DNA of 64,000 bases from Haliotis rufescens. Lineage: Eukaryota. Location of the stretch: the NCBI RefSeq assembly GCF_023055435.1, contig NW_025963791.1, positions 36,952,001 through 37,016,000 on the forward strand, written 5' to 3'. A model generated the notes under the pieces. It was not told the origin of the DNA and did no database searches. It was given only the letters and a program-made list of their open reading frames with translations. The position numbers and the translations under genes are program-made. This document shows positions 1-64,000 of the stretch, one piece after another (the stretch's first letter is position 1; every line of letters begins with the position of its first letter).

Positions 1-313
1 TTGACTTCTTGTGATTAGTACTGCACTTATTACCAAGTGCCGTGGCAAGGTTATTTGGTGATGTCATGTTGCATGCGCTGGATGCAGTGAACTGAATGGC
101 TGGCTGTGGCTGTATTGACTTGTTTGGTGGGTGTTGTGACAACACACTTGATGTGAACATGCCAGGCAGGCAGCTTCCGCCCCTCCCAACCTGCCCTATT
201 GATTATCTCACTGCTCCAACTGTCACTTTCTGCATATACAGATACATCAAACAGTCACAGTCACAGGAGATGTAATAACTGGTTTACTGGATATTGTATC
301 ATTTCTAATCCTG

Positions 314-451
314 NNNNNNNNNNNNNNNNNNNNNNNNNNNNNNNNNNNNNNNNNNNNNNNNNNNNNNNNNNNNNNNNNNNNNNNNNNNNNNNNNNNNNNN
401 NNNNNNNNNNNNNNNNNNNNNNNNNNNNNNNNNNNNNNNNNNNNNNNNNNN
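314..451. other. Assembly gap (run of N)
   Basis: Continuous n characters; ORFs spanning it are artefacts. Confidence 0.99.
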
Positions 452-2996
452 GCAATAATCTTAGACGCGACGTTAAACCCCATTTCACCTCACCTCACCC
501 ATATGCTCTACGTCTTTAACTTTGTGACCATCTCATAATGTTGAGTGATAACTGCCATCTGAAAGTGAAATATCTCAAGATACTTTTGTTTTCTTAAGTA
601 CAGGATTATAGAGGTCCAGCCTGAGCCAAAAACATGTTGATGCTCCTTGCCCAAACATGGCTCTGCATAATTTTCTGAAGAAAATGTTATATTTTAAAAA
701 TTATTATTCATGTTATTAGCTGAGCTAACAGAATTTTACTAGACTCGGACTTCGGACAAGTGACATAAGTCACAGGCAGGATGTTTGTATATGTATATAT
801 ACACACAAGCTGGTATATGTATATATACACAAGACAGGGCAAATGTAAAAGGGTGATCAGATGAAGTCATGTGACTTGACAGGGCTCATAGAAGGACTGT
901 TCAGGCCTTAAGAGTGTTTCTAGGAGACGCCTGGCTGCTTATGTTCTTTTGCTGGTGGCAACGGCTGAGCCCAATCTACATTTAAGGAGAATATTACCTA
1001 AACTCACAAAGAAACAAATTATGAATGAGATGAACCAATGGCCATTAGGCTATATACCGGTACTCACGTTCTCACGAGCATGTATAAGTATTATTCTGCT
1101 CTTTGACGCATGTTATTTTATTGGGCATAAGACAAGTTCTGAAGATCCAAATCCCAACAGACCTTATTGGTAGAAAGCAGTCTACTTGTTACTTAAAATA
1201 ATTGTAAAGTGGTTGCCAAAACAACTGCCAAAATTGTTACCAAATATAGACCTGTTTGTATACATGTCCCTATATTTCTACTTCCTTTACTGCAGTAATG
1301 GTGAAGAATAATCTGTTTCCATGAACTGTTTCTGTAAATGAGACTTGGATCAGGAGTAGACATGGCCACTAATCCGTTAGTCCAAGACTACTACTCTCCC
1401 AATATCTAGTTATTTTACATAACTAACCCGAAATGAGCTGCAGACTTATTGGATATGACCACAGATGTCTACCCCTGTGGAATATGATCAGCGGTTTAAC
1501 TAAGCGTATATAACTTGATCTGCAAGTGTTCAATCAATTATCAAAACAGGAGGGTTTATTATTTCCTGAGTAATATTTTGATCAGTTGATGATGAGGTGC
1601 TTTACAGCCTGGCTTTTCTGATTATTCCAACATATGATAGTATTTATTTGTGATTCAGTTTTCTTAGGAACCAATAAAAGAAGATTTAGAATATCACACA
1701 ACAATGCAAGATTTGTATGACCTTATCCTGAGGTGAAGGTGCATGTGGTGGTTTGTTTATTCTCACAAGTTTCGGGTTGCGCTGTTATTGTTGTTACAAC
1801 AGGATAGAACAATTATTGTCTCATACAAGGTATTGACTTGTTGTGTCATAAACTGCCCATGTTGTTGTGTTGTTAGTGTAAAGTGGTTATGTGTTATCTG
1901 AACACAATAGAATCTGGATTGGATGTGCATCATTGGTGCTTCTTGTGGTGTGTGTTATAGTTTGTTTATAGCTACCCCGGGTAGTACGATATTGTATAGC
2001 ACTCCGCCTCTATCTCTCCGTCTTCATTGGCTCATCTTCCCTTCGACCAACAATGGGGGCGCTACAATACAGCATTGTTTGAGGCTAGCTGCCACATACC
2101 TTAGCAATTATTTCTTCAGTCTATCACATTACCATCTGTCCTCGTCCCTTTATGCCTGGGTTCTGGAACAGTGGAGGTGTCTCCAGTTCCTGTGTTTGTG
2201 TGGAACTCTATCGGGACAGTTTTGGCAGTGGTAATCATTGGGCATCAGTTTTGGGCTGGCGTCCAGTTCATGGCCCTGTCGTGTGTTCTGTTGTCTGTAC
2301 CAATGTTTCTCGCCTGAACTAGTCTTTGGGGCCCAAATCCACCAAGTGGTGTAGTTTCCATTCTTTACGACAGAAATACCACACTCTTCTCCAGAGCTTC
2401 ATGTCTGCAGCGTAAGAGAGCTAGCTATCCATATGATAAAATATCCATGGAATATTAACTAAACAGAATTCATATTTTATGGAATATTTTGGCACTTGGT
2501 TGAAAGTTGGTAAAGATTTGCAAACTAAATAGTGTAGGCTTGTCCAGCTTGTGTAGGCTTGTCCAGTTTGGGGACTCTCTTGCCGTGTTTTGACAGTATT
2601 TCACAGTGGACTTTCGTATGAAAACTTCTAATAACTTGACACATTTGAGAGTCCAGTTTCTTAACTGTTGGTGAGTTATTGTCAGTTTGATATTTTGTCA
2701 ATCGTAACTGACATAGGCTTTAGTGTGGTTTCTTTACAATATATACTGTGTGTTATCTTTGATGCAGCTCTTTCCCTTTGGTGATTTGGGGTAGTTGCCT
2801 AAATGCTTATTTCTTTACTAATGCATGAAAACATCATTCCTTCATCTTACCTCATTCAGAGCATTAGGGGCAGGGGGGTAGCCTAGTGGTTAAAGCATTC
2901 GCTCATCATGCGGAAGGCCCAGTTCGATTCCCCACATTGGTACAATGTGTGAAGCCCTTCTGTGGCAGTGATGCCCTGGATCATTGTGAGTTTTAG

Positions 2997-3124
2997 TATA
3001 GGATAAAACACGTCCGAGGGTTGTTATGATATTTAAAACCCGCATCCCGAGGGATTAAATTTTCCAAGGGACAGGGTTTTAAATATCATAACAACCCGAG
3101 GGGAAGTGTTTTATCTTACATATA
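2997..3124. repeat. Palindromic (foldback) element end
   Basis: Perfect 24-bp arms at 3018-3041 and 3074-3097 plus outer GATAAAACAC/GTGTTTTATC; recurring CCGAGGG. Confidence 0.85.
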
Positions 3125-3599
3125 AACCGATTTTGAACCTTTAAACAACATTTATCAACATTTTTATGTTTCGAACATTCTTTCCATGAACCTTAGGAAA
3201 CGGGCGTAAAATATCTGTTGCTGGCGTACAGATCTTGAAAAGGGCATTCTAAAAAGCAGTGCGGCTTATCAACACCTATGTAGCCTTGTGGTACACTCAC
3301 TGGGCTACAGATATGAAGGTTGCTAGTTCGATCCTCGGGAATATAAAGAAAACATTTGTCATTTGATTTTACATTTCATTACATGTGACAATCTGAACGG
3401 AAGTTATATTAATAAAATACCCAGGACATTATATAAAATCTCTGGGATATTATAACACATTGTATAGAAAATATGACTTGAATATCCTATAAAATCCAAG
3501 GGGTATTATATAAAATCCTTGGGACATTACAAGGTCCCTGTTTATGAGATTTAACCTGACTGGAGAACAATAGGATGACGTCACCGGAGGTTTATAATT

Positions 3600-3895
3600 G
3601 GACTATACGATACACGATACATTTTTTTCTGTAGCGATAAAAGATGATACATTTTCTAAAATAAATTTCTTACTACTCGTTAAATGACACCCACCCCCAT
3701 CCCAGGGCTTTGTCTGTCAATTATTACAAAACGTGTTGTAATTAAAAACTACTAAAAAGAGCCACAGCCACATATGTCTACAGCTAAATTTTTTCCCTTG
3801 GAACCTGCTATGAACTTGATGTAAATATGCGTATCGCGATACGTATCGCATCGTAACCTATGTATGATGTGACCTTGCTGTATCATTTCACCCTA
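3600..3895. mobile_element. hAT element right portion (CGATAC family) within the split SINE
   Basis: CGATAC/GTATCG repeats ending TTTCACCCTA, like 41194 and 59416; left end not found. Confidence 0.65.
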
Positions 3896-4896
3896 CCCTT
3901 TTCTGCTGTTCCCTGCCGTGATGTTGCTGGAATAAAGCTAAAAATGGCTAAGACAAACTCACCCCCCACTCATTAAAAACATTATCATCTATTTGGGTTT
4001 AGTTGGTTTCCCACAACAAAACAACCCTGAAAAATAATAAAATGACTTTTGAAAATACCAGTATTTTTTTCCGCTGACTGTTTTAATATTAGGTGTAATA
4101 ACATAACACACAAGATTTTATCATCGCTGTTCAGTGTTTGTAAGAAATGGTGACAAAAATGTATAATAAAACATTTCTTACCAAAATCCCCATCAATTAT
4201 CTTTGGTGTCTTTTCGCAATCATATATTTGTGATGACCTACAAGTTTGATTTTCATTTCATTGGTTGCAGTACTAATCATGAAGTTGAAAATTTATATTT
4301 ATTTATTTTGGAGCATCTACATTGAATTTCGGGCCAAATATTTCTTAAAAAATAGAGGTTTTTTTATTTGCTAACTGGGCAAAGAAGTGCTTTTTCTGCC
4401 TTTGAATGGCAGTGTCATACAAAAGTTTCATCATGTTAGTGTAAGCCGAAACAAAACATGGATTCCTCCTCCCTTGGGCGATGACATCATCATCAATTAT
4501 CAATCACACTAATTGGCGCCATGTCTAAAAATAGATAACCCCAATTGTATCATGAGCTTGCTGTCAAGTAACAGTTGGGTATGTTTTGGGGTTACCATGG
4601 TTACATAGGCATGTTTCAACATGTATATTTTAAAGAATATGACTACCGGTATTAACCCTCTTTTCTCAGGTTTTCACAATGATTTGCAGATATGCACTGT
4701 AGGAAGTGATCATCAGACAGGGGCTTTCCAAGAAAAATGAATTCAATTGACCATCCCAATATTAGTAATGTTATTCTTAATTGGATAGCACCATACAGGT
4801 GGTATGACAGGCATATTCATTACATTATATTGAATAGCATGACTGTGGAAATCTTAAAGTTGGTGCATACTGTGTCCTGATCTCAATAACTCTGCA

Positions 4897-5176
4897 GGGG
4901 GCACGGGTGGCCCAGTCGTCTAAGGCACTGCGATTCGCTGTGCAGAGTTGCGTCCCTTGGGCACGCCAGAAACCTATGATTATGGGTTCGAATCCTGGTT
5001 CGCCCTGATTATGTTTCTAGGTTTGTCAGCACCATACCTGTGCTCGTGGGTTTCACCGAAGTGGTAAACGTCTGAGACCTGCATCACTTCGGACTTTCCT
5101 CCCACATTAACTTGATATGCCGCGATATAACTGGAATACTGTTAAAAGCGGCGTTAAACCAAACTCACTCACTCAT
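4897..5176 (+). mobile_element. SINE family A (tRNA-derived head, V-domain-like body, (ACTC)n tail)
   Basis: A box TGGCCCAGTCGTCTAAGG, B box GGTTCGAATCC; TSD TAACTCTGCA at 4887-4896 and 5177-5186; six copies in the window. Confidence 0.93.
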
Positions 5177-5208
5177 TAACTCTGCAACGCATGTTTTTCC
5201 TCTCCTAG

Positions 5209-5375
5209 CAGGGGCGGTTGGGTAGCCTTGTGGTTAAGGCGTTCGCTCGTCACGCCGAAGACCCGGGTTCAATTCCTGACATGGGTACAATGTATGAAGC
5301 CCATTTATGGTGTCCCCCTCCGTGGTATTGCTGGAATATTGCTAAAAGCGGCGTAAAACCATAGTTACTAACTCA
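5209..5375 (+). mobile_element. SINE family B (short tRNA-derived SINE, ~165 bp)
   Basis: A box TAGCCTTGTGG, B box GGTTCAATTCC; TSD CTCTCCTAG; tail shared with family A. Confidence 0.92.
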
Positions 5376-7179
5376 CTCTCCTAGGATGATGGATAATTAT
5401 CACATTTGATATTTTGTTAATACTGACAGAGACTTACTTTGTTTACTATAGCAATTGCTTTGCCTGTCCAGTGTGGTGCTATCAAAAGTTTTCAAGAATC
5501 CTGGTTCATAATTAATACAGCAATTTAACTGACTGACTAGGTACATGTAGAAGTTACCCATGGTTGCAATGAAAAACATGCCAGCAAAATATTCTGAAGT
5601 TGTATTTATAAGTAACCAAGGTTACCGTGGTGTTGATTGTAACCTGCAATTAATGAGTACACTCATCATCTTAAATACAATCATCTTACCATGCTTAAAG
5701 CATGTAGAGAAATGAGTTTTTTTATTTTCGGTTTAATTCCTGTGTATGTTGCAAAAGTTATGCTTTTTTACCAAATAGTAACAATAATACACAGGAGGTA
5801 TTAATCATTATTAAATCTAAGGGACTCTTGAAGTACACTCAGTGTTGGACCAAGAAGGAACGTTAATGATTAATTCCTGACTTTATATGAACCCTAATGA
5901 ATAAGGGAGCCATGCTCGTATTTACTGCTTGGAAACAGTATGATTCAGCTCTTCATGTTCTGGTAGCAGTAAATCACAATGAAAGCTTTGGGGCCACTTC
6001 TGCTAGCCTGTTCCATTTTGATCATTCTCCAAGTTGTAAATTTAACAATATTTTTTGTCAGGCGGTTTATGACTTCAAAGAGTGAACTCTTAGAGTTATT
6101 TCATTGAAGAAAGATGTGCTGATGAAATCCTGTTTTAAGTTATTTTATGTGCATGCATTAACAACATCATTTCATGGAAATTAACTAGAAGTAAAAGAAT
6201 TCACCAAAACATCCATGGATGCAGAATGGGGAACGTTGTTCAAGCAGATGCAATATTTGCTAAGGTTTTTAACTGTTGAAGAGCAGCTTGAACAGAAAGA
6301 CGTGTGTGAAGGGAGACCACTCTTCCACTCTTTGTTGGAAAGATATCAGTCAAGGGTTTAATCAGGTCCTAATGGACAAGGGGAAGTTACAGAATTTATT
6401 CTTGAAGGTCAATAGTTAGCCTTTTCTGGTAATCTGGTAGGGAATCCTTTATAGAACACTTTCTTTGCATATATTGTAAGTCTTGAACAAGTCTAGAACA
6501 GTCTAGACAAATGTGATTTTTTTTTTTAAATTATCAAATTCAATCACTTTTTGAGAGTTTACGTTAAGAGTAAGAGATGTTTATGATCAATCATAGATTT
6601 ATGAGTTGAGTAATATTGGATGAATTCGAAAGAGATTCCGACCAAGGGATAAATGATCATTTCCTTAGTATAATGGTGTAGTGTTGGTAGCTGACATGTA
6701 TTGACAGGAGTAGATACGCCAGTTATTTCATTATTATTTTTGTGCTAAGGTCATTGTTTGTGTTAATTCGAAGATATGTTGAAAGGGAATGTTTTCATTG
6801 CAAGAAATAAATTTATGGTGGACAATGAAACATCTTGAAATATATCTGTTTGCAAGAACACAGACTCACAGAACATTACAATATAGTGAGTTACAAGATA
6901 TGTGAAAACAGTATGTATATTTAGATATGTGGTGATTATGTCAGTGTAGTTATATCTCCAATGTTATAGTTATACCACTGCAGCCACAGAGGGTCAGATG
7001 GTGTGTAGTTATTCGTCTAGGGTAAGAGCAGTACAAGCTGAAAAAAATAAAATCAAGTAAAATCATTCCTTTTGCTCATGTGTGAGGAAAAAAAGTTTAA
7101 AAAATATTTATTCAGAATTTTTTATGAAAAGCAAGTAATTTCTATAGCTAAAAAATAAATTAAAAAAATAGAAAGTTAG

Positions 7180-7270
7180 CAGGATTTTACCATGACTTAC
7201 AAAAGTGGGGGTCCACGGGACCGCCAATAATTAATTTAAAGGGTCCTTGCAGGCAATATGAGGGGCCTGT
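7180..7270 (+). repeat. Dispersed repeat, probably a DNA-transposon left end; second copy at ~9872-9960
   Basis: CAGG...GACTT(A/T)..AAAAGTGGGGTCCA.GGGACC.CCAATAATTAATTT.AAGGGTCCTTGCAGGCAAT is shared. Confidence 0.75.
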
Positions 7271-9361
7271 ATGGTTATGATACCGGGGATGAGGTTTTAC
7301 TTGGAAAAGTGAAACCTCCCAGGAGGTTATTACGAGATAGGAAAATACCTACAATACAACAGTCAAAAGCGGTAATAATAGGCTTATAACATGTGGCAAA
7401 CCTACCCCCTACCTGCCCACCCTGGGTATTATACATGTGAGAATTACAGGTCATCTGTTTAACAAGTAAATATGTGTGATCCTTTAGTAAACATTTTTCA
7501 TTGGATTTATCTTATGTTGTTTGGAACTTAACCGGACGAGTGACAAGTTTATTAAAATTCTTCCGTTAAACACTGTGTGACCGCAGATAGTAAATTTTGC
7601 ACCTTTTAATACCTTGCCCTTAAACTGAATTCTGCTTTTTCATCTATTTGGTGGGAGATGAGTCATGACTCTGCATGTGATAAAATGTCTTTGATATTAA
7701 ACCGGGATGGATTGACAGACAAAGAGAGTTTACCTCCTAGGTTGTCAGGTCCAATGGTGGGTGGGGCACAGGTGTTGGAGAACAATAGTGCTGTAACCCT
7801 TTGACAAGATCTCTGCTTGAGAATCCTTTCATTTAGTTCTTTGAAGGTGTAATGTGGGCTGTTTGTTAATGTATTATGCAGAGTGCAAGCAATATGTTGA
7901 TCCTTGCTAAAAAACTGTTTCATTAATTTGTTGATCGGAGTTCAAGATTTATGATAAAAGAGAAAGGGTCCTCGCATGTCATGCCCCTAAATTTAAAAAT
8001 GAAAGATTTAGGGGGTTCCTAGGTTCAAATGCAACAGCAGAATATCTCGAGGAGCCTAGCAGCCCATTACTGTCCCACACTGACATATATTTTACTGTTT
8101 TTTTACTGCTTTACGGTGCATTTCTTATGATTGTTATTGTTTCTCAAAATTCACTGTTTTCTATTTTTTGACTTAGCTGCTTTTTTTTTATATAATTTCT
8201 ATGACAGTTTACATTATGTGTTCAATCTGTTTTTGTTTTATAAAAATACTGTTTATGATCATTAGAGTCAGGAGGATTTTTAATAATTAATGCTGATATC
8301 AACCTGGTTTATAAATTGAAACTCAAGAGAGATGTACACAATGCTGTGCTGATACTGCCAGTATTTTGTACAATACTATCTATTTGTGGAATCAGAAAAG
8401 GTCATGCACAGCATGGAAATTGATTGTCTGTGTTTGGGTTTGTTTATATTTGTAACCATAGCAACATAAATCTTGAATTGGGTGGTACTTGTACAGAATG
8501 AAATGGGCAGTCTCAATCAATGTGCTGCAATTATCATCACTGGTGACATTTACGTATTTTATTTCTTCCCAGTTCTCTGCTTGTTGTTTGATCTGTATGC
8601 ACATGGAAACGTGTATTGTCGGAAAAATGGGTCATGTTTTTATAGGTGATGGATAAATGGATTCTTAGGATCCACTACTAATATCCATTAACAAAATAGT
8701 GTTTATGGTGAGGATAATAGATAGGTCCTCTCTGTGGGTATTTTTCATCTTTTGAAATAAAGAGTAAGGTAAATAAAATGAAATCAACTGTCTCTCAAGT
8801 GCCTGTCATGTATTCAATATTTGATGTGCTGCTTTCAATGCAAAATCGTGGCCCGTGTCTCCATTCCTTATGAACACTCCGGGGATTCACGCTTGGCTTG
8901 TAGTGTGTCAGATGAAACTCAAAGGAAACAATGGCTTTTGATTTATTATGACAGCTTACATCACTTTGTAGATAGGTCAGCGCCTATTGTGTACTCTGAT
9001 CCCACATCTATTTGATCAAATGTTTGAAAAACAGATGGAAAAAATAAAACAAAAATTAGGTTTGACTACCTTTCTTTGCAATTTTTGAGGTAAAGATAAC
9101 GATAATGTTGTAAGGATCCTCTGCATGTTCAAGCGTTGTATTTGTAGAGCTTGGACAAATAGAAAGGGATTCTGACCGGCAGAATGAACACTGTTCTTGT
9201 TGCAATCTGCGCCCAATACTTTGATACAGCACAGAATTGTATAATTCCTTTGAATACCTTACCTCCTTTACATCATAGCCATAATTTCTGTTGTATTTTC
9301 AGAAGATATAAGACTTAGTATATGGGATTGATGTTACTGGACCAAAGACATCTTACTTGAG

Positions 9362-9641
9362 GGGGGCACGGGTGGCCCAGTCGTCTAAGGCGCCACGATT
9401 TGCTGTGCAGAGTTGCGTCCCTTGGGCACGCCAGAAACCTATGATTGTGGGTTCGAATCCCTGTTCGCCACAATTATGTTTCTAGGTTTGTCAGAACCAT
9501 ACCCTTGCTGGTGGGTTTCACCGAAGTGGTAAATGTCTGAGACCTGCATCCCTTTGGGCTTACCTCACACATTAAGCTGACACGCCGCAATATAACTGGA
9601 ATACTGTTAAAAGCGGCGTTAAACCCAGCTCACTCACTCAC
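9362..9641 (+). mobile_element. SINE family A copy
   Basis: Near-identical to 4897-5176; TSD TCTTAC(T/G)TGAG. Confidence 0.93.
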
Positions 9642-10216
9642 TCTTACGTGAGACTAGTGGCTAAATTCACAGTCTGTTGTAGTGTTGCAGCTAGTGCTTG
9701 ATGATGTCACCACTGTGACAGGCTGTGATACACTCACTCACTCTGGAGCAGTAAGTAAAACATATTGATAAGTAAACTGCTCCTTTGTTGCCCATATTAA
9801 TTTTCCAATTCCCTCCTAAACCCCTTACTGATACTACCACATACCAAGGCTGTACCTAGAACTGTACACTCAGGTTTTTACATTGACTTTAAAAAGTGGG
9901 GTCCAGGGACCCCCAATAATTAATTTTAAGGGTCCTTGCAGGCAATGTGACGGTCCTGTAAAGTAATGAAATGGTGTAGTGTACTGTACGTTTTAATAAT
10001 TATTTTAGAGCGCGGAATGAATCAATGATCATGTGGACAGTGGTCATGCTTGAAGGATGAAGTGACAGACACCCATTACTGCTCTTGATGTGCTGTAGGT
10101 ACAAAGAATATTATTGTGTGTCCCTCGGGATGCAGTATGTTCTTTTTCTCTGTCCAATCTCAACATTTGTGCGTCATGTAAAATCCGAGTACACCCTCCA
10201 CTGTTTTTCATACATA

Positions 10217-10559
10217 CCGTATTCGACGTAATAAGCGCCCAGGGCGCTCTCAAAATTAGAAATAGGGGGCTCTTATTAGAATATTATTTTGGTGAAAAAA
10301 ACAGAGTTAAAGGATAAATTTCGTGGTTTATGCTGACAGCCTGAAATGTTTATATACGACAGATATATTTTTCCAGAATTTAATTGCCCATAATTAAGGT
10401 GCACGTAAGACACGAGTGCGTATTATACGCGAATAAATAAGTTTTGTGTACATTGATCAATCGGAAGGGGTGCTAATTGGGATTGTTCACTAGCCAATTT
10501 GTTAGCAAATATCGCCGTGGGCGCTTATTAGAACGGGGCGCTTATTACGTGGAATACGG
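10217..10559. mobile_element. Tc1/mariner-pogo-type MITE
   Basis: TIR CCGTATTCGACGTAATAAGCGCCC / GGGCGCTTATTACGTGGAATACGG; TA on both flanks. Confidence 0.92.
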
Positions 10560-11124
10560 TAGCTTCTAAACGACTTTGTTACATGTCACATTATTTCTTT
10601 AAAAAATAATATTACATCTTTATGTAATTATTGTATTATGTAAATATATTACATCTGTGATGGTTTTATTCAATTATGACAAATGGTTTTGGAGTTATGT
10701 TACAGTTTATCGATTGCTTTTTGCTGCAGTAGCTCTGTAGGTTAATCAAGTTGTAGTCTTTGTATGTAGGGCAACCTGCGCTGTCTGTGTGACCAAGGTG
10801 ATGCTCTTGGGACTACCACACTGCACATCACTGCACATTTTGTATACTGTTATCTTAAATTCAGATGCTGACCTAATTAAGTATCTAATGACAAGGTAGT
10901 ATGCATGGTCGACTTTTTTTTACGATTATTACAATGTCTTGTCTGATGAAGCAAGAGATGGATAATGGTGTTAGAATCTCCATAGAAACGCAAACACAAA
11001 TGGAATGAAATAGTTGATCATCCATACCGTCTTATCATTGGTTACATAGGTTCAAGTGAATAATGCCACTGAAACATGTGTGACCCTAATGTTTTTCCGT
11101 GTCAAAGTTAATCATTACGCTTCT

Positions 11125-11286
11125 GGGGCGGTTGGGTAGCCTAGTGGTTAAAGCATTTGCTCGTCAGGCCGAAGACCCGGGTTCGATTCCCGACATGGGT
11201 ACAATGTGTGAAGCCCATTTCTGGTGTCCCCCGCTGTGATATTGTGGAATATTGCTAAAAGCGGTGTAAAACCATATTCACTTCAT
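11125..11286 (+). mobile_element. SINE family B copy
   Basis: TSD ATTAC(G/A)CTTCT. Confidence 0.92.
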
Positions 11287-11452
11287 ATTACACTTCTCCA
11301 AAGTAGGTGATCATTTGAGTGCCATTCTAAATGGAACATACATGTACCATATCACATTCATAACAAATCTAATGAATCCTGTGCAGAATTATAGTCAAAT
11401 ATATAAAGATCTTGGAAGTTAATGGGTGAAATAATTAATCGACTAGATTACG

Positions 11453-11728
11453 AGATTGAACTATCTACTCGTATACTAGATTGAACTATCTACTCGTATA
11501 CTAGATTGAACTATCTACCTGTATAGATTGCACTATCTACTCGTATACTAGATTGAACTATCTACCCGTATAGATTGAACTATCTACTCGTATACTAGAT
11601 TGAACTATCTACCCGTATCGATTGAACTATCTACTCGTACACTAGATTGAACTATCTACTCGTACACTAGATTGAACTATCTACTCGTATACTAGATTGA
11701 ACTATCTACTCGTACACTAGATTGAACT
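11453..11728 (+). repeat. Minisatellite, 22-25-bp unit AGATTGAACTATCTACTCGTATACT
   Basis: About 11-12 tandem copies. Confidence 0.97.
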
Positions 11729-12690
11729 AATAAACCATTTGGTTATGTTAACAACTTTAATTTGTAAGTTATCACATCAGCTTCTTATGAGAATATTGAG
11801 TTTTCTCAATTTACAGTTAAGTTTGCACAATATTAATTTATAGAAAATAAAAGTACAATACCCAGCATCAGTCATTACCACATTAATCATTGATCTCAGA
11901 ATAAGTTGTGCTGTATGTAGCAGTCTGGTTAATACCAAAGGGCACACAATGGCGAATATGTCACAATTTGTATAATGTACAGATTTCTGAAGTGTTTTGG
12001 TTTTATATAAAAGAAGTAAAAAAATATGCTTAAAGCAAAATGAACTTTGAACTTATTAAATAACACCCAAAATGAGACACAGAATCAACATGAAAAAGAT
12101 GTGTTTTTATGATTTAATTATATCCTGTTGATAGTGTTGAAACAGAAGTGAAAATGTTTTCATAACAAGAGATTAGTATGTCTTATTCGGTGAAAACATT
12201 TTGCCATTTTCTGAACAATGACCTGATTATGAGAGATGTGCACTGGAGATGCGTCATTAAGACATGTACAGAAATTGGGCTGACTAGTAGTTGCTTCCAA
12301 ACTGCTAAATGATGTACCTTGATGTAGTCATACATTACACCTGGTTGAATTATTTATGCGGCTATTAAAGCCTATGAAATACAATGAAAGTCTTTTCCTT
12401 CATTTATTTTTAAGTCTTATTTTCTCTTGAGGTCAAATGGCCAAATGGAGTATGATCGTGACTAGTCCATTTCACCACTTGGGTAACAAGCATTGGATGG
12501 TTGGAGAATTCAGTCATGGCTTTTGTAATGTTGGGGTAGCTGACTCATGGGCTGAGACCATGAGAATTGGGTGTAAGGAGTGTAGGATTGTGTGTAAACT
12601 AAGCCGAACAGTGTGGAAGGTTGCTCATGCTGTCAACCACTGGTTATTTACAAACCTGTACTGTTGTTGACAATGATCATTCTCTGACCA

Positions 12691-12950
12691 ACCCGTGAAG
12701 ATCCGGGGCAGAATAGATTTTCAGCAACCCATGCTTGCCTTAAAAGGCGACTATGCTTGTCGTAAGAGGCGACCAACGGGATTGGCTGGTCAGGCTTGCT
12801 GACTTGGTTGATGCATGTCATCAATCCCAATTGTGTGGATCGATGCTCATGATGTCAATCATTGGATTGTCTGGTCCAGACTCGATTATTTACAGACCAG
12901 GGTCATATAGCTGTAATATTGCTGAGTGCGGTGTTAAACAACAAACAAAT
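12691..12950 (+). mobile_element. SINE-like family C (no tRNA head; Meta-domain-like motif TGCTTGTCGTAAGAGGCGAC; (CAAA)n tail)
   Basis: TSD ATTCTCTGACCA at 12679-12690 and 12951-12962; about ten related copies or fragments in the window. Confidence 0.9.
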
Positions 12951-14379
12951 ATTCTCTGACCAAAATACCAAGAGCCCATCCATACCAAACTTAAGTATCT
13001 GAATTTTCATCATCAAATTATTTTCCAGTGATATCCAATACGTGATTCCAAGTCAACCCAATTTCCAGTGATATACGAGATCCCACCTACAAATACAAAC
13101 GTCACAACAAAGGTTATTGAAATATGCTGTCCAACTACCCGATCCGATAACAGAAATATGAAAATGTTAATTATCATGGTCGTAGTATATCATATCAGCC
13201 TTCACATAGTGTCAGTAGCGATCACTTCCTGGTTCTTGCCTCAGGCAGGCCCTGTTAAGCTCTGCCCGATCTTGTCCACCATACTGTTATGTTTGTAACC
13301 AAGGTAATATCGTTTATCATGTCATATGGGCAGTTTCCCCGATCTTCCCGCTGTTTGATGACAAATATTTAGGTAGTTAATGTTTTGGCTATTGCTATTG
13401 TTACTGTAGGCTATACAATTCACTGTTTGCTTTGTGACGTTGGTGTTGCTGGCCCACTGGAGGGAGGGGTTGGAGGGAGGGAGGGGTCATCACCTGGACA
13501 AGTGCCGCAACAGTTCATTACCTGGCGCTACCATGTGTGCAGTGTAATTACATTCCTCCATGGGCACTCATCCAGAACGCTTGTATCCCAGGAAGCTTTC
13601 ATCATCTATTATTATCACCTTATTATGATCCTCCATTCTCCTGTGCCCTTTCGTGAGCAGCTACAATTGAATATCATATCCAAGTCGGAAACCCGATGTT
13701 AACATTGTATATAATACACATTTCATAGAGAGTCAACAATAGGGGATTTTGCCAAACTGGGGCAGAAATACTTGTCTGTTTCGGGGAGGTACAATAGTAA
13801 TAATAGCATAACACTGTGGCCACTCTTTGGCTGGGGTCAACAACTGTATGGTGTGGCTGGTGCTATATGATGTCTTACACCTCGCTACTCACAGCGTAAT
13901 ATGGGTTGCGTAACTATTGTCATTACCTTGGAGGATGGAGATGAAGCTATGTCCATATTGTGACCTATGGATGGCCATGTCATGACTACAAAGGAAAGGA
14001 TTAAGAAGTGTTGGGAGGACATTGTGGGCATATCTACTGTTGATTGATTTCTTGTGAAGAGCTTGTTGAACATAGAGTAGCTACGGGTTATAATTGAGTT
14101 GATTGTCAATAACAAATTGATCATGTTGATGGTTGGCAATTATTGAAGTTCTGGTCAGTATTCAGATGGATTGTTGCCAGTATTTAACTTTTGGTTAATC
14201 CCTCAGCATCAAGAATGTGTGTGGGTAAAGTTTCAAATTTCTTGTTGTTTCAGTAATAACTGTAAAATTGTTACAAGGTGCTTTTCATATGCAGTATTTG
14301 AAATAATAAATTTAAACAATTGGGATGAAAAATTGAACGTTTATACATGATAAAAAGCTTAATTGGCTACTGATAACCA

Positions 14380-14508
14380 AACCCTTGAAGATCCGGGGTA
14401 GAATAGGTCTTCAGCAACCCATGCTTGCCGTAAAAGGCATCTGTGCTTGTCGTGAGAGGCGACATAACAGGATCGGGTGGTCAGGCTGTCTGACAAACAA
14501 ACAAACAA
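14380..14508 (+). mobile_element. Family C copy with internal 3' deletion, (CAAA)n tail retained
   Basis: TSD ACTGATAACCA at 14369-14379 and 14509-14519. Confidence 0.88.
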
Positions 14509-16597
14509 ACTGATAACCATATATTGAAAATATCCTAAACTGCTGAAGCGGCGAAAATGGGATGTATTTGAGGCAAAAACAACCAAACTAAAAAGTTTTC
14601 TTCAAAAACATAAACCCATTTTATTTCTTTCCCTTAGACCCTGACATCAAACATAGCGTCATGAAATGAGATCTTTTGACAATTCAACATTTTCAAGTTG
14701 AATGCAAATTTAATTTGTTGTTTTTTGTAACTAAAATAATAATTGAGTATCAAGTTATTTTCATTACTCTCGCAATCACAATTTGAAGTGGTCTTGTGAG
14801 GAGATTATTTTCATCCATCTATATTGATTGTTGTTGCTAAGCAAACATGTAAGAGGTGATATTACAGTCGAGAGTTTCTATCTGAGGGACTTAAATAATA
14901 TTCATCATGGCATAAATTAACCTGTATGTGTGTCATCCAGCTGCCGATCTACCCACATGAAGTTGAGGGATGCTTATTCAATGACGAGGGACTCTGAGTT
15001 ATATGTGTAGGAGACAGTTGTGTTGTGAACTTTAAAGTGGTTTATTGTTAAATTTGTCATGTCAACTTTCACAGCACGAAAATCCCATGTCAAAGACCTT
15101 TATAACCAGGCTAGTGTTTATTATAGCCTGCTGGTAACCACAAGGCTTACTGCTGTGTCTACAAGACTTAATTGAGACATTTGTAGATTTATGGCGATCA
15201 AACAGAAGAAAGCCAGGTGAGATGGGGTGGTGAAAACACTATTATTAGCAATTTGTTTTTCATGAAATGTAGTATTTTCTTTGGCAAGGTAATAATTAAT
15301 GTGTCGTGATTTTGTCACTCGTGTTATCCATCAGCTTGGGATGATAATGACAATAATTCCCTGTCCGCCCCACTGCTTGACACCCCTCAACCGAAGTAGA
15401 ATCTTCCAGTCTAAATTTACCGTAGGACATACCTTCTGGTGGCAATCAGGCTGGTGAAAGCAAGCTCTGCTATAGGTTGGACTTACTCTCAGTGTTAGAA
15501 TGGGATGAGAGAACAAGCTGAGAGGATGTTAAGATGGATAATGCCAAGAATAGACAGTGTATTGGATGATCATTATGGAGCGTGTTGTTTGATATGATGT
15601 GCTTCATTGACTTGTGATGGGCACAATAGCAGCATTGCTTGGGATGAGCACTCCGGAAAGCTTTTGGATCTGTTTCACTAGCCACTACTCATTTCACAAT
15701 TGTTAACAGTGTTGTGTGTTCATCCAGGTTCTTGCAAACAGGTGCTTTCCAGGTTGTCTGCTTCTAGTGCTTTTATTATGAATCCTACCTTAATGCACCA
15801 GAGTGTTTTTGGCTTGAATGTTTTCAAATCAGTTTGCATTATCATGTCAGCCAAAGCCATTTACTTTGTAGTAATTGGAATTGATCAAGGCACTATTTAG
15901 AGTCCAAACGTGTATAATTTGCCAAATATACAAGATTTTTCCATTGTCAAAAATTAAGTGCCTTGGTGAACTGTGATATGATCTAGAGACCATTGAAATG
16001 CTTGTCAAAATTAGTGGATTTATGTTCTAGATATCATTAATGGGAAGAAAGACTTGTGTTATTTGAGCTGTTTGGGTGAAGTTAAGGAGGTTTTCAGGTG
16101 CATTAAGTGATAGGTGTTGATAGGGGCAACTGAGGTCGACAGTTATTCAAATAGCCCTTGGACAGGGCAGTGTTAACAGTGCCTTAGGTCTTGTTCCTGT
16201 GCTTCCAAGTTACAGAGATTTTTTTGACTGCCAAAAGTACTTTAGCCCGCCATTAGGAAGCTTTACAGTGGACTTGCCAGAGACTGACAGCAGTTGTGTT
16301 GTCTTGTGAACCATATTTGCTTTAAATGAGCCACATTGATCCAATCAAAGGATATTAATGTGTTACCAGTTTGTATCCAACAGTAATTCCAAATAGGCTG
16401 AAAATTTCTACATAACAACAGATTTGAAACAAAATCTGGCATGAGAAACATTCAGGATATATGACAAGAGGATCCTTCCATCCAGTGGTGTGTCTTCAAT
16501 ATACACGGCTTCATTATGGAATGTGTGATGCAGCTCTAGCTGTGACATCAAACCTCACGCCCCCTGATGCAGCCTAAAGTGTCCGCGTTTTGCCCTG

Positions 16598-16878
16598 ATG
16601 ACACTCCACGTTGCAGGTGTTGATCCAGACACCCATGCACACCTGACTTACCTGCTGTTGAAGCAGTTGCCCCACCTGTCCCCCGCGAACCTGCCCCCTC
16701 ACGCCTATACGCTGGCACACACAGGCAGGGGTAAGGGATATGGTCCTCCGCTACCCCCGCTGATTGCCCTGGGGAAAGGGGCGCCATCATCGTCATCATC
16801 TTCACGAGTGACATCGGTTTCATCATCCAGTGGAAGTTTTGTACGGGAGCGATTAGATGAGATTCTTGTAGTCCGAGG
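16598..16878 (+). CDS. FAM149B1: FAM149 coding exon 1 (MTLHVAGVDPD...FVRERLDEILVVRG); may be an alternative first exon
   Basis: ATG at 16598 with an upstream in-frame TGA at 16565; GC-rich; donor GG|GTAAGA at 16879; phase 2 matches the next exon. Confidence 0.7.
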
Positions 16879-19800
16879 GTAAGATTTGGTCAATTTAAAT
16901 GTTATATAGTCAGGGAACAGTAAACACTCTCCTTACTATATAGAACAGTAAATCTTCCCCCAATTATATTCAATGAAATTTTGTTCACAGAATTATTGCT
17001 AAAGTGACAGTAACGATGTACATCTGGAAACCTTCAAACAGTTTGTAGTTTCAACAAACTCGCCCTTCTACATCTACCGGTATTTATATGAAAAGTAGAA
17101 AAAGGTCTTTCCGTATGATATGATATGAAATTCATCCACTTTTTATTGCTATCTATATTAATTCGAAGGAAAATGGCAATAAGATGGGCTTCACATTTAG
17201 TATATTGTTGTGATGTAGGGTAAACACATGTAAACCATGCTGTCATTTGTCATAATCTAAGCAAATGGTGGGGAAGAAGAAACCAAATGCTTCAGTGTTC
17301 CATCATAAGTTAACGTTAGACACAGACAGTAATAATCTAGTCTAGCCCTCTGTCCGTCAGTGTATGAAATATCTGAGTGTGTGAGTGACGATGCAAACCA
17401 GCATCTGTCACATGGAATAGTACTTACCAACAGCACATTATTACAGCAAATAACACTGACATGATGGCAGTCATATCAACTTACAAGATGAAATTGGGAC
17501 AAAATTATATTGTTTTTCAGATTTCACAAATTAAGTCAATCATTATGTAAATTATTTTGGAAATATATCTATGAAGACAGTAGGATATTTAAAAGTTACT
17601 ATGTCTCTAAAATATCACAGTCAAAGGGAATGGTATATTGAATGCTGCGTGCCTTAGCAGTGTAAACTCCACCAACACCAACACCCACTGTCGAATCTGA
17701 TGCATAGGCGTGATAACTTACCTATTTTCAAGATCATGTGTGCCATTTAATAATATAGAATAGCCAGATGGGCACTAGCACATGTGTTTGCATATTTCAT
17801 CCTAGAATTTAGAAAATTGCAAAAAGAAAAAAACAAGACATGCTAAACATGCTAAAACACATATCTGAATGATAATCAGAAAATATCTTAGGATTTATTG
17901 CTCCTGATTGGAACATATTCTGGACTGTCTAGATTATTTGCTTGGTATTTTTGCTGTATTTGTTCAATAAGAATTTGTCACCTGTCCTGGAGACAGGTGA
18001 GCAGTTCTAAATAAATTAATAAATAATGTATGAATATAGCACTGCTAAGAATGTGTATGTATCTTTGTTCAAAGGGCATTAAGTTGTTAAAACACCATTG
18101 TTGAAGTCTTTGATGTCTTTTGTGACTCCAATTACATAGCAATGTTTTAGTTTCACAAAAGGCACTTATTACAACTTTTAGGCCAGTCTAAAATGGTTGG
18201 GGGGGGGGGGGGAGGCACGGTTGGCCCAGTCGTCTTCAGCGCCGCAATTCGCTGTGCAGAGTTGCATCCCTTGGGCACGCCAGAAACCTACAATTGTGGG
18301 TTCAAATCCTGGTTCGCCCCGATTATGTTTCTCGGTTTTGTCAGCACCATACGCATGCTCATGGGTTTCACCGAAGTGGTAAACTTCTAAGACCTGAATC
18401 ACTTCAGGCTTTCCTCCCACATTAAGCTGACACGGCGCGATATAACTGGAATACTGTTAAAAGCAGTGTTAAACACAACTCACTCACTGTTTTTAATGTC
18501 CATCAAACATTGAAAGAAGTATTAAGAAATTTTAGATGTCTGTACAAATGAAATTGGATTAATCATGTTCCTATGTTTATGATACCAAAATACCAATATT
18601 ATGTAAAATTATCAGCGTTTTGATGGAACTGAGACTTTCACCGTGACATTTATTTTACATTAAGATATGTCCTGATGTTGTCTTCGGATGCAGAGCAAGT
18701 CGAAATGGTTACCAAACGAGAATTCCATCTCAGATGAAATTGATTCCCACACGGAATAAAATAGTTTGAATGCTCACTGCACCACATGGAAAATGGAATT
18801 CTATTTAAGTCCCGTTGTATTGATAAACCACTAGCAATATGTTTTCAGTGTTTCACAAGAGCGTGTAAAGAATCTCATTTTGATTATTGAACCAGCTGAG
18901 AAGTCACTGCATGCCGCAACCTGCCCTCTGTTTAGTGTCGCTGGAAGGATATGAAGTTACGCATTAGTGTTGACCTGATGATGTAAATATGGAAGATAAG
19001 CTGTGTCAACATGGTGCCCACATTGAGAGACTTGTATGTCCAAGGTTGAATTATTTCCCCAACATACACAAGGTTGATTCATCTATCAAACATATGCAAC
19101 ACTGAATTATTCAGTTGACACATCAGACTTCTAATTGTCCACCCAGGTTTCTACCCAGGAAAACCAGTATTGAATCATCCAACAAACATACCAAACATTG
19201 AATCATCCTCCCAACTTACTGGTACCCAACACTGGATCATCCACCAAACATAATGGTACCCAACATTGAATCATCCACCCAACATTGAATCATCCACCAA
19301 ACTTACTGGCACCCAACATTGAATCATCCACCCAACATTGAATCATCCACCAAACTTACTGGCACCCAACATTGAATCATCCACCCAACATTGAATCATC
19401 CACCAAACAATGAATCATCCACCCAACTTTGCACCCAACATTGAATCATCCACCCAACATTGAATCATCCACCCAACTAACTGGCACCCAACAATGAATC
19501 ACCCACCCAACATATCTGCACCCAACATTGAATCATCCACCCAACATTGAATCATCCACCAAACAATGAATCATCCACCCAACTTTGCACCCAACATTGA
19601 ATTATCCACCCAACATATCGGCACCCAACATTGAATCATCCACCCAACATATCTCCACCCAACATTGAATCATCCACCCAACATTGAATCATCCACCAAA
19701 CAATGAATCATCCACCCAACTTTGCACCCAACATTGAATTATCCACCCAACATATCGGCACCCTACATTGAATCATCCACCCAACATTGAATCATCCACC

Positions 19801-22800
19801 CAACATATCCGCACCCTACATGGAATAATCCACCCAACATTGAATCATCCACCCAACATTGAATCATCCACCAAATACACCGGTACTCAACACTGAATCA
19901 TCCAGTTGGGAAGTCTGCAAACAGTCATAAATACACATATTCTTTATAGGTTTGCAAACGTGCTTGATCTCCTGACTTTATCATATGTTGCTTCACTTCA
20001 TTGTGTGTTTATGAATTTTGTGGGGGACTTTTTGCCTGCCGTGTTGGTTTGCAGCATCCTGGTTTATGTGTGTTTAGTCCAGGTTGCCATGGGAAAGCTG
20101 GCCCAACAATCACTGGTAACACTTTTGTTGGACTGGATTCAGTCGTGATACAAGTACACATTTTGTGAGCCATGCCTCCTGACTGAGATCCGTGGATTAA
20201 TTACAACAAGGTCATTAGTTAATCTTATTTAATGGAACAGGTAAAATGTGGAGATGATGGAATCAAGCATGGCGTGTTAATAACAGGTGTGGCGCCCATG
20301 TTGAGCTGCTGGCCTTGAGGCTCGATATGTGATCACTTTTTCACTTCAGTAATGTAATAAACGTGTGCTTAGAAAGTATAATGGCAGGCCGAGTTTTCCC
20401 ACCAGATTAGGTTCAATCATGTATTTCAGTTCAATAGAAAGGAAGGATAGAGTGACACTATGCATTAATATGACCTGGGTTAGGAGAGAAACAAGTTCGG
20501 AAAAGAGATTTACCATGTAATGAGTAGATGTAAGTTTGCACACACACACCTGTTTGTATGTATAGAAGATTTTGTACATGTTAAGTGTGATATCCCATTT
20601 CAAGGAAGAAATATCAGCTCGGTTACTTGCTAACTTGCATTTAAACTTGTATAAGAAACTATGATATGTATTAGGAATAGATATCCAAGCCAGGTTTCAT
20701 GTTTTTTCTATGCAGATCTTTAATGTAGTGAAACATATTTCTTGATTAAGTACACAGTGATTTCATTTATTAATGGACTTGTGTTATGTTTCCTCCCTGT
20801 GGGGAGTTGGTGGTAGAATTGGTATCAAATATCCCAAGCTTGACTTGAGAGCTGACTAGTTGAAGATCAGGTGGTCATAATGTGATATCTTCCTGATTGA
20901 GGATCAGGTGGTCACAGTGTGTTATCTGGCTGATTGGGGATCAGGTGGTCACAGTGTGTTACCTGGTTGATTGAGGATCAGTTGATCACAATGTGTTACC
21001 TGGCTGATGGAGGATCAGGTGGTCACAGTGTGGTACCTGGCTGATTGAGGATCAGGTGGTCACAGTGTGTTACCTGGCTAATTGGGGATCAGGTGGTCAC
21101 AGTGTGTTACCGGCCTGATTGAGGATCAGATGGTCAGTGTGTTACCTGGCTGATTGAGGATCAGGTGGTCACAGTGTGTTACCTGGCTGATTGAGGATCA
21201 GGTGGTCACAGTGTGTTACCTGGCTGATTGAGGATCAGATGGTCACCATGCATTACCTGGTTGATTGAGGATCAGGTGGTCACAGTGTGTTACCTGGCTG
21301 ATTGAGGATCAGGTGGTCACAGTGTGTTACCTGGCAGATTGAGGATCAGGTGGTCACAGTGTGTTACCTGGTTGATGGAGGATCAGATGGTCACAGTGTG
21401 TTACCAGGCTGATTGAGGATCAGGTGGTCACAATGTGTTACCTGGCTGATTGGGGATCAGGTGGTCAGTGTGTTACCAGGCTGATTGAGGATCAGATGAA
21501 CACAGTGTGTTACCAGGCTGATTGAGGATCAGGTGGTCACAATGTGTTACCTTGCTGATTGAGGATCAGATGGTCACCATGCATTACCTGGCTGATTGAG
21601 GATCAGGTGGTCACAATGTGTTACCTTGCTTATTAGGGATCAGGTGGTCACAATGTGATACCTGGCTTATTGAGGATCAGGTGGTCACAATGTGATACCT
21701 TGCTGATTGAGGATCAGGTAGTCACAGTGTGTTACCTGGCTGATTGACGATCAGGTTGACACAGTGTGTCTGTTGGCTTTTGTTTATTATGAAAAGCACA
21801 ATTCACTTTGATTTGCTGTAAATAATTTTGCTTTAATTAACATACCTTTCTAAGTGATATTAAACCAAACTCACTCAGTGCAAGGTTTAAAATGCAAATT
21901 TATGACAAACATATCTGCTTGAATACTTATACTTTTTGACAATAATATCCTTAATTTCAAGGCATCTCGACTCCAACATATAAACATAAAAAATGATTAG
22001 TACAGGAACTGGAGATAGGTAGGAGTGTGAATTTGAGCGTGATCAAGGTGAGCACATTGCTGTTACAGAATCTGTCATATTTCTGAGGTTGTATGGCTGG
22101 TTATTGATGAACAAAATGCCAGGATCTCAGTTAAACTGTTGTAGAAGATGCCCGTGAGTATCAATAATAGAGGATGTGGATGTAGAAGATCTCCACGTCA
22201 ATCTCACCCAGGATATCATGTTACCTGTTGCTACTGTTAATGTAATGCAATATTTAACACGCACCTTGTGCACTGGGCCTAAGGAAAGGATGAATATATT
22301 AAAAAAGGGTTTTGGCTATCTCTGGACTTGATAATGAGGTGTCACTATATTTGATGATATAGCTGGTATTGCTGATGTTATGTTCAATTTTACCCATTAC
22401 TGGAATGCCTATTTTTCTTAGTGAAACCATGATTTTATCATTTGTGTAAAACTTATAAGGTGTGATGTGACAAAATTCATGAGAAATTATTCATTATGTT
22501 TAGGCTTTCATTCAGTATTACTTAGAAGATGAAATGTTGTCAGGATTGTGAATATCTCTGAATGTTGCAGTGAGATATCTGTATAAGACGTACATATGCA
22601 GGTTCTTGTGAAAATTGGTGCACAGGTGGCCCAGTTGTCTAAGGTGCCGCAATTCGATGTGCAGAGTTGCGTCTCTTGGGCATCCAGGTTTACCCTGATT
22701 ATGCTTCTTGGTTTGTCAGCACTGTACCAGTGCTCATGGGTTTCACCAGAGTGGTAAACGTCCAAGACCTGCATTACTTCAGGCTTTCTTTACACATCAA

Positions 22801-25800
22801 GCAGACATGCTGTGATGTAACTGGAATAGTTTTCAAAGTATGGTAGCGTTAAACCTAACTCGCTGACTCACTCCTGTGAAAACAAAGAAATTGAACTTTT
22901 TTTTTGGTCTCACATTTTCATCGGGCAATTTCAGACAAAGTTATGAAATATGGAGATTAAGCACTTCAAGCTGGTGAACCTGGATAAAGTCTTCTACATT
23001 GATTTCCTAATAGATTGTCATGATTAGAGGACAGGGTTACAGATTTATACGTAGTTCAGGTCACTCGATAGATTGCCATTTTCCACAATGTCTTAAAACA
23101 AATAATAAGGTCCATTTTGAAATTGATGAAGTCATAGACATGTCCAAAAATCCATTTGTCGCAGAAAAGTCTCGAGAGATATAGTGCCATGATGAATTTT
23201 ATTCCAGAAAGGTGGCTTCTTGTTAATGTTATTTTATGTTGGTGTCCCATTACCCTGATGGAAGCAGGAAGACTGCAAATTACCCCAATTATCTTTATGC
23301 TACAGATTGGTGGCGGACAATTGAACCATCATTGCTTGATGAGCGTAGTCTGTTATTCCACACTCCCCCCCCAGTAATGACATGATCCGTAGATTATGCA
23401 ACTACGTTGCTGCTGGGTTAATGTGGCCAATGGAGCTGCCTGCAGGATGCACCAAACGTCCTCTGCTGTTTCTATTACCTGCAGTGATTACAATTAGGTC
23501 TAATGGAGGAATAATGATGCTGGCAAGGCATGTTGCTGAAATTACTTTCCATTTGATTTATGTAATTAATTATAGTGATTTTGTTGCCTGAGGTGTTGGG
23601 TACTAAACTGCAGTAATGTGAAATCTGTGTTCTAGATGTTGTCCTTGGCCGGGTCTTTACAAATCCATAAAAGATTTTGTTTTCTCAGAATATTTCTAAG
23701 TCTGTGTATCATGATACACTTTTCTAGCAAAATTTTGATGGCAATATTTTGTGGTAAAATGGATTGTTTTTGATTGAAGTACAGTATTTGCTTTCCGTGT
23801 TGCTCATATTGGTTGCTGGTTTTAGAGGAATCAGCAGTTGAAGCTCATTCGTCCTGTTTCCCTGGTAGCTTGTAATCCAATACTCTCATCCTGAAATATT
23901 CATGAAGATTTCTTGCTGTTCCAGAGATCATGAGCAGTCTGCCTACAACGTATTTGAAATTATCATTCATTATATATTTATTAATTTCAGAAAAGTGATT
24001 ATTTTTGTTTTTTTCTCTGAGGTCTATGCAGATATATGGAATGACATTGACAGTTTAGAATAAATCATCAAAATTCCTAAATGCTAGAATTCTTAAAATG
24101 TCTTTTTGGTGCAATTTTGAACAAATATTGATTGTTCTCTTGATATCATCAAGAAATTTGTATTCACCCATTTAAGATTGTTGTAAGAGGTGACTAACGG
24201 GATCGGGTGGTCAGACTTGCTGACTTGGTTGATGCATGTCATTGTATCCCAATTGCATGGATCGATGCTCATGATATCAATCACTGGATTGTCTGGTCCA
24301 GACTTGATTATTTTCAGACTGTAGTCATATAGCTTGAATATTGCTTAGTGTGGCATTACACAACAAACAAACAAATAAGATTCACTTAGATTAATGTTTT
24401 TATAATGATTTCACGTCAGCATAAAATTGCAAGTATCATTTAATGGAACATACCAATTTTGAATAACGTTCGGCCATGGACATGTTATGAGGTAAGAAGG
24501 AAAGTATGTCTGCAGAATGGCCATGGAGGCATAGAGATGCCCTTATTATAATGGCTCTCTTTGAGGTGTTGAGCTTGTCCAAGTAGGTCTTTGTTTGGCA
24601 GCCATGTTTGTTTTGGCAAGGGGAGGTCACTGGCCCACAAGTGAGCCAATCACTGACCAGTGGACAGTGGAAGAACTACTCCACATGTTGACATTCATGG
24701 CATGATAAATTGATAATGGCAGCCTGGCTGATAAATATAGCCAAGGACGTCATGGAAACTGTGTCTACAAACTTGGTTTATGCGTATCAAATTTTAATGC
24801 AATATCTGGAGAAGGCTGTCGTTGTAACCTGATATACTGAATAGACTAATAACTATATGTGAAACGTATAAAGTGTCAATGTCAGAATAAGCAGTCTTGT
24901 TTATCCGCCGAAACAGATTTCATAAGGCGTACAAAGCAAAATAAATGAAAATTATTTGAATAGATCACTGAAATTCAGTGATGACACCAGGTGTTCACGA
25001 AAAGGGTAAGCATGTCCTGCTCTACCGGTAGCACCCTCCACTCTCACAGTTTGCATAAAAAAGTATGTTTGTTGCCTGACACCGCACAGCAGTACTTCAG
25101 CCATTCTCAGTGACAAGCTTTTTTATTTTCTGTGGTTTTCTAGCTGTTCTTTTGGCTTTTGGGTTGGTTATTATTTTATTTATACAATGTATAGTTGACA
25201 TAGTTATAAGAGATATTACCAAGTATGATATTGTTTTTCATATTATTGAAGGGAACAATATGCACAGAGAGCTACACAAACACATGAGAATTAACATGAA
25301 TTGTGCAGGATGGGTCACAATGTTTTCATGTGTGTATTACTAGTCTTGTGGTATGTAGTACAATGCGAATCTTCGAGTATCCATTTTGTAACACACTAAT
25401 GTTGTCAGCACTCTGAAAGTCTGTCTTTCCCTGGGACTTACTGCTTAATACAACATGCAGGCCTTCAGACATTCGTATTCCCTAATAATCCAAGTTATTA
25501 TATAGTGTTATCAGGGATTTGATCACTATTTGTTAGTGCTTCATAAACACATGTTTATGATATACCGGTAGTCAAAATGGTACAATAGACTCTGCATTTA
25601 GGAACTATTGCTAATTTCAGTGTCTCAATGTCCGCAAGGCACTAGCGTTACAACATCTAATGAAATAGCTTCCAGATCATGGAGCATTGTCTGAATGCTG
25701 AATGAGGGCAACGTGTGGTCTGGGATAGAGAAAACTATACTACTGTCTCGTTAATATTAACTACTAATTTGAATGTGTGTATTTGGAAAAAAAGCTGGCC

Positions 25801-28800
25801 ACAGCATTAAATCAGGTAACATGACTTTGGCTCTATTCTGATTATATATTTGTGACGACTTGTTCAAGAGGTGATTAGATATTCTTGATGACTAGTTCAA
25901 GAGGTGATAAAAAAATATGAAGTTGAACTATGTATGACCTTTGGTATTGAATTTTTGGAGGTGGATGGGAATCCTGTAATTTATATGTTAATTTTGATTA
26001 AGTAAGGAATGGAAACGGAAAATTTGTCTGTGAGATTGCCAGAAGGACATGTATTCTCTTATGCCTATTGATTTACTTCTCTCCTCTGTGAAAATCATTT
26101 TTAGTGTCACTCACTCATTCTGCTGAAATACAGTATTACTATCTTCTTAGTATTTTACAAAAAGATTATACATCCCACATCTTCCAGAAATCAAGCACCA
26201 CACCTTGAATACAAGAACTACCTTGGATTCTTGTCAACTGCCATTACAACATGCAATTAGGTGTTCCACTGTCAGCGTTCTAGACAGGGACATGTGACCA
26301 TAGATTTGTCCCAGCAGTTGATGGCCTTGTAACCACAACAAACAACAGTAGTTGTCATCAGCCATCATGTTATGTTCTATAACTGGCCCATCACCTGTTT
26401 ATGGGAGCAGCTATTGTAGGTACTTGGACCTAAATCTCGAGAAAGTCATTTCTAGTTTGTGCATGTCTGTGAAGCCTGAGATTCATTCCGGTTGGTGTCA
26501 TTTAATAAATCCCACCCTTTTGATAGACAGTTTAATGGTTGTGATTCAATTGTCAATGTATAGATTGAAGTGTGTTATTCACCGATTGTGTTGTTTTTTT
26601 TAAAGTAGAAAGGAACCAATTGAAAGTTGTTGTTTTTTATGTTAGTATTTTTTTATTTTTCGGGTTGACAGTGAAAATATGTTTATGTTTCAGCGGTAGA
26701 AACTAACAGTTTTACTCTACTAGTCCTTATAATGATAACATATAGCAAAACCCTAAAAAAATGGCCAATTTCTACTCGTCCTTATGATACCTTAACTATT
26801 GGGCAGTTTGGCCAGGACTACAGGACTAGTGCCAATTTCTAATGCTGTGTTTCAGTGCTTAAGATTTATCTAAATGATTGATATTCAATTTAGTGTTCAT
26901 TTACATGTTGATATGACATGTTTCTCAAGTGTATGCACAGTTTGTAGTAATAACAATACTCCGGTAGCCTTGGCAGCGCTGACTGTCACAACTTCTATAC
27001 TTTTAAAGAGACTTTCTATTTTCAAAGCGCTAGGATCGCTTTGTGAAACGGCTCCCTGAACTTCAGAATCATATCAATGACACCCTTTATTCAATACTTG
27101 GTAATGTGGGCACCAAGTTTTAGACTACAACAAGTATTCAGTTTTACACCAGAATAATAAACCATGCTGAATGAATTCCTACACGTCTTGATATTAAAGT
27201 AGGCATTCCTACTCAAGGAAAAGTAAGGCTCCACTTTGAACAAATGATATGCCTCTTTAGGGTTGTGTTCATCTGTGATAGAGCTCAGACTTGTTATATC
27301 AGATTCTACCATTGAATGTATTGAGAAGCTTGGCCCATTAGCGACAGGAGTATATTTGAATGGGGTGATTTCATTCCCAGGAGATATTCACTGATCCATG
27401 CTCTGTAAATTAACTCTGTTATGTGTTGGCTTGACTAAGTGGGCTTGTTTGTGGACACTGTGCCAAATAGGCCCCTAAATAGATGTTGATAGGTGCTATT
27501 ACTAGTGTTAGTCCGTTACACAATGACATGTGTTTATTCAGCCCGCGGTGACAGTTCCATAGCAAGTGTTTGGCCACTTTTACGTCACACAATGAAGGGT
27601 TCGTATACGTTACATACGCACCTCAACACCTGTGTTTGGGGAGAAAAAGTGTGGCATTAATTCCAGTCACTGACATCAATTAAGCAGTTTATGAAGTGTT
27701 TAGGGTTTATAGATTGCACACTATGTCTCTTTTATTGGTGTAATATTTCTTTGATCGCATGATTTTCTTTGATTTTTTTCAGATTATCTGTTAACTGCTG
27801 TTGCAGATGTATTCATTATGTAGTGTATGATGTTTGCATCAACAGATGTCATTAGCACTGGTTCAATATTTGGTGTAGAAATTCATATAACTTTGATATT
27901 GCCAGCCTTTATGAAATGAATGGTATATGGCCTAACTGATGAATTATCTGGTGGTAAGTTGGCTGTGTGGTGTTTGCCTTATCAGCTAAGGGAGGGTTGT
28001 ATTAAGGACTGTGGCTCCTGTCAACTTCATTAGTCAAGTGGACACCAACACCCAACAATTGCGGTCACTCTCCTCAGGAGCATAGCATTGTTGTCTGTTC
28101 ACGGACAAGCTTTTAATAAGTCAGTCCTTTCTAGGTAAGATTATTGTTATTAATATTCTATTTAATTTTTATCCCCCTGGCATATAATGCGGGGGGATAT
28201 AGCGATCAGCCAGTCCGTCCGTCCGTCCGTCTGTCTGTCTGTCCGTCCGTCCGTAATCATTTCCTTCCCCGGAGCAGAACTCGAAAATAATTCAGTGTAT
28301 TTGATTGAAACTTGGCATATCTATCAGTCACATACTGAAGTTGTGCCTTTTGCTATTTAGGAATTTTAGAAATTTTTATTTTTTACGTTTCCATGGTAAC
28401 AAGTTGGACTTAGGTTCTATAAGGGTGGTGTTCGTTTCCGGAGCGTAACTCGAAAAACGTTAAATACTTTCTTACAAAACTTTGCATGTCTACCAGGCAC
28501 ATACTGAACTGGTGCCTTTTGCTATTTAGGAAAAGAATTTTTTATTTATTTTTTACGTTTCCATTGCAACCAGTTGGACTTAGGTTCTATAGGGTAGAGT
28601 TCGTTTCCAGAGCATAACTCAAAACCCATTCAAAACTTTTTCTTACAAAACTTTGCATGTCTATCAGACTCATGCTGAACTGGTGCCTTTTGCTATTTAG
28701 GAATTTTAGAAATTTTTATTTTTTACGTTTCCATGGTAACAAGTTTGACTTAGGTTCTATAAGGGTGATGTTCGTTTCCGGAGCGTAACTCAAAAAACGT

Positions 28801-31800
28801 TAAATACTTTCTTACAAAACTTTGCATGTCTACCAGGCACATACTAAACTGGTGCCTTTTGCTATTTAGGAAAAGAATTTTTTATTTATTTTTTACGTTT
28901 CCATTGCAACCAGTTGGACTTAGGTTCTATAGGGTAGAGTTCGTTTCCGGAGCATAACTCAAAACCCATTCAAAACTTTTTCTTACAAAACTTTGCATGT
29001 CTATCAGACTCATGCTGAACTGGTGCCTTTTGCTATTTAGGAATTTTAGAAATTTTTATTTTTTACGTTTCCATGGTAACAAGTTTGACTTAGGTTCTAT
29101 AAGGGTGATGTTCGTTTCCGGAGCGTTACTCAAAAACCGTTACATACTTTCTTACAAAACTTTGCATGTCTACCAGGCACATACTGAACTGGTGCCTTTT
29201 GCTGTTTAGGAATATCATAAATTTTTATTTTTTATGTTTCCATGGTAACAAGTTGGACTTAGGTTCTATAAGGGTGATGTTCGTTTCCGGAGCGTTACTC
29301 AAAAACCGTTACATACTTTCTTACAAAACTTTGCATGTCTACCAGGCACATACTGAACTGGTGCCTTTTGCTGTTTAGGAATATCATAAATTTTTATTTT
29401 TTATGTTTCCATGGTAACAAGTTGGACTTAGGTTCTAAAAGGGTGGTGTTCGTTTCCGGAGCGTAACTCAAAAACTGTTACTGTATTCGACGTAATAAGC
29501 GCCCCGCTCTAATAAGCGCCCACGGCGATATTTGCTAATATATTGGCAAGTGAACAATCCCAATTAGCACCCCTTCCGATTGATCAATGTACACAAGACT
29601 TGTTTACTTATGTATAATAAGCACTCGTGTGTTATATGCACACTTAATTATGGGCAATTAAATTCTGGAAAAATATATCTGTCATATATAAACAGTTCAG
29701 GCCTTCAGCATAAACCATGAAATTTATCTTTCAACTCTGTTTTTTCCACCAAAATAATATTCTAATCAGAGCCCCCTATTTCTAATTTTGAGAGCGCCCT
29801 GGGCGCTTATTACGTCGAATACGGTAAATACTTTCTTACAAAACTTTGCATGTCTACCAGGCACATACTGAACTGGTGCCTTTTGCTATTTAGGAATTTT
29901 TATTTATTTATTTTTTACGTTTCCATGGCAACAAGTTGGATTTAAGTTTTCATATAGGGTGGGTTCACTAATGGAGTATAACAAATAAACTGTTAAATAT
30001 TTCCTTGCCAAACATTGCATATCCATATATAAAGTACATACTGAACAGGTGCCATTTGATATTAAGGAGTTTTAGAAATGTTTATTTTAGAATTTCCTTT
30101 GCAGCTATTTTGACATTGGCTGAGAGAAATGTTGGGTCAGTTACCTGGTTTGGGACCATAACGTGTTAAAATGGGTGGGGGATATAGATGACTTCGTTGA
30201 CTATACGCTTGTTTCTTGTAATTTGTCATTTGTTTGCATTAAAAAAACACCACAGAAACCCACGTTTTACTTTCCATTTCATATGGATGCGACCATGCTG
30301 GATCTTTTGTTGGTAAACAATGTATGCTTCTTAAAGAACATTCAACTCTTGACTCATTACATACAGAATTGCACATTTACTTGTGGTTACTTTACAGACA
30401 GCTGCCGGGGGGATATGTCATCTTTCTGATGACTCTTGTTAAAATTTTATTGATAATTTCTTTCTTTTCCCCCGGCATGTAATGTGGGATATAGTCATAA
30501 TCGGGTCCGTCTGTACGTCCGTCCGTATTTCGTCTCTGGAGCATAACTTAAAAAAAGAAAGATTATTCATCCAAACTTGGTACATGTATTAACCAGGGGC
30601 TGAAGGGGTGCCTTTTGTTATTGTGGGGGGATTTGTCATCTTCTGATGACTCTTGGTTTTTTTGTAATTTACTTTATAATAGAATACTTCACAAAGTGTC
30701 TATTAATTTATATTTGTAAATTTACATACAAAGGATGTGCATACATCATACTTATATAATTGTTGATACTGAAAGATAATTATGAAATGGAAAAAGCATT
30801 AATAATGTTTGTGACGAAACTGAATGCAGTAGTGGTGGTGTTGAACTTGTGACCCAAGGTTTAAAGAAGATATTACCATCATTAAGAGATTATTACTGCG
30901 GCTCAGTCTTTGGTCATTGGTGGCTTTCTTTTGGGTCAGCTGGGAGATTTCATCTCTGACAATTACTGTGGTGTTGATACAGCTGATCCTGGTCAGTGCC
31001 ATACCCTGCTGGCCAGGTAACGGCCAGGTAACTGTCAGGTAACACACTGATAAGGAGCACTGATTGATCTTTTATCATCACCAGTGATTGATTGAGCAGT
31101 GCCTCTCTCCCACTGGTGCCTGACTAAACACTACTTTGTTATGAAAGCTGGTGTATCAGATATCTTGTCAACTGTTTATCAAGATATGGCCTGACACCTT
31201 CAGCCTTTGTTTTCCTTCCATAGAAGGTATATCTTGGTCCGCTAAATACCTGGGTCTGCCATTCATTGCGGCTTATCTGTCCTTGGTTGTGCTGGTCACT
31301 GCCCAGTTGCCATCGTAGTAACCAGGGGGGGCTGCCAGGCAAACAGTATTACCTTACTGGTGGGCCAGACCAGGGCAAGGGCGGCATGTGACCGCCAGGT
31401 GATAAGTTCCAGCAGTGTTTATTGGCCTGTACTGTAGATAGTCGAACAATGTACTGGGGTTGGGTGTTTCAGAACATAGTCATTCATGGTTGTCTGCTTT
31501 TGAAAAAGTTCAACAAATATTGTTATGTTTTAATAAATTTGTTATATTTTCATACTTGCCCTGCCATAGTTGTAGTAGTTATTAGGGCTGGGACAGGTAA
31601 CATGGATACTCAGGTCGGGTTGGTACTTAATAGGTTCCCCAGGTAGGGTCGGGGAATAGGGGGTTGGGTACCCGGGTTTGTAAATTTGGACTCGTCCCAG
31701 CCCTCGTAGTTGTTTATCTTAAAATGTTAACAAGTTGTTTTTTGTTAAATTGCAAAGCCTATGATAATTTAAGACAACAATATATCCATGAAATGTTTTA

Positions 31801-34800
31801 TGTCCATCCTACCCTGGATACATTTAATATGTTAATGTCTGACTGTAACCAAACTACAATTCAAAATACCGCAATGTATTTGTATTATGCCTTTATCTAC
31901 CGTGAGTCAATAATTAATACTGTGGACCAATATATGTACCATGGGTCGTTGGCATAAACATGTCTGAAATAAAGAAGCTGAAATGAAATGAAATGAAGTT
32001 GGTTTACACAGTTTTTGTGACAAAATTCAATGTGGGTGGTCAAATTTTTAAAATATTTTTTTGGTGTATGATAAATAAACAAGATTTAAGTTTGGAGGTG
32101 ATAGAGTTCTGTGTTATTAGTCAAAGTTTGACATAGCATCACCAGATTCTGTTGTCATATATACAGGGTCTGACAGCTACAATATCTTGTTAGCTCAAGG
32201 CTAGTAGATGAGGATGAGTAAAAGCAAATGAAATGGTAGCCTTTCCCTGGCTAGTGTATTATGCCACATTATTGTTGTTACAAAATAAATTTTAATGGTC
32301 TTAAGGGTACATTGTGTATAACTCTCACTGCATGATATTGCATGAAAATCTTGATTAAACTTTCCGTGACTTCAGTCAGAAACAAAACATAACATTGAAG
32401 ATCTAGAAATAAAGACACGTCTGTCCAGAACTCTAAGCATTGCATGTGTATGTGTGCAACAGTCTAAACCTTCTATTTATTGATGCAATATTGGGGCCTC
32501 GGTGCATTTCAAGGCAATTGCAGATAGGCTGGAAGTAACTTTTCAAGTCCAGTTTTCGATCACCACAACAGACATTGTTTTGATATGATATTATTTGACA
32601 GGGATTGATGGCATCATATAAGTTACCTGGGGTTATTGGTTTTAGATTTAGTACTTATTTACTGCTGTAGGGAGTTCAGTTAATAACAAGGGTATGAATC
32701 TGATGTCAGGAAAAAACTGACAGATTACTTTTACACTTCTAGGAAAACTCCTTAATCATTGTTGAAGCCCTGAAAATTCCCTTGATCGAATAAATACAGA
32801 AGCAGTGCTTCTGATGGTTTAGACACTTTAATCTTGAACTCCTCTGTTTTCCATACATTGGAAAAAGTCGGACTGCGCTCATATATCCTCCCTAGTACTC
32901 TAAGAACAGAATGAAGAAATGCACACCCAGTCTATCGATTCAATGCATGCCATGCCTGACAGTGACTGTCAATAACATTCTACAGCAATCTATGAATTTA
33001 CTTTGGTATCCATCCATCCATCCATCTTTATGATCACCTTCAAATGATCGTCCAGTTTATCAATGATGACAAACTTTGAAAGTGCCACAGGTTTATTGAC
33101 AAGTCTCCTCCTCCTCTTCCTCCTCTCTCAGTTTCAGTTTCAGTTTGTAGCATAATTGAAGCATTGAGAACTGGTTCAGAATTATAGCCCTCAGTAGTCT
33201 ACCAGACCCGAGAGAAAAAAGAAAGAAAGAAATCCAAATCAAGTCTACAATGATTTTGCAGGTCAAGATTGCCTCAGATCTGAAAATGAGCATGGTTCTG
33301 AACTCCATTTAGATTTTATTTTCTATTTTGTAGATAAACATTTTTAAATAAGATAACTTTATTTCTGGGACTAAGTGTTAGCCTAGGGCTACAGGTCAAT
33401 GAGGGACTACTACCATCATTGGATTTTGACTTGCCCTCAGCATAATTTGGTAGTATAGGGCTAGGGAACTTGCACGAAGGCTGAGTATAATGGATGCTGG
33501 TATAGGTGATTTGAAAGTGCTGTTCTGTGTATGCTGATGGTAAACCATTCATATGGACAGAGTTGTCATTACTTCATTACCTGGTAGGTGTGCCACAACG
33601 GCATGCCCAAAAACATGTTCCAAACACATTTTTTTATTCAGTGTTGAAATATGGATGATGAAATATTAATTTGTTTTCAGTCATCAGTATCAGTTCTGAG
33701 TATCAGTAATTTTGATTTTTCCTCCTTCTCTTTCAGACGAGGCTTTACCCGCACACCTATCGATGACCGCCCACCGCTTGACAGTGTTGATGAGGATCCC
33801 ATCATGCGTCAGATCCTGGACAGCATACATGAGCCTGTATCAAGGTCAGTTGCAACAGATCAATTTTATAGTTTCACCTTTAAGATGTTCTGGTTACCAG
33901 TCACTGTAACTCCTGATTGTGTTTGTTTCCCAGTAAGGTATATGGAAACTGTTTTTATCCCTACAGTTATTTTGTTGAATTAAGAAACAAAAGGAAATTC
34001 CTCAAGTACACAAAGGTTGTTGCATGTATTTGTAATGACTGGCATGTATTTGTAATGACATACCAGTAGATTAAAATGCTATGACCACCTGGCTGGAGAC
34101 ATTGCTAGAGTGAGCCCATCCCTTATCTGTGGATTTGTCTTTGTTTGGAATCCTGGGCCTACTTGCACAAAGTGCTCTCAGCTCTAAGACGGAGTCTTGG
34201 TTAAAGTATACAAGTTACAATCGTCATAACACCACAACCTCTTTGCGCAAGTGGACCCAGAATTCCTTGAATTCAGATACAGTAAGAAGTATATATGTAT
34301 ACAGTAACTTCTTTGAGAGACATTCAGAAGTTGGAGTACTATGTTGGGAAAAGATATATGGATGAACAACTTCTTTATTACAATTAGGAGTGACATTTCG
34401 GTGTAGGTTCTAACACCATTATCAAGCAGAACCTACACCAAAACATCACTCCTAATTGGAATAAAGAAGTTCTTCATCCATATCTTATCCTTACTTACGT
34501 ACACAGTACAATGAGTAGATATGTACATACCATGTTTTCAATGTAGAGCAAGAGTACATGCTGCGTTAGCCCCACTAATTTAAATTTGTAACTGAACGAG
34601 CAGTCTGAGGTTATAATGTCATGGACTGTTAAATCTACAGGTATCCTTGCTCGACACAATATGCTTACCCCCATCATGACTAAATTTAACATAAACTCTT
34701 TGGTGTTGTCTAAAATATTGAGTGAAGCTGCGTGGATTGAGTACAATATAGGTTGTCGACCTGAATTAAAAGTATGGAGCAATATACACATGTCTTCTAC

Positions 34801-37800
34801 ATAATTTCATAAGCCAGTAAGCATCCTTTAATAAAAGTAAGCAAGCTTTGAAGCTTTCATACATATCTGGCAGGACTGCTTATATGGGTTTTTTTCATTA
34901 AGTAAACAAAGAAGGAATTGCAGTGAGGTCGGCTGTTTGTTAGTGAGGCAGGTGGGAATGTAAATCAAATACATAATTAATCATTGTCTAAGAAACGGTT
35001 AGTGATATTTTTTGTCACACTTTAAACCTTTTTCACATTTATTCAAGCATAGGTGGTGGGGGTAGCCTAGTGTTTAAAGCATTGTGTCGTTCGATTCCCC
35101 ACATGAGTACAATGTGTGAAGCCCTTTTATGGTGTCCTATGTGTGATGTGGCTGGATTATTGCTAAAAGAGGCGTAAGACCATCCTCAGGGAAAGACACG
35201 GCCTTTTGTCCGTCAGGTGAAAATCCATAGGGACTAGTTGTTTTCTACCACACCCTAGCTGTTTGACATAAACCGCTAGTCAAAAATGAGCTGGAGACTA
35301 GTTTGATATGAACAATGGTATCTACTCCTGTTATTGGGTGTAATTAACTGTGCTATTTCCAGTGGTTGAAAATACCATTGAAAATACTTGAATGTTTGAT
35401 AGTGACTTGTTTTGATGTTTGAACATGTTCCAATTTATTCAGTGCAGTACTGTAAGATCTTCTTCACTATGAAATGTCGTAACCTTCTTTCTCAGGTTTG
35501 TGTAATCGTGTAGGTCAAAGGTGACTGACTTTTGTATGTATTATTCAGAGTGCCGGTCTGTGGGATGTCGTATAGGCTACTCAATCACCATGATCACACC
35601 ACATGAAATATTCAAAGAAGTATCCATGTTTCATGTTGGGGATCATGTACACAGTAATATTGAATGGGTGTGGCTGCTGCAATCAATGATTTAACTCCCT
35701 CCCTGGAGTTTATGCAATTTATCACTCCTCTTGTAGGCAGTCAGATATCAATATTTGAACCTGATGAACAGGAAGTATATGCTGAACCAGTCGAAAATTA
35801 CATTTGTTCTTTGAAGAAAGAATTAGCTTCAATGTTGGATTCATTTGATGAATCTTTGTGTGAAATGTCGTCTTGTCACATCTATGAACATGTATGTCTG
35901 TATCTATATCAACATTCATTTGAGGAATGTTTGAAAATGGTATTTTGCTTAGATTTGGAGACTTCCCAGTATTGACTGTCAGATAGCTTCAGATAACTCT
36001 GACAAGCTAATTGTCCATTGCCTGTCAGTGCTTCCTCCCTGATCTCCATTGCCTGTCAGTGTTCCTCCCTGACCTCCATTGCCTGTTAGTGCTTCCTTCC
36101 TGACCTCCATTCCCTGTCAGTGCTTCTTTCCTGACCTCCATTGCCTGTCAGTGCTTCCTACCTGATCTCCATTGCCTGTTAGTGCTTCCTCCCTGACCTC
36201 CATTGCCTGTTAGTGCTTCCTTCCTGACCTCCATTCCCTGTCAGTGCTTCTTTCCTGACCTCCATTGCCTGTCAGTGCTTCCTACCTGATCTCCATTGCC
36301 TGTTAGTGCTTGCTGCCTGACCTTCATTGCCTGTCAGTGCTTCCTCCCTGACCTTCATTATCTGTTAGTGCTTCCTCCCTGACCTCCATCGCCTGTCAGT
36401 GCTTCTTCCCTGACCTCCATTGCCTGTCAGTGCTTCCTCCCTGACCTCCATCGCCTGTCAGTGCTTCTTCCCTGATCTCCATTGCCTGTCAGTGCTTCCT
36501 CCCTGATCTCCATTGCCTGTCAGTGCTTCCTCCCTGATCTCCATTGCCTGTCAGTGCTTCCTCCCTGATCTCCATTGCCCGTCAGTGCTTCCTCTCTGAT
36601 CTCCATTGCCTGTTAGTGCTTCCTTCCCGACCTCTATTGCCTGTTAGTGCTTCCTCTCTGACCTCCATTGCCTGTCAGTGCTTCCTGCCTGACTTCCACT
36701 GCCTGTCAGTGCTTCCTCCCTCCCTGACCTCCCGACTTCCATATCGTCTCAGTGCTTCCTGACCTCCATTGCCTGTTCAGTGCTTCTTCCTTCCCTGACT
36801 AGCAGTGCCTATCAGTCCTACCCCACTCAGCTCCCTAAGAGCCAGTGACTGTGACTGCTTTCCTGTCAGCGCAATCCCCACCCTACTGAGATCTATTCAA
36901 TATTCAGGTCACTTTTTAATCATTCCAAATAAGGCATCATGACATTGTCTGAGATAGCATCAGTGATTAGTTTAATGAGAATCATTATACATCCAGATAG
37001 CATTACTGATTCAGTGACAGTATTTCCATGATTAAATCCTAGTTCCTATAACCTGCAGTAGTCATTAGGTGTAAGTGAATGTGCTGTGCATGTCGCTACC
37101 ACTAATGTTGGGCGTGGTCATTGTGCCCGTGCATAGTGCAGTGTAGTTGCTGCATGGGCCATATAAAACATGCTTGACGGGCAGAATAAATATGACATTC
37201 ATTTATTGACTCATTATGTTTTCTCACAGACTATTCAATCGTAAAAATTTTTTTTTTAGGTTGAAACAAGTTTTGAATGTCATGTAAACGTGCTAGCTTG
37301 CTCCTAGAATTGGTTGATGTAAATCCAAATATGTGCTGTTGTATATATTTACCTGTCTACCCTATTCACTCTTTGTAAATTGAATGGTTGTACTCACATA
37401 CATATTTTTAAGATTGTGTAATGACCCCACATTTTTTTTTAAGGATTTATGATACACTTAAAATTTCCATGATCTGAAGTAGATTTGATTTGTTGGTTAT
37501 TTATAAAAGACCTGGAAATATGTTTGTGGTTCAATCCCCAGTCCGCACCATACCAAAAGATTGTACCCTGGGGTTCTTCTGGTGCTTGTTAAGGGGACAA
37601 AACAGGGACTGGCCAGCTTGGAGTATAATGTGTCAGTATACCGTGTCTGAGTGTCTGAGTGGCAAGGCATCTCATCTCAGCATGGCCACACATACATGTC
37701 ACCATGTAAGTGAATAGTCTTGAAAGTGATGGGGGCACGGGTGGCCCAGTCGTCTAAGGTGCCGCGATTTGCTGTGCAGAGTTGCGTCCCTTGGGCATGC

Positions 37801-40800
37801 CAGAAACCTATGATTGTGGGTTCGAATCCAGGTTCACCCCGGTTATGTTTCTAGGTTTGTCAGCACCATACCCGTGCTCGTGGGTTTCACCAAAGTGGTA
37901 AACATCTGAGACCTGCATCACTTCAGGCTTTCCTCCCACATTAAGCTGACATGCCGCGATATGACTGGAATACTGTTAAAAGCGGCGTTAAACCCAACTC
38001 AATCACTCACTCACTCTTGAAAGTGAAATTAAGCCTCATTTCACAACCTCACCTCACTTCATATTCAAAATTAGACAAACTGACTCTTTAAGTTATCTTG
38101 CTTTGTGAATTACACCATTGACCTTGATAAATACAATTCAAAATCCATCTTTGTTCAACCATTTATTGATTTGTATGCTGTGTCATGTTCTTTGATGTTT
38201 GAATTACAAAGTAAACATCTGCCATAGAATGCTTTTAGAGGATTGTCAGACTGAACAAATATGGATAAAAAATCAAAATCTCAAAAAAAAAGTATCACTG
38301 TCCGACAATAAGTAGGGGTTGATATGCGAGAATGTTGCTACCAGATTTGTCGTTATGGTTGCAGATAGTCACAATGTTTCTTTAGTTGCCATTCATAAGA
38401 GATGGGGATATTTGTAACCTCGAATACATTGTACAATGAAATGCAATTGGAATATGCTGAAAGCTGTTATTAGGCTGTTTTCGGTATACATGTATCAAAT
38501 ACAATAAGCTGGTATTACACAGTGTTTAATACCAAAGCATGTGCTTATAAACTGCAGGAACTAGTTTCACGAACAAATAATTTATATTGAAAACTCCCAC
38601 TATCCCTGGGCATATTCACGACATTGCGTGTAGAGATGATAGATCACTGAGAGGAGGTTATGCACGCTCAAAGACCCCAGCAACCTTGTTGCTAGGATGA
38701 CTTCACATGGCATTGTTTGGCCAGTGTATTTTGCAAAATAAATTCACAAATTATGTCAGGGATTTGTGACATTTTTGTTAACTTTGTGGCGCAGAGCCTG
38801 TTCCACAGAGTGATTATAGTGCAACAACAGTCGTAAGTCTATGTTACGGTATGGAAGTTACGATCAACTTAGTGCTTCGATAGCTTTGAGGAATGGACCC
38901 CTGAAAATTGCTGTTATATGGTATTACACTAATATGTGTGAACTTTTAAAGCGCTTGAAGTATTATTCTGTTAAACTCAGTTGGATTATGCTGAGGACTG
39001 CGTAAAAGTCTGCCTATTTACAAACAACAGTGACATTTAATTTTTTTATAAAAGGAAAGTAAAAATGACACACTAAACTCGCTCCTTTGTAATCCTCCTG
39101 GGCCCCGTTCCACAAAGTGATCTTAGCGCTAAGTCGATCGTAACTCCCATTCTTTATCACTGACTTACGACAATCGTAGCGCTAAGATCGCTTTGTGGAA
39201 CGGGGCCCTGGTAATACCAATTTTATGAAACGTGTGAATAGGTCTGGCATCGGACTCACTTCGCACATCAGATACAAGAACAATTCACTCGTTTCATAAA
39301 ATTGGTATTAAACACATGGTCGTTCATATAAAATTCTCAGTTGTCTTGATTAAGCAAGTGTGATTTATCATTTTTACAGGTTATCATTTTTAGTAGGGCT
39401 GCAACGATACACCTAGGTCACAATACGATACGTATCTCGATACTTACATCACGATTCGATACGTAACTCGATACGCTACGATACACAAAGTGACAAGAGA
39501 AGAAAAGAGATAAATGAATTAAACTTAGTTTATTAAAATGAAAAATTGAATGAAAGTGAATGAATGTTCATGAGTCATAAAATATATACTGTAATGAGTA
39601 ATTTAACTTAATGAATCATCTGCCATTTCCATGTAATGGCTAGCAAACACAAAAGTAACAGTCCTACATATTTGTGAGTTGTGACTAGATAGTAGATTCT
39701 AGGAGTAAATACTAAATGTACCAGTGTCCAGTAACTAATGATTTGCCATTTTCATGTATAAAGGCAAAAAAACAATTAAAAACAATTGTAGCAACAGCCA
39801 TGTTATACACCATTTGAAAGGTCTAATCTTGGTGTTTATAAATATGAAAGTTATGTTTATAACATTATTTAAATAATGCATTGACAACTCAATTAAGTTC
39901 GTTGTAAATATACAAAATGTAAGCTAACACATTCATAACGTCCAGATTAAGGACCAAGGAAGCGAAAATTTGACGATTTCGGGCAAATATAAGATTTCAA
40001 AAGATCTAGATCTACTTATTTCTTTTTTATTTTTCATTTATGTAATTGGAAAATTATTTTAAAAAGAATTATGAATAGTATCTGATTTCCCCAAATTTCC
40101 AGATAACAGCGGCTGTCTGCTAAGTAACATGAAGAAATACCTCCGTTTTCGAAAGATTCGTATGAATAACACGTTCGTCGAAGACTGACATATGACACAT
40201 CGCTAGAAAGCTTGTTTTCATCTACACGCTCGTAACATTGCCTGGAGTCTTTTCGTAGGTATAACATCAGGTTTCATTGGATAAAAAATGGTTCCTAATG
40301 ACGCTTTCTTGCCGAAATCTGCTACAAGGTTCATGGTTGGTCAAATTTGAGCACGTGACCTGAGGCAGGCAATAAAATTACAAATCCTCGCGTACGATGA
40401 ATTTCAGATTTTTATGAAATATTTTGGTTAAATCGTGTTATTCTGAACGTTTAAGCAGGAAATCGCGATCTATATTAAAAATATGGAGCTTCGTGGATGT
40501 ATCATACTAGGTTACAAGCTGTGACAAAGATTATTCATGCATATATTTTGGCATTGAACATCGTGTCCCAGCAGAGAATTTGAGGCGCCGAAAGCCGAGA
40601 TGTCATTTGACTAGCATTGCACGCGATCGCATGAAAAGATGGAAATAATAACTTAGCTGTAAGTTTTAGATTTATTTTTGTTGATTTTATTTATCACTTT
40701 GTATAATATATTTAAAGATTTGTTTGAAACGTCTTTGTTTTGCTCTTTGACATGTTCGATGTGCACCCGTTGTCGAAGAGTGCGTCCGAGAATTATACTT

Positions 40801-42820
40801 TCAAAAACATTGCGGGAAATAGTGAATAACTTTTTAATCTATCGATAAAAAATGATAAATTGAAATAGAATTCGTATTTCAGACATTGTAAGATGTGATA
40901 GATTTAATAAATGAATGGTATGACAGGTAGGTCCATAAAAATATATATTATTTTGACGTGACTAAGGCTTGGCCGGTGCCTGAGGACTCGGTGCCTACGG
41001 TGTTGAAAGAGTTTAAACACATTTAAAACGTATCTGTGATAAAAGTTTATGTACAAAAACAAAGACGTACGTATATACGTCTTTGAAAAAAACGTATCGT
41101 GAAAAATCGAGATACAGCATCTCACAAATCGCACACCGTATCGTATGGAGTGAATCGCGATGCATCGGTGTCCCGGAATATCGTTTCAGCCCTAATTTTT
41201 AGCCTCTCCTTGTCTACATTGTCATACTGAATATTGAATTCACTTTAATCACAGCACTAACGTTCTCTTTGGTTTAAAAGTAAAAGTAGGCGATAAAAAT
41301 GAATTTTGTAATATTTATTTCTCTGGTGAATACTGATGGTTTATGAATCTTCCTTCCAGCCTCAACACAACCCCAGCAAGCAGTGGGCGGTCCTCCCCCA
41401 CGATCGAATCACACAGCACCCTGTCAGCATCACATGGAGGGTGGACGACTGGCAACACCACCGAGAGGAGCAGCCTTGACTCCTCCTACTCTTGGGATGT
41501 GAGTACCCAGTCCTTGTCATACCTGGTCCTTGTCATACCTGGTCCTTGTCATACCCAGTCCTTGTCATACCCAGTCCTTGTCATACTGGGTCCCCATCAT
41601 ATCCTGTCACTGTCATACCCGGTTCTTGTCATACCCGGTCCTTGTCATACCCGGTCCTTGTCATACCAAGTCTTTGTCATACTGGGTCTCCATCATATCC
41701 TGTCACTGTCATACCTGGTCCTGGTCCTAAAACCATACTCACTCACTCATATCCTGTCTTTGTCATACCTGGTCTCCGTCATACCCGTTCCCCATCATAG
41801 CTGATGGAACGAAATGAATTCCAATCCTATTGTGCCATTGATGTTCATCATTCAAGTTATGTCTTCTTCAGGAGTTTGACCGCCAGGCAGCAAAGACAGT
41901 GAACCAGCTGTTTGATGAGATTGAGCGGTTCTTGTTCGAAGGCAGCAGTGAGAACCCGTCCAGTATATTCAAGGAATGCAAGGATTGGAGCACACACTTT
42001 CCTCATCTCAGGTAGGTGCAGGGTTGTAGCTTTAACTGCCATAATCATTAAGTCCTTCAGACTTTTCTTGTGAGTGAGTGAGTGAGTGAGTTGGGTTTAA
42101 CACCGCTTTTAACAATATTCCAGTTATATTGCGGCATGTCAGCTTAATGTGGGAGGAAAGCCCGAAGTGATGCAGTGATGCAGACATTGACCACTTCGGT
42201 GAAACCCACGAGCACGGGTATGGTGCTGACAAACCTAGAAACATAATCGGGGCGAACCTGGATTTGAACCCACAATCATAGGTTTCTGGTGTGCCCAAGA
42301 TATGCAACTCTGCACAGCGAATCACGGCGCCTTAGACGACTGGGCCACCCGTGCCCCCTCCTTTTCTTGTGAATTAGACTATTTGGAACCTTGCATGAAA
42401 CTATGATTATTTGTGTACTTTGCTATTTATTTTAAGTATTATTAATTTAAAAAGGTGGATAGGACAGATGTTACGGTTACCAAATTAGGTGATGGATTGA
42501 ATGGACAGCATGGTAGATAAACACCTGTGTATTGATCTGTACTTCATCTGTGTATTGATGGCCTCTGTGGTCTAATGGATAGAGCAAATACCGGGAGAGT
42601 GGAAGGTTGGTGGTTCGATCCTCATTCGCGGCTTACCAAAAGCCATTGAATGATGTTACTTGTTGTTACCCTGTCTGGCGCTCTACATTAAGGGGATAAA
42701 ACAAGGACTGTCAGGGTTGGAGTCAGTATACTGGTTCTGAGTGAGATATTCATCTTAAACTGCTGCATGGTATCTCAGTGGGCTAGCACTATAAAACCAG
42801 CACTAGTCTGGACTAGTACA

Positions 42821-42860
<40 letters not shown>

Positions 42861-45800
42861 TGTCACTATGTAAACGTGAAGTTAGGTCCCATGTTCACCT
42901 CCCTTCACCTGTGTGTTGCAGGGTTTTGGGCACCCAGAAGGTGGAGCCCCAGGATGAGGGTTTTCAGGAGATCCCCCAGGACAGTCCTCGACTCTCCTCA
43001 CCAGGGCTGCTCCTTGACGTCACAGACAACGACATCTCCATATCAGCTGATTCTCAGGGGTAGGTTGGCTTTGATCATCCATTATCACCCCATCATCCAC
43101 CCATCATCCACCCATCATCCACCCATCATCCACCCATCATCACTCCATCATCAACCCATCATCAACCCATCATCACGCAGTCATCCCCATCATCACCCCA
43201 TCATCACCCCATTATCACCCCATCATCAACCCATCATACCCCATCATCAACCCATAATCACCCCATCATCACCCCATAATCACCCCATCATCCCCCATCA
43301 TCACCCCATAATCACCCCATCATCACCCCATAATCACCCCATCATCACCCATCATCACCCCATCATCCCCCCATAATCACCTCATCATCACCCCATCATC
43401 ACCCCATCATCCCCCCATCATCGCCCCATCATCACCCCATCATCCCCCATCATCACCCCATAATCACCCCAAAATCACCCCATCATCCCCCATCATCACC
43501 TGGTCAAGCTCTGTGACTTGGCTATTGCATGGTATTGTATCCAGACAGCATGGATAGTTGATCGTAATATCAATGACTGGATTGTCTGGTCCAGACTCAA
43601 TTTTACAAGTCATTGTCATATAGCTGGAATATTGCGGACTGCAGCATTAAAAAATATTAATTAAATTAAATGTGTCCCATTTGAGCGAGAGTTAGAGGCA
43701 GGCATAATTATCTCCAAGGGATGTCAAATTTACTTTTTCTTCTTGTTTTAATTTGTTTTTGTATAGCTGATCAAATTTGAGTACAAAGTAAAAAATAAAA
43801 AAAATATTGAATATCTATTTGTTGGTGGCGAGGCATTGAGAAACAAGCTCTTGCTGTCAATTAAGTAAATATTTGTATGACAGAGGGATATGTGAGAATG
43901 TCAGGAGTGTCAGAGGAATATGTTTTGCAGAAATAGAAGCAACAGACTTAAAATAATGTTTCGTTGGAAATGTATTTCTTTTGTTTTTTCTTCTAACAGT
44001 TTTTGTCGATAATATCTTGGTTAAATCTATCAGTATTCATTTGACATTAAGTTGCATATCAACAAAAAAGTGCACCAAAACAAAAGCTGGCAGTCAGTGT
44101 TTTGATGCTGTTGACATGGTCGCCATGGCAACGTGGGACATGGACGAAGATCCTGTGAGAGAGGCACGTTTCACTTGAACTACTTCTCAATTTCCATCAA
44201 TATCGGGACAATTGGCCCCTGCTGTAAACCAAGCTGATGGACAGCTGTTTGTCTGTGAACGTGAACATTTCACACCTAGTTACATAACAGATTAAAAACT
44301 GTTGGTGTTCTGTCACCATGGTGTAGTTCCTGCCATCAGTGGTTGACATTTACAGCAGGTCCATTTCTCCTCTGTTCTGTGAATTGAAAAATAAAAGTGG
44401 TGGGATTACAGTTAAGATAGTAGAGTGCTGTGAAATGTAATTGAGCTTGTACAAATTACGAGGCTAAATGGATTTTCCTGAGCAGGGGATGAAGGCTTGT
44501 TTGTGACATGGAGGTTGTTTGATATCAAGCTCGACATTAGAGCTTTGATGCTTTTAGACCCGCAATCTAGAATTGAAAAACCTCTTCCAGTTCAGTGCCA
44601 CTGATTACTAGAGTGGGGAAAAACCACCCTGGCATTGTCATACTTAACTGTAGTTAGTTCAATGGGACGCTGATGAACATGACAGTGTGGAAATAAATCT
44701 CACATTATTAAACAATTGTAGAGATTCAAACCTAAAAAAGTATAGTGACATTATAAAAGTTGCATTTCTCCTGACCTATGTGACAAAGTATATTAATCCA
44801 CACATTTGTTTCATTGGCATTTTGAAGAGATGGAATTTCACTTTGTGTATTTTTTTTGTTTGATTGTCATTTTTCTGGTCATGTCTCTTGTCTATCCATC
44901 TTTTAATGAAGTTTTAGGAGTTTAGACTTTGCATGAATTATCCCATCAATGAATTCATTGATCAGTACTTAAACATGAAACATTTGAAATTTATGTTATC
45001 CATTACGTTTTGATAAATTTCCATGTATCCCGCTCTAGCAATGTACAGTCAAGTCCCGTTAATCTGACATCGTTGGTTGCATATGATTATGTCGGATTAA
45101 CGAGTATTAGAACGAAATTAAGTAGTATCAACGTTCGTGATCGAAAATCAGACAACTACACGATGGGTAACGTTACAAACATGTAATAAAAAATGAAATA
45201 TTCATATTGTTATATTACATTGTTAGGAGTAGTATCAACGTTCGTGATCGAAAATCAGACAACTACACGATGGGTAACGTTACAAACATGTAATAAAAAA
45301 TGAAATATTCATATTGTTATATTACATTGTTAGCGGAATATGTTTTCTAATCATGCAACCTCTAAAGCGTAGCACAAAACAACTGTTACTGACTGTATGA
45401 CTTATTCAAAATAATTTAAAAAGGATAGTCTGGAATGGAAGTCGCCAGTTTGAAACTGGTACCGCAAAGCTTAATAAAGCTGCTTTCTTAGTGGCAAACG
45501 TCAACTTCCTGTTAGTCATTTCATTGTCAGTCACAGTGAATTCGTCTCGCATCAAAACACTGGCTGTCTACTCGCGGGCAGATGGCCACGGAGTATGCTG
45601 ATCACTGTGTCCGATTTACAAGACTGATTAATGAGTGATTTCGGTAATTTGTTGCAAATGAGGTATGTTAGAGTATGAGACTGTCAGATTAATAGGTCTA
45701 ATTAGCACTGATTTCCCATCATTAGTGTCGAATAAAGCCGATTGTCGGACAGCATCGGATCAACAAGACTTGATAGTATATCTGGAAAAAATATACCCCG

Positions 45801-48186
45801 CCATCATGGCAACAGACATTTTGCTGATCGCTGTCCAATCTCGGTAATCTCTCCTGGTGAAGTCATACAACATGTGTTATTTGTTGTGAATGTTTGCCCT
45901 GCTGTGTCCTTTGACCATCACATTGGCTTTTATGTGAGAAATACTACTGGATTCATGAAGCTTAACATGTAGCAAAAAACTATGTCTACAGAGACAAACC
46001 TGACCATAAGCCCCCCAATGTGGCCATATCGAAATAATTTTATCCATTACTGTGTGTGTATGTTCCTTGTTTAACACGGATATCATGGGCATTAGATAGG
46101 AAAATGAGTTTTGTAATAATGTTTGATACTGTTAGAAACTGGTAGTTATTCATTAAATATGCATCAATAAATAAGGTATTAAAATAAAATAGCATTGCAA
46201 TGTTCTAAATATTCACACTGAGCATTTTCCCAACTATATGATGTCAATCTGTAAATAATCGAGTCTAGACCAGACAATCCAGTGATAGTGACACATGATC
46301 AACCAAGTCATCGAGCATGACCACCCAATTCATTTGGTCGCCCCTTATGACCGGAATAGTTTGCTGGGGACCTGTTCCGATCCTGAATCTCCACGAGGAT
46401 CTTCCATAACTTGCTGGTCCTGAAGGCCTGAAAGTGTCAGCTTATTAATTACATTATATTGCTTCTTGTGATTCTCCATGTTTTGTGTTTAATCTCCCAC
46501 TTGATGCTGTCAAAAGTTGATTTGAAGGTTATAGATTGTGATTATGATATGTAGTACGGGGAATAAAGAGGGAACACGATTGGTGTGAGTTGTGCAGATG
46601 GATGCAGATAACCACAACACACTTGTCACGTTGTGTGTTTGACAGCATGTTGTGTTGTTGCAGGCTCAGTGTAACGGGTAGACAGATGAAGGCGATGAAG
46701 GCACCCGTGGATGCGGCAGCTATCCACACAGACCGGGACTACTCCAAGAATGAGTATGCCTATCTCTTTGAGGAAATACTGGCACAAGATGGCGTCTACG
46801 AGGAGGTCATCGCCATCGACTACAAGGATGTGTAAGTACCAATATATCCTTTGATCCTTCTCGCTGTAGCAGACAGACGAGAAAGGTGTCCGAAGATTAG
46901 GGATGTCGCAATACACGCAATATGACCAAAATGCAAATATCCAATTGGCAAAAAAATATTTCCAGATCCCTGCATTAGACACAATATTTTGTCAGATTCT
47001 GCTTTACAATTTGGACAAATGAAATAAACACTGTAGTGAGATAATACCTCCTACCCACTGTCTGACGTACAACCACCTGTCAGTCGGACATTGTAAGTGT
47101 GTTGCCTATGTTACAGCCATGAAGACTCTGAACACAAGAAGCAGATCACCCCTCGACGACGGCGGATAGGTTATCCCCCCATCACCCCCAACGCTTGTGT
47201 GAAAGATAGTGTAGCTAGTTCCGTGTTTGACTGCATGTGGAATGAGGTGAGAGGAAGTCTGTCATCCACTAATAAAAGAAATGGGGGGGAATTGATGGGG
47301 GTCACCAACATGTTTGTCCCTTTGTATGTTGCACACACAGATCAATCTTAAGATCATTGATCCAACAGAAACAATTTTCTAAGTACTTGCCCTGATAATA
47401 ATGTATTGGCAAATATTAAAAGTGAGAAATATGTCTTTATTGATATCTCTAACATGGACCAATTGCTTCAGGCAAGTCATTATTTACTGTTATCGATATA
47501 GATTGCTTGTCGTAAGAGGCAACAAACAGGATCGGCTAGTTCAGTCTAGCTGACTTGGTTGATGATCGATGCTGTCAATTACTAGATTGTCTGGTCCAGA
47601 CTTCATTATCTACACCCCCTGCATATAACTGGAATATTGCTGAGTGCTGCATTAAACAACAAACAAACAATACTAACTGTGTCATTATAAGGCGTTGGTT
47701 TTTGTTTGTAGGACGTACAGTACTTGACCATGTGTGTATTGTTTCAGATCATCTCCTGGATGAGGCCAATTATAAAGGAATATACCATTCTAATAGGTAG
47801 GGTTAAATGTTAACATTCTTTTTAAAGGGAATGTTTGTTCAAGACATCTTGATTCAATTCCTTGATATGCATTTAGGACCAGTGAAGATACAGGGTCGAA
47901 TAGGTCTTCAGCAACCCATGCTTGCCATAAAAGGTGACTATGCTTGTCGTACGAGGTGACTAACGGAATCGGTGGTCAGGCTTGCTGACTTTGTTGATGC
48001 ATGTCATTGTATTCCAATTGTGTGTATCACTGCTCATGATGTCAATCACTGGATTGTCTGGTCCAGACTCGATTATTTACAGACCGCCGTCATAGAGCTG
48101 GAATATCGTTGAGTGCGGCGTTATACAACAAAGAAAGAAAGAAGATAGGCATTTGGAAGTTGCAAGTACATGAGGACATATCAACA

Positions 48187-48258
<72 letters not shown>

Positions 48259-51200
48259 AAAGAAGTCATTTTCATGTTTTCATCATGATTGACGTGCCAG
48301 TTTTACTCAGTGTAATCATTCAGCTGATGTTTGGAAGTGAGAATTATTGTACTATGTATTATGATAGTAATGGGGCTTGTTTTCCAGAATCCAAACAAGA
48401 TCTAGTGCCTTCATCAGGGTTCCATGTGTCGCCCATCGGCCTCCATGACCCAGGACGCACAACCAGGGAGTCGTCCTACATGGGCTTGATGCAACCCAGA
48501 GTGAGTACACCTCCACAGGCCATTGGATAGACTTACATCATAGTGTCCAGTCATGACACACCACAGGAAGAGATGGGATTAAATTTATTAGAATTTCAAA
48601 TACTAACTTTTGAAATATGTGTAATTTTCACACAATGTAATCCCCACTTAGCTGCCTTCATATAATGGGAGATAACCCTGTCGGACACCATACATTGGGG
48701 TTTATGCATAAATTACACTGAGCTTGATTGATGGGTAGCAACCTGTCACAACCAGGTCAGATACTGTCACATGACTGTCACATGATTGTCACATGATTAG
48801 ACTTTTTTCATATACACCTATAGGGTTCAATAGTCATATAATAGATGATTACATAGGAATAGGGAGCACTGTCGGAGTTTGTTGGATAGTGTCAGGCCAG
48901 TTTGTTCTCACAGTCTTATATTTTCTACCAACACAAAATTATTGTTCTCAAGCCTTATCACTGGGGTATCAAAAGAGTTTATCCAATTTCTCTAGTTATT
49001 ATGCATTCAGTGTGACAAATGATTATATAAATGGAAGTTTTCTGGAGAAAAAGACTATCTTTTGAACATACTTCAAAATAATGCTATCTTTCATTCATCT
49101 AAAGACAGTGAATTTTGAACATCAACTGTTACTATGACTACAATATGTAGGACTGGCTATTGCTATAGATCATGGAGATCGATCAGGTATCAATAAATAT
49201 TGAAGAAGTAACTTTAAGCATGTGAGATATAACATTTACTTTTCGTCTTCGACAATTGTCGTGATTGACAAAAACAAGTCTGTTTCTGTACATTTAAAAA
49301 AAAATTCATCACCATAGTTCAAGTAAGTTATTATTGATGACAGCTATGACATATCGACAGACCCATGATCCAGGGTAGAATAGGTCTTTGGCAACCCATG
49401 CTTGCCGTAAAAGGCAACTATGCTTGTCGTAAGAGGCGACTAACAGGATTAGGTGGTCAGGCTGGCTGACTTTGTTGATGCATGTCATTCTATCCCAATG
49501 ACGTAGATCGATGCTCATGATGTCAATCACTGGTTTGTCTGTTCCAGACTCGATTATTTACAGACCACCGTCATATAGGTGGAATATTGCTGAGTGCGGC
49601 TGTAAACAATAAACAAACAAATGAATCGACAATCGTTAATATTTTTTCCCATTGACAATCATTCCGATTATCGATCCTTTCGGCCAGCCCTAACAAGATG
49701 TTAAAATAGGCAATGGCAACAGTACTCATGTGTCAATGTTTCCTTGTAGCCATTCCAGGCCCTGACACTACAGCGGGCCCACACTCACATCGGCACGACA
49801 GACCCGCAGAAATCCATCGATGGTTGTCTCCAGATCTCCAGGGTTACTCTCAAAAACAAGAATGCACCGTAAGATTTTTGCCAGTGTTGAACAATTTTAT
49901 GTTGTCTTTACAGTCCTGAATTGTGTTGGTTCTGTAATCACGATTAGGCCGCCATTACAGGGACTTACCTGGGTCTATGTATTTTTGAGTCCAGACTCTC
50001 AGTAATACTATCATATTGGGTGGTGGTGGTGGGGGTGGGGGTGGGGGTGGGGGTGGGGGTGGGGTGCTTGGCATGAATATAGGGGTCCAGGCAGACAACC
50101 TGTGGCACACTTCACTTTAGTTCCAAGAATTATGTTAATGTCATATCATTTCTCATGTTTAAAAGCCTTAAGTGGTGATGTCAATGTTACACTGAATAAA
50201 GTCACCCATGGACACATTTAAAAACTCGCGATATTTTCTTTTTGAGGTAAATAAACTACTGAAAGTTTTAATATTGAGCAAGCTGAGCATTTATGCATGT
50301 CATACGTAATTTTAATGTTATGCAAGCCTTCTTGGTAAATAGATATGGCGAGTTTTGTGGGTGTCCTCATGCTATTCGCAACACGGCTAGTGACAAAGTC
50401 TGTCGAACTGGTTCGACAGTAGTGTTGAGAGCTTTAAGGACCAGAATAGAACTGTCCTTCTATGGAACATGCAGTCCACAGTTTTGATAAATCATTAAGA
50501 TTGCAGAGCTCCAGATAAGCTTTTGGTGTTGTGGGTATTTTACCCATGCATTTTAAAATCACTGCGTATCAGCTATTCTATCTGGGTATTCAAATTTATG
50601 TTACCCACTAGTTTTTACACATGTGGATATTAAGTTAAATATTTAAAAACACTATTCATCTAGTCCCTGCAAACTGGTGTTGTCTGGGTTCGAGAGCTTT
50701 ATAGGACTCAAAAATACCACGATACTTCCACAAGAAAGTTTGATGGCAAATGATCATGATGTAACTGTCATCGTGGAGTTTGGCAAGGTTGACGGAATGC
50801 CCATTTATAATTTCAAAATAAGTTGCTGATTTGCCAATCGAATACGCAGGGTTACTTCACAATATTTTGATGATTTAAGTTTTATTTTTGTAGCGTATCT
50901 GTAATGTTCGTTGCGTATTTCATACGCTTGGCTTTTATTTTACTGCGTATTTCTGCATTTCTGATGCGTATTTTACGCAGATACGCAGCTTATCTGGATC
51001 TCTGGATTGAAACAGACGTACTTTATTTGTGTCCCACAGGAGATAATAGAGATTATTGCATCAATTTGTATTCGTATTCGCAATATTTTGCTTCTGATTA
51101 AAGCCTGTCATTGCCAGCAATAGAAGATTCTCGATGTTATTTGATAGCTTGATAGTTAGTGACAGTTGTATTCATATTAGGAGTTTCAGGCATGTGAGGA

Positions 51201-54200
51201 GAGAATGTATAATATTGTATCAAGTCTTTGAATGGCATTTAGAAGTGATACACATAAGAGAGAGAATTTATGGATGTCAACCTTTTTGTTATGAGGAACA
51301 CAACATTTCGGAGTATATACTTACTCCATCAGGTTATGAGGAACACAACATTTCGGAGTATATACTTACTCCATCAGGTATATACTTGTATGTTCTGCAA
51401 GAAGTTGACATCTATAAATTCTCTTCCTTATGATATTTATGTGTGTGAAAGGATGTAGGTAGCAACTCCATGAATGTAAAACCATTTTTCTGCCGAGCAT
51501 GCAGATCTTTCCCCAGATGTATTTTTGACATACATTTCATCTAAAACAGAGAGTCGACTGATTCGGAATCGGTATCCCCGGCTCGACCTAGCTCCAGCAT
51601 GATTGGCAAGCGGCCGACTAGCGTGAAGATTCTGCCCTACCCCAGTCGGCGCAAGGCCCTGGCGCCTCTCCCTGACAGGTCCAAGACACCAAGTGTGGTG
51701 AGAGAATTCGTACATACTAGAAAACACAATGTTAAGCTTTATACCTACTGGTATACAAGTGGTATACAAGTGAATATGAAAGATTGTCACTGTGATATTC
51801 AGTAATGCACAAGGGATCACCTTTGTAAAGATCTAATTGGGATTAAGACGATAGTCGTACGTTCTCATTCTTTGTTTATTTCAAAATTTGTTAGTACAGT
51901 TTGAATTATTCAGTCCGAATAATAATAAGTTAATTTTCAGAATATGTATTATAGGACACAATACGAAAATAAGTTTGATCAAGTGAAAAATCAGATTTGG
52001 TAAGCAACTTAATGTTGCGTGTGTGATTGTGAAGGTTGTTTTGACTAGCTGGCTGCAAGATTTTTGCAGAATGGCAAATTTTCAGGATTTATTTATTTTC
52101 ATGACTTGTAAGTTCCTGTTATGAAATGTGTTTCCTATCTAGGAGGAGGAGATGCCAAACAGTATCAGCATCAGACGAATAACACCCGCCCCCATACAGA
52201 AGAACACCGCCCTCCCACCTCTAGCCTACGACCCGCAGCAGGAGAAGGGCAAGGTGTGCATCAGCTGTTGACCCACTCTCACATCACTCTCACATCACTC
52301 TCACATCACTCTCACATCACCACTCACATCACTCTCACATTACTCTCGCATCACTCTCACATCACTCTCACACCACTCTCACATCACTCTCACATCACTC
52401 TCACATCACTCTCACATCACCACTCACATCACTCTCACATCACCACTCACATCACTCTCTCACACCACTCACATCACTCTCACATTACTCTCACAATACT
52501 CTCGCATCACTCTCACATCACCACTCACATCACTCTCACATTACTCTCACAATACTCTCACATCACTCTCACATCACTCTCACAATACTCTCGCATCACT
52601 CTCACATCACCACTCACATCACTCTCACACCACTCACATCACTCTCACACCACTCACATCACTCTCACACCACTCTCACATTACTCTCTCATCACTCTCA
52701 CATCACCACTCACATCACTCTCACACCACTCACATCACTCTCACACCACTCTCACATCACTCACACCACTCTCACACCACTCTCTCATCACTCACATCAC
52801 TCTCACATCACTCTCACATCGGAAACTATGTAACAGTCCATGTTAAAAGATATGTGTTAAGACAAATAAACTGTAGAATCTACTTATACAGAGTTGAATG
52901 CTGAGTTGAGGGCTTTTCAATGCTTTGTAACCAATTGCAGATCAAAATGCTGTGTTTGTGCTGATAACTACCTATGTAAATTATGAAATGATGAAAAACA
53001 TACAGGCATGGTATTACCCCTCTAGTTGAAACTTTACGTATGATCCTGTGTACTGATATAGAATGATGTACTGATATAGAATGATAATGATTACTTGATT
53101 TTGTATTACTCCTTCTTTGCAGCGGAAAATGACCTCGTTACGAGTCAGCAGTGCTATTGAGAACAAGGATGTGCGAACGCTTCACTTCAACCGGGAGAAG
53201 AGCAACCCGTCCATCGACCCACGGCCCAGTACAACTCATGCAATGAGAGTAAGCTGTCACAATTACATTCCGAGGAGAACATATATTGATGTATTTTCAT
53301 CAACTTTAGCGTAAGGTAGCCCCTTATGCAAGATGTTTGTTGGATCAGTCAAATTGGTCAGTATTGCTGAGGTCACTTATCATACTAGCGTCCAGATAAC
53401 TTTTGAAATTAATGGATGTTGATGAAATCAGGGTTGATATTGAGGGGGTATTGTTCACATACATCCCACCACATAATTATCAGAAAAGATTTTGTTTCCT
53501 TTTTGTCAAATGGTTGAGTTTCTTCCCAATTATTAAGACTGTCACTTGTAGTTGCAGTATGCCTTTGTCAAGACTGCTGTTTAGTTGTTGTGTGATTGAA
53601 GAATACATTTACTGTTTCATGTCTGTTTCAGTCTGATACTCCTTTTCAAATGGGAACTTCCGGGCGTCGGTCGTCAACACCGCTGGGCTACAGCAGGGGT
53701 ATGCTTCATGGTAAGTTAGTTCAGCAGTACCCGCACGGCAGCAAAGGTGGGTATTAGGGGGTTGCAGTGGCTGCCTAGAATTGACTAGTACTTAAATGAG
53801 TGACCACCGGAGTGGACCACTTGGTCTGGACTGGCTGTGCATCTTTGTACCCGAGCTGATCCTTGCTGATCGAGCTGTAATACTGCTGACAATGCCATTG
53901 TTCATTCGTGGATGCTGGGTTTGTGTGAAACTGTTACATTGAGCTGATAGACATAATGTATACTCACCAACAAAAGAAACATGAACACCATACATGTTGG
54001 TTTTTATATGAAGAATTACTCATGTTCAAGAAACATTAGATTGCTTTGATGCGCAAATGAACATACTGGTTTGTTATGTGAATCGATGCTCATGAACGCA
54101 TCACATGTTACGTCAAAGTGAGTGAGTGAGTGAGTATGGTTTTACGCCGCTTTTAGCAATATTCCAGCAATATCACGGCGAGGGACACCAGAAATGTGTG

Positions 54201-57200
54201 ACGTCAAAGACCCATGACACGAGATGCACCATTTGTCACATGGAAAAATTGGCATGTAAAGTCTGAAAATCGCATGCAGCATATCGTGTTAAGAACAAAG
54301 ACACTCTGTGGTAATACTTGACTGATTGTTAGTTTTGTCATTAAGTGGTACACATTGGAAACGTCTCCTTAACGTTCATACTTTACTATATATGTTTCTA
54401 TGGTTCGCGTTTCTTTATGTTGTGAGTATTTTTTGGGTGGTAGACCTTGACATTTTTGTAGACTGTTGTTAATTGAACTGTTGTACCATTGTTTGTGATG
54501 TAGGCAGCAAGTCTCTCGGCATCACCGGCAGCAGTCTCCAGCACTCGTCCGACCTCGGTCCACCTCCCAACATCATGGAGAATGAAGGGATGGAAGAGAG
54601 TCCACTACACAACCAGTGGCGTGAGTACCTCCTGCAGGCTGCAGTACCCAGCTACCTCCTCCCAGATGTACCCACAGCTATAGATAAGCTTTTGCTTATT
54701 TGAGTATTTTACCCGGGGTTTGATTTTGATCGGGTATCCACAAGTTTTAGAGGGTTTTCACATTTGGCTATTTAAACTTAAAACCTTTTTCATAACAATC
54801 CCTGTAAATCATTTAAGACTATGTGAATAGTAGTATACCCATCTGCGTCTGCTTGCAGCTTCTACTTCAGATACTAGAACAATGATTTATAGGGGTTTTG
54901 TTGTACAGATGCATTACAGATTTATGTTCCCTGTTTACTCTCATGTTGTCCAGGGGCGGTCGGGTAGCCTAGTGGTTGAAGCGTTCGCTCGTCACGCCGA
55001 AGACCTGGGTTGGATTCCCGACATGGGTACAATGTGAAGCCCATTTCTGGTGTCCCCCGCCGTGATATTGCTGGAATACTGCTAAAAGCGGCGTAAAACC
55101 ATACTCACTCACTCACTCACTCACTCATGTTGTCCTAAATTGATAGAGATCTGTCACTTCTTTGTCCCAGAAGCAATAAAGCTGTATGATACTTGAACGG
55201 TGACCACCTTACATGACCATTAGCTCTGACTCTCCTTATTGAGTCTACCATGACCCTGATGACATGCTCATACTGTTAACCTCTGGCTCAAGTCTAGTTA
55301 AGATGTATTGCAGAAATGTTGCTTTGTGAAACAGGCCCAGATCTCTTGTCAGAAGCGTGTTTCCTGTAACAGGAAAAGTTGCTTTCCTTTAAAGTAGCTG
55401 ATCACCCCACAAGCACATATCAAGTTAGTTACGAGAGCTGTTGTGCCGAGATGGCCTTGAAGGGGGCTGAGATCACCTTTGTCCAACTGTAGCTGATCAC
55501 CCCACAAGCACATATCAAGTTAGTTACGAGAGTTGTAGAGCCAAGATGGCCTTGAAGGGGGCTCAGATCACCGTTGTCCATCACTAGCAGATCACCCCAC
55601 AAGCACATATCAAGTTAGTTACGAGAGTTGTAGAGCCGAGATGGCCTTGAAGGGGGCTGAGATCACCTTTGTCCAACACTAGCAGATCAGCCCATACTTC
55701 ATCTCACTCCCCATCAGCTTGTGTCTCCATTGGCTCACCCTCCTCCTGCCCTGTTTCAGCCAAGGTGTCGCTGTGGGGCCTCATGGAGGATAGTATAGAG
55801 GAAGCATTCTGAGTTTGTCCTTCTTCGTTATGTTTGACCTCACTAACATTGTTCTCTTAACAGCACTTGTGTGGTGAATCCTGATTGAATGTTGTATTAA
55901 TTTTAACTCCCTTTGGAGCCCATTTCACAGCAATCTAATCTGAGACATGTTGATGATTGATACTCAAATTTGCAGATTTACAAGAACAGTTCACAAATTC
56001 CATTAATAATGTGTGAATGAGTGTGTTGTGGTATTTGACTTTATGAGTGCTCGCATTTCTCCATCACAATTAGGATGTCCACTGTCTTGTGTCCTGTGTA
56101 GAGGACGAATGTCAACATTGGACTATATGTAAAGGACGAATATCCTGTTCTTATACTCTGTCCACAACATAGTGATATATGCCTATGTTATATTTTGACA
56201 GTTATGTCATAAAAACAAGCTAGTATTATGAAGTTTGTTAATGTGAGAAATTGTTTGATCTGCTTAATGTATCTACTTGTATATATCCCATTAGGGAAGA
56301 GCGTAGAGGATTTGAATTTGAGTGACCATAATCTTAGTCATTCCGTATGTTCTTCAGCCACCTGGATGGGTTTGGATCTGGGGGGGATGTTTTTGTTCAC
56401 TCTTCTGATAAGCAATGTGCATTTGCTGTAGAAAGATGTGTTGACAGATCAGGTCTGATGTCCTTAGAAATAAACTTGAACTTGAACTAGTGACCTGCAT
56501 ATAAGGGCCAAGTGTTCATGCAGGCAAAACAACTCATTCTTTTAAGTACTTGCCTGAATATTGACAACTAATCGTTAAGATAAGAAACTTATATTCACCT
56601 AATTGGTACCTATGCTAATAGATTACTTGAAACAAGGGCTGGTGGGTAGGTGTTAGAAAAACTCACTGTTGGGATTTTCATATCAGCTAAGAAAGATTTT
56701 CATATAAAACTAGTTTAGTATTTATCAATAGTTGATTTATTTATTTAGGAGGTGATCACTGCTCTTTACCATAAATCAGTGTGTGTTCAAAATAAGTTTA
56801 TATGACTATAGTTAATATGTCATTGCATGACAGATTAATTATAGTCATATGAAAAATCGGGTGTTCTTTGACTGACAGATTAATTTTAGACATATACAAA
56901 AGAAATGGGTGTTCTGTAACTTGTTAGGAGTACAGTAGAACATGGATGTAACTACAAGGGACTGGAGAAATCAGTTTGTTATGTACGTTGTGTGTTGTAC
57001 ACGTTTTTGCTCAGAAACATCCACCTTCGGGTAGTACAGGTAAGATTAATATAGAGCAAGTTTAACAAGTTTGAATAGTTTGATTGTGTTGAAGCACTGC
57101 GATTGTGTTGATTCGCCGCTGATTGCGTACAGCCAGTTGTCACAGCGGTAGAAACTAACAGTTTCAGTCCACTAGTCCTCATAATGATAACATATAGCAA

Positions 57201-57629
57201 AACCCTTAAAAATGGCAAATTTCTACTGGTCCTTATGATACCTTTACTATTGGGCAGTTTGGCAAGGACTATAGGACTAGTGCCAATTTCTAACGCTGTG
57301 TCAGTGACACTTGACACTTAGTGAGATTTCTCAGTTTGCTATACGCGGCACTAATTAGTGGTAGATGGGCTTGTTGGGGATCAGATATCAGCTTTCTATA
57401 TATATGTTCGCTGGAGAGAGTTCGTTTTGTACATAAGTTTTATATGATAATATATAGCCGATAAATCAGGGATTTTGTAATAGTTCCTGGTATATGTTTG
57501 TTCGCTCTATCCGTGTTTGTTATATTCGTGTTCTTCTGTAACATGTGTGTTTGTGAATATGCAGCTATAAGTGTGTTTTCTTTGTTTGCAGCACCAAATG
57601 CATCTCGGAGGAGGACTGTGCGTACTTGA
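16598..57629 (+). CDS. FAM149B1: FAM149 family (DUF3719) protein, FAM149B1/FAM149A-like primary cilium protein; 16 coding exons, 667 aa
   Basis: Manual splice join of 16598-16878, 33737-33844, 41360-41498, 41872-42011, 42922-43059, 46664-46831, 47117-47246, 47748-47796, 48388-48500, 49750-49868, 51550-51697, 52143-52253, 53123-53248, 53632-53710, 54504-54620, 57592-57629 gives 2004 nt, open from ATG to TGA. All introns are GT-AG with matching phases. Family recognised from recalled conserved motifs (no search run). A versus B1 orthology cannot be resolved from this window. Confidence 0.88.
18211..18488 (+). mobile_element. SINE family A copy preceded by a poly-G run
   Basis: Alignable over its full length to the other family A copies. 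Confidence 0.92.
19168..19905 (+). repeat. Compound minisatellite built on CCAACATTGAATCATCCAC
   Basis: Tandem copies with interspersed variant units. Confidence 0.97.
20863..21768 (+). repeat. 37-bp minisatellite GATTGAGGATCAGGTGGTCACAGTGTGTTACCTGGCT
   Basis: About 24 head-to-tail copies, no spacers. Confidence 0.98.
22615..22871 (+). mobile_element. SINE family A copy, diverged, B-box region deleted
   Basis: TSD TC(T/C)TGTGAAAA; internal deletion across the B-box region. Confidence 0.88.
24180..24375 (+). mobile_element. Family C copy, 5'-truncated
   Basis: TSD TAAGATT; body matches 12760-12950. Confidence 0.88.
26691..26847. mobile_element. 157-bp MITE with CAG...CTG termini and 5-bp TSD
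   Basis: TIR CAGCGGTAGAAA / TTTCTAATGCTG; TSD TGTTT on both sides; second copy at 57143. Confidence 0.88.
28387..29932. promoter_or_regulatory. Array of RFX X-box motifs within the satellite monomers (putative)
   Basis: GTTTCCATGGTAAC at 28387, 28727, 29067, 29236, 29405; GTTTCCATGGCAAC at 29919; one-mismatch GTTTCCATTGCAAC at 28557 and 28897. Consensus is GTYNCC-AT-GGNAAC. Function not shown. Confidence 0.5.
29481..29824. mobile_element. Same MITE in the opposite orientation, inserted into a satellite monomer
   Basis: TA TSD at 29479-80 and 29825-26; sister monomers show the empty site AAAAACGTTAAATACTTTC. Confidence 0.95.
30460..30660 (+). mobile_element. Short HINE of the same family, carrying less than one satellite monomer
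   Basis: Degenerate 5' inverted repeat, GTCC/GTCT microsatellite, GGAGCATAACT...GGTGCCTTTTG partial monomer, GGGGGGAT and GTCATC-ttct-GATGAC terminus. Confidence 0.8.
31583..31705. mobile_element. Small hAT MITE
   Basis: Termini TAGGGCTGGGAC / GTCCCAGCCCTC; 7/8 TSD GTAGTT(A/G)T. Confidence 0.8.
33737..33844 (+). CDS. FAM149B1: FAM149 exon 2 (RGFTRTPIDDRPPLDSVDEDPIMRQILDSIHEPVS)
   Basis: Strong polypyrimidine tract ...ctccttctctttcAG; donor AG|GTCAGT; phase 2-2. Confidence 0.85.
34356..34483. mobile_element. Inverted pair of Penelope-like (PLE) terminal remnants
   Basis: 56-bp inverted arms with a 16-nt spacer; the - strand reads TTGATAATGGTG-n-CACCGAAATGTC...AATAAA, the layout of a PLE end. 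Confidence 0.6.
35052..35186 (+). mobile_element. SINE family B copy, diverged
   Basis: GGGTAGCCTAGTG...GTTCGATTCCCCAC...GCTAAAAGAGGCGTAA. Confidence 0.8.
36015..36800 (+). repeat. 31-bp minisatellite CCATTGCCTGTCAGTGCTTCCTCCCTGACCT
   Basis: About 25 copies. Confidence 0.98.
37500..38058 (+). mobile_element. Diverged family D-like SINE interrupted by a family A copy
   Basis: GGTTCAATCCC...ATACCAAAAG...TTAAGGGGACAAAACAGGGACTGG; tail CATTTCACAACCTCACCTCAC after 38027, similar to the tail at 455-498. Confidence 0.65.
37730..38014 (+). mobile_element. SINE family A copy nested in the tail of a family D SINE
   Basis: TSD TCTTGAAAGTGA at 37718-37729 and 38015-38026. Confidence 0.93.
39101..39207. 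mobile_element. PIF/Harbinger-type MITE
   Basis: TIR GGCCCCGTTCCACAAAGYGATCTTAGCGCT; 3-bp TSD CTG; diverged relatives at ~38793-38902, ~27020-27057, ~55320-55340 and ~63708-63730. Confidence 0.85.
39212..39310. mobile_element. 99-bp foldback/MITE
   Basis: 28-bp inverted arms TAATACCAATTTTATGAAACG(T/A)GTGAAT, 27/28 identical. Confidence 0.75.
39394..41194. mobile_element. Non-autonomous hAT element, 1.8 kb
   Basis: Termini TAGGGCTGCAACGATA / TATCGTTTCAGCCCTA; subterminal CGATAC repeats; perfect 8-bp TSD ATTTTTAG; no transposase ORF. Confidence 0.93.
41360..41498 (+). CDS. FAM149B1: FAM149 exon 3 (LNTTPASSGRSSPT...TERSSLDSSYSWD)
   Basis: Acceptor cttccttccAG; donor GTGAGT; phase 2-0; TERSS..SW motif. 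Confidence 0.92.
41503..41800 (+). repeat. 16-bp minisatellite CCTTGTCATACCYGGT starting at the exon 3 donor
   Basis: Tandem copies with variant units. Confidence 0.95.
41872..42011 (+). CDS. FAM149B1: FAM149 exon 4, DUF3719 core (EFDRQAAKTVNQLFDEIERFLFEG...ECKDWSTHFPHL)
   Basis: Acceptor gtcttcttcAG; donor AG|GTAGGT; phase 0-2; hallmark FAM149 motif. Not in the ORF track. Confidence 0.95.
42074..42360 (-). mobile_element. SINE family A copy, antisense, in intron 4
   Basis: Reverse complement of family A; TSD CTTTTCTTGTGA at 42062-42073 and 42361-42372. Confidence 0.93.
42558..42902 (+). mobile_element. SINE family D (tRNA head, CORE-SINE-like body, internal (CGCA)n, (TCACC)n-like tail)
   Basis: A box TGGTCTAATGG, B box GGTTCGATCC; body CATTAAGGGGATAAAACAAGGACTG...GCTAGCACTATAAAA; 14/16 TSD CTTCA(T/C)CTGTGT(A/G)TTG at 42542-42557 and 42903-42918. 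Confidence 0.8.
42922..43059 (+). CDS. FAM149B1: FAM149 exon 5 (RVLGTQKVEPQDEGFQEIP...SADSQ)
   Basis: Acceptor gtgttgcAG; donor GG|GTAGGT; phase 2-2; completes FPHLRVLG...DEGF. Confidence 0.93.
43075..43500 (+). repeat. (CCCCATCATCA)n-type simple repeat just after exon 5
   Basis: Direct inspection. Confidence 0.97.
43500..43660 (+). mobile_element. Family C fragment, diverged
   Basis: ACTGGATTGTCTGGTCCAGACTC...CATATAGCTGGAATATTGC. Confidence 0.75.
44119..44132. promoter_or_regulatory. Single perfect RFX X-box GTCGCCATGGCAAC (intron 5)
   Basis: Exact consensus match outside any recognised repeat. Confidence 0.4.
45045..45695. mobile_element. Probable pogo/Tigger-like MITE remnant with an internal 107-bp tandem duplication (45121-45333)
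   Basis: TA|CAGTCAAGTCCCGTTAATCTGACA left end; partial match TGTCAGATTAA near 45683. Confidence 0.55.
46249..46403 (-). mobile_element. Family C fragment, antisense, diverged
   Basis: CTGTAAATAATCGAGTCTAGACCAGACAATCCAGTG is the reverse complement of the family C body. Confidence 0.78.
46664..46831 (+). CDS. FAM149B1: FAM149 exon 6 (GLSVTGRQ...FEEILAQDGVYEEVIAIDYKD)
   Basis: Acceptor tgttgttgcAG; donor GTAAGT; phase 2-2. Confidence 0.93.
47117..47246 (+). CDS. FAM149B1: FAM149 exon 7 (HEDSEHKKQITPRRRRIGYPPITPNACVKDSVASSVFDCMWNE)
   Basis: Acceptor atgttacAG; donor AG|GTGAGA; phase 2-0. Confidence 0.93.
47503..47670 (+). mobile_element. Family C copy, truncated and internally deleted
   Basis: TGCTTGTCGTAAGAGGC...AAACAACAAACAAAC. 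Confidence 0.85.
47748..47796 (+). CDS. FAM149B1: FAM149 exon 8 (IISWMRPIIKEYTILI)
   Basis: Acceptor ttgtttcAG; donor AG|GTAGGG; phase 0-1. Confidence 0.85.
47877..48143 (+). mobile_element. Family C full-length copy, (GAAA)n tail variant
   Basis: TSD GATA(T/G)GCATTT(A/G)G at 47864-47876 and 48144-48156. Confidence 0.9.
48192..48255. repeat. (TA)n microsatellite
   Basis: Direct inspection. Confidence 0.99.
48388..48500 (+). CDS. FAM149B1: FAM149 exon 9 (ESKQDLVPSSGFHVSP...GLMQPR)
   Basis: Acceptor cttgttttccAG; donor GTGAGT; phase 1-0. Confidence 0.87.
49148..49692. mobile_element. hAT MITE carrying a nested family C element
   Basis: Termini TAGGACTGGC / GCCAGCCCTA; 7/8 TSD ACAA(T/G)ATG. 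Confidence 0.8.
49360..49624 (+). mobile_element. Family C full-length copy nested in a hAT MITE
   Basis: TSD ATCGACA at 49353-49359 and 49625-49631. Confidence 0.9.
49750..49868 (+). CDS. FAM149B1: FAM149 exon 10 (PFQALTLQRAHTHIG...IDGCLQISRVTLKNKNA)
   Basis: Acceptor tttccttgtAG; donor GTAAGA; phase 0-2. Confidence 0.87.
50018..50065 (+). repeat. (GGT)n/(GGGGGT)n tract with G-quadruplex potential
   Basis: Six consecutive G5 runs separated by single T. Confidence 0.9.
50504..51004. mobile_element. 501-bp MITE with CAG...CTG termini and 5-bp TSD
   Basis: TIR CAGAGCTCCAGATAAGCT / AGCTTATCTGGATCTCTG; TSD GATTG; degenerate left end again at ~54673. Confidence 0.88.
51550..51697 (+). CDS. FAM149B1: FAM149 exon 11 (ESTDSESVSPARPSSSMIGKRPTSV...DRSKTPSV)
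   Basis: Acceptor tttcatctaaaacAG; donor G|GTGAGA; phase 2-0. Confidence 0.85.
52143..52253 (+). CDS. FAM149B1: FAM149 exon 12 (EEEMPNSISIRRITP...ALPPLAYDPQQEKGK)
   Basis: Acceptor tttcctatctAG; weaker donor AAG|GTGTGC; phase 0-0. Confidence 0.82.
52272..52820 (+). repeat. (CACATCACTCT)n simple repeat just after exon 12
   Basis: Direct inspection; produces the spurious His/Thr-rich ORF. Confidence 0.97.
53123..53248 (+). CDS. FAM149B1: FAM149 exon 13 (RKMTSLRVSSAIE...DPRPSTTHAMR)
   Basis: Acceptor ctccttctttgcAG; donor GTAAGC; phase 0-0. Confidence 0.9.
53632..53710 (+). CDS. FAM149B1: FAM149 exon 14 (SDTPFQMGTSGRRSSTPLGYSRGMLH)
   Basis: Acceptor gtctgtttcAG; donor G|GTAAGT; phase 0-1. 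Confidence 0.9.
54118..54195 (-). mobile_element. SINE family B, 5'-truncated, antisense
   Basis: Reverse complement of the family B 3' end; flanked by TGT(T/G)ACGTCAAA direct repeats. Confidence 0.85.
54504..54620 (+). CDS. FAM149B1: FAM149 exon 15 (GSKSLGITGSSLQH...EESPLHNQW)
   Basis: Acceptor gtgatgtAG; donor GTGAGT; phase 1-1; LGITGSSL resembles the C-terminal motif recalled from FAM149B1. Confidence 0.87.
54952..55123 (+). mobile_element. SINE family B copy
   Basis: TSD CTCATGTTGTCC at 54940-54951 and 55124-55135. Confidence 0.93.
55395..55690 (+). repeat. 95-bp tandem repeat, 3 copies
   Basis: Units start at 55395, 55490 and 55585, with a partial unit at 55680. Confidence 0.95.
57143..57298. 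mobile_element. Second copy of the 157-bp MITE
   Basis: TIR CAGCGGTAGAAA / TTTCTAACGCTG; TSD TGTCA on both sides. Confidence 0.9.
57592..57629 (+). CDS. FAM149B1: FAM149 terminal coding exon (PPNASRRRTVRT*)
   Basis: Strong acceptor gttttctttgtttgcAG; phase 1 continues to TGA at 57627-57629. Confidence 0.7.
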
Positions 57630-57910
57630 TAGGACATGAGAATTTTGCAATGTGTGCAAGTTCGTGCCATCAATTGTGTCTTTCCACACTCAAGGAACTT
57701 ATCCCTTCATCCTAACTTGTGATACCAAACAGAAGATGAGGACATAGCCTGTGATACAGGGAGAACCCGATACACGCAGAGAACCCATTATGTAGAGAGA
57801 GCAAGTCGGGGGGTCTCTCAACAAGCACCTGTCTGTCCAGCTCTTAGCCAAATGTCAATGCCACGGTCTCTTGCTTCAACCTCTACAGCACTAGAAGTGG
57901 TGCATCCAGG

Positions 57911-58081
57911 GATGTGACACCGCTGTGTTTCTAAGAGGATGTTGGGATAGTAAAGGATTCTGTTTCAAAAGGAAAGGTGGTTTATTTTCTGCATGTAACA
58001 CCGCTGCCTTTCTTAGCTGAAGTTTGGATGGTACAGGATTCTGTTTCAAAAGGAAAGGTGGTTTGTTTTCTACATGTAACA
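57911..58081 (+). repeat. 81-bp diverged tandem duplication in the probable 3' UTR
   Basis: GGATTCTGTTTCAAAAGGAAAGGTGGTTT at 57955 and 58036. Confidence 0.85.
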
Positions 58082-59064
58082 ATGTATGGTATGAAGAGAT
58101 GTGTCATATGTCCAAGTGTGTGTCCATAGTCTCGGGCCCATGCTTCAATCACAAGAGGGGCACACAGAGTGTCAACCTTCATGTTTCGGGCCATGCTGCA
58201 GCTGAAACGCTATCCGTGAGTGTCGGCACACATAGGAGTGGTAGGACTGAGACGTGATGTATCAGCCCACTGGACCATGTTCACAAAGGTCCAGCACTGT
58301 TCAACTGTATTGTATCAATCAGACATTTGGGATTCTGGTCTCAGTGTAAGGAAAGCACACATGACTTGTCTATCAGACTTACTGTGATATGGTGCCTCTG
58401 GTGCCCTCCGGCTTCAGTGGGGGCCTCCTGCAGTTCCTGTGATTATTGTCAAGTTGGGCCTCATCGGTCACATTTACTCAGCCTGATCTTTACCTCATGC
58501 GAGTGTTAAGTAGTCCTGGAAACAAATCTACAGACCTATATTTACAGATATTCTAATAACACAATAATGAACACAATAATGAACACAATAATGAACACAA
58601 TAATACAGAGACTCCTCACCATGTAATATCGCCTACTGTAGATCTGTTATCTGTTAGCTGTGTTGTGATTGTCATTATGAATCCTGTGATATGTTCGACT
58701 AACCTGACACACACCAGGGGCAGCTGCTGCTTAGTCGTGCTTTGCCAACTTAGAGCCACTGTATTGAGCTGTTTCTGTCCCAAGTAGCAATATTCAAGCC
58801 ATGCCTCGACCTGGCAAACCAGTGATTGATTGCAGGAGCACAGTCCACATGGATGACACACCTTTGGCAAGGTCACACATTGTGACCAACCGATCCTCAT
58901 CTTAGTCTACTTCAACAAGCATGGGTTTGTAGGATCTGCCAGGACATGGTACCACAAGGCTGCTGTCTGTACTCCAGGGATTATTCATTTGAATCCTTAT
59001 GAAGCAAGTTCAGCTGCTTAGTCAGCTAATGTGGGCCATGATACTATCATAGTTACATTAGAAC

Positions 59065-59416
59065 TAGTGGTGGGACGATACACCGAAGCATCGCTGGATA
59101 GTGATTTTTTACTTCTCTACAGTAAAAAGTATCGCTTCTTACCTTTATATGTTTTCTTGAATAAGTGTTACACCAAACACTAATTACTAATGAAAATGAG
59201 TAGGGAAAACGTAAATATTTTCTTCCATTGTGCCATACCTGACACTGCCAACTGTTAATCATTAGTGTGCCAGGTATTTGGCAATCCTGTCTATGAAAAA
59301 AGTGGCTTACGCATCACAGATAAGTGCACATGCAAGTATCATGATACGTATCGGATCGTGAGCAAGGTATCGTGATACGTATCGGATCGCACAGTTGGTG
59401 TATCGTCCCAGCCCTA
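59065..59416. mobile_element. hAT MITE (CGATAC subterminal family)
   Basis: Termini TAGTGGTGGGACGATACACC / GGTGTATCGTCCCAGCCCTA; perfect 8-bp TSD ATTAGAAC. Confidence 0.92.
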
Positions 59417-60342
59417 ATTAGAACTGACAGTGGCACGTAATTAGCTTCAAGGGGATGTGATACGTATCGGATCGTGAGCAAGGTATCGTGATACGTATCG
59501 GATCGCACAGTTGGTGTATCGTCCCAGCCCTAATTAGAACTGACAGTGGCATGTAATTAGCTTCAAGGGGATGTGATACGTTAATGTTGATCTGTAGGGC
59601 CACAGTACCTTGTTTTGTTGAACCATTCCGTGTAGTGCTTCCCAGTCTGCTGTGACATGATGACATTGGTCTCAGTGTTGGTGCCATGCCCCTGCAGGCA
59701 GACAATTCAACAGTCATTCTTAGATAGCCATTCATAGAGCAGTTGTCTTTGATTTGGGAGGTTATCAAAAGGTTGATGAAGCTGATAAAACTAATTAATT
59801 TATTTGTATTTTTGAGAGAACTTACTATCTCTTTGATATCAGAGGCAGTCACTGTCATTACTTAATAAATTGCTTAAGATGTTTTGTTAGTCTTTTTTTT
59901 TTTTTAAAGCCTGCTTTAAGTTTGCTGGTGAAAGAAAGGGAGTTTGACACAAGCAACAGTTCAAACCTTAAATTCATGCAGGCTTTCAGATTGGTATGTC
60001 TTCAAGGACATTGACTGATTGTATTCTAAAATGTCCTGAAGATCTTATTCAAATATGGTAATGAAACAGAAGATTGTTCTATCAAGTGTTGATAAAATCC
60101 TGAAAATTCCCTCATGACATTTTTTGGAAATATAAGTAGTCTGACAGGCAATTTCCTGTTATTAACATTACAATAATTAATTTGACAGCAATTTATTGAC
60201 CTCGATTCAACCCTGTTATGTTTGCTCCTGCATCATTGACAGATCAATCTTCAAATGTTTTACTGTTTTAAATGAATACTGGTTTAGTTACAGAAATTAT
60301 TATAAAAAAAGGCAGCTCTATGATTTGTCCACCTGCCTGAGC

Positions 60343-60568
60343 AACATGTATAAGCCAGGACACGGAACATGTTTAAGCCAGGACACGGAACATGTTTAAG
60401 CCAGGACACGGACATGTTTAAGCCAGGACACGAACATGTTTAAGCCAGGACACGGAACATGTTTAAGCCAGGACACGGAACATGTTTAAGCCAGGACACG
60501 GAACATGTTTAAGCCAGGACACGGAACATGTTTAAGCCAGGACACGGAACATGACACGGAACATGTTT
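60343..60568 (+). repeat. 23-bp minisatellite AACATGTTTAAGCCAGGACACGG
   Basis: About 9-10 copies. Confidence 0.97.
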
Positions 60569-60906
60569 GTTGTTGCAATGTGTTCTGTTGTTGAGAACTG
60601 TAGCCTCAAATAGTTCGCGCTGCTCTTTTCATCTCATATATGGTGCCACAATCATTAATCATTATGCACAAGGGTCAATATGTAATTTGTTTTTATGAAA
60701 GTGCTACTGATGTAAATACTGTACAGATGTGTTTGAATGTTACTTGTTATCATCTAGCATCATGAACAAACTACTCGCATGTGTACCACAGCCTCGCCTA
60801 CATACGGGTTACCTAATCATTCTTGTAGATCCGAGGATGTAACATATTTCTGTTGATGACTGTTAATCTCTTGGAGACTTGGGTAATCAACATCCTGATG
60901 GGGGTA

Positions 60907-60941
60907 AACAAACAAACAAACAAACAAACAAACAAACAAAC
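60907..60941 (+). repeat. (CAAA)n microsatellite
   Basis: Direct inspection; may be a retroelement tail. Confidence 0.95.
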
Positions 60942-61914
60942 TGATGGTTATGAAAGAACACTGTCTTGTCTCTTAACAAATGCAAATGTTTAGAATAGAA
61001 AACAATCCAAAAAAGTGTCCATATGATGGGAATACCTGTTTCTTAATACATGTAGTTCCTGCAAGTGGTGACTATATGTGACCCTAGCTTTTCTATGGCT
61101 GCCAAATTTTAGAATTGATTCGATTGGCATACATACTCCATAATTATGATCAGATCTGGGCATGTAGTTAAGTTGAAAAGCGATAATTGTAAAGTTAGAC
61201 TTTCTTTTGAATCTCTCTTCAGCCATGGGCTTGGCATTTCAACATTAATGCAACTTGTAGCTTTCTTTCAGTCTCAGTGTGGCAAACGATTATTTTAAAA
61301 ATATATTTCGCTTGCAGCTAGAGTACAATTGTGTACAATTTACATTACTGTCTGATATCTATTACAGTTCTGTTAGAAGGCATGAATGTATCTACCTCCA
61401 ATTAGGTTTTTTTTAAAATGCAAAAAACTATTTCCCAACAGCGGATCTTGTGCTTAAATGTGATGACTGGGTAATTTGTATTGATGTTATTCTTGCCACA
61501 CTGACATTGTATAGAAAGGTATTGGTTTTCATCGAGGAGGTACCACTTGTCTGTGGGTCTTAAGCATTGTGTAGATAATGTGTATCCTCCTGACTAACCT
61601 TTGTATGGACTAATATGGTTCAAGAACTAATGGCTTATATGCATATTGTATGGTGTACTCATTTCTCATTATCAAGTTTCAATGTGATTATTTCCGTTAC
61701 TAGGAATGTTATCAACTGGCAGTTGTACATATGAAAGCTTTGTGATTACATCAATGTAGCCATGTGCAATAAATGGAACAGCCAGGTACATAGTTGTAAA
61801 TAAATACATTTCTCTTATCATATGATTTTCTGTTATTTTGACGCTCTGCTGGAAAAATTTCATCATACAATACTACTGAGCGAATAATTGTTCAGTATTT
61901 CGTTGTGAGCTGTT

Positions 61915-62165
61915 CTTGAATATTCCAGCTATATGACGCAGGCCTGTAAAGTCTGGACCAGACAATCCTGTGTGCTGCAATCCGTTGTCGTAAGAGGCAA
62001 CGAATGGGTTCGGGTGGTAGGACTTGCTGACTTGGTTGATGCATGTCATTGGATCCCAATTGCTCATGATATCAACCACTGGATTATCTGGTCCACACTT
62101 GATTATTTACAGACTGCTATCATAAAGCTGGAATACTGCTGAGTGCGGCATTAAACAACAAACAA
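61915..62165. mobile_element. Family C: + strand truncated copy (~61985-62162) abutting an older - strand fragment (~61915-61975)
   Basis: CAATCCGTT direct repeat flanks the + copy; the upstream segment is the reverse complement of the family tail. Confidence 0.8.
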
Positions 62166-63864
62166 TCCGTTTTGGTACAAGGACATGCTGCAAATCTAGT
62201 CATTGAGCGGGTCATTGTCAGCTGAATGTGAGGGAAAAGCCTCATAATCTCGCAATGAGGACCGAAGACCAGCAGATCAAGAACAGAGATACTGTGTGAG
62301 ATGAGATGTTTGTCCCCCTTCAAAGCAATAACACCCAACTTCATTCATACATGAAAGTGGTGTTCGATGTAGTTTTAACTAGAAAGCTTATTCACAGTAA
62401 CAAATAACACAACCATCACTTTGCTTTAGTATTTAATACAATGATTGCACATCAGTCTCGCCCACCTCTCTCTGGCCTCACCTGTAGGGAATGAACCACA
62501 GCCCTGGCACGGTATGCAAGATAACACTGGGCATGCAGTACCATCACAGCCGTATCAACCAGCAGCACCAGCTGCTGCTACAAACTCATGTACTCAATAC
62601 AACAGATTTCCTATTCATTACAAAATATTAATCAACAAGCAATCTTTAGAATAAGAGGAAGTATTACTATGCCCAGTACTATGTGCCCTTTCATACTGAA
62701 ACATTCTCTAGAAATTGTAAATCTGTACAAAACTGCATTATATACAATATGTTGCTTATGTACAGTAATGTACAAAAAGTTTTACACTGTTACTTGAAGT
62801 AGGTGTAAATAGCATTGCAAGTGCATAACCAGTTGCATCGTACTGCCTCGTACTGCCGTGTACTGCCGTGTACTGCCTCATCTACCAACACACTTCCTGC
62901 AGTCAGTCAGTCGAGACAACTGTTTCTGCTGTCAGAGATACTTAATGTTGTAGATGTTTACTTCGAGGAGATGGAACTAGCTGTGGGTGACAGTACCTTC
63001 TGAAGAATCAAAGTGGTACAAACATTTGAAAAAAAAATGGATCTCAGCAATGAATTAAGGTAAAATTGAGTTGAAAAAAATGTCTGTTTAAGCTGATTTG
63101 TTATTATTATGAAATATGTTTTAATATCAATGAATGTTGGCGATATGATGCAATATTTTCAAGGGACATGAATCTAAAAAAAGTAAAAAATATGCCATTT
63201 ATCAATACTAGTACCAAAACAGACTTTTGATTTCCATCAATCCACAGGATTTAAAGCTCCATATAAGGGTGTCTCATTTTATGATCCCAAAACAGCCACA
63301 ATAATTTGAGTGCCGACTTAGGTTTTCACAAAATATTTCAATAATCAGCAATATTATTTCAATTGTATTGTTCTTGAACTTACCAATGTTAATTCAGTGC
63401 AAAGTTTCAGATTGAGTCCAAAGATCTTATGGCTAACATGATCAGGTTAGGTAGAATGGAACTAAAGCCTTATTATTAATGTATACTCTTGGTAAAAAGA
63501 TAAGCAACATTTTATCTTGCAATGCTTACGTGCCACGAACATCACAGGGAATATAACCACATTTTGACGATTGTCTTGCAGCTGGTAATACATGTAATAC
63601 ACTAAACATTTGTAGGATTTGGAATAACTGTGTTTATTTATTTCTCAAAATATCCACAGAATTCATTAGTACATCACAAAACAGTATGGACAATATGGAG
63701 ACTGTAGCCTGGGCTCTTCCACAAAGTGATCAAATATCATAAAATATTGTTAATATTTAGTGTTGCTTAATTTTTTACCATCATCATATTGCAGTATAAA
63801 AACACAGCTAAGGACGTGCATTGGGCACAAGTATGTGTAATATCACAAACTGACATAACACTTG

Positions 63865-64000
63865 CATAGACTAGTTTTCAGGAAACTGTCATTACACTTC
63901 CATAGACTAGTTTTCAGGAAACTGTCATTACACTTCCACAGTTTCAGGAAACTGTCATTGCACTTCCATAGACTAGTTTTCAGGAAACTGTCATTACACT
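63865..64000 (+). repeat. 36-bp minisatellite CATAGACTAGTTTTCAGGAAACTGTCATTACACTTC, runs off the window
   Basis: About 4 copies visible. Confidence 0.93.

Follow-up and report, generated by a model that had tools for sequence, protein, structure and literature searches.

The first 70 nt of an abundant SINE of Haliotis rufescens are predicted to form a covarying pseudoknotted RNA fold, which also stands at the 5′ ends of LINEs of this genome and in the 3′ untranslated regions of RNA viruses. We see about an even chance that this head is an xrRNA-like fold that stalls 5′–3′ exoribonucleases (Xrn1/Xrn2) and so sets the fixed start of the element without cutting itself. The window, by which we mean the whole 64 000-nt stretch analysed (NW_025963791.1, positions 36 952 001–37 016 000), contains all four target-site duplication (TSD)-bounded copies listed in the original prediction (12691, 14380, 47877 and 49360), with starts no more than 2 nt from consensus position 1, but also five that it had missed, which are truncated or older. 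These and related features of the window are as follows.

12691–12950, + strand: SINE copy 1, full-length, LP-SINE-like, ∼255 nt, with an (AAAC)n end; TSD 12679–12691 and 12951–12963
12731–12752, + strand: 22-nt duplication of the S3-3′/hairpin unit, found in the younger subfamily only
12899–12946, + strand: ∼45-nt tail in copy 1, common to the tRNA-headed SINEs of the window and the 3′ ends of LINEs L441–L443 and L445
14380–14508, + strand: SINE copy 2, head and 20 nt of body, then microsatellite; TSD 14369–14379 and 14509–14519
47877–48143, + strand: SINE copy 3, full-length, with two extra nt between TSD and start; TSD 47864–47874 and 48144–48154
49360–49624, + strand: SINE copy 4, full-length, with a 3-nt deletion in S2; TSD 49353–49359 and 49625–49631
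24178–24376, + strand: 5′-truncated SINE copy, by sequence comparison
43501–43656, + strand: old SINE copy, 5′-truncated, by sequence comparison
46216–46400, − strand: old single-unit SINE copy with an altered S2 stem; fold-model score 27.7 bits
47504–47670, + strand: SINE copy, 5′-truncated and with an internal deletion, by sequence comparison
61919–62169, + strand: 5′-truncated SINE copy (61985–62169) and an inverted piece (61919–61972)
4897–5183, 9362–9648, 18211–18498, 22617–22870, 37731–38017 and 42072–42359: tRNA-headed SINEs
5211–5377, 54114–54196 and 55042–55124: further tRNA-headed SINEs

The TSDs of copies 1–4 measure 13, 11, 11 (one mismatch) and 7 nt, and the SINE consensus is ∼250–257 nt long. 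As had been predicted, tRNA boxes are absent: no pol III box A/B motif occurs in the first 175 nt, and ARAGORN reports no tRNA in the window. The common LINE-type tail is present in the full-length copies but not in the 14380 copy, which jumps from position 114 to the microsatellite; the internal duplication is real but confined to the younger subfamily, and single-unit heads exist. The two tRNA-headed SINE families of the window have only the last ∼45 nt in common with the LP-like SINE. The window also holds several minisatellites (units of 11, 16, 19, 23, 25, 31 and 37 nt) and a family of 169/171-nt tandem repeats, one dispersed copy of which is inverted (28285–30088 and 10215–10561). A weak fold-model match (14.7 bits, 20793–20867) lies at the start of the 37-nt minisatellite (20741–21887), the unit of which resembles the SINE body; this array may come from an old copy.

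The predicted layout of the head consists of an H-type pseudoknot (4–5 bp, one U, 7 bp and an A-rich loop with AGAAUA), stem S3, a hairpin and an optional second knot. Its elements in copy 1 are listed here.

12692–12722, + strand: predicted 5′ H-type pseudoknot, from covariation and a fold-model match of 61.9 bits; S1 pairs 12692–12695 with 12704–12707, L1 is U12696 and S2 pairs 12697–12703 with 12716–12722
12710–12715, + strand: loop 3, conserved AGAAUA
12723–12735, + strand: predicted stem S3, from covariation; 12723–12726 pairs with 12732–12735 or with the duplicate 12754–12757
12759–12773, + strand: hairpin S4 (GTCG-TAAGAGG-CGAC), invariant in sequence across homologues, partly because the search pattern required it
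12778–12780, + strand: GGG predicted to pair with the CCC loop of S3 (S5, optional second pseudoknot)

Homologues were collected from viral contigs and metagenomes (at least 117 metagenome stretches) with exact patterns taken from the hairpin of the window; seven of the ten hairpin-pattern matches in viral contigs show the fold upstream. Among the 148 matches listed, 102 have an AGAAT anchor and fall into 43 clusters, 24 of which were used (at least six of seven S2 pairs), the 19 left out being chance matches, decayed copies and register slips. Because S2 was placed by best pairing its score follows by construction, and the other helices are therefore the real tests. Across the 24 clusters, with the S1 offset chosen among three and with permutations that ignore relatedness, S1 (5′ CCCG paired to the GGG that follows S2) scores 86 against 68 ± 3 (0 of 5000 permutations), the outer pair of S3 scores 19 against 7 (0 of 5000) and S5 (S3 loop with the downstream GGG) scores 87 against 71 (1 of 1000). 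A MAFFT alignment of 35 rows (six viral, 29 metagenomic and none from the Haliotis genome), hand-picked in a way that favours structure, is paired at 85% in S1, 89% in S2, 91% in S3 and 51–77% in S5; overall 85% of cells are paired, both sides change in 16 of the 23 pairs and base pairs are swapped in S1 (G-C/C-G 15/10) and in S3 (C-G/G-C/A-U 12/11/7). A fold model made from this alignment scores 44–62 bits on the four window copies, and changes in S2 are compensatory in older SINE subfamilies of this genome. Single-sequence folding of five copies, a method that cannot show pseudoknots, gave structures that disagree with one another (z between −2.65 and +1.66), and Rfam holds nothing relevant to the window (E ≤ 1) or to 12 homologue loci (E ≤ 5).

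Covariation and start positions support the original prediction of a conserved pseudoknotted RNA structure tied to a fixed 5′ end. Of the four helices in its by-eye fold two are right, the stem of the GAAGA hairpin and the hairpin of GTCG, but the partners of its closing stem and its pseudoknot are swapped: a CCCGT/ACGGG closing stem is equalled by 434 of 1000 permutations and is 53% paired in the alignment, and pairing of the loop GGG with ACCC is equalled by 294 of 1000 and is 46–70% paired.

The uniform start that had been predicted is sharp genome-wide, but not universal. We sampled 80 evenly spaced 10-kb stretches (800 kb) from large contigs of the 1.33-Gb genome and found 157 SINE elements, which extrapolates to ∼260 000 copies. 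Among the 110 tail-bearing copies of this sample 59 start at positions 1–3, ten at positions 4–12 and 41 are scattered over positions 13–181, and an independent sequencing run has contig breaks at the same three positions (242, 107 and 60 contigs). For 27 of 88 SINE heads a TSD of at least 9 nt was found, which in 22 cases ends within one position (−1 to +1) of the first base. No tRNA-headed parent, for which a search had been proposed, lies upstream of the 41 truncated copies in the 800-kb sample, where only pieces of the SINE itself are common, or was recognized by eye among 30 tail-selected copies. From the start histogram and the lack of an upstream parent among truncated copies, we conclude that the family has its own head and did not arise from a tRNA SINE by loss of the tRNA part. 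Sharp starts are usual among short retroposons and by themselves reveal no mechanism. The first base is G in 83%, and the two flanking positions that precede it are also enriched in G (34% and 33%; n = 83 heads); among the extra 5′ bases of SINE copies, two of 13 are G. In three small-RNA runs labelled as a related species, 8, 111 and 13 reads map to the SINE, without piling up at its start, and 0–1 reads map to the LINE head; since libraries of this kind (50 nt, size-selected) could not reveal the terminus of a 250-nt RNA, the counts bear on the 5′ end neither way. A piRNA-like antisense small RNA, ∼30 nt long and starting at one point in two runs (63 and nine reads), maps to L026:1673–1703 (minus strand). 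At another locus (L022; G000:C223:34616736–34617083) five tandem 50-nt copies of the pseudoknot half only stand before a full SINE, all enclosed by one apparent TSD.

The family is likely to be the published LP-SINE, matched on size, anatomy and LINE link by description and not letter by letter. LP-SINEs of Haliotis (Hdi_LP and Hmi_LP) are given as 255 bp long, with the first 70 bp matching LINE 5′ ends (Matetovici 2016; PMC4758252). The SINE described here likewise lacks a small-RNA head, begins with ∼70 nt homologous to LINE 5′ ends (45–64 bits), measures ∼255 bp, is bounded by TSDs, ends in a tandem repeat (microsatellite), has LINE homology limited to the head and has its tail in common with tRNA SINEs. 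According to the available text of that article, the LP 5′ domain is common to Nimb-17_LMi, I-3_DR and RTE-9_CPB, has replaced tRNA heads in oyster SINEs, is a part separate from MESC in scallop SINEs, is likened to the trypanosome 77-nt promoter/ribozyme element and is proposed as an internal pol II promoter, a role its authors call untested; unlike the present account, that text offers the promoter proposal and no RNA fold, viral occurrence, partner LINE or HDV-plus-head LINEs. The label ‘headless’ was thus likely wrong, as the head fits the description of the LP domain from a LINE 5′ UTR. A link to the Meta domain of MetaSINEs, also suggested at the outset, is not supported. The Meta domain is described as central, directly after a tRNA head (PMC4824008), whereas the LP-type head is terminal and LINE-derived, no tRNA head precedes it, no such parent lies upstream of the 41 truncated copies and it fits the separate description of LP. 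The likeness to MetaSINEs and MESC is that of a molluscan SINE module with Nimb-type tails on record (PMC11481361, available text).

A LINE 5′ UTR as the source of the head, another search proposed with the original prediction, was found. The fold stands at the 5′ end in four of 20 LINE stretches of this genome (L441–L443 and L445; model scores of 45–64 bits), ∼610–630 nt before the first ATG of ORF1. These LINEs have a two-ORF layout with APE, RT and RNase H, and because their 3′ ends resemble the SINE tail they are likely, as judged from sequence, to be the partners of the SINE. The label ‘Nimb-like’ (I-group) is one that we infer from this layout together with the available text of PMC4758252 and PMC11481361. 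The other 16 stretches, including two other RNase H-bearing LINEs that were scanned, have no head at the 5′ end; 20 endonuclease loci with 1.5-kb flanks show no head, and longer stretches had it.

LINEs of the L441–L443 type carry a 57-nt HDV-like module directly before the fold (L442:755–811, G000:C101). The module matches Rfam RF02682 at 29 bits (E of 9e-4) and RF00094 at 25 bits, both below the gathering score, and has P1 with a first G-U pair, L3, the GG, the J4/2 C, P2 and a start at G1. It may be a compact HDV-like ribozyme with almost no P4, and is also seen in L441, L443 and L455–L484. The HDV-bearing L441 and L442 sit within the endonuclease region of other LINE copies. An HDV descriptor found nothing before the metagenome heads. 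Although the query began at the fold, 29 of the best 30 L442-type copies start at the first G of the module, one starts inside it and none starts at the fold, which is intact behind the module (55–64 bits). As all 30 extend into the upstream module, the reverse transcriptase reads through the fold; as none starts at the fold, transcripts of these LINEs are neither cleaved nor initiated at the edge of the intact fold. Since it is kept there without setting the end, the fold would have a further or back-up role (protection or translation). L445-type LINEs (L445 and L485–L514) have no HDV-like module, start at the fold and have a SINE-like tail. Exactly two conserved nt, of unrelated letters, precede S1 in both the L445-type LINEs (30 copies) and the SINE (83 heads). 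The L445-type starts are pyrimidines and are preceded by G in five of 23; with no excess of G here or among the extra bases of the SINE, there is no sign of a copied cap.

Outside this genome the fold was found in six distinct RNA-virus contigs (L228, L229/L237, L232, L236, L238 and L558), identified by RdRP and/or capsid Pfam matches (coat only for L228 and capsid only for L229). L558 stems from a later scan (three matches among 67 new loci) and is outside the model rows. In all six the fold follows the last long ORF on the coding strand, 7–199 nt past the stop codon and 6–111 nt from the contig end, and is in tandem in L228 and L558; several of the carriers are tombus-like viruses. Loose viral patterns, used as a negative control, gave only chance matches beyond the known carriers. 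The full fold is also present between genes in a 212-kb DNA-virus contig (L231:7980–8053), as it is in two DNA contigs that are unclassified and have no PHROG matches (L544:2990–3063 and L559:352–425). Metagenomic copies precede endonuclease-bearing LINE ORFs in four of the eight ORFs scanned, with two copies in tandem in L130. One copy (L174:1376–1451, minus strand) precedes a Baculo_F (env-like) ORF by ∼360 nt, a position that is internal to what may be an LTR element, and two metagenome contigs (L196 and L222) hold satellite-like, head-to-tail arrays of the fold. Six of 37 pattern matches in prokaryote genomes have the fold (L597, L602, L605, L609, L617 and L619); because their flanks resemble eukaryotic retroelements or contig edges, they are likely eukaryotic contamination, and L619 continues like the L442 LINE 5′ UTR with a zinc-knuckle ORF.

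Since the fold covaries and occurs in RNA viruses, where a DNA promoter cannot act, its function should be at the RNA level. We favour an exonuclease block because viral xrRNAs are described as sitting in 3′ UTRs, often in tandem (PMC8374639, available text), as the fold does here, and because the SINE and the L445-type LINEs begin at an identical distance from the fold. Under this model read-through host transcripts would be cut or decapped upstream of the head, 5′–3′ trimming by Xrn1/Xrn2 would halt 2 nt short of the knot and leave the RNA beyond it protected, and an I-group (Nimb-like) LINE with the same head and tail would reverse-transcribe the protected RNA from the common tail. The model also accommodates the L442-type LINEs, since ribozyme products are reported to carry a shielded 5′-OH (PMC11331408, available text). 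Known xrRNAs (flavivirus classes 1 and 2, plant-virus class 3 and coremin; PMC8374639, PMC7527734, PMC12397905 and PMC10520033, available text) are likewise pseudoknotted elements of 50–80 nt in viral 3′ UTRs, often tandem and with a defined 5′ end, and the head has at least one pseudoknot (S1/S2 covariation, predicted fold) at the 5′ end of the RNA that would be protected. It differs from them as a 5′ H-type pseudoknot with S3 and S4 that also occurs in host retroelements and is known here as a predicted fold. It fits none of the described classes: classes 1–3 and coremin gave no Rfam match, and neither a three-way junction nor a coremin motif was seen by eye. Known xrRNAs are described as forming a 15–16-nt ring around the 5′ end (PMC8374639). 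Also against the block, simple, frameshift-type pseudoknots are reported not to stall Xrn1 (PMC10321173, available text), the first G of the SINE (83%) could be a copied cap G, and the carriers comprise only six RNA viruses alongside the DNA contigs L231, L544 and L559. The 2-nt overhang would also be shorter than those known at flaviviral halt sites.

The original prediction named self-cleavage, a non-tRNA promoter and a reverse-transcription stop as possible causes of the uniform start, and not the exonuclease block to which the viral 3′ UTR positions point; none of the three is supported as the main mechanism, given the absence of starts at the fold in the 30 L442-type copies. A new class of self-cleaving ribozyme, cutting at its own 5′ edge, would suit the compact double-pseudoknot size, the sharp start and the sequence-conserved core, and 5′ ribozymes are used by many LINE clades, HDV-like ones being known at the 5′ ends of R2, RTE, Ingi and LOA (PMC5786205, available text); a parallel with the trypanosome 77-nt element (Pr77) is drawn in PMC4758252. 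Like these, the head is a structured 5′ module common to otherwise unrelated LINEs and their non-autonomous partners, which would fix the 5′ end without a promoter. However, cleavage at this edge would have left starts at the intact fold of the HDV-bearing LINEs and would cut the 3′ end off linear viral RNAs, and the statement that the head fits no known ribozyme core holds up: core motifs and Rfam models of the hammerhead, twister, pistol, hatchet and hairpin ribozymes are not matched, and the HDV core (L3 YCC pairing with the GG after P1; J4/2 C) is absent, with no Rfam match and one loose HDV regex match that does not map to P3/L3. The L3/P1.1/catalytic-C core of LINE HDV-like ribozymes is thus lacking in the head, and the HDV-like module is separate, in front of it, in one family. 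We consider a new ribozyme distinctly improbable. An internal pol II promoter, as proposed for LP-SINEs, would make the start a transcription start and would explain the terminal position in LINEs and SINEs, the exchange for tRNA heads in oysters (PMC4758252) and a first G that could be cap-derived. It is improbable in our view, as the letters of the stems vary freely while pairing is kept, the fold occurs in RNA viruses, starts at the fold are lacking in the HDV-bearing family (0 of 30) and the L445-type LINEs start with pyrimidines and no added G. Stable pseudoknots can stall polymerases. A reverse transcriptase that stops at the fold is nevertheless a very remote prospect, as the enzyme has already passed through the fold when it reaches the start, on the far (5′) side, and as it continues into the upstream module in all 30 related LINE copies.

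A different function, the main rival, deserves more weight, though we regard it as unlikely: the fold could be a cap-independent translation or ribosome-recruiting element, 3′-CITE-like in viruses and IRES-like in uncapped LINE RNAs, which the SINE keeps to meet nascent LINE proteins, its 5′ end being set otherwise, e.g. by an initiator at the first bases. Tombus-like viruses are among the carriers, and that group uses 3′ cap-independent translation enhancers (PMC10520033, available text); the fold is kept behind the HDV-like ribozyme candidate, where the RNA would be uncapped and the start already set; the letters of the hairpin and of AGAAUA are conserved, as would suit contact with protein or ribosome; and the L174 copy precedes an env-like ORF. 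Such a role leaves the start exactly 2 nt before S1 in two families unexplained, and the distance of ∼610–630 nt to ORF1 in the LINEs here speaks against it. Translation and the exonuclease block are compatible and can both be true together.

The SINE itself was probably already known; the fold, its viral occurrence and the LINEs with both HDV-like module and fold are probably the new part, as they were not found in Rfam or in the text of openly available papers, where the literal hairpin sequence gave no match. The exact 5′ end of promoter-less, non-tRNA retroposons has been a puzzle, and since 2016 the LP head has carried the promoter proposal as its sole label. According to a 2021 review (PMC8374639, available text), xrRNAs in cellular RNAs were still to be found. 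We put at slightly below even the chance that the head is the first xrRNA to be found in cellular RNAs and represents a new structural class, with a single nuclease-blocking fold of 70 nt common to animal LINEs and SINEs and to several unrelated RNA-virus groups, and sometimes placed behind an HDV-like ribozyme. If this is true, exonuclease trimming would be a third route to a defined retroelement 5′ end, beside promoters and ribozymes. The pair of LINE types with and without the HDV-like module before the fold offers a natural experiment. Whatever the mechanism, the head represents a structured RNA family without a match in Rfam that by extrapolation is present in ∼260 000 copies in this genome and is common to retroelements and RNA viruses.
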